From positions 98-64,097 of the forward strand of contig JAJRSF010000045.1 in NCBI GenBank assembly GCA_024278935.1: a stretch of 64,000 nucleotides of DNA, given 5' to 3'. This stretch comes from Candidatus Zixiibacteriota bacterium (GTDB taxonomy: Bacteria > Zixibacteria > MSB-5A5 > GN15 > FEB-12). A program made the translations under genes and the position numbers. Shown here piece after piece: positions 1 through 64,000 of this stretch. How positions within the stretch are numbered: position 1 is the stretch's first letter; every line of letters begins with the position of its first letter. Below the pieces are notes generated by a model. That model had not been told where the DNA came from, searched no databases, and was given only the letters and a program-made list of their open reading frames with translations.

Positions 1-810
1 TTCGCTGATAGCACCGTTCTCATGCCATGAAATAAATTCTCCAACCTTGTTACCGTTTTCATAGTTCTCTTTAGACTTTAAATTTCCATTCTCATACCAT
101 GTTGTCCAAGTACGATCTCTATGATTGTTCAGATAAAACCCATAAATACTTTGTTGCCCATGGTCAAACCATGATTGCGTAGCCCCTTTTGCTCTGCCAC
201 TGTCATACGACATAATATGAATCAGGTCGCCGTCGTTATTCCATTTTTTTAAGATACCATGCTTAACTAATAAACCATGTTCGTTGTAGATTTCTGTCCA
301 AAGTGTTTTTATAAAGCTACAATCTTCAATAGATTCTTTCTGAACAGTTCCGCCACACAAATTATCTGCCTCGGTTACATCTGTAATGATTGGATATTCA
401 TCAGAAGAGTTGAGATCGTAAAAATTATTTGTACTATCAATCTTCAGATAATAATTTGTCGTGCCATGAGGAGATTCTTCATACAGTCGAATATCATCAA
501 ATGTTAAAATCAGAATGTTAGTATCAGAGATTTGTTTGTGTGGTTTGCCGAACTCCTGCAAATATCTTTTTAATTTAATATGCAGAGTGCTATCAAGTGA
601 AATTTTTGATAATATAAACAGATCATTTTCAAAAGAATCCCCTTCTCGCAGTTCAATTATGTACGTCCGCATATCGGTGCATTTCATCCGCCTGGAACTC
701 AGTTCTTCTATTTTAAGATGAATCTTCACCGTAGTCGGTTTTTCTTTGCAGGATAAAACAGCTATAGAAAGCAGAATGCATATGATGATCGAAATGTTTT
801 TTATATTCAT
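1..810 (-). CDS. Probable lipoprotein with MORN-variant (YwqK-like) repeats; 3' end cut by the window edge
   Basis: It is absent from the ORF track because it runs off the window. The reverse-strand ATG at 810-808 gives MNIKNISIIICILLSIAVLSCKEK (signal peptide plus lipobox-like Cys). The distal part has repeated W..W..NG......Y.NG...G motifs (TWYENGNLKSKENYENGNKVGEFISWHENG). Confidence 0.6.
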   Translation of the reverse strand, partial: MNIKNISIIICILLSIAVLSCKEKPTTVKIHLKIEELSSRRMKCTDMRTYIIELREGDSFENDLFILSKISLDSTLHIKLKRYLQEFGKPHKQISDTNILILTFDDIRLYEESPHGTTNYYLKIDSTNNFYDLNSSDEYPIITDVTEADNLCGGTVQKESIEDCSFIKTLWTEIYNEHGLLVKHGILKKWNNDGDLIHIMSYDSGRAKGATQSWFDHGQQSIYGFYLNNHRDRTWTTWYENGNLKSKENYENGNKVGEFISWHENGAISE

Positions 811-1309
811 GACAGTTCCCCGAGTATATTTCTTATATACTTATATATACAATATAGACTTAAGAAGAAACCTTTTTGTTTAAAAGAATCCCGTACACAA
901 AAACCTACAGCTTTGGCGTATTTGCTCAGCCTTGCATCTTATACAGAGAACCTTAACGAAAGAGAAAAAAAATGCGTACCAAAATCACTACAGTTTATAA
1001 TAACCAAAATGGCTTTAAGCCATTTTACCAAGTAAAGCCATTTCGTCCTAACAGGCTAAGCCTGTTTTGTTTATAGCGAAATATGAGTGAAAAATATGCC
1101 TTATAACAACTTTTTTATATTAAAAACGAACCCATTTTGGAATTAAATAAAACAACCTTAAGGCTGTGTTTTCTATAATTAATTTCCCCTCTTTTAAGAG
1201 GGGATAAAGGGGTGTGTATTTATTTTAGCAACTTTTTCCACTACCCAATGTTCTAATTTGTAGTACATTAAAACAAAGAAAAATAATATTTAACATAAAG
1301 GCTCTAAAA

Positions 1310-2245
1310 ATGTCAGAACATAAAGCACCTAAAGATATCAAAGAAAAAATCAAAGACCATTACGCCAAAGCTATCAATATGAAAGTAGAAAAAGTTACAG
1401 GCTCACTTCCAATGGTTTCTTCAGATGATTGCTGCTCTCCAGCAAATAATAAAGAGGAGTCTTCAGACTCCTGCTGCGCTCCGCAACCTGTCGAATTTGA
1501 CAAAGAGGCTGCCGAACGGTTTGCGAAAATGGCAGGCTACACCGACGAACAACTTCAAAATATGCCGGGAACGGTTTCATCGTTTGGATGTGGCAACCCG
1601 GTCGCATTTATGAAAGTCAAGCCGGGCGAAGTTGTCCTAGACCTTGGTTCAGGCTCGGGGCTTGATCTGATATTAGCTGCCAAAAAAGTTGGCGACACCG
1701 GAAAAGCTATCGGGCTAGACATGACCGATGCAATGATCGATGTCTGCCGTAAAAATTTAGTCACCGCAAAAATCACAAACGCCGAAGTACGCAAAGGCGA
1801 AATGGAATCGATGCCGGTTGTTGATTCTGAAGTCGACTGGATAATTTCAAACTGTGTTATCAATCTCTCGCCTGACAAAGAAAAAGTTTTCGCCGAATCT
1901 TTCCGAGTTCTCAAACCGGGTGGACAAGTAATGGTGTCAGACATTGTAACAATCGGACTCCCCGATGAATTCCGTTCAGACATTGGTGCCTGGGTCGGAT
2001 GTATTGCGGGAGCTGTTGAAGAAGATGAGTATATCAGACTGATGGAAGAAGCGGGTTTTACCGATGTAAAAGTCACCGAAAAATTAGTCTACGACTCATC
2101 GTCACTTGCTGCTATGGCAAATGATAACTGCGGATGCGGTACCGATGGTGACCGAACATTTTCTCTCAAAGATGCCGACAACTATGCCGGTAAAGTAGCG
2201 ACTGTGCGAGTCTACGCAACAAAACCGGGCGGATGCTGCTGCTAA
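1310..2245 (+). CDS. arsM: Arsenite S-adenosylmethionine methyltransferase
   Basis: 311 aa with the class I SAM-binding motif VLDLGSGSGLD. The three ArsM catalytic cysteines sit in their conserved contexts (FGCGNP, ISNCVINL, WVGCIAG). Vicinal Cys pairs occur at the N terminus and CCC at the C terminus. Confidence 0.85.
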   Translation: MSEHKAPKDIKEKIKDHYAKAINMKVEKVTGSLPMVSSDDCCSPANNKEESSDSCCAPQPVEFDKEAAERFAKMAGYTDEQLQNMPGTVSSFGCGNPVAFMKVKPGEVVLDLGSGSGLDLILAAKKVGDTGKAIGLDMTDAMIDVCRKNLVTAKITNAEVRKGEMESMPVVDSEVDWIISNCVINLSPDKEKVFAESFRVLKPGGQVMVSDIVTIGLPDEFRSDIGAWVGCIAGAVEEDEYIRLMEEAGFTDVKVTEKLVYDSSSLAAMANDNCGCGTDGDRTFSLKDADNYAGKVATVRVYATKPGGCCC

Positions 2246-2324
2246 AATTATTTGTAGGTCGTGGTTCCGATTCTAAAATAATATAATTGTGAGAAACCCG
2301 ACAATGTCAATTCAGTAAAAAAAT

Positions 2325-2360
2325 ACAAAAAGGTCGTACAAAATTTGTACGACCTTTTCG
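2325..2360. terminator. Bidirectional rho-independent terminator between convergent genes
   Basis: Hairpin GGTCGTACA-AAATT-TGTACGACC (2332-2354), flanked by an A-run and TTTT. Confidence 0.7.
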
Positions 2361-2423
2361 GTAATGATCACAGGAGGGAAATCAAAAATTCTGCGATGTC
2401 AGGAATGCATTCCTGATGAAATT

Positions 2424-2957
2424 TTATTTTATAAACCGAACTTGCCCTGCGTTCTCTTGTCTGTCAGAGTCATCACCAGCGATTTCAATTTTGTTTTGAT
2501 CGATTTCTCTTTTCAAAATTTGCAAATAATCCGCAAGCAAACGATAAGAGTAAGCAAATGTTTTGGATTTCTTCAGTGAATTAAAAAGTAATTTCTTTGC
2601 CCGAAAAACTGATACATCATTTTTTAAATTATGTTTGTCATCAATCTTTTCATTCTTATCTGCTGTTTTGTCAACATAAGATGCGTTTAGTTTTGCATAT
2701 GAAATTGCTTGATGATTATCTTTTATATCTTCGGTGATGATTGCAAACATCATCTGTTTGTGTTCAGAAACCGATTTGGAGTTTCCTTTTAACGTAGCAT
2801 CGTGCCAAAAATCAATCGCTAATGAGAGATTATTATAGGCGACAATTGCGTTGTTAATCTGTTTTTTTGCTGGCTTATTTTTCTGATTTGAATCAGCTGT
2901 TGCAAATGATGTAAAAAGAAAAAGCAGGCAAAAAGTTGTGAGTAAGAATTTTTTCAT
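2424..2957 (-). CDS. Secreted hypothetical protein
   Basis: 177 aa with an N-terminal signal peptide (MKKFLLTTFCLLFLFTSFATA). The rest is Lys/Asp-rich and probably helical, with no recognisable motif. Confidence 0.55.
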   Translation of the reverse strand: MKKFLLTTFCLLFLFTSFATADSNQKNKPAKKQINNAIVAYNNLSLAIDFWHDATLKGNSKSVSEHKQMMFAIITEDIKDNHQAISYAKLNASYVDKTADKNEKIDDKHNLKNDVSVFRAKKLLFNSLKKSKTFAYSYRLLADYLQILKREIDQNKIEIAGDDSDRQENAGQVRFIK

Positions 2958-3134
2958 AAAATCTGTTCTCCTGTTGTTGTTTTATTGTTTCAATAACAAA
3001 AATTGTGCCATACAGGTAAGTTGTTGCGGGAGAACAAAAAGATGGTTGGTTTGGGAATAAAAAAGAGGAATTTTCCAAACAGGCTATGGGAAAATTCCTA
3101 TACTTTTTAAGTTCTTAATATTTTGCAATTTGAA

Positions 3135-4085
3135 CTATTTTTTCGATTTTTTTGTATACTCGTATCTTAAAACATCAAGCATGCGAAGACCGTAGGCAGA
3201 ATCTTGAGCAAATAATTCTTTTAAGATTATGTCACCGTTTTTTGTATCACCGAAGAGCGAGTAAGAGGCACCTAAAGAGATTTTGGCATTTACAAAAGTG
3301 TCATCAATCTCTAGGACTCTTTTGTATTGATTGATAGCCTCTTGATATTTGCTTTGCATCGAATATAAAACGCCTAAAGACATAACAGCATTCAGATCAG
3401 ATTTATTCTGTTCTAAGATTTTTAAAAAGAAAGATTCGGACTCATCATATTTTTTCAGATTTCTTTTTATCGTTCCCATGAAATAGTAAAGCTCTGTACT
3501 TTTTTCACCGAGCGTTATACATTTTTCATAGTAGGATTCGGCGCTAGCGTAATTTTTTGCCAAGGCATAGGCATTGCCTAAATTAAAAAGGGTGACAACT
3601 TGGTTTGGGGCAATACTGTCAGAACGATGTAAATATTGTAACGCATTACCGGTCTGGTTTTTTTTGGTAAATTCTTGTCCAAGGTTGGTTAGGTAGACTG
3701 GTTTTTTTGGGTTCAAAGCGAGGGCTTGTTCATAAAATGAAATCGCTTTATCAACCTTGCCTTCACCTGAATAAATAACACCTAAGTTGTTACAAAGGTC
3801 GTCATCAGATTTATTCATTTTATAGGCACGTTCAAAAAACTCTTTTGCTTTTAACTGATCGCCGGTTGCAGAATAAATAATTCCGAGTGATTTGATTGCA
3901 TTAAAATTTTCTTTATCAAATCGTAAGACATTATTATAATTTTCTTCTGCTTTTTCATATTTTGTGTCATACAAAGCCTTGCCGGCTATTTGTGCATAAA
4001 CATGGGCGGAGTCATAAGTTTGTGCTGATATTGCAACATGAGTAAAAATTATCGCAAACATTAAAATAACTGTTATTTTTTTCAT
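3135..4085 (-). CDS. Secreted tetratricopeptide (TPR) repeat protein
   Basis: 316 aa with a signal peptide, followed by about 8 tandem 34-residue units of the pattern A...Y..AL.L.P....A...LG..Y. Confidence 0.8.
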   Translation of the reverse strand: MKKITVILMFAIIFTHVAISAQTYDSAHVYAQIAGKALYDTKYEKAEENYNNVLRFDKENFNAIKSLGIIYSATGDQLKAKEFFERAYKMNKSDDDLCNNLGVIYSGEGKVDKAISFYEQALALNPKKPVYLTNLGQEFTKKNQTGNALQYLHRSDSIAPNQVVTLFNLGNAYALAKNYASAESYYEKCITLGEKSTELYYFMGTIKRNLKKYDESESFFLKILEQNKSDLNAVMSLGVLYSMQSKYQEAINQYKRVLEIDDTFVNAKISLGASYSLFGDTKNGDIILKELFAQDSAYGLRMLDVLRYEYTKKSKK

Positions 4086-4170
4086 ATCTCTTCTATCGTC
4101 TAAAATTCTAATTAGTATAGTTATTTGAACCTGTTCATTATACTAATTATTTACGATATATATGCAAGTC

Positions 4171-4722
4171 TTAATATGAAAACTTTTCCGGTAGTAAATC
4201 ATAGATATGCCAAACCGAGCAGAATTCATCGCCGGGACCAAACGATTCTTGTGCTAAAAGTTCAATTGTACCATCTGAATTTTTTCTTAAAGTAGAAACT
4301 CCCGGCCAGAGAGAATTGCCGTCTGATATGAATCCGAGCTCTTTGTTAAAAGAATTATCTTTGGCGGAGTAGATAGGGTATGTCCAATTTTGTTTTTGAG
4401 CAAATGCATTTTGTTTCTCAATCGGGTCGTGGTTTATCAGAACAAATCCGGATTTGTCGTCGAAGTGTTTATAGACACCCTCAAAACCATTTGCCCACAT
4501 AGTACAGAATTTACAAGACTGTCCCATATTGTGGATAACGACTAAGAATTTATGAGAGCCGAACATGTCGGATAAGTTTGTTGTACTGTTTTCTTTGTTT
4601 AAAAATTGATAGTCAGAAATTTGTTTTGGTTGTAGTTCAGATTTTAATTGAGTTAGCTGACTTTTTTGTTCGGCGATTTTTTGACTTAATTGTTGAATCT
4701 TGTCGTTGGACATGATAGGCAT
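4171..4722 (-). CDS. DUF899-like thioredoxin-fold protein
   Basis: 183 aa with an N-terminal coiled segment followed by FLVVIHNMGQSCKFCTMWANGF (CxxC). This matches my recollection of the DUF899 layout. Confidence 0.55.
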   Translation of the reverse strand: MPIMSNDKIQQLSQKIAEQKSQLTQLKSELQPKQISDYQFLNKENSTTNLSDMFGSHKFLVVIHNMGQSCKFCTMWANGFEGVYKHFDDKSGFVLINHDPIEKQNAFAQKQNWTYPIYSAKDNSFNKELGFISDGNSLWPGVSTLRKNSDGTIELLAQESFGPGDEFCSVWHIYDLLPEKFSY

Positions 4723-4780
4723 AATTATCTCCTGATTTTATTTATACTTTTATACGGAAGTTTCTCGCAATAAGTACATA

Positions 4781-4807
4781 AAAAAAACGACCTGTCGCCA
4801 CAGGCCG
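4781..4807 (-). terminator. Rho-independent terminator of rex
   Basis: On the minus strand, hairpin CGGCCTGT-GGCG-ACAGGTCG is followed by a T-run. Confidence 0.6.
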
Positions 4808-4885
4808 TTTTATCAAAGATGACGATCAAAAAAGAGGTTATAATTCATCCATAAATTATAACATGGTTACTTTATCATAGCATTG

Positions 4886-5548
4886 CTATTTTGAATTTTT
4901 TGGTGTATGATTATTTACAATAGCAAATGATAAATATTCAAGTTCCATCGACATATTTTCATTACGGAGATAGACATTAGGCGGAACTTTTAAATTGATC
5001 GGAGCAAAGTTCAAAATTGCTTTGACCCCCGCACGGACAACATCGTCGACCATATACTGAGCGACAGTCGCCGGTACAGTGATGATGACCATTTCGATAC
5101 CATCTTCGGCGATTTCTTTGTCAAGGTTTTTTATGTCTGAGACAATGATACCTTTATGGTTGGAGCCGATTTTTCTTTGGTCGTTATCAAATAGTTTGAC
5201 GATAGAAAAACCTTGGCGGGAGAACTCTTTATAGTTGACCAACGCCGAACCAATATTACCGATTCCGATAATAGCAAGTTTCCACTGGCGGTCGATTCCG
5301 AGAATCTCGCCAATTTTCGCTTTGAGTTCGTTGACGTCATACCCGAGTCCTCTGGTACCAAATGAACCAAAGAAAGAAAGATCTTTGCGGACTTGGGCGG
5401 GAGTTAGTTTTTCGCGGTTAGCCAATTCTTTTGAGGAAACCGTTTCGTACCCTTCTTTTTGCAGTAAGGATAAAGTTCTATAATACATAGAAAGTCTATG
5501 GATTGTGGATTCGGAAATTCTCTTTTTAGCTGGCTGTTCAGATGACAT
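4886..5548 (-). CDS. rex: Redox-sensing transcriptional repressor Rex
   Basis: 220 aa. It has an N-terminal wHTH (TIHRLSMYYRTL...VSSKELA...AQVRKDLSFFGSFGTRGLGYDV) followed by a Rossmann motif (LAIIGIGNIGSAL). Confidence 0.9.
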   Translation of the reverse strand: MSSEQPAKKRISESTIHRLSMYYRTLSLLQKEGYETVSSKELANREKLTPAQVRKDLSFFGSFGTRGLGYDVNELKAKIGEILGIDRQWKLAIIGIGNIGSALVNYKEFSRQGFSIVKLFDNDQRKIGSNHKGIIVSDIKNLDKEIAEDGIEMVIITVPATVAQYMVDDVVRAGVKAILNFAPINLKVPPNVYLRNENMSMELEYLSFAIVNNHTPKNSK

Positions 5549-5600
5549 AATTATAGTAACTCCTATTAATTCAAACGATAAAACGGCATAATAATTTTCA

Positions 5601-5616
5601 TGTGAAATGGTTCACA
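5601..5616. promoter_or_regulatory. Rex operator (ROP box) upstream of rex
   Basis: TGTGAAATGGTTCACA is a perfect TGTGAA-N4-TTCACA inverted repeat, the published Rex operator consensus. It lies about 50 bp upstream of the rex start codon. Confidence 0.7.
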
Positions 5617-5758
5617 AGAAATTATATCTTTTTTGAGTTGTTTTGTCAAGTGAATTATTATTTTAAAAGTATAACAAAGATGTGATTCTGTTGTTATTCA
5701 GTAACTTACGCTCTATTGAAATACGATAAAAAGGGTTTAGATTTGCTAATTTAGTGAA

Positions 5759-6949
5759 TTATAGTACAATTTCACGGTATATTTCGCCTGAGAGGCGAGC
5801 GAGAATTTCGTAATTGATTGTGTCTGCCCAATCGGCAATTTTATTTGCCGAGATCAGTTCTTTTTTTTCTTGTCCAAGCAAGGTAGCTTCGTTTTCCAAA
5901 GTGACTTTTGGAATATCGGTAATATCTGCCATCATCAAATTCATACAGACCCGACCCCGAATCGGAGCCCGTTTGCCATTTATCAGAATATAGCTTTTGT
6001 TTGATAAAGCACGGTCGTAACCGTCGTAGTAACCGACCGGGATAATAGCGATTTTTGATTTTGCGGTCGTTTGGTAAGTACAGCCGTAGCTGATGAACGC
6101 ATCGGCATCGACTTTTTTAATCTGTGTCACTCTGGATTTCCATGTTAAGACAGGTTCAAAAAGTTCGTTCACGCCACCGTCGAGTTTGTGGGAAAGATAG
6201 GTTTCCTTTGATGGCCAATAACCATAGACCGAAATTCCGGGGCGTACCATTTCAAAATGTGTTTTGCCAAAAAGAATAGTAGCTGCCGATGATGCCGTGT
6301 GACGGATCTTTGGTTTAATTTTGTGAACGGTCATGACTTTGATAAGTTTTTGAAATTGTTCAAGCTGATATTCGGCGTAGTCATGATTAGTTGTGTCTTC
6401 GATATTTGCAAAATGGGTAGAGGCACCATACGGTTTTCCGAGTGATTTATATTTTTTATAAACAGTCGCAAATTTTTCAATATCTTTTTCAATGACACCC
6501 TGACGGTTAGTGCCAGTTTCAAGCTTAAGATGGGTTCTGACTTTGCGGTTGAATTTGTCGGCACGTTTGCCAATGTTATCTAAAAATTTTGTGTTGAAAA
6601 CAACCGGCTCGATATCGAATTCTAAGACTGCATCGGTGTCGCATAGTTCTACCGGTCCGAGAAGCATTATCTGCTTACGCCATCCGGCACGACGGCATTT
6701 GATTGCCTCACGCATTGAGTGGACAGTCAGGTAGTTGACCTGTTCGTTCTCCAGAAGCATATTGACTGTTTCGGTGATGCCATGACCATAGGCGTTTGCT
6801 TTTACACAAACGGCAAAAAGTTTGCCCAGGGCAAACGATGTGAGCGACTGGATATTTTTGTCTATCGCTTTTTGCGACAACTCAATCCACTGAAGTTTTC
6901 TTGCTGGTGGCATTGTATTATGTATACACATGATGAGAGGAAAAGACAA
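5759..6949 (-). CDS. alr: Alanine racemase
   Basis: 396 aa with the PLP-lysine motif VKANAYGHG and a C-terminal SYG..Y region. The true start may be an internal Met (MPPARK...). Confidence 0.85.
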   Translation of the reverse strand: MSFPLIMCIHNTMPPARKLQWIELSQKAIDKNIQSLTSFALGKLFAVCVKANAYGHGITETVNMLLENEQVNYLTVHSMREAIKCRRAGWRKQIMLLGPVELCDTDAVLEFDIEPVVFNTKFLDNIGKRADKFNRKVRTHLKLETGTNRQGVIEKDIEKFATVYKKYKSLGKPYGASTHFANIEDTTNHDYAEYQLEQFQKLIKVMTVHKIKPKIRHTASSAATILFGKTHFEMVRPGISVYGYWPSKETYLSHKLDGGVNELFEPVLTWKSRVTQIKKVDADAFISYGCTYQTTAKSKIAIIPVGYYDGYDRALSNKSYILINGKRAPIRGRVCMNLMMADITDIPKVTLENEATLLGQEKKELISANKIADWADTINYEILARLSGEIYREIVL

Positions 6950-6956
6950 ATAAAAA

Positions 6957-7112
6957 CAGGCTATGCCTGATTTATTAATATTGAATGAATTTACAAAACT
7001 TACTATAATAAATATCTAAAAAACAATAGTCTACGTTGATAGTCTTCAGGCTATGCCTGATTTATTAATATTGAATGAGTTTAGCAAAATTTACTATAGT
7101 CAATGTCTAAAA
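6957..7112. repeat. Direct duplication (two ~66-bp copies, 90-bp period) upstream of alr
   Basis: CAGGCTATGCCTGATTTATTAATATTGAATGA(A/G)TTTA...TCTAAAAA occurs at 6957-7022 and 7047-7112 with a few mismatches. Each copy starts with the hairpin CAGGC-TAT-GCCTG. Confidence 0.8.
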
Positions 7113-7194
7113 ATATTTCATCGCCGTCTATAAAAGCACGCAACCGTTCGATAATCGAAGATTGTTTTTCATCGAGCTGTTCTCCTAAGTTAAT

Positions 7195-7221
7195 AAAAAA
7201 CCCCGTGAACGGGGTCTTTTG
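7195..7221. terminator. Rho-independent terminator downstream of the ferritin-like gene
   Basis: Hairpin CCCCG-TGAA-CGGGG (7201-7214), flanked by an A-run and TCTTTT. Confidence 0.65.
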
Positions 7222-7253
7222 CATAGATTGAAATTTATAATTAAGAAAGTAAC

Positions 7254-7745
7254 TTATTTGACGTGTAGCTTTTTACGCATATCGTCAATAAGTATCATGT
7301 GACCTTGTTCTAATTTAGAAAGTTCGGTGAAGATTTTTTTGCCTTCATCGGTGTCGCATTTATCAATGGCACCATGAAACAGATCGTATGCTTCTTCTTC
7401 AAGGCGATAGGCGATGTCCAAAATTGTGTCCATAGATGCAGCTTTGGCGACTTCATCCATTAAGACCTGATGTTCATTAGTCATATCTTCAGAAATTTCA
7501 GGGAGACCTTCCGCTTTTAAAATATCTGAAGTGGAAATCCATTTTTCGGTTCTGATTAAAGAATCATATTGTCTTTCCAAAATATGAAAATGATCTTTTT
7601 CTTCGAGGGCTAATTCTGTTAAAATTTCTTTTTGTTCGTCATTATTGGCTTTTTTGGCAGCTTCAATATAAAAAACATACGAGGCAACTTCGGCTTGAAT
7701 ACCGGTTGAAAGAGCCATGAGAGTATCTGGATGGACAGGTGACAT
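7254..7745 (-). CDS. Ferritin-like / rubrerythrin-family di-iron protein
   Basis: 163 aa with two E...ExxH pairs (EVASYV...LEEKDHF and LEEEAY...LEQGHM), typical of a four-helix di-iron site. Confidence 0.65.
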   Translation of the reverse strand: MSPVHPDTLMALSTGIQAEVASYVFYIEAAKKANNDEQKEILTELALEEKDHFHILERQYDSLIRTEKWISTSDILKAEGLPEISEDMTNEHQVLMDEVAKAASMDTILDIAYRLEEEAYDLFHGAIDKCDTDEGKKIFTELSKLEQGHMILIDDMRKKLHVK

Positions 7746-7921
7746 ATTCTTATATCCTTATAATTTTAAAATATTTAACTTCTTTTCACTAAGTTATAAA
7801 ATTCACAAGGTTTGTCAAGTATCAAACAATCAGTTGGAAGCCTTGATTGTCTCGCTTTAGAAAATCTGCCATCGGTCGATATATAATGTAGTTTCGAAAC
7901 TAAACAATTGAGGATTACAAA

Positions 7922-9046
7922 ATGGGATTTTCCAGCTTTTTTAATCAGATAGCGAATAATTTCCGTGACCATTATCAGCAAATGACCAACTCGGTCAGCA
8001 CAGGTCGTACGCCAAATCATTATTATACCGATACCGCCAAAGATTCAGTTCCACAGGAACAACTTCCATCCGACTCCTATTTGCCATCATCGGAAACAGA
8101 AAAACCGACAACAAGCAGTGATCCAAATAAACCGTCGACCGATAATCCGACTTACGCAAACCCAACAGAACCGAATGAAGAAAATCTTCCGAGTGGTGCC
8201 GAGTCAGGAGAAGTCGGTTATATCAGCCGTCGCACAACACTCGACTATAAAATGATGTTGCAATTTGATTTACATGCTATCCAGGGTGTTGCCGAGTCGA
8301 TTGCTAATGGTGATACAGCAGAGATAACCGAATTTGCCGCCGGTGGGGTTGGACTGCGGGCAGCATTTGATATTAAAAGCAAAGAGATTATTGAAACCAA
8401 TATGGCTGAAAATGTTGATGGGCATTCTATCACAAAATCCAAGTTTAAAGGAAGTTCTCGTCAGGCGGGTGCATTTGGTGCTCAATCTCGGAACTTTGAT
8501 GTACGCTCATTCTATGATGAATCTACCAAAATTAGTAAGTCGATGAAAACTGAAGAAGCTGGCGGTTACCGTCGTTCGGTCAATAAATTTGCACTTCGCT
8601 ATCGTATGGATTCAAAATTTAATTTCTCATTCATGAATAAATTCAACGTACAGACTAAACAGATGTCGGAAACCGATCCAAGTAATTTAGAAAGCTATGT
8701 AAAGTCTGCCGGGAATGTTGCTGAATCAGGAACCAATGAAATGATGTCGACTTTCTTTGATACTGTTGATAGCTATTTAGGTGCTGCCGAGTCTGACATG
8801 CTTGCCAAAGCAGAAGAGTTTTTCACTATGGCAGTTGAAGAACTTGGTTTTGCCGAGGAAACAGTTGCTTTTGTAAAAGATCAGCTGGTTAATTCTATTG
8901 AGTCATTCTTTGGACGAGTTGATGATGCCGTGTCGATGATTGCTTCGAAGTTCGTTGCACCAACTCCTGAAGTTGCCGAGTTACCTGTTATCCAACCGGA
9001 GATTCCTCCAAACAATAATGACTTAGCAGAGATTGCTACTGTATAA
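7922..9046 (+). CDS. Hypothetical protein (no signal peptide; Pro/Thr/Ser-rich N-terminal linker)
   Basis: It is a 374-aa ORF with protein-like composition and no competing ORF. I recognise no motif. Confidence 0.5.
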   Translation: MGFSSFFNQIANNFRDHYQQMTNSVSTGRTPNHYYTDTAKDSVPQEQLPSDSYLPSSETEKPTTSSDPNKPSTDNPTYANPTEPNEENLPSGAESGEVGYISRRTTLDYKMMLQFDLHAIQGVAESIANGDTAEITEFAAGGVGLRAAFDIKSKEIIETNMAENVDGHSITKSKFKGSSRQAGAFGAQSRNFDVRSFYDESTKISKSMKTEEAGGYRRSVNKFALRYRMDSKFNFSFMNKFNVQTKQMSETDPSNLESYVKSAGNVAESGTNEMMSTFFDTVDSYLGAAESDMLAKAEEFFTMAVEELGFAEETVAFVKDQLVNSIESFFGRVDDAVSMIASKFVAPTPEVAELPVIQPEIPPNNNDLAEIATV

Positions 9047-9107
9047 GTAATAAATTTTCACAATTGTCTTGCTTCTTTTTATAGTTTCATGTTTTATTGT
9101 GAGAAGA

Positions 9108-9800
9108 ATGAAAGATCGATTTGCGAAAAATTTAATGGAATTAAACGGTCAGATTGCACAAGCGTGCGAAGAGTGTGACCGTGATGCCGACGATATAACA
9201 GTAATAGCTGTTACCAAAACATTTCCTGCAACAGCAATTAGTATAGCGGTTGCATCGGGTGTTTTTAATATCGGCGAAAGCCGTCTGCAAGATGCTGAAC
9301 CAAAAATTGTAGAGCTTGGGCAAATCGCCCGTTATCATATGATAGGTCATCTCCAAACTAACAAAGTAAAAAAAGCGGTAGAGCTTTTTGACTGTATTCA
9401 GTCGGTAGATTCGCTTAAACTTGCAAAAGAAATTTCAAAACGTGCCGTTGAAGCCGGACGTACGATTGAATGTTTTGTCGAAGTGAACTCATCGGAAGAA
9501 CCTCAAAAAAATGGCGTCGCTCTTGATGAAACTCTCGACTTTATCAAACAGATATACCAACTTCCTAATCTAAAACTGACAGGTCTGATGACAATTGGTC
9601 CGCATACCATAGACGAAAATAAAATTCGGGCAGCATTTCATAAATGTCATCATCTTTTTAAAGAGGGAAAACAAATCGTTGGCAACGGATTTACACATCT
9701 TTCAATGGGGATGAGTTCAGATTTCAAAATTGCAATTCAAGAAGGTTCTACCATGATTCGGGTCGGCACCGGACTCTTTGGCTCAAGAGATAAAACGTAA
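9108..9800 (+). CDS. yggS: YggS-family pyridoxal-phosphate homeostasis protein
   Basis: Motifs VTKTFP (PLP Lys), GESRLQDA and IGHLQTNKVK. The start is placed at MKDRFAKN rather than the longer ORF start at 9069. Confidence 0.85.
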   Translation: MKDRFAKNLMELNGQIAQACEECDRDADDITVIAVTKTFPATAISIAVASGVFNIGESRLQDAEPKIVELGQIARYHMIGHLQTNKVKKAVELFDCIQSVDSLKLAKEISKRAVEAGRTIECFVEVNSSEEPQKNGVALDETLDFIKQIYQLPNLKLTGLMTIGPHTIDENKIRAAFHKCHHLFKEGKQIVGNGFTHLSMGMSSDFKIAIQEGSTMIRVGTGLFGSRDKT

Positions 9801-9817
9801 TAAATATTTGTATTTTA

Positions 9818-9931
9818 GTAGGTCAGGTCTTTCCGAGACCTGACAGGTGGCGTACCCCTTGGGGTACGGGAATGTTCAGACGGGGAACAGAAACTCCCCC
9901 CAAGGGGTGAGCTACCCAACTCCTGACCTAC
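9818..9931. repeat. GC-rich structured element with 10-bp terminal inverted repeats (MITE-like or structured RNA)
   Basis: GTAGGTCAGG (9818-9827) and CCTGACCTAC (9922-9931) are inverted repeats. Internal hairpins are at 9821-9844, 9851-9868 and 9882-9899. ATTTT lies one nucleotide outside each end. Confidence 0.5.
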
Positions 9932-10147
9932 GATTTTCTTAAGAGAGAGACAAACAACTCTATTATTCTTGTAAGCACCTCAACAACAACATATTAAAAC
10001 TTCAAAAAAACAGCTAAATCAGGTTAATATTTTCTTCGTTTTGTTCGATAATAATAGTAAGAAATACTTTCTCATTGTTTCAGTTGGGAACAGGGGAACG
10101 GAATTTAAAAAATTGAACAACAATATATAAAGAAAGTTAGGTTTGTT

Positions 10148-11164
10148 ATGAGTTTATCCCCAAATGATATTCGTAATTATGAATTTCCGAGTCAGATGCG
10201 TGGATATGATAAAGAAGAAGTCGATTCATTTTTAGATACGATTGCCACTTCTTTAGAAAATATGAAACAGGAAACTTTAAAACTGTCAATGGAAAATGAT
10301 TCAATCAAAAGCCAGCTTGATAGTTTAAAAGAGTTTGAAGATTCAATCAAAGGTGCCGCTATTGATGCTCGTAAAAACGCCGATGCAACAATGGCAAACG
10401 CAAAAGATGAAGCTGAACAAATCATGGCTGACGCAACAGCAAAAGCAGATAATTTGGTATCATCAAAAGAAGCAATGATCTCTGAATACAAAAAACAGTT
10501 GAACCGATTAGAAGAAACAAAAAAATCGTATGCAACTGAATTAAAAGATATAATCAAGATACATCTTGCCATGGTAAATAAAATTTCTGAAACAGAATTT
10601 AGTTATGAAGGCGAAGATGCAACTTCTGACGATGCTAACGATACCGCAAATGTAAGCACTAGCTCTGAACCAATCGAAGTTACTAATTCATCCGAAGTCG
10701 ATCGTAACCAAATGGAAACAGTCGGCACCGAAGCAACTCAAGAAAAAGTTGTAACTGAAGATGCCAATGCTGCTGAAGAGATCGTTGTTGCCGAAGAAGC
10801 ACCGATAGATCCTGAACTTGCTGCTGCTTTAGCAGGCTTTGAACATCCTGAACCTACGGCTGCTGAAGTGACTTCCGATACGATGATAGGAGTTGAATCT
10901 ACCCCGAAACAGGGCGAGGTTGTTGAAACGACAAAACGTGCTGAAGATATTCCGGAAGGTTTTATCGTCGGCGGTTCTGATGATAGTGGAGACGATGATG
11001 ATACCGGTAAAATGGGTTTAGCTCCAGAAGCTGCTGACTCTTCCGGTGAGCATAACGCTATATCAATCGATGAAGAAAAACTTACTCCCGATAACCTTGT
11101 TGAAGAACTTGATAATGTTGTTGCGAAGTTTGAAGAAGAGATGGATAAAGCCGAAGCAAAATAG
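10148..11164 (+). CDS. divIVA: DivIVA-domain cell-division protein with a long acidic C-terminal tail
   Basis: The N terminus LSPNDIRNYEFPSQMRGYDKEEVDSFLD is the canonical DivIVA motif, followed by a coiled coil and then a tail of about 180 aa rich in Asp, Glu and Ala. Confidence 0.9.
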   Translation: MSLSPNDIRNYEFPSQMRGYDKEEVDSFLDTIATSLENMKQETLKLSMENDSIKSQLDSLKEFEDSIKGAAIDARKNADATMANAKDEAEQIMADATAKADNLVSSKEAMISEYKKQLNRLEETKKSYATELKDIIKIHLAMVNKISETEFSYEGEDATSDDANDTANVSTSSEPIEVTNSSEVDRNQMETVGTEATQEKVVTEDANAAEEIVVAEEAPIDPELAAALAGFEHPEPTAAEVTSDTMIGVESTPKQGEVVETTKRAEDIPEGFIVGGSDDSGDDDDTGKMGLAPEAADSSGEHNAISIDEEKLTPDNLVEELDNVVAKFEEEMDKAEAK

Positions 11165-11182
11165 AATTATAGTATCAGACAT

Positions 11183-11219
11183 AAAAAAACCGGTTCAGAT
11201 TTGAACCGGTTTTTTTTTT
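11183..11219. terminator. Bidirectional rho-independent terminator
   Basis: Hairpin ACCGGTTCA-GATT-TGAACCGGT (11189-11210) between an A-run and a T-run, between convergent genes. Confidence 0.8.
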
Positions 11220-11227
11220 AATAATAT

Positions 11228-11659
11228 TTATTTTGAAGCGGAACATCCATCCATCGCTGTGCATTGTTTACACCAGCTTTTAGACTTCCCATCAATAGAA
11301 TATGATTGAACATCAATTGTGTTGGCGTTTGCAAAGAAAGTACCAGTTACTTGGATTTTTTTACCAGCATACTTCGAACCAAAAAGATCTGCGGCATATT
11401 TGTTATCGAGAAAATCTACAAATTTTCCACTTGTAGTTTTAAGTGATGTTTGACAACCGTTGAGCTTACATTCTGATCTGGCACCAAATTCTTTTTTCAA
11501 AGAACAGTTCTTGCAGACGAGAACACCCTCAAGAGTGGTTGCTTCACCACTCATTTTACTTACATCTGCTGCTGCGTGCTCATGTTCAGCACCAGCTAGT
11601 ACCATCATTGGTACTAATAGCAAAATAGAACATACTGCAATAAAAGCTTTTTTAGACAT
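11228..11659 (-). CDS. Secreted Cys-rich protein, paralog 1 (unknown function)
   Basis: 143 aa with a signal peptide and a His-rich stretch EHEH. Conserved CxxC...C...C...WCxxCxxxDxC pattern shared with 11792-12220. Confidence 0.6.
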   Translation of the reverse strand: MSKKAFIAVCSILLLVPMMVLAGAEHEHAAADVSKMSGEATTLEGVLVCKNCSLKKEFGARSECKLNGCQTSLKTTSGKFVDFLDNKYAADLFGSKYAGKKIQVTGTFFANANTIDVQSYSIDGKSKSWCKQCTAMDGCSASK

Positions 11660-11791
11660 TTTTTACTCCTGTTTTCATTATTTCGTTTATATACATGCTA
11701 TTTAGAACAATTTCTATCCTGAAATGGTTCCATAATAATGGAAACGAAGAGTATAATTGTACATTATTTCTATTTAGAATAATATCTTGAA

Positions 11792-12220
11792 TTATTTTTG
11801 AGCACAGTCATCCATTTTTTGACAGGCAACACACCAGCTCATTGTTTTTTCTGCTATTGTATATGATAGCAAATCAAGAGTATTTGCTTTGGCAAAATGG
11901 TAGCCGGTGATTTCTATCGGTTTATGCAAAAATGAATTATCAGCGAGTAATTTATCAGAATATTGGTTAGGTAAAATAGTCAGGAAAACACCATTTTGAG
12001 TTTTAAGTCTAATATTATGACCATGTGTTTTACAATCAGCACGGGCGCCGCTCTCTTTGAGATTACAACCGAGACAAATAAGTTCACCTTTGAAACTTCT
12101 TTCAACGCCGGTCATTTTTTGGTTATGTACTTTTCCGGAATAAATATTTTCTTCTTCGGCTATAGCTGAACTTACAAAAAGTAAAATCAGGCAACCTAGT
12201 ATGAGAGTAGCTTTTTTCAA
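11792..12220 (-). CDS. Secreted Cys-rich protein, paralog 2 (unknown function)
   Basis: 142 aa with a signal peptide. It aligns along its whole length with 11228-11659 (L.C..C.LK...GAR..CK..G...LKT..G.F...L.N.Y...L......I..TG..FA.ANT.D...Y.I.....SWC..C..MD.C). Confidence 0.6.
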   Translation of the reverse strand: MKKATLILGCLILLFVSSAIAEEENIYSGKVHNQKMTGVERSFKGELICLGCNLKESGARADCKTHGHNIRLKTQNGVFLTILPNQYSDKLLADNSFLHKPIEITGYHFAKANTLDLLSYTIAEKTMSWCVACQKMDDCAQK

Positions 12221-12239
12221 AATAAACTCCTTGTTCTTA

Positions 12240-13691
12240 TTACATTTTTTTGGAGAAAAATGTATAGATACTTATAGTTATAAAATTATTATTTTCAGAA
12301 TCTTGTATAACGTTATTTCTATTGTAAATATTTTCAATTCCGATTTCTGCGTCAAGATAAAAGTTGTTATATAAAAATCCTCGATACTGAGCTGAGACAG
12401 AATTTGTTTTTTCAACGACACCAAATGGAAACGGTTCCGAATAGCTTTCATCACTGTCTAGCCAAGGTTCAGTCCATGTATCGCTGATATTTCCCTCACC
12501 TTTTTGTTGGTAGGTAAGATTAAGCGAAAGAGAACTGTGTGGTGAAAGCCATTTTATACAGGAGAGGTTTATTTTTTCAAAGTCATTTGATTCAAAATAG
12601 CCTAGTGATCTGTTTTCAAAAGTGTAGCGGTTGCGTTCGAAAGCTTGGTTGTATGTACGGTTTGTAATCTTGACATATTCGACTCGCATATCATAGGATG
12701 AAATCAGATCGGCAAAATATCCACCGAAGATAATACCGTATTGATTTGGCTCTTGATCCCCTTGCGATTCATCTTCAATTTGGTAGTCATCGATTAATAC
12801 CTGCCCATACAATTTTGAATTTACTATTGGGTAGTAGGTGAAATCAAAACCTAAAAAACTGTTATCGTTGACATTGTTGTCTAACTGTTCAGCATGGTAT
12901 GACATGAGCGGGTTTAGATAATTAAACTCGGCTGTTCTTCCTACACCACCAAAGATGATAGTTTCAAACAGTCCGACCCGTAGTTTTTTATGTAATCTAA
13001 AATCAAGTCGATGCCCAGCAAAGAAACGGTTGTCGAAAATTTCGGTTGATAAATCTGTTTCGAGTTGGTCGAGTCTGGCAAAGCGATAAGTGAGCGAAAC
13101 TTTTTTGTATGAGTAACTATACTGGAAACCATCTAGGGCGTTTGATTCAGAAAGAACCAAAGATTTTTTTATACCCCAAAAAGATTTAAACCGTCCAACG
13201 GTAATATCAAAATTTTTAAACTGTGCTACTACAAATGACTGTTCAACACCACCTGCAAAACCACGCCATTTTTTCCCGGTATATGATTCATCTTTTGCTT
13301 TTTGTTCATCGAGTGAAATATTTGTGTAGAGATAAATATTATCTTTGAACATACCGGAGAGACCTGCACGGATAGTTTCATACGATTCTGCCGAAGAGAT
13401 TGTCTGCGACTGAAAAGATTCATTGGCGATGACAAACAAATTGATACGTTTTACATTGTCGTTTTGTAAAAAAGAAAGAGGTGCAATTTGAGAATTGTCT
13501 TTTGGGATAATATAGGGTGCGACTGAATATCGGAATTGATCTTGATGAATTGATTCATACCGTTCGAGTTTGTCGTAGACAAAATCATACGGATGCAACC
13601 CGAGCGGGAGCAAAGTTTGAGCATGCACAGATACGAACTGCGAACTCAAAATGAGAACAAGAGCTATAAATTTACAAACTGTTTTACACAT
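12240..13691 (-). CDS. Outer-membrane beta-barrel protein, possibly Wzi-like (capsule assembly)
   Basis: 483 aa with a signal peptide. An N-terminal YDFVYDKLERYE motif resembles the Wzi helical plug. The rest alternates in a Tyr/Gly-rich beta pattern. It lies among polysaccharide genes. Confidence 0.45.
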   Translation of the reverse strand: MCKTVCKFIALVLILSSQFVSVHAQTLLPLGLHPYDFVYDKLERYESIHQDQFRYSVAPYIIPKDNSQIAPLSFLQNDNVKRINLFVIANESFQSQTISSAESYETIRAGLSGMFKDNIYLYTNISLDEQKAKDESYTGKKWRGFAGGVEQSFVVAQFKNFDITVGRFKSFWGIKKSLVLSESNALDGFQYSYSYKKVSLTYRFARLDQLETDLSTEIFDNRFFAGHRLDFRLHKKLRVGLFETIIFGGVGRTAEFNYLNPLMSYHAEQLDNNVNDNSFLGFDFTYYPIVNSKLYGQVLIDDYQIEDESQGDQEPNQYGIIFGGYFADLISSYDMRVEYVKITNRTYNQAFERNRYTFENRSLGYFESNDFEKINLSCIKWLSPHSSLSLNLTYQQKGEGNISDTWTEPWLDSDESYSEPFPFGVVEKTNSVSAQYRGFLYNNFYLDAEIGIENIYNRNNVIQDSENNNFITISIYTFFSKKM

Positions 13692-13723
13692 ATATGTTAG
13701 CTTCCATGCAACATATCTGCTAC

Positions 13724-15118
13724 TTAAGATGCTCCGCTCCCTTTCATGACAGCAGGAATCGTTTTCGCAATAATTTTTGTATCATTCCATAGTGACCAGT
13801 TATCAATATACTCTAAATCTAGTTTCATCCAATCATCAAAATCAATATTATTTCGACCATTTACCTGCCATGTACAAGTAACACCCGGTTTAACTGATAA
13901 ACGACGGTGTTGCCAGTTTTCGTACTGGGCTACTTCTTTAGGCAATGGCGGTCTTGGACCAACAATCGACATCTCGCCAAACAGGACATTAAAAAACTGC
14001 GGGAGTTCATCCATTGATGTTTTCCGTAGTATATGTCCAACTTTTGTGACCCGTGGGTCATTGGTGATTTTAAATACCGGACCCGACATTTCGTTTAGTT
14101 TTTCAAGCTCAGCTTTTTTTGACTCAGCATCAATACACATAGTTCTGAATTTTAGAAGGCTAAATTGTTTGCCATTAATCCCGGAACGAATCTGGTTAAA
14201 TAATATCGGTCCGCCATCTTCAATTTTAATTGCAATCGCTGTGGCAAGCATAATAGGCGAGAAGAGGATAATACCAACAACGGCACCAATTTTATCAACG
14301 AAAGATTTGGCGTAAATTTTCAAAAGATTATCTTCGACCGAACGATAGAGAATCATTGGCAGAGAATTTATAAAGGCCGGTTTGACTTTTACATTTGGCG
14401 ATGACTTAAAAGTCGGCACAAAACTGATAGGTGTACCCATCTCATCGGCGACTGTAAATATTTTGTGTGCAGAAGAAATTTCATCGCTTTCCAAAGCACA
14501 TATTATCAAGTCGATTTGAGAATTTGCAATGATATTGGCGAGTTCATCGGGATGGCCTATACGAGGAATATCACGATAGCTCCAAAGTCCTTTATTGTTA
14601 AAATCCATAAAGCCTTTTAAAGCTGATCGGCTTTCGGGAGCATCTAAAATTGCATCGGCAGTTTTCTGACCATTTTCACCGGTACCAATTATGAGGATAT
14701 TTTGGTTTATGGCGTGACTTCTGTTGTTTGCCGCCATGAGTGAAAGGATTTGATTTGTGAATAACAAACCTACAAACTGTACCGCAAAATTAATCCCTAG
14801 AATTATCATCAGGTCATCGGCAAGAATAGTCCAACTGGAGAACAGACAAAAAGCTGCCAACGTAAGCGAAACACGGCTTTCATCTTCGATGAGCCGATTC
14901 ATTTTTTTACGAATAGTCAAAATGTCTAAAGCAGGTTTAGACGAGCGAGTGATATAAAAAAGCAATCGGATAGACGAAACGACTGCGATAGTTTCTAAAA
15001 TAAATGTGTTGGAATATCCGAAATAAAGAAGTGCTGCTACAAACGAGAGTGCTGTGAGCAGGTGAATCTGAATCTGTCCTGTGAGTGACAAAATCGAGTT
15101 GTATATACGTTTTTGCAT
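13724..15118 (-). CDS. Polyprenyl-phosphate glycosyl-1-phosphate transferase (WbaP-type priming sugar transferase)
   Basis: 464 aa with N-terminal TM helices and the C-terminal bacterial sugar transferase signature (DELPQFFNVLFGEMSIVGPRPPLPKEV...WQVNGRN...DLEYIDNWSLWNDTKI). Confidence 0.9.
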   Translation of the reverse strand: MQKRIYNSILSLTGQIQIHLLTALSFVAALLYFGYSNTFILETIAVVSSIRLLFYITRSSKPALDILTIRKKMNRLIEDESRVSLTLAAFCLFSSWTILADDLMIILGINFAVQFVGLLFTNQILSLMAANNRSHAINQNILIIGTGENGQKTADAILDAPESRSALKGFMDFNNKGLWSYRDIPRIGHPDELANIIANSQIDLIICALESDEISSAHKIFTVADEMGTPISFVPTFKSSPNVKVKPAFINSLPMILYRSVEDNLLKIYAKSFVDKIGAVVGIILFSPIMLATAIAIKIEDGGPILFNQIRSGINGKQFSLLKFRTMCIDAESKKAELEKLNEMSGPVFKITNDPRVTKVGHILRKTSMDELPQFFNVLFGEMSIVGPRPPLPKEVAQYENWQHRRLSVKPGVTCTWQVNGRNNIDFDDWMKLDLEYIDNWSLWNDTKIIAKTIPAVMKGSGAS

Positions 15119-15122
15119 AAGT

Positions 15123-16205
15123 TTACTCAGCCACCTTTTCCCTTTTATTGTCCTCTGCTTTGATAGAATGAGACCTCTCTTTGATTTTGCCGTTTAGTAA
15201 TGCATCAACTTTATCATGAGATTTTTGCGTTTCGACATTTTCACCTAGAGGGCGTCGAAGAGTGATTTTGCGTTTTTCAATAGTTTTCATTTGGAATAAA
15301 CTGTTTGGCATTGAATCAAATGCTTTGATAAGTCTGTCGTTTGAAAGAAAAGATTCGATACGGAAACGGATGTAGTTTTTCATCTCGGGGTATCCGCTAA
15401 TATTATCAACAGAGACTTTGTTTTTCATTAAAAAATTACCAACATCTTTTGTCGATGCAACACGAATAAGTAAAAAGTCCGTTGCCGTAATTCGACACTG
15501 CAGACCAATTGAAGTGAGTGCTTCAGTCAACCGGAGAGCTTCTTCACGAATGTCATGAATGCGACCCTGAGAAGCATCTTCGTTTGACATCGTTGCCAGA
15601 ATCGTTTTGCGTAAAATGGTTGAGATTTGTCTGAGCGGAGCCATCTCTTTACATCGTTGAATAATCTTTAGGGTAGAGAGAGCGTAGCCGGCTTCAGACG
15701 AATAGATACCAAAGGCAGCGGTAAATGATCTGAGGATTAAAACATTTTCAAATTCGTTTATGAGGGTTAACCCGGTGATGCCATAAAAATCAAAATAGTA
15801 TTCATCGATAATGATGAGACCATCTGGGTTTGATTCGGCGATTTTTTTACGACCGGTTAACGAAAAATTTGCACCGGTTATTTTATTCGGATTAGCAAGG
15901 TAGACAATGTCACCATTGGTGATCTGTTTTAAGATTGTTTCTACAGAATAGCTGAACGGATTCTTTCCCTGGATTTCTTTAATGCTCATATTAGCTTTGT
16001 CAGCAGCTATGGCAATGTCCGGGGTTGCGGTACCGACCGAGAGAAGATGTATACCTTCGCAATCGTGTTGAATAAATAATTCTGTGAGAAATTCTCGGCA
16101 ATCAGCAAATGGGAAAATCGAGTTTTTTGAGAGTCGATGACTTTGTGCGACCAGTTGCGCAATGTCGTCGTTTGATTCATGTAGTGTTGTTGTGTACATT
16201 TTCAT
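15123..16205 (-). CDS. Class I/II aminotransferase-fold protein lacking the PLP lysine (HisC-like pseudoenzyme?)
   Basis: It has ANPNKITG (compare NPNNPTG) and IIDEYY (compare DEAY). The Schiff-base motif reads LRSFTAAFG where homologs have LRT(L/F)SKAF(G/A), so Lys is replaced by Ala at codon 15717-15719. The start is set at ATG 16205 behind GGAG. Confidence 0.55.
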   Translation of the reverse strand: MKMYTTTLHESNDDIAQLVAQSHRLSKNSIFPFADCREFLTELFIQHDCEGIHLLSVGTATPDIAIAADKANMSIKEIQGKNPFSYSVETILKQITNGDIVYLANPNKITGANFSLTGRKKIAESNPDGLIIIDEYYFDFYGITGLTLINEFENVLILRSFTAAFGIYSSEAGYALSTLKIIQRCKEMAPLRQISTILRKTILATMSNEDASQGRIHDIREEALRLTEALTSIGLQCRITATDFLLIRVASTKDVGNFLMKNKVSVDNISGYPEMKNYIRFRIESFLSNDRLIKAFDSMPNSLFQMKTIEKRKITLRRPLGENVETQKSHDKVDALLNGKIKERSHSIKAEDNKREKVAE

Positions 16206-16380
16206 TTTTTTATCTCCTATATTCAATTAGAGTAATTGCAAAGGTGATGCCAACAACGCCATATTTACTGTAAAGCCAAGGACAACAACGACTAAGCTGT
16301 GCGAGTGCTGTGTGATGTGATGGGTGAAAATGGCTAGATTGGGATCATATTTCCGTGTCTGAAAGAAAAAAATTCCAATA

Positions 16381-16412
16381 AAAAACCGAGACTTTAAGGT
16401 CTCGGCTTTTTT
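16381..16412. terminator. Rho-independent terminator after the Wza-like gene
   Basis: Hairpin CCGAGAC-TTTAAG-GTCTCGG flanked by A- and T-runs. Confidence 0.7.
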
Positions 16413-16440
16413 TGTTAGGAAGGTAAAAAAAGATGATTTT

Positions 16441-18807
16441 TTATAGTTTACCAATAATATATACCGATGTAAGCACGCCGGTAGCAGCACTGAGTGCCGA
16501 ACTGAATGTTTTCATAAGATTTCGTTCTTTGTCAATTTTGGTAGGGACAATAATAACATCACCGATTGCAACTTGCTCACCGTTGATTCCGCCACCGCTG
16601 ATAACTTCACCGGTTGCTCGGATAAGGCGAGTCTGTTTTTTATCGGCTTGTTTTGTGAAATTACCGGCACGTTTAATGTAATCTTTCACACTAAGACCTT
16701 TGGAGAATTTCAAAGTTCCGTTAGAACCTACAGCTCCAATAATTGAAATGCCTGATGGAATAATAGGAATAAATATTTGATCATTTGCTTCTAAAACAAT
16801 ATTTCCATCACCACCGTTTGAGGCAATAATTTTGTCCATATCAATAATAATTCTATTCATTGAAAGTGAATCATAGTCAACTTTTGTTTCTTCAACTAAG
16901 GAACCTAAAGAGTCATGTTTGACAGGATTGGAACGTTTAATCACATCGCCTACACGTAAACGATTCAGGTTCTCATTGATCGAAGTTCTTTCAAAAATGA
17001 TTCCTTTTGGGAATGCATTCTGAGTAAATCCACCGCATCGTATAAGAAGTTCATGTAAAGTTTCTGATTGGTCGGCGATAGTGTAGGTACCCGGATATTT
17101 TACGGCACCTTCAATTGTGATCGTACGGCTTTCATCCCATTCAGGAATTTGACGAACATAGAGATGGTCATCTTCTGTCAGTTTAAACATGTCTGCCTCA
17201 TTGTTGTTGATTCCAATATACATAAGAGATATTTCTGCGTTTTCATCAAGTCTTGCTACTTCTACACGCTGACGCTGGGCTGAACGAGTGTATGAGCCTG
17301 ATAAGAAAATAAGATCTTCTGCGGTCATGTTGTCATAGAGCGGGTAACGTCCCGGGTTTTTTACTTCACCCTCGATATAGACAAACCGTTCCCATTCAAT
17401 TTCACCAATTGAGTAGATGTGTAGTGAGTCTTTGTCTTGTAATAAAATATCTGTCGTTCTATCACCATTGATAATATTTTCTAAATTTATAGAGATAATT
17501 TCGATTCTTTTATCAGGATGTCTTCGAAAAAGATCAGCACGCTCAAAGTAAACGTCGTATGGCTGTAGCTTTGCCTGGATGACAAGGTCGGAAACATGGG
17601 AGTCATTTTTTCTTTCAAAGAAGCCGGCATGTTTAACCTGACCAAATACGGCCACGATATTTTGCTTTGCTTCAAAGATTGAAAAGACAGTGATGCGATC
17701 GCCAGCTTTCATGATTGTTTTTTCAGTTGGAGAGTTGGCATCTTTTAAGTTTAAGTCGATGACTTTCCACTCGCTTTGATCGCTAATTCTCTCTAAGCTT
17801 ACTCTTTCAAGATGTGCTTCCGGCGTTGCGTTGCCTGCTAAAGTAAGAAGCTCCATTGCCGTTTCGGAACCTTGTAATTCGTAAATAGCTTCTCTTCTGA
17901 TTTCTCCTCTGATTGCAACTTGCGGTCCGGCAACAGGTACAAAGACAACATCGCCAGATTCTAAATGAAGGTCTGTCGAATTATCACCTTCTAAAAGTAA
18001 TTTGTATAAATCAACTTCAGAGATAGTTTTTCCCTGACGCTTCAATTTTATCGAACGCATTGTTCCTCGTTCAGATGGACCACCGGCAAGGTAGAGGGCG
18101 TTTAAAAGTGAGGTCAACGATGATACAGTATAGGCACCGGGTCTTTGTACTTCACCGGCGACAAAAATGCGTATTGAACGGATTTTGCCTAAAGATGCTG
18201 TTAACTGGAAATCAGAATATACTTTTGAAAAACTGTTTTCAGCTTTTTGGATAAAATTTTCAAGCGATAATCCCCACACGACAACATTGCCGACTTGTGG
18301 TATAAAAATTTTCCCCTCACGATCAATAGTAAGGTTAAATTCTTTTTCTACTCGTCCCCATAGATATATAATAATATTATCACCGGGTCCAAGAATGTAG
18401 TCGTTTGATGAACTGATGTCGGTTGGTTGACCGGCGTTATCATCTATGTGTGTAAAGAGTTCCATACCAAATGGCTTCAGTTCATCAAATGGAGTTTGGA
18501 GTTCTTCGCTCAACTCAAGTTTGCTTTCATCCTGTTCATTTTGTTGAATGGTAAAAGCAGATTCTTGTTGGTCTGAATCTTGAGAGAGAGTGGCGTCGGA
18601 GGTTAAATCGGCATCTTCCTGATTGTAAAAATCAGCCGATTTGTAATAATTACCCTCTTGTTGGGAATTTGAGCCTTGATATTTTTTGAGCAGTTTTTGT
18701 TTCTGCTGACTGCTTAACTGAGACAAATCAGCCGCATAGACTGTTTTAAACCAGTTAAGTGATACCAAAATGATTATCAAAATGGTAATCGTAATAATTT
18801 TTTTCAT
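16441..18807 (-). CDS. Polysaccharide export protein (Wza-like Poly_export domain plus multiple SLBB domains)
   Basis: It has the motif YILGPGDNIIIYLWGRVEKEFNLTIDREGKIFIPQVGNVVVWGLSLE, followed by repeated SLBB-like units (GEV..PG.Y.......L..L...AGG). The start is placed at MKKIITITIL (18807) behind AGGAAGG; the track ORF starts at 18879. Confidence 0.85.
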   Translation of the reverse strand: MKKIITITILIIILVSLNWFKTVYAADLSQLSSQQKQKLLKKYQGSNSQQEGNYYKSADFYNQEDADLTSDATLSQDSDQQESAFTIQQNEQDESKLELSEELQTPFDELKPFGMELFTHIDDNAGQPTDISSSNDYILGPGDNIIIYLWGRVEKEFNLTIDREGKIFIPQVGNVVVWGLSLENFIQKAENSFSKVYSDFQLTASLGKIRSIRIFVAGEVQRPGAYTVSSLTSLLNALYLAGGPSERGTMRSIKLKRQGKTISEVDLYKLLLEGDNSTDLHLESGDVVFVPVAGPQVAIRGEIRREAIYELQGSETAMELLTLAGNATPEAHLERVSLERISDQSEWKVIDLNLKDANSPTEKTIMKAGDRITVFSIFEAKQNIVAVFGQVKHAGFFERKNDSHVSDLVIQAKLQPYDVYFERADLFRRHPDKRIEIISINLENIINGDRTTDILLQDKDSLHIYSIGEIEWERFVYIEGEVKNPGRYPLYDNMTAEDLIFLSGSYTRSAQRQRVEVARLDENAEISLMYIGINNNEADMFKLTEDDHLYVRQIPEWDESRTITIEGAVKYPGTYTIADQSETLHELLIRCGGFTQNAFPKGIIFERTSINENLNRLRVGDVIKRSNPVKHDSLGSLVEETKVDYDSLSMNRIIIDMDKIIASNGGDGNIVLEANDQIFIPIIPSGISIIGAVGSNGTLKFSKGLSVKDYIKRAGNFTKQADKKQTRLIRATGEVISGGGINGEQVAIGDVIIVPTKIDKERNLMKTFSSALSAATGVLTSVYIIGKL

Positions 18808-18913
18808 TTCATACCTTCCTATGGGTTGAAAATTGTTTAACAAGGTTCTCTTAAGCAAAGAGGATGCCAGTTTTTTCAAAGTAGCTTTAAGTCGTTAGAT
18901 GGTATAGTATTAA

Positions 18914-19005
18914 GAATGCGAGTTGGAAAGATAGAAGTCTGTGGAATGCGAAAAATTAGAAATTGGTTCCGAATGCGAAGGAATTATTTTCCAATGGATG
19001 CGAAG
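18914..19005. promoter_or_regulatory. Four direct copies of (G/A)ATGCGA(A/G) in a long divergent intergenic region
   Basis: ATGCGA occurs at 18916, 18946, 18973 and 18998 (spacing 30, 27 and 25 bp), 110-200 bp upstream of the Wza-like gene start. Confidence 0.35.
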
Positions 19006-19369
19006 TAATAGTTAGTCAAAAAAACGGTGAAAATAGCACTTTCAAAAAAACTATGAGCTGTAAGTCTAAATGGTTCAGTTTTTTTTAACTTTCCAATAAT
19101 TTTTTATCGAATGTGTCGGATTCATACTCAACAAAAAGTCGGGTGATTCGTCTCTTGACTGAATAAAGTAACACTAATAACGGCAAACAGTTAAATAGCT
19201 GCTTGTGAGGAAAATAAAAGAGAACTCCTTGACAATGAACTATGGGTATAGTAACTTGACTGCTTCATTTTTAGGACGAAAAGTTTTTTGAATTTATAAT
19301 AAAATTTCGAATAATTTAAGTAAGTGTAAATTAGATATTCGATTACAACAAATAAGAAAATAATAAACG

Positions 19370-20890
19370 ATGTATTTTAAATGTATGGAGATGAGAATGG
19401 GGTTTTTTAGATTCCTTTTTTTACTCTTAGCAATAGTAGCTGTTTTCTCGATGAGTGTTGGTGCCAGTGGGTTTGAAATTTCTGGTGTTGGTACAAAAGC
19501 GATGGGAATGGGCGGTGCATATCGTGCTATTGCTGATGATTGGACAGCGGCTTACTATAATCCAGCCGGCTATGCAAAAATATTTGATTCACAGTATGGT
19601 ATTTCGAACGGTTTCTTTCAGTATCGTTACGAATTAACTCCTAATTATTTATGGGATGGTACATACGAAACTGGTCTGTTTAATGACCAGGTAAATTATA
19701 ATGACCATGAGATCCTATCGAACCCATCTGGTGGTTTTGCTACTAGACTTCCTGCTTTTGGTGAAATAGGTGTTGGTTTATCTGTTTTTCAATTGTTTGA
19801 TCAAAACAATTCCTGGAATATTTATGACTTACCTCATACTTATAACGATGTCTTGGTTTTACCTCATGATCAATTTGCGGTAAATCTGGATGTTGTCGCT
19901 TTTCAGTTGACAGTTGCCAAACAGTTTATGGATGACAAACTTTCATTAGGACTTGGACTCCAACTGCTTCGTGCTGATTTACTATATTCAAATGTCTATT
20001 TCAGAGACAATCCATTTTATAGTCCTGATAATACTAATCCTGTTGCTGTTCGTCCTTATGATAAGATTACACAATGGAATAAGAATGATGGTAACGGATA
20101 CGGCTTTGGAATAAACGTTGGTCTTTTATATGACTTCAGCGAAAAATTACATCTTGGTTTAAATGCTCGGGTTCCATTTGCTATTACTCTTACCGGAAAT
20201 GCCGATCTGCAATATTATATGCCGATCGTTTCAGGTATTGATTCCGCAGGTGTTGACGATCCTAACAGTCCGGTCTCTGTCGGTAATTTATTTATTGCCG
20301 GTAATAAAGTTGCAAGCACAGCTGATTTTGAAACAGAGCTTAAATTGCCTACCGCATACGGTTTTGGTATCGCTTATCAGTTTAGTGAAAAATTGTTAGT
20401 CTCATTTGATGCCGAGTATACTTTATGGTCAAACTACGAAGGTTTGAGTTTTGACTATAGTGGTTCTTTCTCTGGTTTCCCTCTCGCAATTACAGACTCA
20501 TCAGAGCTAGTCACTGACTTTTTAACAGCTGACCTTTCAAACTTGGTCGACTGGGAAAATACCGGTAAAGTTTCACTTGGTCTTGCCTATGACTTAAACC
20601 AATATATCACTCTTCTTGGTGGTGGTTCAGCTGACCAATCTCCGGCTCGTTTAAACAATCTTCTTACACCTCAGTTTTTTGATACTGGTGATAAATATAC
20701 ATATAGCGGTGGTTTAATCTGGCATTATAATCAATATGATTTTGGATTTGTAACTACCTATACAACCTATCCTGATTTAAATTCTGCGAAATTAGTAGAT
20801 GCTGATTCAGATGGTTTATTTGATAACATTAACGGTTTATACACGGCTGAAGCCTTCGAAACCGTATTCTCATTTATATATCGGTTTTAA
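19370..20890 (+). CDS. FadL/OmpP1/TodX-family outer-membrane transport protein
   Basis: After the signal peptide comes SGFEISGVGTKAMGMGGAYRAIADDWTAAYYNPAG, the family N-terminal signature. The C terminus is FSFIYRF. The likely true start is ATG 19397, 6 nt after GGAG. Confidence 0.7.
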   Translation: MYFKCMEMRMGFFRFLFLLLAIVAVFSMSVGASGFEISGVGTKAMGMGGAYRAIADDWTAAYYNPAGYAKIFDSQYGISNGFFQYRYELTPNYLWDGTYETGLFNDQVNYNDHEILSNPSGGFATRLPAFGEIGVGLSVFQLFDQNNSWNIYDLPHTYNDVLVLPHDQFAVNLDVVAFQLTVAKQFMDDKLSLGLGLQLLRADLLYSNVYFRDNPFYSPDNTNPVAVRPYDKITQWNKNDGNGYGFGINVGLLYDFSEKLHLGLNARVPFAITLTGNADLQYYMPIVSGIDSAGVDDPNSPVSVGNLFIAGNKVASTADFETELKLPTAYGFGIAYQFSEKLLVSFDAEYTLWSNYEGLSFDYSGSFSGFPLAITDSSELVTDFLTADLSNLVDWENTGKVSLGLAYDLNQYITLLGGGSADQSPARLNNLLTPQFFDTGDKYTYSGGLIWHYNQYDFGFVTTYTTYPDLNSAKLVDADSDGLFDNINGLYTAEAFETVFSFIYRF

Positions 20891-20896
20891 GGAGAT

Positions 20897-22189
20897 ATGA
20901 TGAAACTATATAAAATTATTCTTTTAATTATGTTTTCAACACTCCTTGTCTTTAGTGGTTGTTCCGATAGGGGTGTGAACACAGATGCAAATAAACCTGG
21001 CGAGATAGACGAAGGTTCTCTCGTTGGTAAAATTGGCTCGCATGTTTTTCATCAGGAATTATTGTTTCAAGTAAACAATGAATTCCAACAGATGCGTTTA
21101 TTGGGCTATGCTCCAAAAGTTTCTTTTCCGGATAATGAATTCAGAAGAGTTCCTTTGTTGGTTTTACTAGCCCCTCAAGATGGCGACGAAAATTACTATT
21201 TCCGTCATGGTTTAAAAGAATTAGCCGATGAACTAATTTCTAAAGAGATTATTCAGCCTATGGCAATTCTTTGTGTACCAAGTGACCAATTGTTTGGTGG
21301 ATATTTCTTTGCCGGAAATTCCCCGGCAGCTGGTTTATATGATGACTTAATCGGCGGTGAATTGATTCGCTTTTGTGAAGAAGAATTTATGCCGTTCACT
21401 CTTCGTACAAAAGAAAAAAGAGCTATTGGTGGAATCGGTATGGGTGCCTATGGTGCTTTCAGAGCAGCAATGTTACATGACACAACATTTTCTGCTGTAA
21501 GTGGTATCTCTGGTCCTTTGGACTTTGATGGAACTGATAATAATTCCGGCTTTATTCCATTATTTGGCGATGTATTAGCTGAACAAGGTATAACCGGTCA
21601 AGATCTTCCGTTAAATTATAGCTTCCAAGGTGACTGGCATTTGTCTCGTTTATTTATTGGTGGTGGCTTTGCTTTCTCATCTAATGATACAATGTATGAG
21701 TACCATCCTTCAGTTGTTCAAAATAACTTTTTACGTGTTTTATATGACTTAGACGTTGCGTATTCTTTGGATAATGCTGTATTTCCACTTGACCAAGCCA
21801 TTAGTATCCCAAATTTTGATGAGCTGCCTACTCCATTTGATAATGCTCCGGATATTAGACATCGCTTTTATCTTCCATTTGATAACGCAGGTAATATTGT
21901 AACTCCTGTATGGGACCTTTGGTTGAATAATAACCTTCCGAACATTTTTGCAAATCACGCAAATGCGTTTGATGGTGTGAATATTTGGATTGGTAATTCA
22001 AGTGAAACAACTTTTGGTAATTATTATGACCAGACAAATTCATGGTCATCTACTTTGAAGACAGCCGGAGTTTCTGTGACTAACTTTGATCTAGTCGGCT
22101 ACGATGGACATCCTGCTGACAAAGATCAGTATCTCTATGACTATCTTCGTGAATTGTTGATTTTCCATTCTGATAATTTTGGAAACTAG
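20897..22189 (+). CDS. Esterase-D-like (alpha/beta hydrolase) lipoprotein lacking the nucleophile serine
   Basis: Lipobox-like LVFSGCSD. The segment VPLLVLLAPQDGDENYY...KRAIGGIGMGAYGAFRAAMLHDTTFSAVSGISGPL aligns to the putative-esterase family. GIGMG replaces G-x-S-x-G, with Gly at codon 21437-21439. Confidence 0.55.
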   Translation: MMKLYKIILLIMFSTLLVFSGCSDRGVNTDANKPGEIDEGSLVGKIGSHVFHQELLFQVNNEFQQMRLLGYAPKVSFPDNEFRRVPLLVLLAPQDGDENYYFRHGLKELADELISKEIIQPMAILCVPSDQLFGGYFFAGNSPAAGLYDDLIGGELIRFCEEEFMPFTLRTKEKRAIGGIGMGAYGAFRAAMLHDTTFSAVSGISGPLDFDGTDNNSGFIPLFGDVLAEQGITGQDLPLNYSFQGDWHLSRLFIGGGFAFSSNDTMYEYHPSVVQNNFLRVLYDLDVAYSLDNAVFPLDQAISIPNFDELPTPFDNAPDIRHRFYLPFDNAGNIVTPVWDLWLNNNLPNIFANHANAFDGVNIWIGNSSETTFGNYYDQTNSWSSTLKTAGVSVTNFDLVGYDGHPADKDQYLYDYLRELLIFHSDNFGN

Positions 22190-22211
22190 TTTATTGTAAT
22201 AAATTTTAAGA

Positions 22212-22243
22212 ACCCGGGTGATGTAAATCGTCCGGGTTTTTTT
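22212..22243 (+). terminator. Rho-independent terminator
   Basis: ACCCGG...CCGGGT hairpin followed by TTTTTTT. Confidence 0.65.
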
Positions 22244-22260
22244 AGATAGGGATTGGTACG

Positions 22261-22965
22261 ATGACATATGATTTATTATCTATAGGTGCGCACCCGGACG
22301 ATGTAGAAGTTGGGACCGGCGGGGTTTTAATCGATCAGCAAAAAAGAGGGAAAAAAACAGGTATCGTTATTCTTACCGAAGGTGAGATGGGTACCGGTGG
22401 AACGGCTGAGATTAGATCGGAAGAAATCAAAGATGCTGCTCAAATCATGGGTACCGATGTTGTCCAAGTTTTCAACTGGGGTGATACAAAACTAGAAGAC
22501 AGCTATGCCCATCGTTTAGAACTTGCCAGAGTTATCCGTAGGTGTCGTCCTAAGATTCTATTGGCACCATATCCACATGTTGGACACGGACGCAGACAGT
22601 CGCATCCTGACCATGTTGCTTCGGGTATCATAGCTATCAATGCTGCCAACCTTGCTGCCTTAAAAAAAATTGATATTGAAGGCGAACCTCATTTGGTTAC
22701 TCGTATATTTCATTATTTTTTACCTCCTCAAGTATTACCAAATTTTGTTGTCGATATAACACCACATTATGATCAGTGGATTAAAGCACTCTCGGCGCAT
22801 CGTTAACCATTTTTAAATCCCAAAAAATCGAACGATTATATAGAGCATCTAACTGCGATGTCACGGTCATTTGGCTTACAAGCACGCTGTAAGTATGCTC
22901 AGGGCTTTTATGCGGTGGAACCTATCTTAATCAAAGATATCATGTCGCTTGCCGACGAGCAGTAG
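22261..22965 (+). pseudogene. PIG-L/LmbE-family N-acetylglucosaminyl deacetylase interrupted by one in-frame TAA
   Basis: Motifs LSIGAHPDDVEVGTGG and HPDH are present. The TAA at 22804-22806 falls where the family has (S/Q) of H-x-S-Q-F. The same frame continues for 52 codons through the conserved C-terminal ...GLQARCKYAQGFYAVEP to TAG at 22963-22965. Confidence 0.75.
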
Positions 22966-22974
22966 CGAGGCAGT

Positions 22975-23736
22975 TTATTTCTTCTGCACGATAGCACAAA
23001 CCCGATACGAATCTCGAGTTACATTTTCAAAAGTATTACAATTATAGAACCCTTTAATTTGAAAGCCGGATGCTTTTAAAAGTTTTTTGATTGTTGTGTT
23101 GCTGTATCCTTTTTCATAATGTGTTTCATCAAACCGCTCCCAAACCTTTCCTTTCTTTTTAAAAAATGTCGCATGGCAGGATGCTTTTTTTTCTTTTGTG
23201 TCATATTCGTTTTCCCATACCCATGCCATTGTATCTTTGACTCCCGCATAAACCTGTTCATCCCATATAGTTTTTAAGGCAAGCGGTGTATTCATGTCAA
23301 AGATAAACCAACCATCTTTGTGCAGATGTTGATAGACCGATTTAAATGCTGTTGCTAAATCTTTTTCAGTCAGCATATAGTTTAGAGAATCATAAAAAGA
23401 GGTAACCAAATCAAACTGTACAATTTTTTGAGAGTCATGTAAATCGAGTAGTCTAAATTTGGGAAGAGATTTCTGGTACAACTTTACTTTCAGTTTTTTT
23501 GTTTTCTTGGCAGTGATAGCAAGCATCTCGGCAGACTGGTCAAGCCCTGACATTTTAATGCTTAATTTTTCAAAAGCACTGATTGCCGATCCGGTTCCAC
23601 AACAAAGGTCTAATCCAACAGATGGTTTGATAGAAAATCTCTTAAAAATTTTCGTGCAATAAGGAACCATTCGTTTAGAATGCAAGTCGGCATCCATCTG
23701 GTCATAGACAAGAGCAAATTTTTTATAGATAGGCAT
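22975..23736 (-). CDS. Class I SAM-dependent methyltransferase
   Basis: 253 aa with motif I (VGLDLCCGTGS) and the usual acidic residue after beta-2 (GLDQS). Confidence 0.75.
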   Translation of the reverse strand: MPIYKKFALVYDQMDADLHSKRMVPYCTKIFKRFSIKPSVGLDLCCGTGSAISAFEKLSIKMSGLDQSAEMLAITAKKTKKLKVKLYQKSLPKFRLLDLHDSQKIVQFDLVTSFYDSLNYMLTEKDLATAFKSVYQHLHKDGWFIFDMNTPLALKTIWDEQVYAGVKDTMAWVWENEYDTKEKKASCHATFFKKKGKVWERFDETHYEKGYSNTTIKKLLKASGFQIKGFYNCNTFENVTRDSYRVCAIVQKK

Positions 23737-23892
23737 ATTTAAATCCTAAGAGTTTTTAGTTTGACTTTTACACACAATTCCATCTTACATAATGTAGCAC
23801 ACGATTTTTATGAATAAAGCAAAAAATGATAAGTATATATATTAGAAAATCAAAAAGATATTTTTTGATCATTTAAGGAAGGAGTTATCATA

Positions 23893-24321
23893 ATGCCTGA
23901 TATAGTTTGGATTTGGTTAGTCGCATTTGTAATTTTTCTCATACTGGAAGTGCTGACCCCATCGATGATTTTTATCGGTTTTTCAATTTCCGCTTTAGTA
24001 AGTGGAGCTTTTGCTTATTTTTCGCCTGAAAGCTATTACTGGCAGATAGGTATTTTTGTCGTTGTCTCTGCGATTCTCTTACCATTGACTCGTAAGTTGG
24101 CAAAAAAAATTACAAAAGAATCGCCACAAATTGTCAACGTTGACGCTTTAATCGGTAAAACCGGAATAGTTCTGAAATTGATTGATGGCGGTATAGCCGG
24201 ACAAGTACAGATTAATGGCGAAGTATGGCGTGCTGTTGCGGATGAAAAAATTAATGAAAATGAAAAAGTAACAATTCTAAAAGTTTCCGGTACCACGGTG
24301 ACTGTTGAGAAAAAATCATAG
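23893..24321 (+). CDS. NfeD-family membrane protein
   Basis: 142 aa with N-terminal TM helices and a C-terminal OB-like domain (GKTGIVLK...GQVQINGEVWRAV). It lies immediately upstream of an SPFH gene, the classic NfeD-stomatin pair. Confidence 0.85.
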   Translation: MPDIVWIWLVAFVIFLILEVLTPSMIFIGFSISALVSGAFAYFSPESYYWQIGIFVVVSAILLPLTRKLAKKITKESPQIVNVDALIGKTGIVLKLIDGGIAGQVQINGEVWRAVADEKINENEKVTILKVSGTTVTVEKKS

Positions 24322-24335
24322 AAGGGAGTTTTAAT

Positions 24336-25280
24336 ATGAACCCACAAATATTATTATTTTTAGGAGTTGCCGTTGTCTTAGTATTTATGTTGGCAGTTTT
24401 TTCCATTCGGATTATCCGTCCTTTTGAAAAAGGATTAGTCGAAAGGCTTGGAAAATTCCAACGAATATTAGAACCGGGATTAAATTTAATTATGCCGTTT
24501 ATGGATACTGTCTTAAAAGTTGATATGCGCGAAGTTGTTTTGGACGTACCACCACAGATGGTAATTACTCGTGACAATGTAAATGTCGAAGTCGACTGTG
24601 TTGTCTATGCCCAGGTAACTGACCCGTTTCGTTCACGATATGAAATTTCAAACTATATCTTGGCAGCAACAAAACTTGCTCAGACAAATCTGAGAAATGT
24701 GATTGGTGAACTTGATTTAGATGCATGTCTAACATCAAGAGATGAAATCAACGGACAGCTTCGTGATGTTTTAGATACTGCGACTGACAAATGGGGTGTC
24801 AAAGTGAATCGTGTAGAGCTACAGCGTATTGACCCACCTCGTGACATTACCGAAGCGATGAGTCGTCAGATGAAAGCCGAGCGTGATAAGCGTGCTGCAA
24901 TTTTAGAAGCAGAAGGTCTTAAGCAGGCAGAGATTACAAAAGCGGAAGGTCATAAACGATCACAGATTTTAGATGCTGAAGGGTTCGCTGCAGCAGTAAA
25001 AACAAAAGCTGATGCCGAGAAATATAAAAAGATTACCGTCGCGCAGGGTGAAGGTGAAGCAATCTTGACCGTCTTTAACTCAATTCATGAAGGGAAACCT
25101 GATAATGAATTGATAACGTTGAAGTATCTTGAGATGCTACCAAAGCTTGCTGAGGGAGATGCCAACAAAATCTTTATGCCGTATGAAGCAAGCGGGATTA
25201 TCTCATCACTCGCTGTGATGGTAGAGGGTGTCAAAGATCCTGCCAAGGCACCAAAAAAGCCGATAGAGACGAATCTCTAA
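24336..25280 (+). CDS. SPFH/band-7 (stomatin-like) protein
   Basis: 314 aa with an N-terminal TM helix, an SPFH core (IRIIRPFEKGLVERLGKF...TRDNVNVEVDCVVYAQV) and a coiled-coil A/E/K-rich tail. Confidence 0.9.
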   Translation: MNPQILLFLGVAVVLVFMLAVFSIRIIRPFEKGLVERLGKFQRILEPGLNLIMPFMDTVLKVDMREVVLDVPPQMVITRDNVNVEVDCVVYAQVTDPFRSRYEISNYILAATKLAQTNLRNVIGELDLDACLTSRDEINGQLRDVLDTATDKWGVKVNRVELQRIDPPRDITEAMSRQMKAERDKRAAILEAEGLKQAEITKAEGHKRSQILDAEGFAAAVKTKADAEKYKKITVAQGEGEAILTVFNSIHEGKPDNELITLKYLEMLPKLAEGDANKIFMPYEASGIISSLAVMVEGVKDPAKAPKKPIETNL

Positions 25281-25301
25281 AAGTTACTAAAAATTTGCAA
25301 T

Positions 25302-25337
25302 AAAAAAACCGGACTTTCACAAGTCCGGTTTTTTTTA
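25302..25337. terminator. Bidirectional rho-independent terminator
   Basis: Hairpin ACCGGACTT-TCAC-AAGTCCGGT between an A-run and a T-run. Confidence 0.8.
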
Positions 25338-25346
25338 GTAATATAT

Positions 25347-27446
25347 TTAAACTTTGAACTGCTCGACTATCGATTTGAGTTCTTCTGCTTGCTGACTTAA
25401 TGTTCCGGCAGCTTGTGAAGATTCTTCGGCACCTTTTGCGGTTTCTTTTGAGACTGTGCTGATTTGTTCGACCGAGTGTGAGATCTCTTCGGCAGCAACA
25501 GATTGTTCTTCAGTTGCTGTTGCAATCTGATGAATCATATCAGTTAACCTTTGAGCCATTTGAATGATTTCATTAAGAGAATTTCCAGCAGTATCTGTCA
25601 GCTCTCTTCCTGTATCAACTTCTTTGATACCTGCTTCCATTGAAGTGACTGCTTCATTTGTTTCCGATTGAATGCCTTGAATCATCTGTGTAATTTCACC
25701 GGTTGCTTTGCCGGTGCGTTCAGCAAGTTTGCGAACTTCATCGGCAACAACAGCAAATCCACGACCTTGTTCGCCGGCACGGGCAGCTTCGATAGCAGCG
25801 TTTAGGGCAAGGAGATTTGTCTGGTCGGCGATATCGTCAATGACTGAAATAATCTCACCAATTTTTTCAGCAGACTTGGCAAGTTTTTCAATCGACTGTG
25901 CCGATTGACTTACAACTTCTGTTATGCGATGCATTCCTTGAATCGTTTCCGAAATAATTTCACCACCTTTACCGGCGGTATCCGATGATTCTTTAGAAAC
26001 ATTGTTTGCTTCGCTTGTGTTATTTGAAGTCTCAACTATAGTAGCTGTCATTTCTTCAATAGCAGTAGAAACTTGCATAACTTGATCTGATTGAACAACT
26101 ACCCCTTTGGTCATCTGTTCAGCGTTAGATGCAATTTCTGTAGCAGCAGCAGCAACTTGGTTTGTATTCTCGTTTAACCTTTGAACGATTTCTCTTAGGT
26201 TCAAAGTCATTTGGTTCAGAGAATTTCCTATTTTATTTTTTGAATCTAAAGTCATTTCGATAGCACTAACAAGTATACCAATTTCATCTTTTGAATCTAT
26301 CCCAGTAGATTTTATTTCAGACTGTGAAATGTTTTGTGTGAGATCATTTGTGGCGATAGCATCTACAACTCCAACAAATGATTCAAATTCATTATTCATC
26401 TTGCGTGTAAGTTCAACAACGACAGAGATAGGTTTTGTAATTCCTGTAATGATAAAAAATGTTAAGAATAAGGCGACAATAATTAAAATAGAAGAAATAG
26501 TTATTGAAAAATAAAGTGAGCTTTGTGCATTATTGTAATGTTCTTGAGCATTTGCCAGAAGTTGTTTAGAACTTTCATCTTCAATTTTTTTTAGGAGATT
26601 AATTTTTTTAGTAATTGTTGAGAACCAATAGGTAGCTTCGATATCAAAGCCACCTGTAGTAGCATTATCAAAAGCAACTTTACGAAGCCGTTCAACTTCG
26701 ACAACATCGGGACCTTGTAATGTATTATTAGAATATGTGATAAGTTCTTCGGATGCGAGAGTTTTAAAAGCATCGGCATAGGCGTTTTGTTCTGTAATGA
26801 GTTGAATCAATTTCTGATACATGCCCGGTCCAAATGAATCGGCTGCAAATGTGTTACTTAATACAGCTCTCTCAATACCAGCCCTTTCTTTTGATTTTAA
26901 AAAATTGGTATATGATTCTGCTCTGTTTGAAATATCAGCTATCGAACTTAATTTTGCAATTTCTCCAATAGCACTTAGTACTTGATTATTAAATTTTGTA
27001 TAATAACCAATTGCTTCTTTTGCTGGTATATTAAGTGAAGATACTCTTGACCTTATAGAATTCATTTTATCTAACTGTGTGAGAGCATCATTTACATTGT
27101 TTCTAAAAGTAGGGCTGTACAATGAAAGGTCCATCTGTCTCATAAATTCATTCAGCTCTTGTTTTTTATTGTCGGTGTTCTTCCGTTGTGCCGGGAGTTC
27201 TGAGACAAACTTTGTACCTTTGCTTCCGAGAAAGCCTGCTGTGGCTCCTCGTTCTTTTTGTGTTTCATGAACGAGAGAACTTGCTTTGACCGCAAATTCT
27301 GATAAAGTTTTTACATCGCTCATTTCGTTTGATAATTGATTCTTGTCTCCTATTTCATTTACTGAAAAATACAGCAAACCAATAATTGGGATAAGTACTA
27401 AAATTAGAAGTTTATTTCTAACCTTGATGTTTTGTAATAGATCCAT
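25347..27446 (-). CDS. Methyl-accepting chemotaxis protein with a periplasmic NIT (nitrate/nitrite-sensing type) domain (MCP1)
   Basis: 699 aa. NIT signatures are [19 protein letters not shown]...L..QRK.TD and [15 protein letters not shown]. These are followed by a TM helix, HAMP, and an MA domain with [41 protein letters not shown]. Confidence 0.9.
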
Positions 27447-27512
27447 GAGAGCCCTTCTCTTTTTATGATAATTTGACTTTTAAATCATGTCTAAATGTAT
27501 CTTATATGCAAT

Positions 27513-27538
27513 ATATCGGCTGGTTAGTTAATTTTTTA
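27513..27538 (-). promoter_or_regulatory. Sigma-28 (FliA)-type promoter of MCP1
   Basis: The minus strand reads TAAA-N14-GCCGATAT (consensus TAAA-N15-GCCGATAA), about 67 nt upstream of the start codon. Confidence 0.6.
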
Positions 27539-27570
27539 ATAGACTAAAGGGATTAAAATGGTAGATAATA

Positions 27571-27600
27571 AAAAAGCCGGATAATAGGTTATCCGGCTTA
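27571..27600 (-). terminator. Rho-independent terminator of MCP2
   Basis: Hairpin AGCCGGATAA-TAGG-TTATCCGGCT with a T-run on the minus strand. It is a near-identical copy of the terminator at 29896-29924. Confidence 0.8.
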
Positions 27601-27647
27601 AAGACATATAGTGATGACAATAAAGTTTTAGAGAAATAAAATTCTGT

Positions 27648-29756
27648 TCAAACTTTGAACTTAGAAATCTCTGCCTTGAGATTTTCAGCTTGATGGCTGA
27701 GATCTTCCGACGCAACGGCAGCTTCTTCAGCTCCTTTTGCATTTTCAATGGTGATGTTAGATATATTGTCAATATTTTTAGCAATTTCTTCCGAGGCAGC
27801 TGTCTGTTGCTCTGAGGCAATAGCAATTTGCTGGATCATATTCATAACAGATTCTGACATAGTTACAATTTCAGAAAGTGAATTACCGGCTCTATCGGTA
27901 AGTTCTCGTCCGGCGTCAACTTCCGTAATACCTGACTCCATAGAACCAACAGCTTCGCTGGTTTCTTGCTGGATTCCTTTAATCATCTTTGTAATTTCAC
28001 CTGTTGCTTTCCCGGTACGTTCGGCAAGTTTTCGAACTTCGTCGGCGACAACGGCAAAGCCTCGTCCTTGTTCACCGGCACGGGCAGCTTCGATAGCAGC
28101 GTTTAAAGCAAGTAGATTAGTTTGGTCTGCGATGTCGTCGATAACTCCAATAATTTCACCAATTTTATCAGCTGAATGTGCCAGTTTGCCAATAGACTCT
28201 GCCGATTCACTTACCACATTTGCTATTTTTTGCATGCCGGTTATTGTTTCAGAAACAATTTGTCCACCTTCGGTAGCTGATTGTGCGGCTGATTGTGCTG
28301 ACTGACTTGCGTCGGCTGAATTACTTGTAGACTCAACAATTGTTGCAGTTATTTCTTCTATGGCAGTTGAAACCTGTCCAACCATGCTTGATTGTTCTTT
28401 AGAACCTTTTGACATCATGTCTGAAGATGCTGAGATTTCTAATGCGGCTGCGGCTAATTTATCAGCGTCATCATTTAAGTGAATAATTAAATTAGAGAGA
28501 TTTGATGTCATCTTGACAAATGAATGTCCAAGAATATCATGTTCAGATTTTGGCTCGATTTTGTAAGTTAAGTCACCATCTGCGATATGTTCAGAAGCGG
28601 TTGCGATCTCTTTAATGTACGCAATCATCGAACGGAAAGATGCGGCTAGCCTGCCAATTTCATCTTTTGAATCAATATTGATTTCATGGCTAAGTTCTCC
28701 GGCTGAAATATATTCAGCAATTTTAGCAATCTCTTTGACAGGTCCTGTAATACTTTTTGTAAAATACCATACGGATACAACAGTAAGAAGTAAAATAAAT
28801 ACAGAGAGCATAATTGTTGTAGTAAGAGCCTGTTGGGCTACAGAGTATAAGTCATCAGCACTTGCTATCAAGTTTGCAGAGATTCTGTCTTCAACATTTT
28901 TTAAGAGATTTATTCTTGCTGTTGATGTTGTAAACCAATACGATGCGTCGATTCCAAAGTTACCAGAGTTAACATTGTCAATTGCAACTTTTCTCATACG
29001 CTTAACTTCATCAACTGCATCTCCTTGAACCGTTCTATTGTAAATTTCAATCTCATCTTGAGAGGCGAGTGAATTAAAAACATTGATGTATGATTCTTGT
29101 TGTGATTTAATATCTATAAATTTGGCAAAGAACCCTTCAGGGAATTTATCTAAAGCAAAAACATTACTTAACACTGCTCGTTCGATACCGGCACGTTCTT
29201 TACTTTTTAAGTAATTCAAATATGCCGATGCTTGAGAATAAATATTAACATCTTGGTTAAGTTTTGGAATTTCACCAATAGCATCTAAGATTTGATTGTT
29301 TAATGATGTGTAGTATCCGATAGCTTCTTTGCCGGTTATCGTTTGGCTACTAACCGATGAACGGATTTTTTGTAATTGAGCGAGTTGGCTTAAAGAGCTA
29401 TTCATTTCAGTGGCGAATTGTGAACCATATTCTGAAGCATCAAAATTTTCTAGAAATTGTTTTAGTTCAACATGCTTTTTGTCGGTTTATTTTCTTTGAG
29501 CTTTTAATTCAGCAGAAAATCTTTCACCTTTGCTTCCGAGAAATACAGCGGTCGTGCCACGTTCTTTTTGAGTTTCGTGAACAAGAGTAGAAAATTTTAC
29601 AGCTGCAGCTACAAGCTCAGTTGTTTGTCCCATTTGTTCAGCTTGATCCATTTTTTCAAGGACTTTTTCACAGGAAAAGTAGATGATTCCCAAAATCGGC
29701 AACAAAATCATTATGAATAATTTTGTCTTGATGCTGATGTTTTGTAATGCTTTCAC
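27648..29756 (-). pseudogene. NIT-domain methyl-accepting chemotaxis protein interrupted by one in-frame TAA (MCP2)
   Basis: Track ORFs 29487-29828 and 27648-29405 are in the same frame, separated by the TAA at 29489-29487. The junction reads [19 protein letters not shown], against [19 protein letters not shown] in MCP1. The likely start is GTG 29756 (VKALQNISIK) behind AGGAG. Confidence 0.8.
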
Positions 29757-29840
29757 AGGTGCTCCTAACATAAAATAAGTATTTAATATTATTAGCCCCA
29801 AAATGTAAAATGACTGGCTTTCAGTCACTACTACTAAATT

Positions 29841-29867
29841 TAATCGACAATATGAAAAGGAACTTTA
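29841..29867 (-). promoter_or_regulatory. Sigma-28 (FliA)-type promoter of MCP2
   Basis: The minus strand reads TAAA-N15-GTCGATTA, about 85 nt upstream of the GTG start. Confidence 0.6.
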
Positions 29868-29895
29868 GTGGAGTTTGTCAATCTATGATAATAAT

Positions 29896-29924
29896 AAAAA
29901 GCCGGATAAATACTTATCCGGCTT
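29896..29924 (-). terminator. Rho-independent terminator of MCP3
   Basis: Hairpin AGCCGGATAA-ATAC-TTATCCGGCT with a T-run on the minus strand. Confidence 0.8.
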
Positions 29925-29976
29925 AAAGATATAAACGATAGTTTAATGTTATACTACTGATAGTTCAAAACCCTGT

Positions 29977-32079
29977 TTAAACTTTGAACTTTGAAATTGC
30001 TACTTTAAGCCCTTCAGCTTCTTTGCTTAGAATTTCGGCAGCTTGTGCTGATTCTTCGGCACCAACAGCTGTTTCTCTTGAAATAGAGCTGATCTTTTCA
30101 ATGTTTGTTGAAATTTCTTCTGCAGCCACAGACTGTTGTTCTGTTGCTGTAGCGATCTGATGGATCATATCTGTCAATTTTTGTGACATACTAATAATAT
30201 CAGAAAGAGAGTTACCTGCCTTATCAGTTAGGTCTGTACCGGTTTGAATTTCTTTAATACCAGCTTCCATCGAATTTACAGCTTCGCCGGTTTCAGTTTG
30301 CACCCCTTTAATCATTCCGGTAATTTCACCGGTTGCTTTACCAGTTCGTTCAGCAAGTTTACGAACTTCATCGGCGACAACGGCAAAACCACGGCCTTGT
30401 TCGCCGGCACGGGCAGCTTCGATAGCAGCGTTTAGAGCGAGAAGATTTGTTTGGTCAGCTATATCATCAATGACTCCGATAATCTCACCAATTTGTTCGG
30501 CAGATTTAGAAAGTTTTTCAATTGACAGAGCAGCTTCACTTATTACTTCAGTAATGCGGTGCATGCCTTGGATAGTTTCAGCAATTATTTCACCACCATT
30601 CCCGGCAGTATCTGAAGATTCTTTCGAGACATTATTGGCTTCACCTGTATTGTTTGATGTCTCTACAATAGTAGCAGTCATTTCTTCAATAGCTGTAGAT
30701 ACTTGGAGCACCTGTTCATTTTGCGATACAACACCCTTTGTCATCTGTTCAGCAGATGATGCAATCTCAGTTGCTGCTGCTGCTACTTGGTTTGTGTTTT
30801 CGTGGAAATGTTGAATTGTAGTTCTTAAATTAGCAGTCATCTTGTTAAGAGAAAGACTTATTTTATCTTTGGCTTCTAAAGTTCCTTCAATAGCAATTGC
30901 TAAAGAACCAATTTCATCTTTAGAATTTATTTCAAGACTATCAATTTTATTTTCTTTCATACTTACTGTGAGGTCGTTGTTAGCGACTGATTCAATAACG
31001 TCTGTAAGAAGAGCAAACTCGGTATTCATTTTGTCAGTTAATTCAACAACCTGGCTAATAGGTTTTGAGATTGAACGACCAAGGTAGATACCAATTGCTG
31101 AACAAAGGAGCAGTCCAATTCCTAACAATACCCACTGTAAGGAAAGTAACGATGCGAGCATTGACTCTGCTTTTTCTGTATTTGCGGTCAATAGTTGCTG
31201 TTGACTAACAGTTAAATCTGAGAGAAGTGTTTTGATTTTAAATGCCGTAGGGGCAGCTTTTGTTCCGAGCCAATAGTTTGCTATATCGTATTGATTACTT
31301 CCTCGTATATCAAACATTTTTGGAGGAAGTGGAGCAAATAATTTTCTAGCATCAGCAAACTTTTTAAATGAAATTTTTTGGTCAGCTTGTAACAAATTTG
31401 ACTTTGATTCAAGTTCAGCAAATCTTCTTTCATTTTTCGCCCAAAATTTATCATATTTGTTTTTGAATTTAATATCACCTGACAACAAGTATGCTCTGAT
31501 ATTTGCAAGCCCAAGTCCTAAAGAACCACGCACATCAGCCATCATACCTAAAAGTTGTTTACGGGCTGGAGTTGCTTTTTCTTTTAATTCCTGATCTATA
31601 ATTTTTGTGATTTCTGTAGACATTATTCCGGCGACCGGAGCAGCATCATCAAATAATATTTTGAGATCAGGTCTTTGAGCCGGAGTATTGGCAATATTTT
31701 CAATCTCATTTTGATAATCTTTGAACTGACTCAAGAGGATGTTAATCTCTTTTAATTTGTCAATATTTTCAGCATAAGCCCAATTAGAAGATAAAGAATT
31801 CATCTCATTAACTGCGGCATCAATATTTACCCAGGCATCAGCTCTTTGGTCTTTGAATTTATCTTTACCAAGAATAATCCAACCACGCAAAGCGGCAAGA
31901 GAGTGGTTGACTCCATTGAGAACTTTTAGTCCTGCTTGTGCTGTTGGCACTTGATTGTTAATAACTTGATCATTGATAGCTTGATTCTCAGATACTTCAT
32001 AAGCCGTGAAAAAAATCGAGCCAAATAGTATCAGTGAAGCAAGGGCAAAACCGGTTAGGATTTTTGATTGAATCTTCAT
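29977..32079 (-). CDS. Methyl-accepting chemotaxis protein with a helical (CHASE3/4HB-like) periplasmic sensor (MCP3)
   Basis: 700 aa. The sensor has two LRG(W/Y).(I/L)L.GD.KF-type motifs ([29 protein letters not shown]). The HAMP and MA module is very similar to MCP1. Confidence 0.85.
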
Positions 32080-32161
32080 CTTTTACTCCTGTGATTATAA
32101 AATGTTTCCTAATTTCCAACTTGAAATATTTAATGGAAGTTTTAAGCACATTTATGTATAT

Positions 32162-32188
32162 CTATCGACAACCTTTAAAATCTATTTA
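32162..32188 (-). promoter_or_regulatory. Sigma-28 (FliA)-type promoter of MCP3
   Basis: The minus strand reads TAAA-N15-GTCGATAG, about 83 nt upstream of the start codon. Confidence 0.6.
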
Positions 32189-32433
32189 GTGGGTATTGTT
32201 AGTCTATTATAAAAATTTTAAAATACAGATAATTACTTATCCGACATATTGATAAAGAAATGGACAGATATTGCTATTTCCGAAATAAATTCTGTTTAAG
32301 TTATAATGTTATAGCTAATTTCAGTAGGTTTTGGTTGATTTAATAGCAATTTTTGGCTTTAAAAGGGAGATGAACTTAAGCTTTGACAATAATATGATTA
32401 CATAATTTGACAAAATTATAATATCTCCGTACT

Positions 32434-33903
32434 ATGGAGAAAATTATAAAAGAGAAGAATATGACTACTGAAGAAAAAAATATACGAAGAGCAACCTGTG
32501 CCGGTGACTGGTATCCAAAATCACCTGTTGAATTGACCAAACAAATCGCAACTTATTTTGCTGAAGCTGAAAAAGTACCGCTCGAAAATGATATATCAGC
32601 AATTATAGTTCCTCACGCAGGGTACATGTATTCTGGTAAAACTGCTGCCAAAGCATTCAAACAACTTGAAGGAAAACAGTTCGACACAGTTGTCGTAATT
32701 GCTCCCTCGCATAAAGTTTTTTTCCAAGGATGTTCAGTATTTAACGGCGACGGATATGCCACTCCATTAGGAGTCGTTGAAGTCGACAAAGAGTTGTCTG
32801 AAAAAATTGGCGAAATTGTACCATTGGTCTACCTCTCAAATATGGGACATGGTTCCGGTGAAGATAGAGGTGAACATGCCCTTGAGTTGCAACTTCCATT
32901 TTTACAAATTGTCTTAGGCAAATTCAAACTTGTCGCAATCGTTATGGGTGACCAGGAAGAGTCTTCGATAAATGCTTTAAGCGAAGTGCTTGCGATGACT
33001 TTTTCAGAGACGAATACACTGCTTGTCGCATCAACAGATCTTTCGCATTTTCATTCTGAAAAACAAGCCAACAGACTCGACGGAGAACTTCGGAAGACAC
33101 TTGAAAAATATGACCCTGAACTTTTGATAGATAAACTTGAACGTGGCAAAACAGAAGCATGTGGTGGCGGGATTGTTGCCTCGGTTTTAAAAGCGACCAA
33201 ACGGATGGGTGGTTCTCGGGTTGAGATTTTTGAATACACAACATCGGGAGCAGTAACCGGCGATTTTGAAGAAGTAGTCGGATATTTATCGGCAGCGGTG
33301 ATTACAGGTAAAGAAGTAATTCAAAAGAAAAGAACTTTGCTCGGCGTGCCGGTCGCAAGACCTAATAAAGAATTTATAATTTCAAAAAAAGAGCAAGTCT
33401 ACTTAAAAGAGATTGCCAAAAATGCTATTGAAGCACGACTTAATAATAAAAATTATTCGGCACCTGTTACTGATAAATTTAATATCAAACGCGGGCTTTT
33501 TGTTACTCTTAAAATCAACGGCGAGCTTCGTGGATGTATTGGCACAATAAAAGCAAGAGAACCAATCTATGATGCTATTGCGAATATGGCATTAGCGGCA
33601 GCGTTTAATGACCCTCGGTTTATTGAAATGACAGAAGAAGATTTCAAATCGGCTGAAATAGAAATTTCAATACTCTCTCCATTAAAGCGGGTGCATGAAA
33701 TATCTGAGATTCAAATAGGACGTGATGGGTTGCTTCTTAATTTTGATATGCATTCGGGACTCTTACTTCCGCAAGTAGCTACAGAGAACGACTGGGAAGT
33801 TCGCGAGTTTGTTGAGCAGACATGTCTGAAAGCCGGCTTACCAAAAAGCAGTTATAAAGATAAAGCTGCCGAACTCTATCGCTTCCAAGCAAAAGTCTTT
33901 TAG
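32434..33903 (+). CDS. Fusion of MEMO1-family (AmmeMemoRadiSam protein B) and AMMECR1 (protein A) domains
   Basis: 489 aa. The N-terminal half has AGDWYP...IVPHAGYMYSGKTAAKAF. The C-terminal half has the AMMECR1 signature GLFVTLKINGELRGCIGTI. Confidence 0.85.
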   Translation: MEKIIKEKNMTTEEKNIRRATCAGDWYPKSPVELTKQIATYFAEAEKVPLENDISAIIVPHAGYMYSGKTAAKAFKQLEGKQFDTVVVIAPSHKVFFQGCSVFNGDGYATPLGVVEVDKELSEKIGEIVPLVYLSNMGHGSGEDRGEHALELQLPFLQIVLGKFKLVAIVMGDQEESSINALSEVLAMTFSETNTLLVASTDLSHFHSEKQANRLDGELRKTLEKYDPELLIDKLERGKTEACGGGIVASVLKATKRMGGSRVEIFEYTTSGAVTGDFEEVVGYLSAAVITGKEVIQKKRTLLGVPVARPNKEFIISKKEQVYLKEIAKNAIEARLNNKNYSAPVTDKFNIKRGLFVTLKINGELRGCIGTIKAREPIYDAIANMALAAAFNDPRFIEMTEEDFKSAEIEISILSPLKRVHEISEIQIGRDGLLLNFDMHSGLLLPQVATENDWEVREFVEQTCLKAGLPKSSYKDKAAELYRFQAKVF

Positions 33904-33974
33904 TCTGCTTATTTTTCTATCAATCTAATCAGTTTTAATTTTGATACGATTATGCAAAGCAGTACATTCTTAGT

Positions 33975-34970
33975 ATGAATGATGCAAAGCAAAAAATTCT
34001 TATCACCGGTGCCAACGGTTTTGTTGGCACACGTCTGTGTAAAAAATTCCTCTCAGAAAATTTCGATGTTATCGCAGGTGTTAGAAAATCTGCCGACCTT
34101 TCTAACCTGGATGGTTTAGATGTAACATTTCGGTACGGCGATGTTACCCAAGCGGACACACTTGGCGAAATGGTCAAAGATGTTGACTATATTATTCATA
34201 ACGCCGGTGTTGTAAAAGCAAAAAAAATGCAGACATTTTTTGATGTTAACGAAATCGGTACACGGTCGCTACTTGATGCTATCGTTGCCCATAATCCAAA
34301 TCTGAAAAAACTTATTTTTATGTCATCGCTTGCTGCGGCAGGTCCTACCATAAACGATATACCTGTGACAGAAGATGATAACCCGCACCCTATTACTATA
34401 TATGGAAAATCAAAACTTGCCGGAGAGAAAGTTATAATCTCTTATAAAGATAAAATTTCGGTTGTAGCAGTTAGACCACCGGGGATCTATGGACCAGGTG
34501 ATAAAGAAATATTTTCATTTTTTGAAACGATTCATAAAAGAGTAAAACCGTATATCGGAAATGTACAACGGAAATTACAGCTTGTGCATGTTGATGATCT
34601 CTGCTTAGGAATTTTTCAGGCAATACAATCAGATACAATGTCGGGTTCGGTTTATTTTATAGCTGAAAACAAATCGTATACGATGGAACGATTGATTGAG
34701 CTGCTTGAAGATGCAGTTGGCAAGAAAGGGTTCCCGCTTATTCTGCCAGCATCGATTTTTAAAGCTCTATCGCACGTCTCAAAAGCTCTGTTTAAATTCG
34801 TTAACGCAACCCCTATGCTTACACCTGAAAAAGCAAACGAACTGTTAGCATCATGGGAAGTCTCAACATCAAAAGCAGAAAAAGAACTTGGTTATGTTTC
34901 GCAAATATCTTTTGCCGAAGGAGCCAAACAAACTTATAACTGGTACCTTAAAAAACGTTGGTTGAAATGA
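33975..34970 (+). CDS. NAD-dependent epimerase/dehydratase-family SDR
   Basis: 331 aa with ILITGANGFVGTRL (Rossmann) and YGKSK (YxxxK). Confidence 0.8.
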   Translation: MNDAKQKILITGANGFVGTRLCKKFLSENFDVIAGVRKSADLSNLDGLDVTFRYGDVTQADTLGEMVKDVDYIIHNAGVVKAKKMQTFFDVNEIGTRSLLDAIVAHNPNLKKLIFMSSLAAAGPTINDIPVTEDDNPHPITIYGKSKLAGEKVIISYKDKISVVAVRPPGIYGPGDKEIFSFFETIHKRVKPYIGNVQRKLQLVHVDDLCLGIFQAIQSDTMSGSVYFIAENKSYTMERLIELLEDAVGKKGFPLILPASIFKALSHVSKALFKFVNATPMLTPEKANELLASWEVSTSKAEKELGYVSQISFAEGAKQTYNWYLKKRWLK

Positions 34971-35386
34971 TAAATTCTACTTTGCTTTTATATTGTTTTC
35001 TAGCAGGAGGCGTCGCCCTTCTTTTGATGAGTTTTATAATGGAATTTATTTCCAGCAAATTAAAACTGCTCGATGGTATTCCAAAAGATATGCTTGAAGA
35101 AAGTTCCACTGCCTGGTTTACTTTGAATTTCTTAATGGAATTTTTGTTTTATGTTGTCATACCGTCAGTCGGTTACAGTTTCTTTTATCTCATGCTTCCA
35201 TTTGAAGGTTTGCGTGTAGGAATCGCGGCGGCACTGTTTGCACTTATCATGGGAGCTGTACCGCTTGTCATGGTTCTTTCGGTTCGGGTAAAACTTCCAA
35301 TGGCATATTTAAGTTTTTTATTATTGTCATATTTTTTCAAATTGGTAACATCGATGATTGTTATCGGATATTTATATTCTTTATAG
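34967..35386 (+). CDS. Small polytopic membrane protein (unknown function)
   Basis: About 139 aa with four hydrophobic helices. The ATG overlaps the upstream stop (ATGA), suggesting translational coupling. Confidence 0.55.
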   Translation: MINSTLLLYCFLAGGVALLLMSFIMEFISSKLKLLDGIPKDMLEESSTAWFTLNFLMEFLFYVVIPSVGYSFFYLMLPFEGLRVGIAAALFALIMGAVPLVMVLSVRVKLPMAYLSFLLLSYFFKLVTSMIVIGYLYSL

Positions 35387-35395
35387 GGAGATACA

Positions 35396-36562
35396 ATGCA
35401 GAAAAATATTTTAGAAAAATTTGAAGCTGTACGAAAACTTTTTCCACATACAAAAAATGTTGTCTATTTTAATTCAGCATCGTATGGCCCTTTTTCAACG
35501 CCGCTTGTAAAAGCTATCAATGGTAATATGCAAATTCGTATGGATGCCGACAAAGATGATTCTCCCGATGCTTTTAGACTTCGTGCTGATTTACGAAAAC
35601 GATATGCAAAACTTATAGGTGCCAAAAACGGCGATGTCGGAGTGAGCATGCATACAACTCAAGGGTTGAATATTGCTGCTTTTGGATTGCCACTGAAAAA
35701 AAATGATGAAGTCCTTATTTCCGATATAGAATTTCCTGCTTTGGTGTATACTTTTAAAGCTGCCGCTGAAGAACGTGGTTTTAAAGTAAAACTTGTGAAG
35801 TCACATAACCTACGATTTGATATTTCTGAATTTGAAAAAGCGATAACAAAACGTACCAAGGTTATTGCCGTTTCTTTTGTACAGTTTTTTAATGGGTATA
35901 AAATTGATCTGGAAGCTATCTCGGCTTTATGTCAGAAACATGATCTGTACTTTGTCGTTGATGGAATTCAGGGGATGGGTGTTGAGCCGATAAATGTGCG
36001 GAAATTAAAAATTGATATTTTTGCTTCGGGTTGTCAGAAATGGATGCTCTCTCCTCAGGGGTGTGGCTTCTTTTATCTGAGTGAAAAGATTCGTCCGAAA
36101 TTACAAATTCCGTTTATGAGTTGGATGGGTGTTGATTGGAAAATGCAGTTCGGTGACCTGTTTAAATATGAAAAAAAATATTTTGATACATCAGAAAAAT
36201 TTGAAATGGGATATTATGCTGTCTTAAACTTGCATGGTATGGCAGCAGCATTGGATGTTTTTGAAAAATTGAAAATCAGAAATATTCAAAAACATAACTA
36301 TGAACTTCTTGACATACTTGCCGATTATTTAAAATCATCTGACAAATACGAGATAACATCATCGCTTGAGAAAAAACACCGCTCATCGATTCTTACTTTT
36401 AAAGCAGATGATGTTGTGAAGCTTAAAGAGTTCTTATTTTCAAAAAAAATTATTGTAGTCGCTCGAGAAGGTTCTGTCAGAGTTTCGGTGCATCTGTTTA
36501 ATAACAAATCTGACATGAAAAAATTAATAAATGCTTTAAAACAATTTGCCAATAGATTATGA
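35396..36562 (+). CDS. Class V aminotransferase-fold PLP enzyme
   Basis: 388 aa with the pattern YFNSASYGP...VDGIQGMG...FASGCQKW (PLP Lys context), typical of NifS/IscS-like class V enzymes. There is no catalytic-loop Cys motif that I can assign. Confidence 0.7.
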   Translation: MQKNILEKFEAVRKLFPHTKNVVYFNSASYGPFSTPLVKAINGNMQIRMDADKDDSPDAFRLRADLRKRYAKLIGAKNGDVGVSMHTTQGLNIAAFGLPLKKNDEVLISDIEFPALVYTFKAAAEERGFKVKLVKSHNLRFDISEFEKAITKRTKVIAVSFVQFFNGYKIDLEAISALCQKHDLYFVVDGIQGMGVEPINVRKLKIDIFASGCQKWMLSPQGCGFFYLSEKIRPKLQIPFMSWMGVDWKMQFGDLFKYEKKYFDTSEKFEMGYYAVLNLHGMAAALDVFEKLKIRNIQKHNYELLDILADYLKSSDKYEITSSLEKKHRSSILTFKADDVVKLKEFLFSKKIIVVAREGSVRVSVHLFNNKSDMKKLINALKQFANRL

Positions 36563-37599
36563 TACACGACCTACAAGAAAATAAAATATTAGTGACCGGT
36601 GCTTCCGGTTCTCTCGGTTCTCAAATTTTGTTTGAACTAAACAAGCAAAAGATAAAACCGATTGCCCATGTGCGAGAGTCATCAGATACAACATATATAG
36701 ATTCATTAGAGCTTGAAAAACGTGCCGTTGATTTACGTCGTCGTGATAAAATGTCTGCCCTCATGGATGGTGTCGATTTAGTTATACATACTGCCGCCTA
36801 TGTGAATTTTCGCCAGGACAGACTTACCCAGTTTGCCGGGACGAACACAATCGCCGCTGTTGATTTGTTTAACGCCGCATCTAAAGCGGGAGTAAAACGG
36901 TTCCTGCATGTATCAACGATTGCCGCAGTTGGTGCGATAAAACGGAAAGAGAACCTGGCAGAACTTGATGGTCTCTTTAGCAATGAAAAATCAGAATTTA
37001 ATTTAGACCATCTGCATATTCCATATATCATGACTAAGCGGGCAGCAGAAGTTGAGCTGTATAAAGCTGCCAAAGATTCTAAAACCGAGCTGGTCATTGT
37101 AAACCCTTCAATAATAATCGCTCCATCACAAACCGAGTCTGACCGTGAGCGGGCATTGCGACTTTTCGGACGGTATATTTTCCCCGAGATTCCTATTCGG
37201 ATTAATATGGTAGACTTGCGCGATCTTGCCCCGGGGGTTCTTGGTGCATTGAGCAAGGGGGAAAATGGCGAACGATATATTTTGGGTGGTGATAATATTT
37301 CGGTCAAAAATTTTGCCTTGACCGCATCATCGGAGTTGGGCAAGATTCCGCATTTGGTACGGATCCCTCGGAAGTTCTATGACCTGACCTCACGCATTGC
37401 CGAGCGTAGTGCCAAGGTTATGGGTAAGAGTAATATTTCTTACTATCCTGATTTAGTTCGGATGCTTGATTTTGATTGGGCTTTTTCGTCGAAGAAGGCT
37501 CACGATACTTTTGGATATAAATGGCGTTCGATTGATATTTCTCTAAAAGATTTTGTCAACAGCGACATGGTCGGCACCTACCTCAAACCCGAAGCGTAA
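36559..37599 (+). CDS. NAD(P)-dependent SDR (epimerase/reductase family)
   Basis: 346 aa with ILVTGASGSLGSQI and YIMTKRAAE (YxxxK). There is an ATGA overlap with the upstream gene. Confidence 0.75.
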   Translation: MIHDLQENKILVTGASGSLGSQILFELNKQKIKPIAHVRESSDTTYIDSLELEKRAVDLRRRDKMSALMDGVDLVIHTAAYVNFRQDRLTQFAGTNTIAAVDLFNAASKAGVKRFLHVSTIAAVGAIKRKENLAELDGLFSNEKSEFNLDHLHIPYIMTKRAAEVELYKAAKDSKTELVIVNPSIIIAPSQTESDRERALRLFGRYIFPEIPIRINMVDLRDLAPGVLGALSKGENGERYILGGDNISVKNFALTASSELGKIPHLVRIPRKFYDLTSRIAERSAKVMGKSNISYYPDLVRMLDFDWAFSSKKAHDTFGYKWRSIDISLKDFVNSDMVGTYLKPEA

Positions 37600-37604
37600 G
37601 CTCT

Positions 37605-37988
37605 CTACCCAACCCTCACTGGGTTTTTGTCTTCGTCGACAGCGACCATCGTAAACAAGCCTTCAATGGCAAGTTCTCTATCCTCGGAATACATCTGTTC
37701 AATAAAAATCTCAACTTTCACCTGCACCGATGTTGTCCCGACTTTTACAACAGTTCCTATTAGTTCTGCAAGGGTTCCCGATGGAATCGGTTTGTTAAAA
37801 TCAGTACGGTCGATTGAGACGGTCACCATCCGCTGACGCGAGAACCGTGTTGCGGCAATAAAAGCGACTTCATCCATCCACTGTAAAGCCGTGCCGCCAA
37901 AAAGAGTATCATAATGATTGGTCGTATTGGGGAATACAGCTTTGACAATATGTGTTATCGATTTTTTTATTTTTTCTTCTTGAGTCAT
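37605..37988 (-). CDS. Hotdog-fold acyl-CoA thioesterase (YciA-like)
   Basis: 127 aa with NHYDTLFGGTALQWMDEVAFIAATRFS...VTVSIDRTDFNKPIPSG. Confidence 0.85.
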   Translation of the reverse strand: MTQEEKIKKSITHIVKAVFPNTTNHYDTLFGGTALQWMDEVAFIAATRFSRQRMVTVSIDRTDFNKPIPSGTLAELIGTVVKVGTTSVQVKVEIFIEQMYSEDRELAIEGLFTMVAVDEDKNPVRVG

Positions 37989-37990
37989 AA

Positions 37991-38428
37991 TTATTTTTTG
38001 AACAGTTTAAAGTCAACTGAATATCTTCCCGAACCTGAAAATAAAAGAGTGAGGTACGGCAGTAAATAAAGTGTGGCGAATTCTTTTTTACTCCAAGGAT
38101 CATCGCCATGGATAATAAATATTGCCACAAGCATGGTGATAATAAGAGGTACAGTTGCATAGCGGGTGAAGAATCCAAAAAGGATTGCGACCGAACAGAA
38201 AAATTCAGCAAAAACAGTTAATCCCAAACTTGCAACAGAGCCGACTCCCAATGGGTCAGGAAAATGAACTGCTTTTTCGGAGAAGCCAACTAATTTATCA
38301 AAGCCGTGCCCAAAAAGCATGAGCGATGCGATACCGATGCGAAGTAGAAGAAGACCGGTGTCTACCAGTTTTTGTTGTTTTGCGATGTCGATAGATTCAT
38401 CACGCCAATTGATTTTAAACTTTGTCAT
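37991..38428 (-). CDS. DoxX-family membrane protein
   Basis: 145 aa with LLLLRIGIASLMLFGHGFDKL and four TM helices. Confidence 0.8.
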   Translation of the reverse strand: MTKFKINWRDESIDIAKQQKLVDTGLLLLRIGIASLMLFGHGFDKLVGFSEKAVHFPDPLGVGSVASLGLTVFAEFFCSVAILFGFFTRYATVPLIITMLVAIFIIHGDDPWSKKEFATLYLLPYLTLLFSGSGRYSVDFKLFKK

Positions 38429-38535
38429 ATCATATTACCTGTAGATAGTTGTACGTTACATCTTTTAATAAAAGGAAATTTTGAATTAACTCCAATATAA
38501 AATTCTTGGAAGGAGGTTTTCAGAGATTTGTATTG

Positions 38536-38649
38536 CTATTTGTCCATCAAAATCAGAAATATAAAATACAAACAAAACCCGGCAAATAGAGCAGCTCCGA
38601 TAAGTGATCCCCATGCCAGTAATTTGTCAAACCAAGATTTTTGAGCCAT
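38536..38649 (-). CDS. Possible 37-aa single-TM micro-protein
   Basis: ATG at 38649 gives MAQKSWFDKLLAWGSLIGAALFAGFCLYFIFLILMDK. It falls below the ORF-track cutoff and the only support is its hydrophobic helix. Confidence 0.25.
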   Translation of the reverse strand: MAQKSWFDKLLAWGSLIGAALFAGFCLYFIFLILMDK

Positions 38650-38795
38650 TTATGAAACCGTTTGTCTTTTAATTCGTTATATATATGCACGGTTGATTAT
38701 TTCAACCGATGTAGTATATTAGAAATGTTGTTCAATGTAAAGCGAACAGCATCGGTACATCTCTCACGATGTCGAGCAAGACCCAATATGCATAT

Positions 38796-39162
38796 TGGGG
38801 GTGACCTGGCTTCGACGGGTATAGTGATTGGTTATCTGCGTGTCGGAGATGCTTAGATCTTCGTTATCAAAACTTAAGCAAACTTTTTTAATTGGCGAAA
38901 ATAACTACGCCCTCGCTGCCTAAATTTAATTTAGGATAAACAGCGCGCTGCCTTTCATCCTACTGTCTCCCGGGTGATAGCACAGCGTCGATAAAGGAGA
39001 CTCGACTGGTTGACGCCTTTAATTCCAGTTTAAACTAAAGGCTGGCTACAGGCTACGCCTGTCTTTCGGCAACGCTTGTAGCGAGAACTAATAGGAAGAC
39101 TACACACGTAGAAGATGACAGGCTGTTATATTCGGACGGGGGTTCGATTCCCCCCACCTCCA
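38796..39162 (+). ncRNA. ssrA: tmRNA (transfer-messenger RNA)
   Basis: The 5' end is GGGGGTGACCTGGCTTCGACGGG. The tag ORF GGC GAA AAT AAC TAC GCC CTC GCT GCC TAA (38894-38923) encodes GENNYALAA. The T-arm is GGGGG-TTCGATT-CCCCC, and the 3' acceptor strand CACCTCC pairs with 5' GGGGGTG. The discriminator is A and CCA is not encoded. Confidence 0.95.
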
Positions 39163-39330
39163 TTAATATTCTTTCTTTTGTAACTCATTGGCAAACAACA
39201 ATAAGCGCTTGAAAACCAAGCGTTTACATGTCTCTTGCACTTGAATAACCCTTAATAACTACCAATAACTTACAACGATAGTGGTCACAATGCACTTGCG
39301 AAAATAGTCCCATTTAGCTATGTTCTAAAT

Positions 39331-39447
39331 ATGGCACACCTATTTGAAAGACGTGGTATTTACTGGATTGACTACCGGATAAATAGTAAGAGGTTTCGGA
39401 TTACAACTGGTACTTCTAACAAGAAACATGATTTGCTTAAATTGTAA
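39331..39447 (+). pseudogene. Remnant (38 codons) of a tyrosine integrase N-terminal arm-binding domain
   Basis: MAHLFERRGIYWIDYRINSKRFRITTGTSNKKHDLLKL* resembles the K-R-G..W.IDY..NGKR.R.STGT.NKK start of many phage-type integrases. It lies directly after ssrA, and no catalytic domain follows. Confidence 0.6.
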
Positions 39448-39600
39448 GAGTGTTGTTTTGCTTAGGGATCATTATAGTAGATATCAACAACCCTCAACGT
39501 TTTTTACAATTGAGGGCTTTATGTTGAATACAAAGTTTGCTTTTCTTATTAATTTAACTTAAAAGTTTAGTTTTAATTCATCGCTCATTTACTTTCTTTA

Positions 39601-40860
39601 TTATTTGCTGGTTGTGAACTGAATTGAATGGCTCCTCCATATTGTATCAATCATTCCCGAGGAGATGTTTTTCATTTTATTAACAACACTCTGTCGAACA
39701 AGAAGCGGAGGATCTGTTTTTAGAAACTCAAGTGCAAGTTGTAAGCCTTCTTTTTGATTAATATCCAAAAGACGATAAACAATTGTTGTGCGAATTTCCA
39801 TATCATCTGAGGTGTTGAAAATTTTCACTAATTTTGTAGTCTCACCAATCAGCGTTATCTGATTCACGTCGATAATTTCGTCATCTTTTGTTTCAACTTC
39901 TTTTTGAACAGTAGGGAGAGGTACATAGGAGTTCTGTTTCATGTTGTGATTCTTTGCTGTCGGATTTGAATAACCCGATAATGATAGAAACCAGACAAAG
40001 AGCACCACAGCGGCGACTAAGGAACTAACAGCAGTTGTGGTCTTAGTTACTCGCATTTGACGCAGAGATGAGGCAAAGATTAGAGCAATACCAAGGAAAA
40101 AAGCAATGGAAGGTCCTACCGAAAAATCGAACGCATCGGCAAAAAGTAAACCTATTCCAGTTGAAACAGCACCGGTAATCCATGTTATAATCAACCGCTT
40201 ATTCCAGTTTTCTGAGAAGACCGCAGAAAGTGTAGCAGGAATAATGAGAAATGTAAAAACTACGATTACACCAGCAATTCGGACAGCAATTGTAATAACA
40301 ATACCAACTAAAGCGTAGAAGATGAAATCCCACATAGCAGTTTTCATCCCTTGCCGGACAGCACCTTCGTAATCATCTGATATTTGAGCAAATGGTTTTC
40401 TGAAAAGATAAAAACATAGTCCCGCTACAGTGAAGATAACTCCGCACAGGAGAACATCCTTGGGGGTTGTCCATAGAATACTACCCGCAAGCATTTGATG
40501 AATATGGAGATGTCCCCCCGGCGAAACTCCCACCAAAAAAAGTGCAAGAGCTGCAGCAATGGCGTAGGTAACACCAATAACAGCCTCAAGCGGAATTCCA
40601 ATATCCCACTTTCGTATAAGTGAATAAAAGCTGGCAACAACAAGAGTAGCTCCAAAAGCACATATATATCCTATCAGCGAATCACTATGAGCTTCAAAAG
40701 CAAGATGTGCCGCTATGGCACCTACGGCAGCAACTTGTGCCATTGAAATATCTATGAAAATAATCTCACGTTTGAGAACATGAATACCAACGTATCCTAA
40801 AATAATTGTCATTTCCAAAGCGACAATAAAAGGCAGACCCAGAAGAGAAATAATATCCAT
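39601..40860 (-). CDS. Metal ABC transporter permease (ABC-3 family) with a ~140-aa C-terminal extension
   Basis: The start MDIISLLGLPFIVALEM overlaps the upstream stop (TAATG). The first ~270 aa form an ABC-3 permease core, followed by an extra TM helix and a soluble tail. The upstream part of track ORF 39601-41181 overlaps the neighbouring gene in another frame. Confidence 0.8.
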   Translation of the reverse strand: MDIISLLGLPFIVALEMTIILGYVGIHVLKREIIFIDISMAQVAAVGAIAAHLAFEAHSDSLIGYICAFGATLVVASFYSLIRKWDIGIPLEAVIGVTYAIAAALALFLVGVSPGGHLHIHQMLAGSILWTTPKDVLLCGVIFTVAGLCFYLFRKPFAQISDDYEGAVRQGMKTAMWDFIFYALVGIVITIAVRIAGVIVVFTFLIIPATLSAVFSENWNKRLIITWITGAVSTGIGLLFADAFDFSVGPSIAFFLGIALIFASSLRQMRVTKTTTAVSSLVAAVVLFVWFLSLSGYSNPTAKNHNMKQNSYVPLPTVQKEVETKDDEIIDVNQITLIGETTKLVKIFNTSDDMEIRTTIVYRLLDINQKEGLQLALEFLKTDPPLLVRQSVVNKMKNISSGMIDTIWRSHSIQFTTSK

Positions 40861-41696
40861 TATGATTCTTCCTTTATTCGAGTATGTACTTGCACAGGTT
40901 TTATTATCTTCATCAAAACAGCTCCCAAGAAACATATCCCTAATGCAAGAACAAGAGTAGGTCCATAGGGTAAATTTGCATTGTAAGACAGTACCAATCC
41001 AATAACACAAGCGACAAATCCAACACTCCATCCGATAACAACAGAATGGAGCCATCCTTTGGAAAACATGGCGGCAATAGCAGCCGGAATCATCAGGAAT
41101 GAATAAGCCAATAATACTCCGGCAATAGGTACAATCAAAACAGCAATAATCCCCTGAGTTGCAAAGAAGAAAAAGTCCCACAGCTTTCTATTTTTTAGCG
41201 ATTCAGGGTTCTCTGTAAGTGCAATAAATTTATTCCTGAACTTGTAATGAAAGATCAGAAGTACAATGTAAATTGCTACGGTTATAGCAACAAGTGACCA
41301 ATTTGTCCAAAGCATGGAACCGGCCATAGTTTTTGTCACATAAGCATCTCCTCCGCTGAGTTTATCACTAATAAGAAGGGTAGCAACAAGTGCCAGAGAA
41401 AATATAATTCCGATGACTGCTTCACGCGGGATGAGTGGAGAACGAGGATTTATTGCCACTAGAAGATATGAACCTACTAGAACTGCAAGTGTGGACATTA
41501 TATAAGAACCACTCGTAGCATACTGAACACCAATAGCAATACCTATCAATGAACCGAGGGCTGCAAGCTGAGCCAAAGCAAGATCACTAAAAATTATAGT
41601 TCGTCGAATTACATGAAGTCCCATGTATGTATGCAGAATCAGTACTACTGCGATGAGAGCAATTTGCACAGAAAAGAAACTCCATACTTCGTTCAT
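40860..41696 (-). CDS. Metal ABC transporter permease (ABC-3 family, ZnuB/TroC-like)
   Basis: 278 aa and polytopic, with LALAQLAALGS and FLMIPAA motifs typical of the family. It overlaps the binding-protein gene by 4 nt. Confidence 0.85.
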   Translation of the reverse strand: MNEVWSFFSVQIALIAVVLILHTYMGLHVIRRTIIFSDLALAQLAALGSLIGIAIGVQYATSGSYIMSTLAVLVGSYLLVAINPRSPLIPREAVIGIIFSLALVATLLISDKLSGGDAYVTKTMAGSMLWTNWSLVAITVAIYIVLLIFHYKFRNKFIALTENPESLKNRKLWDFFFFATQGIIAVLIVPIAGVLLAYSFLMIPAAIAAMFSKGWLHSVVIGWSVGFVACVIGLVLSYNANLPYGPTLVLALGICFLGAVLMKIIKPVQVHTRIKEES

Positions 41697-42769
41697 TCAG
41701 ACCTCCTAGACAACTTGCTTACAGTCAGCATTCCTTTATTTTCAGCTGCGTTTAACAGTTTATTTATCCAAAGATCAACCATCTGAAAATAGCTATCGCT
41801 GTTTTTGCTACCGCCAACATAGAGTGGGACAATCACCGGTTCTGCATTTGTTCGTTCGGCTACTGCACGAATCTTCTGTTCATCAAAATAATTTGCTGCC
41901 AGAATGATTTGAATATTGTCACTATGCATTTTAGCAACGAGTTCGTTGACATGTTGGGCTGATGGTGGAATTCCTGGTTTTGGTTCTACGGTACCGGCTT
42001 CATCGAGTCCGAAAATACGTTCGAAATAGACCCAGTTTTTGTGATAGGTAACAATTTGTTTACCTCGGAGTGGCATCATTTTTTTCATCCAACCACCGAG
42101 ATAATCAATCAATAGTGTATCTCCATACTTATTTTTTTCGAGAAACGAAATGAGAGTTCCTTTTTCTGTGAGCTTACAAAGTGTCTCTCCACCTAATAGT
42201 TGAACTAATTTTTCTCCAAATAGTTTTGTGTCGAATTCGTTAAGAAGTGTCTGTAAGTTTTTTTTATAATAAGACTTTCTCTCGGGATCATTTTTTATCA
42301 GTCCGGTTGCAATATTACGAGCAGCAATTCTCATTAAGATAGGACTTGAGTTCATATGTGGATTACCATAAATATGGACTCCACCTTCAGAACGTGATAA
42401 TATTTTCGGTTTTTCAAGCAGTGTCATTCCGTGTGATGCGGCAACATAACCTGTTTTACCACTTCGAATATGAGTATTACCGCTTTTGTTGACAACAGTC
42501 GGAAGCCATAGTTCCAAATCAAGACCTGTTGATATTAAAACGTCTGCATTTCGAACCATGTTTACAAATGAAGGCTTTGGTCTGATAAAGTGAGCATCTT
42601 GGTTACCTTTTACAATAGCCTGAACTGTTACATGGTCACCTCCGATTCTTTGTGCAAAGTATGCATAGTCAGGGAGTGTTGTTACCACATTTAGCTTGGG
42701 AGCTTCTGATGCTGATGCAGTAATTATCGATAATACAATTATCAGTAATATAGAAATAGTTTTCATCAT
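41693..42769 (-). CDS. Metal (Zn/Mn-type) ABC transporter substrate-binding protein (ZnuA/TroA family)
   Basis: It has a signal peptide, then LNVVTTLPDYAYFAQRIGGDHVTVQAIVKGNQDAHFIRPKPS...ADVLISTGLDLELWL, matching the family pattern. Confidence 0.85.
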   Translation of the reverse strand: MMKTISILLIIVLSIITASASEAPKLNVVTTLPDYAYFAQRIGGDHVTVQAIVKGNQDAHFIRPKPSFVNMVRNADVLISTGLDLELWLPTVVNKSGNTHIRSGKTGYVAASHGMTLLEKPKILSRSEGGVHIYGNPHMNSSPILMRIAARNIATGLIKNDPERKSYYKKNLQTLLNEFDTKLFGEKLVQLLGGETLCKLTEKGTLISFLEKNKYGDTLLIDYLGGWMKKMMPLRGKQIVTYHKNWVYFERIFGLDEAGTVEPKPGIPPSAQHVNELVAKMHSDNIQIILAANYFDEQKIRAVAERTNAEPVIVPLYVGGSKNSDSYFQMVDLWINKLLNAAENKGMLTVSKLSRRSE

Positions 42770-42787
42770 AATATTTCTCCTAAAGAA

Positions 42788-44185
42788 TTAATATCGTTCG
42801 TGTTTGTGAGGACCGGCGGCAAAGACCATTTGTAATCTTACCATATTTTCATCAGCACCCGTACCTCGTCCGCTTGAGTAGGCGTAACCTGCTCTGAATT
42901 TGACAAAGGGACTTTGATGCCATGTTAGATTAATACCTGTTTGCTGTCGGTATGCATCCTCTGTTGTCGCTACAGAAGAGAGCAGGGGGTTTTGAGCATC
43001 CGCATATGATTTTACTTCAGGATGGTAATAATCAAAACGCAGGGCTAAAGTGACAGTTCTATTAAGCTTTGCAAGAAATGAACTGTAAAATCCCCATGGT
43101 TTGATATGGTCTATACACGAACCATCAGGAACTTGTATTTCTTTATCAACAAAATACGCTTCACTTCGCCACTCGATATTATGATATCGCATTCGGCTAA
43201 GTGGTTCCCAGGCAATTGTAAAATCAATTCCATAAACATAGGATGCCAATGTTTTTTCGATACTGCCGTCAGTTATTTCCCAAGTATCGTTCCATCCGAC
43301 AAAACCGGTTCCGCCGAATTCTATATATGTACTGGGAGAAAGATCTTTATATATTTTGTAGTGTGAAAGTATACTGGGGCGGTTTTTATTATTCTGTCCT
43401 AAAACAAAAGGGTTGTCGCCATCGGTTACCTGCAAGATAATTTCGTGAGTTGTTTGGCTGATTGCTCCGTTCCAGTCAAGTGACAATCCTGTTTGGTTTA
43501 ATCCACCCGGTCCGAATACCATGCGGAGTGCCAGTGGAAAATCAAACCAATCCAAGGCATGTTTGTGCCATCGATTCACAACACCAAATTGCTGTCGGAA
43601 TTTACCGAGTGTGATATTAGTATTGGGGATAATTCCATAACGAGTAAAATAAACTTCACCAAGTTCAGCACCATTTTCATCAATAGGAATTGCTGCTTTA
43701 AATCGTGAATATGGGTCAAGATATGCCTCAAAATGAAGCCCCATGCCCCGGAAGACTATATCAGAGGTTGTTTGTACATCATCACCATCACGATAGAAAT
43801 GAAGCATTTCTCCAGTGACACTTATTTCCGGGTTCATTGCCTGCAAGCCAAGATTTCCTGATTCAAATGTAGTCTCTTCCTGTTTTGGTTGTGTACTTAT
43901 TTCTTTATCAGCTTCAGCCATTGCAGCCTGCCGAAGAGATTCAAGGTCATTTTTTGTTGATTCGTTTTTTTCGTTACTTAATTGTTTAATTTTGTCATTT
44001 AGGTCTTTTATCTGCTCATTATATTTTTTTTCGAGAATACTTATTTGCTGTAAAATATTTTGCAGTTGTTCCTCAATGTTTTGTTGTTTGGTATTGTTCA
44101 CTTTTTTTTGTTGTGCAATGCATAACGGTGCAAATACAATTGAGAATGATAGAGCTGTAAAGAGTAACAATATTTTTAATCGCAT
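42788..44185 (-). CDS. Putative outer-membrane porin with an N-terminal coiled coil
   Basis: 465 aa with a signal peptide and about 70 aa of Gln/Lys/Glu heptad-like sequence. This is followed by an alternating aromatic/Gly beta-barrel-like sequence, an architecture like OprO/P-type porins. It is the first gene of the metal-uptake operon. Confidence 0.5.
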   Translation of the reverse strand: MRLKILLLFTALSFSIVFAPLCIAQQKKVNNTKQQNIEEQLQNILQQISILEKKYNEQIKDLNDKIKQLSNEKNESTKNDLESLRQAAMAEADKEISTQPKQEETTFESGNLGLQAMNPEISVTGEMLHFYRDGDDVQTTSDIVFRGMGLHFEAYLDPYSRFKAAIPIDENGAELGEVYFTRYGIIPNTNITLGKFRQQFGVVNRWHKHALDWFDFPLALRMVFGPGGLNQTGLSLDWNGAISQTTHEIILQVTDGDNPFVLGQNNKNRPSILSHYKIYKDLSPSTYIEFGGTGFVGWNDTWEITDGSIEKTLASYVYGIDFTIAWEPLSRMRYHNIEWRSEAYFVDKEIQVPDGSCIDHIKPWGFYSSFLAKLNRTVTLALRFDYYHPEVKSYADAQNPLLSSVATTEDAYRQQTGINLTWHQSPFVKFRAGYAYSSGRGTGADENMVRLQMVFAAGPHKHERY

Positions 44186-44293
44186 CTATAACTCCTTTTA
44201 AGTTTTTTGAGTACAGCAATATATGAATCACATTATTGGAATGGAATTATTGCAAAACTCATAGATTTAGCTTAGACAAATGAATTTGTTTGG

Positions 44294-44701
44294 CTAACAA
44301 GGAGGAGAGCGAGGACTGTTTTGGGATAAGTCGGGTGATGTAACAATTGATATTGGTTTGAATAAATTGAATATTGTTTTAGTATCTGAAAGAATTGGGA
44401 CAGGAGGTGTGAGTGGATATTCAAAATTGAGGCTAGCAAGTAACAAACATACAAAACAAATACTTGAAAAAGAACTTGTCGATTTATCTGGTATAGAAGT
44501 ATTTGCTAATAGTAGAGCATTGTCTGAAGATACATAATTTATTTGCTGTTCACTGTGACAATGGCTTGGGGATTCTATACAATCAAATTGTTCGCTAGAA
44601 TGATAATGGCTTGCATTAAGGAGGACGGAAAATAATACAAACCAGATAGGTAAAATATAAGATAAAATATTTTTAAATCTATAAATCAATCCATATGTCA
44701 T
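44294..44701 (-). CDS. Hypothetical membrane-anchored His/Cys-containing protein
   Basis: 135 aa with one N-terminal TM helix followed by ASHYHSSEQFDCIESPSHCHSEQQ. The support is weak: ORF length and position upstream of the metal operon only. Confidence 0.3.
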   Translation of the reverse strand: MTYGLIYRFKNILSYILPIWFVLFSVLLNASHYHSSEQFDCIESPSHCHSEQQINYVSSDNALLLANTSIPDKSTSSFSSICFVCLLLASLNFEYPLTPPVPILSDTKTIFNLFKPISIVTSPDLSQNSPRSPPC

Positions 44702-44884
44702 ATCTTAATAACCCATTAATTGTTTTCAATATAATAGAACTCATCAAAGGCGAATCAATCTTGTATCAAAATAATGTAATAGTATGTCTTGTGCAAATAG
44801 ATAGTGAAGTATATTTTAATCTTTTTTAAACAGAGATTCAAATCAAAACCTGAAAAACGATTCCGTAGAAACCACCTAAGAAAA

Positions 44885-44946
44885 GTGGTCACAATAGAGT
44901 TGTAAGTCCTTGTGCCACAACGCGAGCATAGGATTTGCCTCCATTC
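44885..44946. repeat. Decayed internal copy of the island right-end / att region
   Basis: GGTCACAATAGAGTTGTAAGTCCTTGTGCCACAACGCGAGCATAGG (44887-44932) matches 53145-53189 with a few substitutions and one indel. It is followed by GATTTGCCTCCATT, which resembles the att core GATTCCCCCCACCTCCATT. Confidence 0.55.
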
Positions 44947-45075
44947 CCTGTAATCCACTATAAATCATCGTGTTACAGGATTTACCGTGGAGAGATTTTT
45001 ACATATGACCCTCTTTAACACCGAATAACGATCTGCCCAATTAAGTATTTATTAATTTATTAAAAAAAATAAAGA

Positions 45076-45124
45076 TTGACAAATAATTATAATGCACTAT
45101 ATAGGCTAGCAAGTACTAGCTAGC
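45076..45124 (+). promoter_or_regulatory. Putative promoter and palindromic operator of the TetR-RND operon
   Basis: TTGACA (45076-45081), a 16-nt spacer, then TATATA (45098-45103). The 20-bp imperfect palindrome GCTAGCA-AGTACT-AGCTAGC follows at 45105-45124, 12 nt before the GTG start of the TetR gene. Confidence 0.5.
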
Positions 45125-45136
45125 AAAGGAAAAGAA

Positions 45137-45751
45137 GTGAAAAAAAACGAACAAAAAGTCAATAGTCGACAAAAAGAAATTCTAAAAGAAACCATGTTTC
45201 TTATTCGCCAAGGTGGTCTGCAAGCGGTCACGATGAAAAAAGTTGCAGATAGAGTGGGTATTAAGGAGCCTTCGGCTTATCGATATTTTCCAGATAAAAC
45301 AAAACTTCTTATTGGAATAATAAATAGTATAAAAAAAACTTTACTTGCTCCTCTATATAAAATAAAATGTTCTGAAGAGACACCATCGATAAGGCTTAAT
45401 AAAATAGTTACTCGTCATATCAAAACAGTTCTCAAATTAAATGGTCTACCTGTGGTTTTTATGGCGGAAATTGCTTCAAGTAAAAAGCATGATCTTATTA
45501 AACATATTAAACTTATTTTTGAAGAGTATCAGCAGATACTTGATGAAACTATTATGGAAATAAATCCAAACCTATCACATTCATCAGTTCAAGAGTACTC
45601 AATGCTTTTTATCGGAATGTCTGCTTCATTGGCTATACAAAAAAGACTGGGTATAAAAAGTGATGTTGAAAAAGATATATTTAAATCATTATTACCAATT
45701 ACGATTCAAAACATATGCGATACAAAAAATAATAAAAATGAAATTACGTAA
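45137..45751 (+). CDS. TetR/AcrR-family transcriptional regulator
   Basis: 204 aa with the N-terminal HTH ILKETMFLIRQGGLQAVTMKKVADRVGIKEPSAYRYFPDKTKLL. Confidence 0.85.
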   Translation: MKKNEQKVNSRQKEILKETMFLIRQGGLQAVTMKKVADRVGIKEPSAYRYFPDKTKLLIGIINSIKKTLLAPLYKIKCSEETPSIRLNKIVTRHIKTVLKLNGLPVVFMAEIASSKKHDLIKHIKLIFEEYQQILDETIMEINPNLSHSSVQEYSMLFIGMSASLAIQKRLGIKSDVEKDIFKSLLPITIQNICDTKNNKNEIT

Positions 45752-45770
45752 TTAAATTTTAGGAGATAAG

Positions 45771-46258
45771 ATGTTTTTTAAAAAAATAATCATTGTAACT
45801 GTCATTATTCTGTCGTTCAGTACATTTTCGATAGCTCAAACTATTCAAACTCAGGATTCTACAAGTGAAAGTTCTCAGCAGTTACAACTTCCAGAAAATG
45901 TTCGTGTTGTTTTAATTCACGAAATGACAACTATCACAAAACTTATGGGGAATCTACTTGAATATATAGTTCAGGGAGATGCTATAAATCATCATCGACT
46001 GCTTTAGAAATAAGAAATACTAATTTGAAGCAGGAATTTAACTCAGAAGAAATTAAGAAGATTATGAAAATTCTGCCAAAAGGATTTATTAAGTTGGATC
46101 AAAAATTTCATATGACTGCTAATGAAGTGGCAAACGCCGTTGATACAAATGATTTCAAAACAGCGATTAGCCTTTATTCAGAAATGACTCAAAGTTGTCT
46201 TAGTTGTCATTCGGCATATGCAAATGACAGATTTAAGAACCTTAAAACAAAAAAATAA
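45771..46258 (+). pseudogene. Frameshifted small secreted cytochrome c-like protein (C-terminal CxxCH, class II-like layout)
   Basis: ORF 45771-46007 has a signal peptide plus helices. ORF 46025-46258 ends in SCLSCHSAY. The second frame is open back to about 45962, so one indel near 45983-45990 joins them (...LEYIVQGDAI / KSSSTALEIRNTNLKQEF...). Confidence 0.6.
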
Positions 46259-46291
46259 AGTAGGTAGTTGAATAAGGCAGATAGGTGAAAA

Positions 46292-47619
46292 ATGAAATAT
46301 AAAATAATTCTTATACTTATTTTGTTTATATGTGTAACTGAGCAATCTCATAGTCATCCTTCGTTGACTTTAGAGGCAGCACTTGAATTATCGTTGTCAG
46401 TGAATCCATCATTGCTAGCGGACAAGCAAAAACAAAAGCAGCTAAAGCCTCGGTTAGTCAAGCGACGGGTTATTTTCTACCTCAACTCAACTTGAATGCA
46501 GGGTATACAAAATATCAGGAGCCTAGTACGATAACTCCGATTCACGAAATCGGAGTTTTCCCAGCACTTGATGATGAAATCTATAATGCAAATTTCAATC
46601 TTACGTTACCTATATTCGATGGGGGGCGTCGCATGTCTAATCGCAATATAGCTAAAGCATCTGAGAATGAAAATAAGGCTTATAAACGACTTACTGAGCA
46701 ATCGTTGATGCAGCAGATAGCATAACTCTTTCTTTTTGCTCGACAAGTCGATGACCAATTCGATTTAATATATAAACGACTTGATGTGCTCAATCTCCGT
46801 TATCAAGATATTCTTGCTTTAGAAAGCGAAGGAAGAGTTCCTCCAGGAGATGTTGCGTTAGTAGCATCGACCTTAGCATCGGCACAAGCAGATTCGATAG
46901 CAGTATATATCTCAAAAAATCAGATAAAATTGAGATTAGGTTTATTAGTTGGGAAATTTCAACCTATACCTCCTATACTGTCATCGGTTAATAATTCTTC
47001 TACTTAAATAATCAAAGAATATTTTAATTCAGGTGTTATTGATACGAATATAATCGGACCTATACTGGAAGCTGCTATAGCTCGGAATCAAAAATCATTA
47101 GCTGTTTCATCAATTGCTAAAAAAAGTTTTTGGCCTGAAGCTTCGTTGTTTGGATCCTACGTGTATCGTTCAGGAGCAGAATGGGATCCTATTGGTGAAT
47201 GGATGGCGGGAGTTAAACTATCGCTTCCAATTTTTCAGGGAGGTACGAGAATAAATAAAATTCGTGAGGCAAGATCTCTAGCATTTGCTTCAGGTCAAGC
47301 TGTTCTTAGTGCTGAATTAGAACAAAAGACTAATTTACAAATAGCATTAGATGATTTTCGTTCAAATCAAACTCGCTATAATTTGCTTACTCAAGCTGAG
47401 AATGAAAAAATAAAATCAGTGACAGCACAGGAAGAACTATATAAAGCCGGACGTATTCCGCTACGGGATTTACATATTCAGGAACTTGAACTTTTACAAC
47501 TGCAAGTTGATAAAAATAAATTATTGTTCTCAGCAAGATCAGCACTTTTGCGTTATGTCTTTATTACAGGAACATTATCAAAAGAAAAGGCAATAAAGAT
47601 TACCGGAGGTTTACAATGA
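46292..47619 (+). pseudogene. TolC-like outer-membrane efflux factor with one frameshift and two in-frame TAA codons
   Basis: Four track ORFs (46292, 46492, 46786, 47146) together spell a TolC-family protein (LTLEAALELSLSVNPSLLA / QAKTKAAKASVSQATGYFLPQLNLNAGY ... LSLPIFQGGTRINKIREA). The frameshift is at about 46421. TAA codons lie at 46723-46725 and 47005-47007 in the continuing frame. Confidence 0.8.
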
Positions 47620-48680
47620 GATTGAAACAGAAATTATTCAATAGATTAAAAACAATTATTGGTTTTGTTGTTATTATTCTAACGTTACAGATTACGTCAG
47701 GATGTTCAAACGATGATGGAGCAAAAGAAGTAATACAACCTATTGCTGTTCGTGTCAGTAGTCCGCAGTTTCTTGATATGTCTGAGCATTTGACATATAT
47801 CGGTACTGTGCATGCAACAAAAGAAATTCCAGTTATATCACAAGTGCAGGGAACGGTTGTTTCTGTACCAATTGAGGAAGGTATGTCATTTAACAAAAGT
47901 GATGTACTTATCAAATTATCAGTACCTGATTTAGACGCGAATGTGAAGAAACTTGAAGCAGAATATGCATATTGGGAACAACATCTCAATGAAGATAAGA
48001 ATCTATTAGCCAAGAATGCTATCTCACAGGAACAGATAGACATTTCAAAAAAAACTTTTGAAACATCGCAAGCATCGCTGGCGGAAGTAACATCTCGCCT
48101 TAGAAAAGCAAAAGAAATTGCTCTGTTTGATGGAACTGTTCTTAAGCATTTTGTAGAACTTGGTCAACATGTTATGCCGGGTCAATCTTTATTGTTGATT
48201 GGCAATAATCAACTTGAGTTGCATGTTGAAGTCATCCAAGAAGATATTAATAAAGGAATTAAAGTAGGTACTGTTATTAATATAATTACGCATACAGGTA
48301 ATAAAATTGCTTCAAAGATTTCAAGTATCGCATCAGCTCCAACAGGGATTGGCAGAACATTTACTGTTAAAATTCAAATCCCGACACAATCCCTAAATGA
48401 AATTCGTTTGGGAGAAGCTCTTACAGTTGATCTTATTTTAAATCAACAAAAACAGGTTTTATCAGTTCCGGAAACAGCAGTATTTAATAAAGAGAATAAG
48501 AAGTTTATTTTTCTCATTAAAGATAATAAAGCGATTCGTACACCTGTCTCACTTGGGATAAAACAAGCAGGATGGGTAGCAACAGAATTTGATTGGAATG
48601 GCAAAGATCCGGTAGCGGTTTCAAATATTGCAAATCTATCTGACAGCATAATAGTGTATCCTGTAAAAGATGAGAGCTAA
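47616..48680 (+). CDS. RND efflux periplasmic adaptor (membrane fusion protein)
   Basis: 354 aa with a lipobox-like ITSGCSND, then barrel-sandwich, coiled-coil hairpin and beta-barrel order typical of the HlyD/AcrA family. Confidence 0.8.
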   Translation: MRLKQKLFNRLKTIIGFVVIILTLQITSGCSNDDGAKEVIQPIAVRVSSPQFLDMSEHLTYIGTVHATKEIPVISQVQGTVVSVPIEEGMSFNKSDVLIKLSVPDLDANVKKLEAEYAYWEQHLNEDKNLLAKNAISQEQIDISKKTFETSQASLAEVTSRLRKAKEIALFDGTVLKHFVELGQHVMPGQSLLLIGNNQLELHVEVIQEDINKGIKVGTVINIITHTGNKIASKISSIASAPTGIGRTFTVKIQIPTQSLNEIRLGEALTVDLILNQQKQVLSVPETAVFNKENKKFIFLIKDNKAIRTPVSLGIKQAGWVATEFDWNGKDPVAVSNIANLSDSIIVYPVKDES

Positions 48681-48685
48681 ATATT

Positions 48686-51600
48686 ATGACTATATCTGAA
48701 TTTGGACTTAAAAACAAATATACAATATATGCTATTTCTATAGCAGCTATATTTTTTGGAGTGATATCATATTTTTCAATTCCAATACAATTATTTCCTG
48801 ATACTGCTCCTCCTTTGGTAAATGTATTAACTGCATTTCCGGGGGCATCAGCAGAAGATGCCGCCGATTTAGTTTCTGACCCGATTGAAAAAGAATGTTC
48901 AACTCTTGAGGGTGTTTATAATGTCTCATCTACTTCTCAGGATGGAATGTCTGTCGTAACTGTTGAGTTTCGATATAACATTGATGTTGATATGGCAGCA
49001 TTAGATGTTCAAAATGCACTTTCTAGAATACAAGATAAACTTCCTCAGAACATATTAGAACCTCAGGTTTTAAAATTTTCTACATCAGACCGTCCTGTTT
49101 TGACAATGGGATTACAAAGCAACGACCTTGTTGATGTCAGAAGTATAGCTGAAGAAGTTATCGCACCCGAATTGCAACGTGTGGCGGGGGTTGCGGCAGT
49201 TGATGTATTTGGCGGCAATAAACCTGAAATATCTATTTTGGTAGATAGAAACCGTTTAGATATTTATAATATTCCGATTTCAGCAGTTGCTGAAGCTATC
49301 AAACAGCATAATGTCAGTATACCTGCTGGTAAAATTGATTCCAAAGTACAACAATTTACTTTTCGATTACAGGCAGAAAGTAAAACTGTAAAAGAGATAG
49401 CACAGATTCCTATAAGACTTAAAGACGGCAATCGCATTCTTCTGGAAGATATTGCTGAGATAAAATATGGTGGTAGTGAAGATCTCTCTCGTTTTCATGT
49501 GAATGGTGAAAAAGCAATAGCTGTTCAGATATTCAGACAGGATGATGCCAATACCGTTGAAGTTGTTTTACGAGCAAGAGAAAAATTTGAAGAGTTATCA
49601 AAACGTTATCCCGGTATCCAATTTAATGAAGCTGAAGAATCGGCTACCTTTACTCAACTAGTCGTTGATAATATGATAGGCTCTGTTGGTCAAGCCCTGC
49701 TATTGGCTGCGATAATAATATTTCTATTTCTAGGTAGTTTCAAGCAGGGGTTTGTTGTTATTATTTCAATGCCTATGTCGTTTCTTTTGACTTTTGCTGG
49801 AATGAAAATACTTGGCTTAGAATTAAATTTGGTAACTTTAACAGCAATTATTTTGGCTGTCGGGATGGTGGTCGATGCATCGGTTGTAGTATTGGAAAAT
49901 ATAACACGTCGATTCAATGAAGAAAATTTATCACCAGATGAAGCGGCAAGTGTTGGTTCATCTGAAATTCAATTTGCTATAATTGCCGGAAATGCTACAA
50001 CTTTGGCAGTATTGATACCCCTATTATTTTTGTATGGTTTCATTGGTAAAACTTTCGGCCCTTTAGCGGGAACACTTATTCTTGCCTTTCTTTCTTCACT
50101 TGTTGTAGCCTTAGTCATCGTACCAATTTTAACAACAATGACATCAGGTAAAGGTGGCAAGCTAGAAGATTTTTCCGAAAAGATATCTGCTCCTTGGAAT
50201 AATCTGATGAATATAATTAAAAAAGGGTATCTGTTTTTATTAGAAAAGTCATTAACCAATAGATGGATAGTTTTTGCTTCGGCAATATTACTTCTTGCTG
50301 TCGGATTAATGTTCATTCAAAAACAGGGAAGTGAACTATTACCGATTATGGATAGTGGTAATGGATTTGTTACTGTTGAAACAACCTCGGGGTCATCACT
50401 TGATCAAACAGAGTCCGTGCTTAATGAAATTGAACGGCTTATTCTTGAAGACCCGGATGTTTTACAACTGTCTACTCAAATAGGATTTGAACCAGGGATG
50501 CACTCTTTGGGTGGCGGGGGTGTACAGGGTCCTACAAAGGGATATGTTTCGTTTACATTGACACCACGTAATGAGCGAGATAGGACTATTTGGGAAATTC
50601 AGGATAATTTTCGTGAAAAATTTAGTAAAGTTCCAGGTATCGAAAATCTTGTAGTACGTGAATCAGGATCTACAGCGAAAGCTACAACAGCATCTTCTAT
50701 TGTAGTCAGTATTCGTGGGGAAGATCCGTTAGTGCTTGATAAGCTTGGCGATGAGGTTCTTGAAACAATAAAACCTATTGAGTCGGTTACTAATCCGTAC
50801 CGAAGTTGGCGACGAGATCAAAAAAATATTCTGTTGTCAGTTAACCGTGACCGTGCTCTTGAGATCGGTTTTACTCCTGCATTTGTGGCAAGAGAACTGG
50901 CATATTCACTTGATGGTATTAACGCTGGTATGCTACGAAACCCGCTTGGGGATGATACACCTATTAAAGTTCGTTATGATAAAAAATTCCGTTTAACTGA
51001 AAGAGATATATTTGAAGTACGAGCAGTTTCACAAGTAGATGGTCAATCAGTACCTCTTGGAGCGATTGTTAATAAAGAAGAAAAATTGGTTCAAGACTTA
51101 GTGACTAGAGAAAATCTTCAACCTACTTTGGATATCTTAGCACTTCATCAGGGTCGTGCTCTAAACTTTGTAGTTGCTGATGTTGTTCAAGCAATAGAAA
51201 AACTGGTAGTTCCAAAAGGGTATTCAGTAGAATTGCTTGGCGAGGATAAAGATTTAAAAGAGTCAAGAAACGAATTGATATTCGCATTAATCATTGCTTT
51301 TGTTGGAGTGTATCTGTTGCTTGTTGCACAGTTTAAATCATTTATACATCCTATTACTGTTTTGATGAGCATTCCTCTTTCTCTTTTTGGAGTTGGAACA
51401 GCTCTTTGGCTGGGTGATAAATCTATTTCAATGCCTGTTATGCTGGGGTTCATTTTGTTGATAGGTATTCTTGTTAATAATTCAATTATACTTATAGATG
51501 TTATTCGTCAACATCGTGCAAATGGAATACAAAAACGTAAAGCTATTATTGAGTCAGTAAATTTAAGATTCCGTCCGATTATGATGACATCGCTTTCAAC

Positions 51601-51808
51601 TATAGTGGGAATGATACCGCTCGCTATGGAATGGGCACTTGGTGCTGAAAGATTTTCTCCTTTGGCTATTGCTGTTATCGGAGGAATGACTGCATCGACA
51701 TTGTTGACTATGATAGTGATTCCGGTACTCTATGACAGCTTCGACGAAATTACTACGAAGTTGTTTAAGTCTAACTCAAACGATCTTGAACAGGTGACCA
51801 ATGAATGA
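48686..51808 (+). CDS. RND efflux transporter permease (AcrB/HAE family)
   Basis: 1040 aa with 12-TM topology, two large periplasmic loops, and conserved TM4 acidic and VVDASVVVLENI motifs. Confidence 0.9.
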   Translation: MTISEFGLKNKYTIYAISIAAIFFGVISYFSIPIQLFPDTAPPLVNVLTAFPGASAEDAADLVSDPIEKECSTLEGVYNVSSTSQDGMSVVTVEFRYNIDVDMAALDVQNALSRIQDKLPQNILEPQVLKFSTSDRPVLTMGLQSNDLVDVRSIAEEVIAPELQRVAGVAAVDVFGGNKPEISILVDRNRLDIYNIPISAVAEAIKQHNVSIPAGKIDSKVQQFTFRLQAESKTVKEIAQIPIRLKDGNRILLEDIAEIKYGGSEDLSRFHVNGEKAIAVQIFRQDDANTVEVVLRAREKFEELSKRYPGIQFNEAEESATFTQLVVDNMIGSVGQALLLAAIIIFLFLGSFKQGFVVIISMPMSFLLTFAGMKILGLELNLVTLTAIILAVGMVVDASVVVLENITRRFNEENLSPDEAASVGSSEIQFAIIAGNATTLAVLIPLLFLYGFIGKTFGPLAGTLILAFLSSLVVALVIVPILTTMTSGKGGKLEDFSEKISAPWNNLMNIIKKGYLFLLEKSLTNRWIVFASAILLLAVGLMFIQKQGSELLPIMDSGNGFVTVETTSGSSLDQTESVLNEIERLILEDPDVLQLSTQIGFEPGMHSLGGGGVQGPTKGYVSFTLTPRNERDRTIWEIQDNFREKFSKVPGIENLVVRESGSTAKATTASSIVVSIRGEDPLVLDKLGDEVLETIKPIESVTNPYRSWRRDQKNILLSVNRDRALEIGFTPAFVARELAYSLDGINAGMLRNPLGDDTPIKVRYDKKFRLTERDIFEVRAVSQVDGQSVPLGAIVNKEEKLVQDLVTRENLQPTLDILALHQGRALNFVVADVVQAIEKLVVPKGYSVELLGEDKDLKESRNELIFALIIAFVGVYLLLVAQFKSFIHPITVLMSIPLSLFGVGTALWLGDKSISMPVMLGFILLIGILVNNSIILIDVIRQHRANGIQKRKAIIESVNLRFRPIMMTSLSTIVGMIPLAMEWALGAERFSPLAIAVIGGMTASTLLTMIVIPVLYDSFDEITTKLFKSNSNDLEQVTNE

Positions 51809-52439
51809 GAATAATATGATGCATACAAAACCTATTTTTAATAATAATGACAACACAGAGGAATTAAGACAAAATATCAGAATAGCAGCACTGAAGCTAC
51901 TATATCATAATGGATATAATGCCGTTACTCTGAAGAATATTTCAGAGGTCGTGCATTTGGAGTTAAGTGATATTTCGGAATTGTATTCCTCTCCGGTTGA
52001 GATACTGACAGATGTAATTCAATGGGCTATAAAATTCGGAGATACACTTGGTTCTGAGTTGGAATCAATTGCGGATCCACATGCGAAAATTGAAAAATAT
52101 ATCATTTTACACTTCGCATTTTTAGATTCAAATCCGGAAATGGCTACTCTTCTTCTTGCCGACGAAAGCATCTCCGGATCTCGTCGAATTCAAAGTAAAT
52201 TACGGCAATTGCGATCTCATCGTATAGGATTGTTAAAAAGCATTCTTGAGGCAGGGAAAAACGATTCGCGGTGGGTTAGCGATGATGCCGAACAGATGAC
52301 ACTTCTGATTTTAGGATATATGCGAATGAAAATTGCTTCTTGGAAACAATCTAACAAGCAAGACTCTTTGTATGTCTATGGTAAAATTGCAGCTCGTTTC
52401 ATATTAGAGATATTAGCTTCAAAAACAAAAAACAATTAA
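51801..52439 (+). CDS. TetR-family transcriptional regulator (second one in the operon)
   Basis: 212 aa with the HTH region IRIAALKLLYHNGYNAVTLKNISEVVHLELSDISELYSS. It overlaps the RND gene by 8 nt. Confidence 0.7.
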   Translation: MNENNMMHTKPIFNNNDNTEELRQNIRIAALKLLYHNGYNAVTLKNISEVVHLELSDISELYSSPVEILTDVIQWAIKFGDTLGSELESIADPHAKIEKYIILHFAFLDSNPEMATLLLADESISGSRRIQSKLRQLRSHRIGLLKSILEAGKNDSRWVSDDAEQMTLLILGYMRMKIASWKQSNKQDSLYVYGKIAARFILEILASKTKNN

Positions 52440-52448
52440 GGTGTATAA

Positions 52449-52937
52449 ATGAAATATTATAGTAATAAAATACAAACAGTATTCTTAGTTCTATTAAGCC
52501 TGTTCTTTTCATTTTCTATCATAAATGCCGGTGAGACTCAAGTGGATGATATAATCGGAGTTTGGGCAATAGAAGAAGATGGCGAGACTGTTGAAAAAAT
52601 AGAGATATATAAGTGCGGTGAATTATATTGTGGAAAAATTGTATGGATTAAGCAAACAGATTCAACTGGCACGTTACCGCTTGATGAAAAAAACAAAAAT
52701 AAAGAATTAAGAACACGCCAACTGTTTGGGCTAGTAATTATGAAAAATTTCAAATTTGATGGAAAGAACAGTTGGAAAGATGGGAAATTATATGCTTACA
52801 GAAAAGGGCGAACTGTATCTCCTAAACTAACTCTTATTGATGACCAGCATTTAAAAATCCAGGTAAAAATTTTATTTATAAAAAAGAGTTTTGTTTGGAA
52901 ACGAGTTTTACCCAACAAAGAAAGTGGTCGCAACTAG
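52449..52937 (+). CDS. DUF2147-like secreted protein
   Basis: It has a signal peptide, then GVWAIEEDGETVEKIEIYKCGELYCGKIVW...DEKNKNKELRTRQLFGLVIM...WKDGKLYAYRKGRT. This matches my recollection of the DUF2147 pattern. Confidence 0.6.
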   Translation: MKYYSNKIQTVFLVLLSLFFSFSIINAGETQVDDIIGVWAIEEDGETVEKIEIYKCGELYCGKIVWIKQTDSTGTLPLDEKNKNKELRTRQLFGLVIMKNFKFDGKNSWKDGKLYAYRKGRTVSPKLTLIDDQHLKIQVKILFIKKSFVWKRVLPNKESGRN

Positions 52938-53144
52938 TAAAAGAAGCACATGAAATTATGCCATATAAAAGTAATTGATCTTACTATTTATAAATACCGA
53001 CTGTTTCTATTGTTTTGATGTAAAAGCAATCTCATTAACCAACGATTAGAAATTCATGACCTACTTCTTAGTATCGCTTGCATTCCCATTATATAATCTA
53101 TAAATAATCATGACCAATATGAGTCAACTATTGACTTAAAAAAC

Positions 53145-53233
53145 GGTCACAATAGGGTGTAAGCCCTTGTGCCACAACGCAAGTATGGGCGTCAGTCAGG
53201 CTTTTAGCCTGTTCGATTCCCCCCACCTCCATT
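53145..53233. repeat. Island right end with attR (displaced copy of the tmRNA 3' terminus)
   Basis: 53211-53233 is identical to ssrA 39142-39164. No 5' acceptor or T-stem partner lies upstream, so it is not a gene. 53145-53189 is repeated at 44887-44932. Confidence 0.75.
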
Positions 53234-53307
53234 TTTTTATAAATCAAAACTTAATTCAATATATGATGATATAAGAATGTGATTGTGTTGAGGGTAAGTT
53301 TTCATAC

Positions 53308-53340
53308 AAAAAAAGACCGCCCAAACGAGCGGTCTTTTTC
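53308..53340 (-). terminator. Rho-independent terminator of the PKD-like lipoprotein gene
   Basis: Hairpin GACCGC-N8-GCGGTC with flanking A- and T-runs. Confidence 0.7.
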
Positions 53341-53377
53341 TATTAAATCAATATGTAAGTCTCAAACAATTCAATAG

Positions 53378-56300
53378 TTATTCAGTAATTGAAACAACTA
53401 TGTATGGACCTTCCAAATAGACGGTCGGGTGTTCTATGCACCTCGCCTGAACTCTGACATAGTACCAATCACTTGCATGGACGAAAACATGATCGTCTGT
53501 TAACGAAGTTGACCAGTCAGAATATTCATTTGGAATAGAACCATTACTGTTATAGTAATAAAAACGGTATTCCAGAGCATGTCCTTCAGAACTAGTGGTT
53601 CCGGTGGTTGTATAAGTAAGGTTTGCCCCTACAGTACCGGTTAACGGTCCGGTCGGTGCCAAAAGAGGATCTAATGCCTCACTAATATCAATTGTAGTTG
53701 TTGGTGATATATCTGAGACAATACTAGGATGCGTTGCACAACGTGCTTGGCAACTGATAGTGTATGTACCAACAGAAGTGTATGTATGATACACTCCCCA
53801 AGTAATACTTGGAATCCAATCGCTGAGAGTGCCATCACCAAGATCAAATTGATATTCAATTGCATGACCATAGTTGGAGTAAGAATTATCAGTAGAAACT
53901 TGTATTTCTTCTCCAACATCTCCTGATGATGGATACCTATCTGGTCTGTCAGGTGTGCTTACTAATTCAGGACCATCAGTAACTTCAACTAGAGTACGCT
54001 GAACTGACCATTCTGAAACGGCAATAGTATCAACCGAACAGCGAGCTCTAATGTAAACATCATAGGTGCCGGCTGTTGAGTAGGTGTATGATGCAGTTAA
54101 TGGAGATGCCCAGTCAGAGTAATTTCCATCACCCCAGTCAAATTGGTATTCAATGGCATGACCGGCATCTGAATTTGCAGCAGCGTAAACTTCCCAAGTA
54201 TTACTTTCAGTGATAGATACGTAATTAGGACCTTTTGGACCGTAATCAGTGTATAAGGTGATTTTCTCAATTATAGAAAGTAAAGTAGGTAAAGACCACT
54301 CTGATACAGGGTTGGTATGGCCAGGCCAGATGCACTTGGCCTGTGCTCTTACTTCGTAGTCACCGTGGGTAGTATATCTATGGCTTGCGACGGTATCTAA
54401 TCTTGGCAACCATGCGGTAGTGTCACCATCACCCCAGGCAAACCGATATGAAAGCCAGGAATAACTGTGCCAACTACTGAGAGCACCGGTACTAATGAAG
54501 TCCACGTAAACGTTTCTAAACGCTGTATTGGGACCAGACGGGGCATCAGGGGCACTGACTGTTTCTGGACCAGTGATTATATAGGATATCTCGGACCATT
54601 CGGAAATAATATCAGGATGAGCTACGCATCGAGACTGTCTTGTCAGGGAAAAAGTTCCCAAGACAGTCCAGGTTTTGAAAATTTGAGTATTCATAGCAAT
54701 CCAACCAGTCGTATCGCCATCCCCCCAAGCAATCCTCGATTCGGTATCGTGTCCTAATGAACTAAGGCCACCATAAGCATAATATATTGTCTCGGTATCT
54801 AACATAGGATGATCTTGAGCATCTTGCCAATTTATGTAGCCAGGGGTAGCGACTGTTTCGGTGACCACAGCTAAAATAGTGACTACCAGCGTATCGGAAT
54901 AGATCATAAAGTCATTATGAACCGTACAACGGGCTTTATAAGAAACATTGTAGGTGCCTTCAGTGGTCCACACGTGTGATTGAGTTTGAGTCGATGACCA
55001 ATCTGAAGTTGTGCCATCACCCCAGTCATACTGCCCTTCCATTGGATCGCCCCAATTGGTTGCCGAACTATGGGAGACGGAATATTCATACGACTCGTTA
55101 ATTTGACCTTCGGTAACATTGCCGTAAAGAATACCCGTGTTATAAGAGAATGCTTCGGGCGGATCAGATATAATAATTACTGCCGAATCAGACCAAGCTG
55201 ATTCAATTGTAGGGTGAGATGTGCAACGAGCCTGCATGGCAACATTGTACGTACCGGCTGTTGTATAAGTATGTTGTAATGTTGTCCAGTTATAATACCA
55301 GTTTGACATTCCACCATCACCATAATCAAAACGATATTCCAATGAGTGACCATCGCTGCTTACAGCTCCTCCATTGTTAGTTAAAACCAAGGCTAGATCT
55401 GTTGTTCCGGTAGCAGGAGCTGATGGAGCATCTGGAGCAGAGACTGTTTCACCTGCAGCCAAAATAATTGTAACGGTTAGAGCGGCTGACCAGTCTGATT
55501 CAACTGATATATGAGTTAAGCATCTTGCTTGAACCTTGACATCGTAGCTACCTATAGCGGACCATGCATGTGTAGGAGAAATCCCTACGTTGTACCAACT
55601 GGACATAGTGCTATCGCCCCAGTCAAATCTGTATTGCACATCATCGCCGTAACTGCTCACGGAACCTGCTGTAGTATACCTGAGACTTTCACCTGTCTCA
55701 CCGGCGGTAGGTCCGCCCGGTACATCAGGAACACTGACTGTCTCGGCGGCATAGACAGAGATTGTAACTGTATAGACATCCGACCAATCTGAAATTATTG
55801 TCGGATGAGTAATACAACGAGCCTGTGCTTTGATATCATACGTACCGGCTGTTGCCCATGAGCCTTGAACAGATGTAGTTACCCAGTCAGAGAAATTGCC
55901 ATCACCCCAGTCAAATTTATATTCCAAATCATGACCAAGGTTACTTACAGCACCAGAGGTATTATATGATAAATCTTGATTCTCTATTCCGGTTGTCGGT
56001 CCGGTTATTGTAGTTGGAGCAGATACAGTCTCTGACACTGGCACTGTTATTGTAACAGTTAAAGCGGCCGACCATTCGGATATAAGAGAAGTATGAGTAA
56101 TACAACGTGCTTGAGTTTTAACTTCGTATGTTCCTGCAGTCGCCCAGAAATTTGAAACGGATGTAGATGAATAACTAGAGAAATTGCCATCGCCCCAGTC
56201 AAATCTGTATTCCAGATCGTGGCCAAGATTACTGACAGAACCAATAGCACTATATTCTAACATTTCTGCCTCATCACCCGTTGTCGGTCCGGTTGGAACG

Positions 56301-56716
56301 GTAGGAGTTGTCAATGTTTCTGGTGGTTCAGCAAGAGTTGTGAAATTCCATACGGCAGAGCTGGTAGTCGCCCCTGATGGGTCCTTTGCTGACACTAACC
56401 AATAGTACTTCGTACTATAAGAAAGCGATGTTGGAGAATAAGTACTCGCTGCTTGGTTGCTAGAAACAACCGGTGGTGCTGTGGCGGTACCAAATGAAAC
56501 AGTAAATGTTAAAGCGTCATCATCGGGGTCTGTACAGTTCCAACCCAAAGTAGGTGCCAGTACTATATCGGTTGCACCTGAAGCCGGGGCACCATCAATT
56601 GTAGGGATACCCGGAGCATTATTTGTTGGAGTAACAGGATTTTCATCACCACCGCAAGAAATAAATACTGCAGTAAGAAGAAGCAAAATCCCAATAAAGA
56701 TTAGATTTCTTTTCAT
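53378..56716 (-). CDS. Large surface lipoprotein: N-terminal Fn3-like domain plus ten PKD-like repeats
   Basis: 1112 aa with signal and lipobox-like sequence FISCGGD. There are ten units of about 95 aa, each with (L/I)EY(R/Q)FDWGDG..S.W......H.W...GTY.V..QARC..H....S.WS....V.I. Confidence 0.8.
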   Translation of the reverse strand: MKRNLIFIGILLLLTAVFISCGGDENPVTPTNNAPGIPTIDGAPASGATDIVLAPTLGWNCTDPDDDALTFTVSFGTATAPPVVSSNQAASTYSPTSLSYSTKYYWLVSAKDPSGATTSSAVWNFTTLAEPPETLTTPTVPTGPTTGDEAEMLEYSAIGSVSNLGHDLEYRFDWGDGNFSSYSSTSVSNFWATAGTYEVKTQARCITHTSLISEWSAALTVTITVPVSETVSAPTTITGPTTGIENQDLSYNTSGAVSNLGHDLEYKFDWGDGNFSDWVTTSVQGSWATAGTYDIKAQARCITHPTIISDWSDVYTVTISVYAAETVSVPDVPGGPTAGETGESLRYTTAGSVSSYGDDVQYRFDWGDSTMSSWYNVGISPTHAWSAIGSYDVKVQARCLTHISVESDWSAALTVTIILAAGETVSAPDAPSAPATGTTDLALVLTNNGGAVSSDGHSLEYRFDYGDGGMSNWYYNWTTLQHTYTTAGTYNVAMQARCTSHPTIESAWSDSAVIIISDPPEAFSYNTGILYGNVTEGQINESYEYSVSHSSATNWGDPMEGQYDWGDGTTSDWSSTQTQSHVWTTEGTYNVSYKARCTVHNDFMIYSDTLVVTILAVVTETVATPGYINWQDAQDHPMLDTETIYYAYGGLSSLGHDTESRIAWGDGDTTGWIAMNTQIFKTWTVLGTFSLTRQSRCVAHPDIISEWSEISYIITGPETVSAPDAPSGPNTAFRNVYVDFISTGALSSWHSYSWLSYRFAWGDGDTTAWLPRLDTVASHRYTTHGDYEVRAQAKCIWPGHTNPVSEWSLPTLLSIIEKITLYTDYGPKGPNYVSITESNTWEVYAAANSDAGHAIEYQFDWGDGNYSDWASPLTASYTYSTAGTYDVYIRARCSVDTIAVSEWSVQRTLVEVTDGPELVSTPDRPDRYPSSGDVGEEIQVSTDNSYSNYGHAIEYQFDLGDGTLSDWIPSITWGVYHTYTSVGTYTISCQARCATHPSIVSDISPTTTIDISEALDPLLAPTGPLTGTVGANLTYTTTGTTSSEGHALEYRFYYYNSNGSIPNEYSDWSTSLTDDHVFVHASDWYYVRVQARCIEHPTVYLEGPYIVVSITE

Positions 56717-57271
56717 AGTCGTTAAACCTCCTAAAATGTTTATACATTAATTACAATAAACTATAATACAGGTTGCACGTTCTACCTTAGATGAATTCCC
56801 TACTAATTTAGTATTATTGACAATAATATACATCATCCCTGAGGATAATCAAAATTATTTTTTATAAAATAAAGAGAAATTTGACTTTGTTTTATGAAAA
56901 TTTCCTCGGTTTTTCCACCTGAACTAGATATCTAAAAAAAAATAACAATACTGTTTGATGATCTCTGGCTCAAATCTAGTTTTGCGGAGATTGCCGTTCA
57001 TGAATTTATAATCAAGCATAACGATAAAATAATTTTTTCAAAAACGACAACCGAAAGTAAGATTGCTTTTACAGAAAAAGAAATGCAATTGTTAAAACAA
57101 CAATTTGATAATACAGAAAATCAGAATAACTTTGATTTTATTGATCTGTATATTTATTCTGTCCGTGATAATATCGAATGGAATATGCCAACAATTTTTA
57201 GACTGTTATTACATGATTCAATTGAAGAGAGTCGAAGTATGTTCCAATTAAAGAGAGTTTTTCAACAAGTC

Positions 57272-58129
57272 CTAAAACGAAAATCTAATTTGGAACATCG
57301 CAGGGGAATTTGTACCGCTAGAATTTTCAGGATTTTTATTAAAATTATAAAACAGTTCACTTATCAAAATACCCGCCGCCGCTCCAACGATAACATCACT
57401 CAAATGATGTTTATAGGCATGCACTCGACTCAACCCAACAAATGATGCCCATCCAAAGAGTGTCCCCGACGAAACCCATTTCCAATTATCATATTCTGAT
57501 TTTGTCATTTGCTGACGCATAATTTCACGAACACGTAAGTTTAAAAACGAAACCGAGAAAAATGCACCCGATGTATGACCTGAAAAAAATGATTTCTGGG
57601 TATAGGCATACCCATACTTTGCGGTTGTATCGAGACTGTCTTTTAAAATATGATGAAATGGACGCTCACGGGTAAAGATACCCTTGGTTATATCTGTTAT
57701 CCCTTTAGTAGCAAACACACCGGTTACAAAAAGAAACAAATCCTGAGAAACATCTTTTGTTTTGTCACCTCTCGGGTAACTCAAATTAGCTACTGATAGC
57801 AATACTAAACTCGCTACGGGGGTGATGGCAGACCCAAACGTATCATCCAAGAAGTTTTGTTTTCCGATTTTACATTCGCCCCCTAACCATCTTTGGAAAC
57901 TTTCTTCAAAAGGGAGATACCCTCTGATCACAGGTTTTTTATCATCTGCTATATTATTAACTTTTGTACCGATAAAACTAATAGTTCCGCTTGCCGAACC
58001 AATCGCAACTGTTTCAGACAGATTTAAATACTCATCTGCAGTAACGGCTGAACTAAATAAAAAAAAAGTGCAAGAAAGAAATATCAATTTAACAATGATA
58101 GAATAATTTTTTCTAAGTGTACTATTCAT
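57272..58129 (-). CDS. PAP2-family phosphatase
   Basis: 285 aa with the three PAP2 motifs: K...TRERP, FSGHTS and SRVHAYKHHLSDV. Confidence 0.85.
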   Translation of the reverse strand: MNSTLRKNYSIIVKLIFLSCTFFLFSSAVTADEYLNLSETVAIGSASGTISFIGTKVNNIADDKKPVIRGYLPFEESFQRWLGGECKIGKQNFLDDTFGSAITPVASLVLLSVANLSYPRGDKTKDVSQDLFLFVTGVFATKGITDITKGIFTRERPFHHILKDSLDTTAKYGYAYTQKSFFSGHTSGAFFSVSFLNLRVREIMRQQMTKSEYDNWKWVSSGTLFGWASFVGLSRVHAYKHHLSDVIVGAAAGILISELFYNFNKNPENSSGTNSPAMFQIRFSF

Positions 58130-58260
58130 AACTGTTTATATTTTAATGTATCAATGAATTGATAGCAATCTATTTTTTGTCTAATGTTCTGCTATAATAT
58201 ATGAATGTGATGTTTTTGAAATAAATAATATTTCTGACTTAGTATATATTTCAAAGATAA

Positions 58261-58635
58261 TTAGAGTGGCGGAACCCAGTTTGTTGTGAGGAGATAGCCA
58301 TCGCTACGGATAGATTTTATGAGTTGCGGATGAGAATCAGAGTCGCCGAGTTTTTTGCGAAGTCGGGAGATTCGTAAATCGAGAGACCTATTGATACCAT
58401 CATATTCGATTGCTAAGATTTCTTTATACAGTTCATCTCGTGTTACAACTTCACCTGCTCTTGTAGCTAGAAACCATAGAATCTCAAACTCGCCCGATGT
58501 AAGCTTTATAGGATCACATCCGACAAGAGTCATGCGATTTGCTTTATTGATAATTATCTGACCGAGTTCTATTTGTATTCGGTTTTTATCTGGTTGGCTA
58601 GCATCCTGCATTATAATCTGTCCTATTGCACACAA
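58261..58635 (-). CDS. Stand-alone OmpR/PhoB-type winged-helix DNA-binding protein (no receiver domain)
   Basis: IKLTSGEFEILWFLATRAGEVVTRDELYKEILAIEYDGINRSLDLRISRLRKKLGD...IKSIRSDGYLL is a complete Trans_reg_C domain. Only about 25 residues precede it. Confidence 0.75.
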   Translation of the reverse strand: MCAIGQIIMQDASQPDKNRIQIELGQIIINKANRMTLVGCDPIKLTSGEFEILWFLATRAGEVVTRDELYKEILAIEYDGINRSLDLRISRLRKKLGDSDSHPQLIKSIRSDGYLLTTNWVPPL

Positions 58636-58718
58636 AATCGGACATACCGATTTTGATGCTGATTAGTTATTTATACTAATTAGACAGATATTGTCCTTGA
58701 AAGGATTAATTGATCTAT

Positions 58719-58748
58719 AAAAAAACGGGATGATAAAATCATCCCGCT
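58719..58748 (-). terminator. Rho-independent terminator of the EF-hand gene
   Basis: On the minus strand, GCGGGATGA-TTTTA-TCATCCCG is followed by TTTTTT. Confidence 0.7.
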
Positions 58749-58767
58749 GAGTGTAATAATGTGGTAT

Positions 58768-59151
58768 TCAAGCAATCTCGTCCAAAAAATCCCCAATTAA
58801 ATCTTGGGTATCGGCTCGATTACCGTCGTTAGTATATAAATAGTCTAAAATATTGGGCTGTGATTCACCGGCACCACGCATCATTCCGCTACCACCACCG
58901 CCACCACGACCGGGTGGTTGTATAGCCGAAAATTCTGCTTTGCTAATTTGCCCGTTGCCGTCAGTATCGGCGGCTGTAAGATTCTCAAGCATCTTCGAGA
59001 ATTGCCCACCTTTCCCTTCGGCTGTTGATTGAATCTGCGAGAGGTCAATCTGACCATCGCCATCGGGGTCAAGTTTGGTGAACATACTTTCTTTTCTCTG
59101 AGCCATCATGTCGGTCGACATGTTCATACCGCCCTGAATTCCTGAGACCAT
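58768..59151 (-). CDS. EF-hand calcium-binding protein
   Basis: It has two canonical EF loops, DPDGDGQIDLSQ and DTDGNGQISKAEF. The start is set at ATG 59151 behind GGAAGGAG; the track ORF extends to 59274. Confidence 0.7.
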   Translation of the reverse strand: MVSGIQGGMNMSTDMMAQRKESMFTKLDPDGDGQIDLSQIQSTAEGKGGQFSKMLENLTAADTDGNGQISKAEFSAIQPPGRGGGGGSGMMRGAGESQPNILDYLYTNDGNRADTQDLIGDFLDEIA

Positions 59152-59263
59152 AAAAATCTCCTTCCTATTGGGAGCTTTAATTAATCCTATGTCGCTTATG
59201 CGGTGCGACCTATTCATTCTTTCGGCAACAATGGGATGGATAATAATTAAATGAGAGGATAAG

Positions 59264-59314
59264 ATTTGTATCAATTTGTATCAAAAAATGTGAGCACTTG
59301 TTTTACAATGTGAG
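59264..59314. promoter_or_regulatory. Direct-repeat cluster in a divergent promoter region
   Basis: ATTTGTATCA is a perfect tandem at 59264-59273 and 59274-59283. AATGTGAG occurs at 59287-59294 and 59307-59314 (20-bp period). Confidence 0.35.
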
Positions 59315-59451
59315 ATCGAATTGGCTCATTCAAAAAAATCAATTAGAGAATAAGTAATTGAATACAATATAAGTTGCAGTAAATAGTTTAATCTATTACT
59401 AATATAAGATAGTTATTCTAAATGTAAAAGAAACCAACAAAGAGGAGAGAG

Positions 59452-60174
59452 ATGACAATATTAGTAGTTGGGGCAAGCGGAGCAACCGGTCGTTTGCTAG
59501 TTGAGCAGTTACTAGACCGTGGACAAAATGTCAAAGTGATATTGCGAACACCCGAAAATTTCCCAGAACATCTTAGGAAACACAAAAATGTAACCGTTAT
59601 ACATGCGAGCATTCTTGATCTCAGTGACAATGAAATGATGCAACATGTTAAAGATTGCAATGCTGTCGCTTCCTGTTTGGGGCATAACTTGAGTTTTAAA
59701 GGCATCTATGGAAATCCTCGCAGACTGGTAACTGATGCTACCAAACGATTATGTAATGCTATTAAAGCAAATAATTCTGAGAGTTCAACCAAGTTTATTT
59801 TAATGAACACAACTGGTAATAGTAATCGTGATTTAGATGAAGAAATTTCGTTTGGGCAAAAATGTGTCATTGGAATTCTCAGATTATTACTACCTCCACA
59901 TGTAGATAATGAGATGGCTGCAGACTATTTGAGAACTGAAATTGGACAGGTCAACGATTTGATTGAGTGGACTGTAGTTCGTCCAGATGGTTTAATTGAC
60001 GAGGATAAGGTTACTGATTATGAAGTACATCGTTCACCTATAAGAAGTGCAATTTTTGATTCTGGTCAGACTAGTCGCATCAATGTTGGACACTTTATGG
60101 CTGATTTAATAATTGAAGATGAAACTTGGAACAAGTGGAAAGGGCAGATGCCAGTACTGTATAATAAAGAGTAG
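59452..60174 (+). CDS. NAD(P)H-binding atypical SDR (NmrA / flavin-reductase-like)
   Basis: 240 aa with ILVVGASGATGRLLVEQLLDRGQNV. It has no YxxxK catalytic motif in the classic position. Confidence 0.75.
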   Translation: MTILVVGASGATGRLLVEQLLDRGQNVKVILRTPENFPEHLRKHKNVTVIHASILDLSDNEMMQHVKDCNAVASCLGHNLSFKGIYGNPRRLVTDATKRLCNAIKANNSESSTKFILMNTTGNSNRDLDEEISFGQKCVIGILRLLLPPHVDNEMAADYLRTEIGQVNDLIEWTVVRPDGLIDEDKVTDYEVHRSPIRSAIFDSGQTSRINVGHFMADLIIEDETWNKWKGQMPVLYNKE

Positions 60175-60190
60175 CTGATGAACTTAAAAT

Positions 60191-60220
60191 AAAAAGGGTC
60201 GCCAAATGACGACCCTTTTT
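60191..60220. terminator. Bidirectional rho-independent terminator
   Basis: Hairpin GGGTCG-N8-CGACCC between AAAAA and TTTTT, between convergent genes. Confidence 0.75.
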
Positions 60221-60237
60221 AAGATTATAATAAATTA

Positions 60238-63200
60238 TTATTCGAGACTTCTTAAAGTGGTGCCATTGAAAACTTGTGGTACCGTTGTCATTGCCGGACC
60301 CTCAGGAACATTAAACGAAATAGTACCTGAACCACCGTAAGAAATTGACATTTCTCCACCACCAATACCTGCGTCGGTTCCAAAAACGACAACCGAAACA
60401 CATGCTGTACCAATATCAGACCCTAACGGATTCCCACCATCATCAAGACAGGTCACTCTTATCGAATGAGTACCCGGTGAGAGTTCGATATTAAAAGTGT
60501 TCGCAGCACCTTTTGGAGTAACACCAACATCGGCTCCGTTGATAGAGATTAAAAATACATCGTCGGCAGCGTTGCCACAATCAGAAACAGTTATCTGAAC
60601 ATTTTTGTCACAACATCCTGCGTCGCATTCGTCGATCTCACCATCTCTGTCATTGTCGATACCATCTTCACAGATTTCAACACCACCGCCTTCACCGGCA
60701 CCTGATTCGATATCATCAGGATCGATATTTTCATCGGCGACATTACCGGCATCTATATCGGCAGCATCTTCATCGCATTCATAGGCATTGTATGCTCCCA
60801 ACACTTCAGCGTACTGACCTTCGAGAGCTTCGCCCTGACTGACAACTCTTCCAAACTCCGCATCTACTATACCGATATTTATTGATGGGTCTGTTGCATA
60901 GGCGATGTTTAACTCAGCATAGATTCCCGGAAGAGAACTGAGGGCGAAATCGTAATAATCCAGTTGAGTACCCGCAGCACTAAGGGCGTACGATGCATCT
61001 GAATTACTACATACATCCTGTTGTTGTTCGCGGATCCGTTGGGCGATATAGTCGGCTTGTGTTTGAAAACTTCCGGCGATAGCATCAAGCTCAATTATCA
61101 TCATATTAAATTCAGCTAACAATGCATCAGCATCTACCCCAAGAGAATCGAGTTCATTTTCAATTTCATTTATAAGATCGTCAAGTTCATCTTCGGTATC
61201 GGATTGCATGTCGATAGCAATCGCTACGTTTGCGATTTCTGATGTTGGCATTACAGATGCAGAGCCACCAACAGACTCACCATCGGCGTTGACTGCTGAA
61301 GCAGAGATTGCAACTGATTGACCTTCCTCGTATTCGATAAGTCCGAGCGTGAAATTACCGCTGGCATCGGAAGTTGTAGATTGACCACCACCAGAAACTG
61401 CGGCACCGTTTATAGCATCACCATCACTGCTGGTCACAGTTCCGCTGATTGTGACTTCTAACATATCATGTTGTTCTACGTCAATAATAATTGGAGAAGC
61501 AGATGCTGACTCGCTGGTTGGCACTGCTTCCGCTTGTCCACCAACTGCTACACCATCAACAGCAGTGATAGATGCCGATATGATTACTGGTGTCCCAAGC
61601 AGATGCATAAATGGTGGAAGGGTATACATCCCGGAACCATCGGTAGTGGTTGCTCCACCGCCACCTGTGACTGCGGCACCTGGTAGAGGTTTACTGTTTA
61701 AATCTTTTACCATACCGGTGATAGTGACTTCCGTTTCTGTTTCCATTGCTAAAAGAATCGTTACAGAAATCGAAGTGTTGGAACCATCAAAAGTGCATGT
61801 TACCGGACCACCTGAATATACGTTGGCGCCGTCATCAAGAACAGCCGTGACTGCGACCGAAGAATCTTTATGCATAGAGATAGGTCCTATCGAAAATGCA
61901 CCACCGGTCGTAGTGGCAGACATGCCACCACCATTCACTACGGCACCACTAACACCTATGCCGTTGGCGTCGGTGACTTGCCCGCTGATAGTTACCATGT
62001 GAGGGATTAAAACAGGAATTGTCAAAGATACTGCACTCGGAGATTCTCCATCATAAGTCAAAGTCGCAGATGAACCACCAACTTGCGTGCCACCAACAAC
62101 TGTGACGGTCGGTGTAACCGTGACTGCAAAAGCTTCCTCCGGCCATGTTGCTGGAATTTCGATAGGTCCGATAGTTGCAGAACCATCACCACCTGTAGTG
62201 ACTGCGGCAGCATCGATGCTACTGCTTACCGTAGCAGCAGAAAGAGGGTTCCCGGCATCGTCGTGTACGAGTACATTGATGATCCAACTTTTCCCTTCGG
62301 TATCTTCCTCTTCTGCATCAGCTTTTTGCATCGTGATATCTAAACCTGTATGAGCTTCACCAACAACGGTAAACGATGCGGCACCTGCTGCATCTTCTTT
62401 TGATGCGGGACAAGTTACTTCTACACCTTCTAAAGTTTTCACTGTTAGCGTAAAAGAACCGTCACTACCTGAAGTGGTAGAACCTAACGAATATGATTCT
62501 GATGCCGATGCGGAAACTGTTGCCCCCGAAGCTGCAACGGCTGGATCGTTTTCATTTTCTTTAATAAACACAGTACCACTAATAACTACAGTCATGTCAT
62601 CTTTGTATAGCGTGTAGTTTTGACCAACAATTGCATTTTGCACAAAACGTCCATCTGCATTTATGGTTTTGAATCCTTCTTTGGAAACTTTATCCTGAAC
62701 AGCATCATTCAGTTTGCCTTCCATCACTATTTCATAAGCGCCGCTACCACTTGTAGTTTCAGAGTAAACTTTACCGTTTACGGTGAACTCAACAGTAGCA
62801 CCTTGAGATGGTTGTTCATTGTCACCTTCCATTTGAGTAACAGTACCTGCAATAAAAAGATGTTTTTCAAACTCTTCCATGATTTTATTAATTTTATCAT
62901 GATGCTTTTCCGCAATTATATAATTTCCGACAAATCCTTCTTCATCAAGAATCCCGTATGTGTACGCATCTTGATAGAGATTGAGTTTTTCAATAATTCT
63001 CCATCCCGAACTTGTTTTATTAGCCCAACCGGAAAAGAAAGTATACCATTTACGAGCTTTTTGTTCGACAGCAGGTTTGAGAGAATTGGCACGGCTTGCT
63101 AACCAGTCAGGGTAAAGAGCTTTTCCGTCGATAAGTTTTCCATGCCATTTATAAACCTTATCGGCATCACTTGGCGAGACAAAGTAACCACGGTTAGATG

Positions 63201-64000
63201 ATGGGTCGAATAAAAAATATGAATTATTTCCTTCATATGTTTCTCCTTTCATATGAGGAAAAATACCGGTCGGGAAAAAAGTAAGGCAGTCTTCATTGGC
63301 TTTTGATGCTGCCACAAATGCTTTTTGTAAATCTGTTTTATAGCCAAGTTGTCCGCAGAGAGAACCTCCGCGAGACTCTTCGATTTTTTTACCAAGTTTG
63401 TCAAGTGCGTGTGCAAAATCACCGGCAATCTCGCCGTAGGCACCAATCCATTTTCCTAAAATCTGACCGACTAAAGGAATCTTCTCCATCTTACTGGCAC
63501 CCTCGGTAAGAAATGTTCCAATCAAACGTAACCCGTATGTTGGATTATCTTTTGCGTTGGCAGGGTCAAACTTTTTAGTAAACTCCCAAATATTTTGAAC
63601 TTCACCGGCGACGCTATTAGCAAAATCTAATTTATCGGATGCACTTTGTAGCTTATCCATCAAACCGTTTTTGTCAAGAGTTCGAAACATCTCTTTAAGA
63701 CTTTCAACTTTCTTTTTGGCGAGATCTGTCTGTCCTTTATCTAACTTAAATAATTTGCGGGCAAATTCGATACCTTCTTCAGGGGAACCGCCAAAGATTG
63801 CATCGTGGTATTCTTTATAAATCTTTTTAAACTCATCAACTTTTTCTTTGCTCTGTTTCATTGTGTTGCGAACAGCTTCCCATTGATCTTCAGTCTGCTG
63901 TATAGCTTCATCATATTCCGATTGTGCAAGCACAGAGACAAGTGGAGTTGCTAAGAATAAACCGAGCAACAAAGCGGTCGACCAAAGTTTGATCGACTTA
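60238..64000 (-). CDS. Giant secreted protein (over 1250 aa, 5' end just outside the window) with CarboxypepD_reg-like repeats and a Cys-rich metal-binding-type motif
   Basis: The frame stays open to position 64000 (...KSIKLWSTALLLGLFLATPLVSVLAQSE is a signal peptide). It has an unknown ~380-aa N-terminal domain. At least five units of (I/V)SG.V.......G..V.GGG.S.TT...G.F.L follow, then CEDGIDNDRDGEIDEC. Confidence 0.75.
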   Translation of the reverse strand, partial: KSIKLWSTALLLGLFLATPLVSVLAQSEYDEAIQQTEDQWEAVRNTMKQSKEKVDEFKKIYKEYHDAIFGGSPEEGIEFARKLFKLDKGQTDLAKKKVESLKEMFRTLDKNGLMDKLQSASDKLDFANSVAGEVQNIWEFTKKFDPANAKDNPTYGLRLIGTFLTEGASKMEKIPLVGQILGKWIGAYGEIAGDFAHALDKLGKKIEESRGGSLCGQLGYKTDLQKAFVAASKANEDCLTFFPTGIFPHMKGETYEGNNSYFLFDPSSNRGYFVSPSDADKVYKWHGKLIDGKALYPDWLASRANSLKPAVEQKARKWYTFFSGWANKTSSGWRIIEKLNLYQDAYTYGILDEEGFVGNYIIAEKHHDKINKIMEEFEKHLFIAGTVTQMEGDNEQPSQGATVEFTVNGKVYSETTSGSGAYEIVMEGKLNDAVQDKVSKEGFKTINADGRFVQNAIVGQNYTLYKDDMTVVISGTVFIKENENDPAVAASGATVSASASESYSLGSTTSGSDGSFTLTVKTLEGVEVTCPASKEDAAGAASFTVVGEAHTGLDITMQKADAEEEDTEGKSWIINVLVHDDAGNPLSAATVSSSIDAAAVTTGGDGSATIGPIEIPATWPEEAFAVTVTPTVTVVGGTQVGGSSATLTYDGESPSAVSLTIPVLIPHMVTISGQVTDANGIGVSGAVVNGGGMSATTTGGAFSIGPISMHKDSSVAVTAVLDDGANVYSGGPVTCTFDGSNTSISVTILLAMETETEVTITGMVKDLNSKPLPGAAVTGGGGATTTDGSGMYTLPPFMHLLGTPVIISASITAVDGVAVGGQAEAVPTSESASASPIIIDVEQHDMLEVTISGTVTSSDGDAINGAAVSGGGQSTTSDASGNFTLGLIEYEEGQSVAISASAVNADGESVGGSASVMPTSEIANVAIAIDMQSDTEDELDDLINEIENELDSLGVDADALLAEFNMMIIELDAIAGSFQTQADYIAQRIREQQQDVCSNSDASYALSAAGTQLDYYDFALSSLPGIYAELNIAYATDPSINIGIVDAEFGRVVSQGEALEGQYAEVLGAYNAYECDEDAADIDAGNVADENIDPDDIESGAGEGGGVEICEDGIDNDRDGEIDECDAGCCDKNVQITVSDCGNAADDVFLISINGADVGVTPKGAANTFNIELSPGTHSIRVTCLDDGGNPLGSDIGTACVSVVVFGTDAGIGGGEMSISYGGSGTISFNVPEGPAMTTVPQVFNGTTLRSLE

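Follow-up and report, generated by a model that had tools for sequence, protein, structure and literature searches.

Features of the ssrA locus

The window (the whole stretch of DNA that was analysed, 64,000 nucleotides) contained one tmRNA gene (ssrA), downstream of which lay att-type sequences, an integrase remnant and two groups of cargo genes, with coordinates and strands as follows (the putative cassettes A and B are delimited further below).

38797 to 39165, plus: ssrA (tmRNA gene), intact, tag GENNYALAA (ARAGORN, Rfam RF00023)
39142 to 39164, plus: attL core (23-mer: T-loop, 3' T-stem, acceptor strand), exact repeat
39165 to 39298, plus: P' arm of cassette A (nhmmer profile positions 73-233, E 3.8e-14)
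39331 to 39447, plus: 38-codon tyrosine-integrase N-terminus remnant (putative arm-binding region), no catalytic domain (N-terminal profile)
39601 to 40860, minus: ABC-3 metal permease, extended at the C-terminus by about 150 aa (Pfam PF00950, 1.1e-25)
40860 to 41696, minus: ABC-3 metal permease (Pfam PF00950, 4.6e-18)
41693 to 42769, minus: ZnuA/AztC-type metal-binding protein (Pfam PF01297, 4.2e-46; NCBIfam AztC and MntC)
42788 to 44185, minus: 465-aa protein, first gene of a four-gene unit (kept in L067 and L068 at 71-79%)
44294 to 44701, minus: 135-aa protein, last gene before the cassette A P arm (same-position homologues in L068, 49%, and L067, 35%)
44882 to 45030, plus: internal junction, degenerate (nhmmer profile positions 27-205, E 4.4e-22; repeat D3; alignments)
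45137 to 45751, plus: TetR-family regulator (Pfam PF00440)
45771 to 46258, plus: cytochrome c'-like pseudogene, frameshift between 46007 and 46025 (intact, 165 aa, in L063)
46292 to 47619, plus: TolC-family outer-membrane factor, pseudogene (intact, 442 aa, in L063)
47616 to 48680, plus: RND membrane-fusion adaptor (Pfam HlyD_D23, HlyD_3)
48686 to 51808, plus: RND (AcrB-type) pump (Pfam PF00873, 2e-224)
51801 to 52439, plus: second TetR-family regulator (weak Pfam TetR C-terminal matches; 212-aa L063 orthologue)
52449 to 52937, plus: DUF2147 protein (Pfam PF09917, 3.5e-25)
53138 to 53210, plus: P arm of cassette B (nhmmer E 6.9e-28)
53211 to 53233, plus: attR core (displaced ssrA 3' fragment), exact repeat
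53310 to 53340, no strand assigned: bidirectional terminator hairpin just outside attR, after a convergent 1112-aa PKD gene (terminator scan/fold)

A single tmRNA was predicted by ARAGORN (38797-39162, plus strand), and the match to Rfam RF00023 (176.5 bits) spanned the full model length. The 23-mer GTTCGATTCCCCCCACCTCCATT, which runs from the last G of the 5' T-stem through the T-loop TTCGATT, 3' T-stem and acceptor 3' strand to the discriminator A and 2 nucleotides beyond it, was present exactly twice in the 64 kb, even with three mismatches allowed, where no repeat of this kind would be expected by chance. No tRNA or tmRNA 5' half was detected near 53211 by ARAGORN or Rfam. The attR copy was also considered as part of a longer ssrA fragment, which was rejected because the only matches in a permissive Rfam scan of 52900-53400 were of terminator type and below threshold, with no extended tmRNA match among them. 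An earlier note, made from the sequence alone, had described the exact repeat, the missing 5' half at the right copy and a site-specific insertion in the 3' end of ssrA with attL and attR; the first two were borne out, and the third is supported. The island rebuilds the 3' end of ssrA, and the hairpin at 53310-53340 may be the original ssrA terminator.

In three close relatives (L001, L002 and L005), homology to the window stopped at the ssrA 3' end (39163-39170); the 14 kb after ssrA were absent from all three, each of which had different DNA there. The search for an empty site proposed in the earlier note found none among the relatives, in which synteny broke at the end of ssrA and other DNA followed, nor was the right flank of the window found beside any ssrA.

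Three junctions in the window

A junction profile (nhmmer) built solely from metagenome sequences had three matches in the window, all on the plus strand and with their parts as expected (E 4e-14, 4e-22 and 7e-28), namely a core with a P' arm after ssrA, all three parts (P arm, core, P' arm) at the internal site, and a P arm with a core at the right. Further matches were absent from the window even at E<=50. A possible continuation of the array to the right of 53233 was considered; about 25 nt after the core, and no more, resembled a P' arm, and no other junction was present as far as 64000. The junction measured about 250 nt, with the ssrA T-loop core lying between a P arm that carries GGTCACAAT repeats and a P' arm; GGTCACAAT was found three times in 64 kb, every copy within junction arms. 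The core was an inverted repeat whose halves are separated by a 7-nt spacer, and it was flanked left and right by arm-type direct repeats. Besides the GGTCACAAT repeats, the P arm contained a palindrome-rich 25-mer (GTAAGYCCTTGTGCCACAACGCRAG), and the P' arm (pattern GGTCACGAT-TT-GGTCAC) comprised a 3' end that replaces that of ssrA, along with a hairpin and arm-type repeats of the form GGTCACRAT. The conserved 25-mer with the T-arm was also considered as a tRNA-like RNA gene, but it had no 5' acceptor partner, and copies of the arm-type site that overlap in inverted and direct orientation seem the better reading.

In cassette A the P' arm, compared with those of L008, L010 and L056, carried a terminator-like hairpin (39202-39226) and an arm-type site GGTCACAAT (39283-39291), as found by terminator scan, folding and motif search. 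The internal junction was composed of the cassette A P arm (with its arm site at 44887-44895 and the 25-nt motif at 44902-44926), a degenerate core from which the T-loop was deleted (44933-44945) and the cassette B P' arm (44946-45030), and its P arm lay beside the same gene in L068 too. The cassette B P arm contained an arm site (53145-53153), the motif (53159-53183) and a 21-nt hairpin insert (53190-53210), a variant common to L033, L043 and L038.

The reading preferred here, with a probability of roughly three in four, is that 39142-53233 is integrated foreign DNA, in which two integrative cassettes lie stacked one behind the other in the ssrA T-loop. Cassette A (39165 to about 44945) would comprise the integrase stub together with a metal-uptake unit of four genes, and cassette B (about 44946 to 53233) a TetR-controlled RND efflux unit, each flanked by the halves of a lambda-type attP (P' arm left, P arm right). 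Recombination of attP with the ssrA T-loop would be carried out by a tyrosine integrase whose N-terminal region binds the arms, with strand exchange within GTTCGATTC, and each integration would restore ssrA and shift older cassettes outward. Williams (2002) reportedly placed the T-loop, where the core lies, among the integration sublocations. In the window the two cassettes appear fused into one unit with intact outer att cores, as suggested by the integrase cut to 38 codons and the middle core without its T-loop. With these outer cores and movement only by an integrase in trans, the unit would be a cis-mobilizable element. The three junctions, the family, the arrays, the reshuffling of cassettes and the pseudogenes were observed directly, whereas the integrase at work, the exact overlap and the order of events are inferred. 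Against this reading stand the failure to find an empty site, a circular attP form of the two cassettes or an intact integrase beside a P' arm of the family, the block shared with L063 that does not end at att cores, the other contexts of the RND module in L064-L066, and the barely atypical composition.

The earlier note had read the same DNA as one island of about 14 kb, which on a fuller version of that reading entered ssrA in a single integration and decayed in place. In favour of one island, the only intact cores are the two outer, exact 23-mers, the one integrase stub lies beside attL, and with its middle core dead the 14 kb now acts as one unit; the composite might even have come in one piece, and L063 keeps the degenerate middle junction on the efflux module. 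However, the internal site at 44882-45030 has a P arm, a core remnant and a P' arm ordered and oriented as expected, the metal-uptake module occurs by itself in L068, again with this P arm, and the efflux module is found apart from it in L063-L066. A single island was therefore judged unlikely, the internal junction and the separate relatives of each module arguing for two cassettes. The earlier note had further inferred an old acquisition and suggested that GC and tetranucleotide composition be compared inside and outside; composition, which was barely atypical, gave no backing for this, being uninformative for the metal-uptake module, which was indistinguishable from the host, and only weakly informative for the efflux module, which was only about 3 GC points lower.

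Chimeric assembly of a metagenome contig through repeated junctions could also produce such a structure, since the window apparently stems from a metagenome-assembled genome, as do all the close relatives, exact look-ups of window proteins (DoxX, RND, PKD protein, ZnuA) gave no public contig, and assemblers do break at this site, the contig of L024 ending exactly at the T-loop. The longest exact repeats within the window are nevertheless 23 nt, and the P arms share just a 32-nt stretch at 88%, too short to join graphs at the k of about 141 suggested by the contig names of the relatives, and L063 independently reproduces the middle junction attached to the efflux module. An artefact of this kind was considered highly improbable.

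The integrase remnant

An N-terminal profile, made from the first 60 residues of three full-length integrases located directly after ssrA in related genomes, was searched against the window (1,338 six-frame segments), and the stub at 39331-39447 was the sole match (E 6.6e-6). This agrees with the truncated tyrosine integrase that the earlier note had placed beside attL and proposed to check against integrase profiles. The stub aligned from residue 1 with the integrases of L005, L001 and L003, each directly after ssrA. Taken alone, the stub had no match in Pfam or PHROG, and a protein search with its stop masked gave no candidate; no other trace of a tyrosine recombinase was detected in the 64-kb window. 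Intact integrases adjoining a P' arm of the junction family were not found. A link between the L005-type integrase clade and the GGTCACAAT arms is suggested indirectly by the stub itself, by pseudogenes beside the junction in L048 and L061, and by motif-type P arms joined to L005-type P' arms. In IMG/VR, the P-arm motif had no match and the best match to the L005-type integrase was only 27% identical, so there was no sign of a phage origin.

Cargo of the two proposed cassettes

The two cargo modules described in the earlier note were recovered, and its list of genes stood for all entries except 'porin', which had no family support in Pfam, NCBIfam or PDB; the 465-aa protein (42788-44185) had no match in searches of these three. 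The four-gene unit (outer-membrane protein, ZnuA and two permeases, with no ATPase) was kept in both L067 and L068, in which orthologues of the permease at 39601-40860 were 66-70% identical. In L068 the cassette A P arm again adjoined the module, on whose other side a P'-type arm pair was recognised by eye. An AEP primase-helicase was seen beside a junction in L068.

In the efflux module, the TolC gene was interrupted by one frameshift (near 46420-46495) and two in-frame stops and the cytochrome c' gene by one frameshift, while both were intact in the L063 copy of the module, which was 91.5% identical. Decay of the cargo, as claimed in the earlier note, thus held for these two genes; it did not hold for the ABC system, which, judging by the conservation of its ATPase-less arrangement in L067 and L068, is not decaying. 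The Pfam matches of the second TetR regulator were all below curated cut-offs (E 2e-5 to 6e-4). The block shared with L063 (44738-53026) did not end at the att cores and in L063 retained a degenerate copy of the middle junction. In L064-L066 the RND module was located in three other contexts, without the junction and at an identity about that of core genes, which suggests that it may be a long-standing resident of the clade rather than a recent import.

Junction arrays in metagenomes

The 25-nt piece of the P arm had 56 exact matches in metagenome contigs, nearly all of them followed by TATGGGGTTCGATTCCCCCCACCTCCA. An ssrA gene was present upstream on the same strand in 9 of these loci, and at least two junctions were present in 27 of the 56. 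The junctions formed same-strand arrays downstream of ssrA, with up to five or six junctions separating cassettes. Complete cassettes (n = 39) ranged from 131 to 7,362 bp (median about 2.2 kb, most 1-5 kb), mostly with one to three genes, and none of the 39 contained a recombinase gene; no integrase flanked ssrA in the window or in the 9 ssrA-bearing loci. Cargo included metal uptake, efflux, kinases, beta-lactamase-fold proteins and nucleotidyltransferases, and the same cassettes recurred in different arrays with differing neighbours. Three contigs from one sample were identical over 127 nt up to ...GGGGTTCGATTC and diverged thereafter, and in the attR of the window identity to ssrA begins at GTTCGATT, which together bracket the exchange within the T-loop.

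Taken singly, the locus is ordinary, a textbook case of a tmRNA-gene island from an uncultured phylum; the added value lies in the family, whose attP-like junction of about 250 bp was 85-100% conserved across hosts of very different base composition (38-57% GC). In the literature, no description was found of such a junction family with small recombinase-free cassettes arrayed behind the tmRNA gene. The conserved junction could serve as a probe for arrays and for the cognate integrase, and if the cassettes move by a trans-supplied integrase they would give Zixibacteria and related sediment bacteria a compact means of exchanging genes. Possible, though rather doubtful, is the stronger reading that the family is a dedicated ssrA-anchored system for cassette capture and not a graveyard of decayed islands, in which small recombinase-free cassettes, each with a complete lambda-type attP, would be inserted, excised and reshuffled by a tyrosine integrase acting in trans. 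Such a system would amount to an integron analogue that is double-stranded and anchored on tDNA, spread across Zixibacteria-like sediment bacteria of 38-57% GC.

Alternatively, the junctions might not be recombinase sites in current use, the arrays being vertically inherited fossils in which the junctions serve mainly as portable stretches of homology, through which RecA would mediate the gain, loss and shuffling of cassettes, or have another role (terminator, regulator or RNA). Integrase genes are indeed almost absent in or near the arrays, the junction copies are sufficiently alike and long for homologous recombination, the hairpins of the P' arms resemble ssrA terminators, and the RND module occurs in relatives at core-like identity. 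On the other hand, the breakpoint between alternative partners fell exactly in the 7-nt T-loop and not elsewhere along the homology, the inverted-repeat core between arm-type direct repeats has the layout of a classical attP, and between the window and L068 the P arm was 90-95% conserved as against 74% for the adjoining genes, in a family spanning hosts of such different GC. This alternative was regarded as improbable.

Comparison with known integrative elements

In the Islander/TIGER definition (PMC4383910), an island integrates by splitting its target gene, which its own sequence makes whole again, and its far end is marked by the fragment that was displaced. To that extent the locus resembles classical tRNA/tmRNA islands: the full-length tmRNA gene, to the end of which the homology of the relatives extends, is rebuilt at one end and the exact 23-mer lies at the other. 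The integrase gene expected inside, beside the att site, is represented by the 38-codon stub only. Islander-type calls need an integrase gene, and the composite in the window would probably be missed or called degenerate; island finders with this requirement are expected to overlook such arrays in general.

Accretion of ICEs and IMEs (ICESt1-type) yields tandems when another element integrates at the same site, and CIMEs have been described as occasional decay products of ICEs and IMEs, usually one or two per site (PMC5704250). As in a CIME, attL and attR are retained here (identical outer cores, P' arm left and P arm right, with a degenerate inner core), the integrase is reduced to a stub, and the island proteins had no relaxase, coupling-protein or T4SS domain. 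Unlike in CIMEs, every one of the 39 complete cassettes lacked an integrase, so that such units are the norm, and an array can contain five or six junctions. Genes for conjugation or mobilization were not seen.

Arrays of small, recombinase-free cassettes, split by a conserved recombination site and varying in order, are reminiscent of integrons. In contrast to integrons, there was no IntI, attI or attC, nor a platform-resident integrase beside ssrA, and the sites were double-stranded attP-like junctions of about 250 bp anchored on an RNA gene.

Tycheposons of Prochlorococcus are tyrosine-recombinase elements that target tRNA genes and the tmRNA gene, in which newcomers push older elements deeper into the island, leaving remnants with fragmented integrases and partial tRNAs, and which carry nutrient-uptake cargo (Hackl et al., bioRxiv 10.1101/2020.12.28.424599). 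The tmRNA target, the proposed outward pushing of older units, the integrase remnant and the nutrient-uptake cargo are shared with the elements described here. Tycheposons, however, carry an integrase and a replication module whereas these cassettes have neither (the hallmark tyrosine recombinase and primase/helicase module were absent from the window island), and the phylum differs, as probably does the integrase clade.

The ssrA islands of Dehalococcoides (McMurdie et al. 2011, PMC3146451) lie in tandem downstream of a single-copy ssrA, each bounded by ssrA or an approximately 20-bp direct repeat of its 3' end, and some of them, having no integration module, were put forward as cis-mobilizable. 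With its tandem units behind ssrA, its 3'-end repeats and its missing integration module, the window fits this known tandem accretion of cis-mobilizable islands at ssrA, in an apparently undescribed family. The Dehalococcoides islands are phage-sized and use a six-gene integration module with the large serine recombinase DsiB (PMC3146451), whereas here a tyrosine integrase remnant was found together with long conserved att arms with arm-type repeats, and the cassettes are mostly of 1-5 kb. No resolvase domain was detected among the island proteins, and in place of a DsiB/DsiA serine-recombinase module beside attL there was the remnant, which aligned with tyrosine integrases.

Junctions at the end of ssrA and inside the island

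A single tmRNA gene is present in the window (38797-39162, + strand, tag peptide GENNYALAA) and matched Rfam RF00023 with 176.5 bits over the whole model. The 23-bp direct repeat that the earlier note had placed at the end of ssrA was confirmed as exact: GTTCGATTCCCCCCACCTCCATT occurs in two copies in the 64-kb window (39142-39164, attL, and 53211-53233, attR; 3 mismatches allowed), where no second copy is expected by chance, and no tRNA-like 5' half was found around the copy at 53211-53233. Within ssrA, the 23-mer spans the T-loop, the 3' T-stem, the acceptor 3' strand and the discriminator plus two bases. Repeat finding further showed 88% identity between 44901-44932 and 53158-53189, just left of the right-hand 23-mer, the middle copy being followed by ATTTGCCTCCATT, a core remnant with the T-loop deleted. 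GGTCACAAT has three + strand copies in 64 kb (39283, 44887 and 53145; 0.41 expected), all of them within the three att regions. An nhmmer profile built from 43 distinct metagenome junctions (P arm, ssrA T-loop core and P' arm) gave three matches, each made up of the parts expected, and none in the rest of the window at a cut-off as loose as E<=50:

39138-39298, + strand, core and P' arm (E 3.8e-14)
44882-45030, + strand, P arm, core remnant and P' arm (E 4.4e-22)
53138-53258, + strand, P arm and core (E 6.9e-28)

Insertion into ssrA, as proposed for one 14 kb island, was upheld, but not the single element, as the third junction (44882-45030) divides two cassettes, here called module 1 (metal uptake) and module 2 (RND efflux).

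The ORF at 39331-39447 (38 aa), previously described as the N-terminal stub of a tyrosine integrase, aligns from residue 1 with the integrase N-termini of three related-genome contigs (L005, L001 and L003), the common pattern being MA..(F/Y).R..I(W/Y)(W/Y).D......R.R...GTS.K. The description proved correct: a profile of the first 60 residues of these integrases matched only the stub among 1,338 six-frame window segments (E 6.6e-6). The full-length proteins consist of Phage_integrase and Phage_int_SAM_5 after ~60 N-terminal residues, an extension forming a putative arm-binding region. No other tyrosine recombinases were found in the window. Two cassettes that accreted in the ssrA T-loop probably make up the region. 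With the integrase truncated and the middle core destroyed, the pair is now one unit with intact outer cores; such a unit would be a cis-mobilizable element in the sense of the literature (PMC5704250).

Anatomy of the junction family

The 25-nt P-arm motif GTAAGNCCTTGTGCCACAACGCNAG had 56 exact matches in metagenome contigs and none in IMG/VR. The layout at these matches is nearly constant (AAAAACGGTCACAAT-TT-GGTCACAAT-AGGGT-[motif]-TATGGGGTTCGATTCCCCCCACCTCCA), and right of the core many loci contain a second conserved block of ~150 nt, with a hairpin, AATAAC repeats and, at its end, GGTCACGAT-TT-GGTCAC. This block is also found behind intact ssrA in four of the contigs (L008, L010, L056 and L033) and at 39165-39298 in the window. 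The junction has lambda-type attP anatomy, with a core flanked by P and P' arms carrying arm-type direct repeats; in the core, the T-stem supplies the inverted repeat and the T-loop the 7-nt spacer. About 60 nt past the core, many P' arms mimic the ssrA T-arm (CCGGACGGGGG-TAYNATA-CCCCCCACC; L056:2470-2510, L036, L049, L020, L060 and L043), with flanks as in ssrA and a different 7-nt loop; the window attL has an unrelated terminator-like hairpin in its place (39202-39226). The mimic could be a further core-binding site for the integrase, or a terminator of ssrA. The P' arms preceding the intact integrases (L005:12640-12700, L001:6195-6235, and L003 behind ssrA) hold TTGACA...TATATT promoter-like boxes as well as TGTGCCA direct repeats, which resemble the TTGTGCCACAA palindrome of the window's 25-nt motif.

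Three contigs from one sample (L028:1-260, L023:1-260 and L024:4304-4430) are identical over 127 nt, up to ...GGGGTTCGATTC, past which one continues into the right half of ssrA and a P' arm, another into a different right half and an L005-type P' arm (read by eye), and the remaining one ends. This looks like population-level recombination or an assembly fork inside the T-loop. Given this fork, and since identity of the window attR to ssrA starts at GTTCGATT, the crossover was placed within GTTCGATTC (T-loop).

Arrays of cassettes

Nine metagenome loci carry ssrA upstream of the junction and in the same orientation, and 27 of the 56 loci contain at least two junctions (maximum six, in L008). 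Complete cassettes (n=39) measure 131-7,362 bp (median ~2.2 kb). The 73 larger cassette ORFs include TPR and beta-lactamase-fold proteins, kinases, Polbeta nucleotidyltransferases, ABC-2 transporters and dehydrogenases, and no recombinase families were among the matches listed (25 of 95 Pfam families). An iterated integrase search of the loci found integrases in few only, each just right of a junction (Xer-like in L044/L054, fragments in L030 and an L005-type pseudogene in L048/L061). Evidence of movement comes from cassettes that were found again in other arrays beside other neighbours: for example, cassette 2 of L010 recurs in L032 (96%), cassette 1 of L009 within L008, and the ADH cassette of L033 in L046. 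The array host tmRNAs are 68-73% identical to that of the window, and the GC content of junction loci ranges from 38 to 57%. The L033 array also contains a 200-nt tmRNA 3' fragment (3504-3705), which shares 78% identity with positions 168-368 of the window tmRNA and greatly exceeds the usual core of 24 nt in length.

Among described systems, the nearest are the ssrA islands of Dehalococcoides and the tycheposons of Prochlorococcus. The former likewise occur in tandem, and some of them lack an integration module, but their recombinases are of the serine type (PMC3146451); the latter are tyrosine-recombinase elements in tRNA genes and the tmRNA gene, older elements being pushed outward by newer ones (bioRxiv 10.1101/2020.12.28.424599). 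Unlike both, the family found here has long, highly conserved attP arms, small cassettes, and dozens of arrays nearly devoid of recombinase genes. This scarcity may reflect a working capture system whose integrase acts in trans, or else decay on a wide scale.

The ssrA site in related genomes

The left-flank order epimerase, thioesterase, DoxX, ssrA is conserved across Candidatus Zixiibacteriota MAGs, with protein identities to the window of 81-92% (L001, L002 and L005) and about 55-74% (L003 and L004). DNA homology of L001, L002 and L005 to the window ends at 39163-39170, the last bases of ssrA, after which the relatives carry:

L005: 376-aa tyrosine integrase, Fic, SNF2 helicase, serine recombinase
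L001: 404-aa integrase, Fic, restriction-type helicase
L003: 365-aa integrase
L002: glyoxalase and two Ser/Thr kinases, without an integrase

The window's cargo and right flank are absent after ssrA in all four. As differing DNA follows ssrA in every genome, the gene is a hot spot of synteny breakage. Aligning relatives in search of an empty site, as had been suggested, thus revealed a synteny break at the end of ssrA but not ssrA joined to the right flank; no true empty site for the window island was found among the relatives compared, and exact look-ups of window proteins returned no further public contigs.

A group of closely related Ser/Thr kinases, sharing the N-terminal pattern M..(Q/D)NDDNTH...LTKGT.V.HYRI.EKIG.GGMGEVYLAED, is found repeatedly as junction-adjacent cargo (L008, L036, L040 and others), and also directly behind ssrA in L002 (13245-17388), where no junction is recognisable. 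Directly outside attR, 53378-56716 (- strand) encodes a 1112-aa lipoprotein with at least eight PKD domains, without a counterpart in any of the relatives compared.

The metal uptake and RND efflux modules

The module 1 unit (39601-44185) encodes a 465-aa protein, ZnuA and two ABC-3 permeases, the second with a C-terminal extension of ~150 aa, and has no ATPase gene. Neither family nor structure supported the label 'porin' for the 465-aa protein. The ATPase-less unit recurs in two further contigs, L067 (8560-13193; ZnuA P0124 77% identical, 71% nt) and L068 (8923-13154; ZnuA P0123 82% identical, 74% nt); the lack of an ATPase is therefore a native trait of this unit rather than a mark of decay. 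L068 has the same small upstream gene, then a P arm 90-95% identical to both window P arms and, beyond the last permease, a P'-type arm pair (read by eye), so that in L068 module 1 looks like a cassette bounded by junctions, without an integrase.

The RND pump closest to that of the window (97% identical) is in L063, a second contig of the L001 MAG. Window positions 44738-53026 are 91.5% identical to L063 across 8,294 nt, compared to a lower 80.6-84.4% for the core flank. L063 has intact copies of both TolC (442 aa) and the cytochrome c'-like gene (165 aa); the window copies are disrupted, that of TolC by one frameshift plus two in-frame stops and that of cytochrome c' by a single frameshift. 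Cargo decay thus applies to these two genes but not to the ATPase-less ABC unit. L063 also retains the middle junction, in a more degenerate state than in the window, and, ~130 nt upstream of it, an ssrA core copy with an apparent L005-type P' arm; a P arm is absent from the module's right end. Module 2 occurs in three more contexts (L064, L065 and L066; RND protein about 81% identical), with no junction or ssrA within 10 kb. These varied contexts indicate that it is widespread in the clade, that its neighbourhood changes and that att sites do not bound it in every case.

The GC content of module 1 (0.374) is indistinguishable from the rest of the window (0.378), while that of module 2 (0.348) is lower than in any 8.1-kb segment outside the island (minimum 0.364), with a tetranucleotide distance ~1.6 SD over the mean. 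The proposed comparison of composition inside and outside the island therefore set module 2 slightly apart, but not module 1. Composition is compatible with exchange between similar genomes, and gives little indication of the island's age.

Just upstream of the TetR gene (45137), the palindrome-rich GGCTAGCAAGTACTAGCTAG (45095-45125) is wholly conserved in L063 within variable surroundings, and is likely a TetR operator. In the right flank, a PAP2 gene (57272-58129, - strand) has 71% nt identity to the PAP2 gene at L064:15396-16331, a gene 1.7 kb away from the RND module there, with the relative orientation reversed; the RND module and the window's right flank may thus be old neighbours. In L066 (1-748), the RND module is preceded at a distance of ~5 kb by a large serine recombinase gene, and in L068 (1-2340) an AEP primase-helicase gene stands right beside a full junction; these are possibly mobility or replication genes of related elements.
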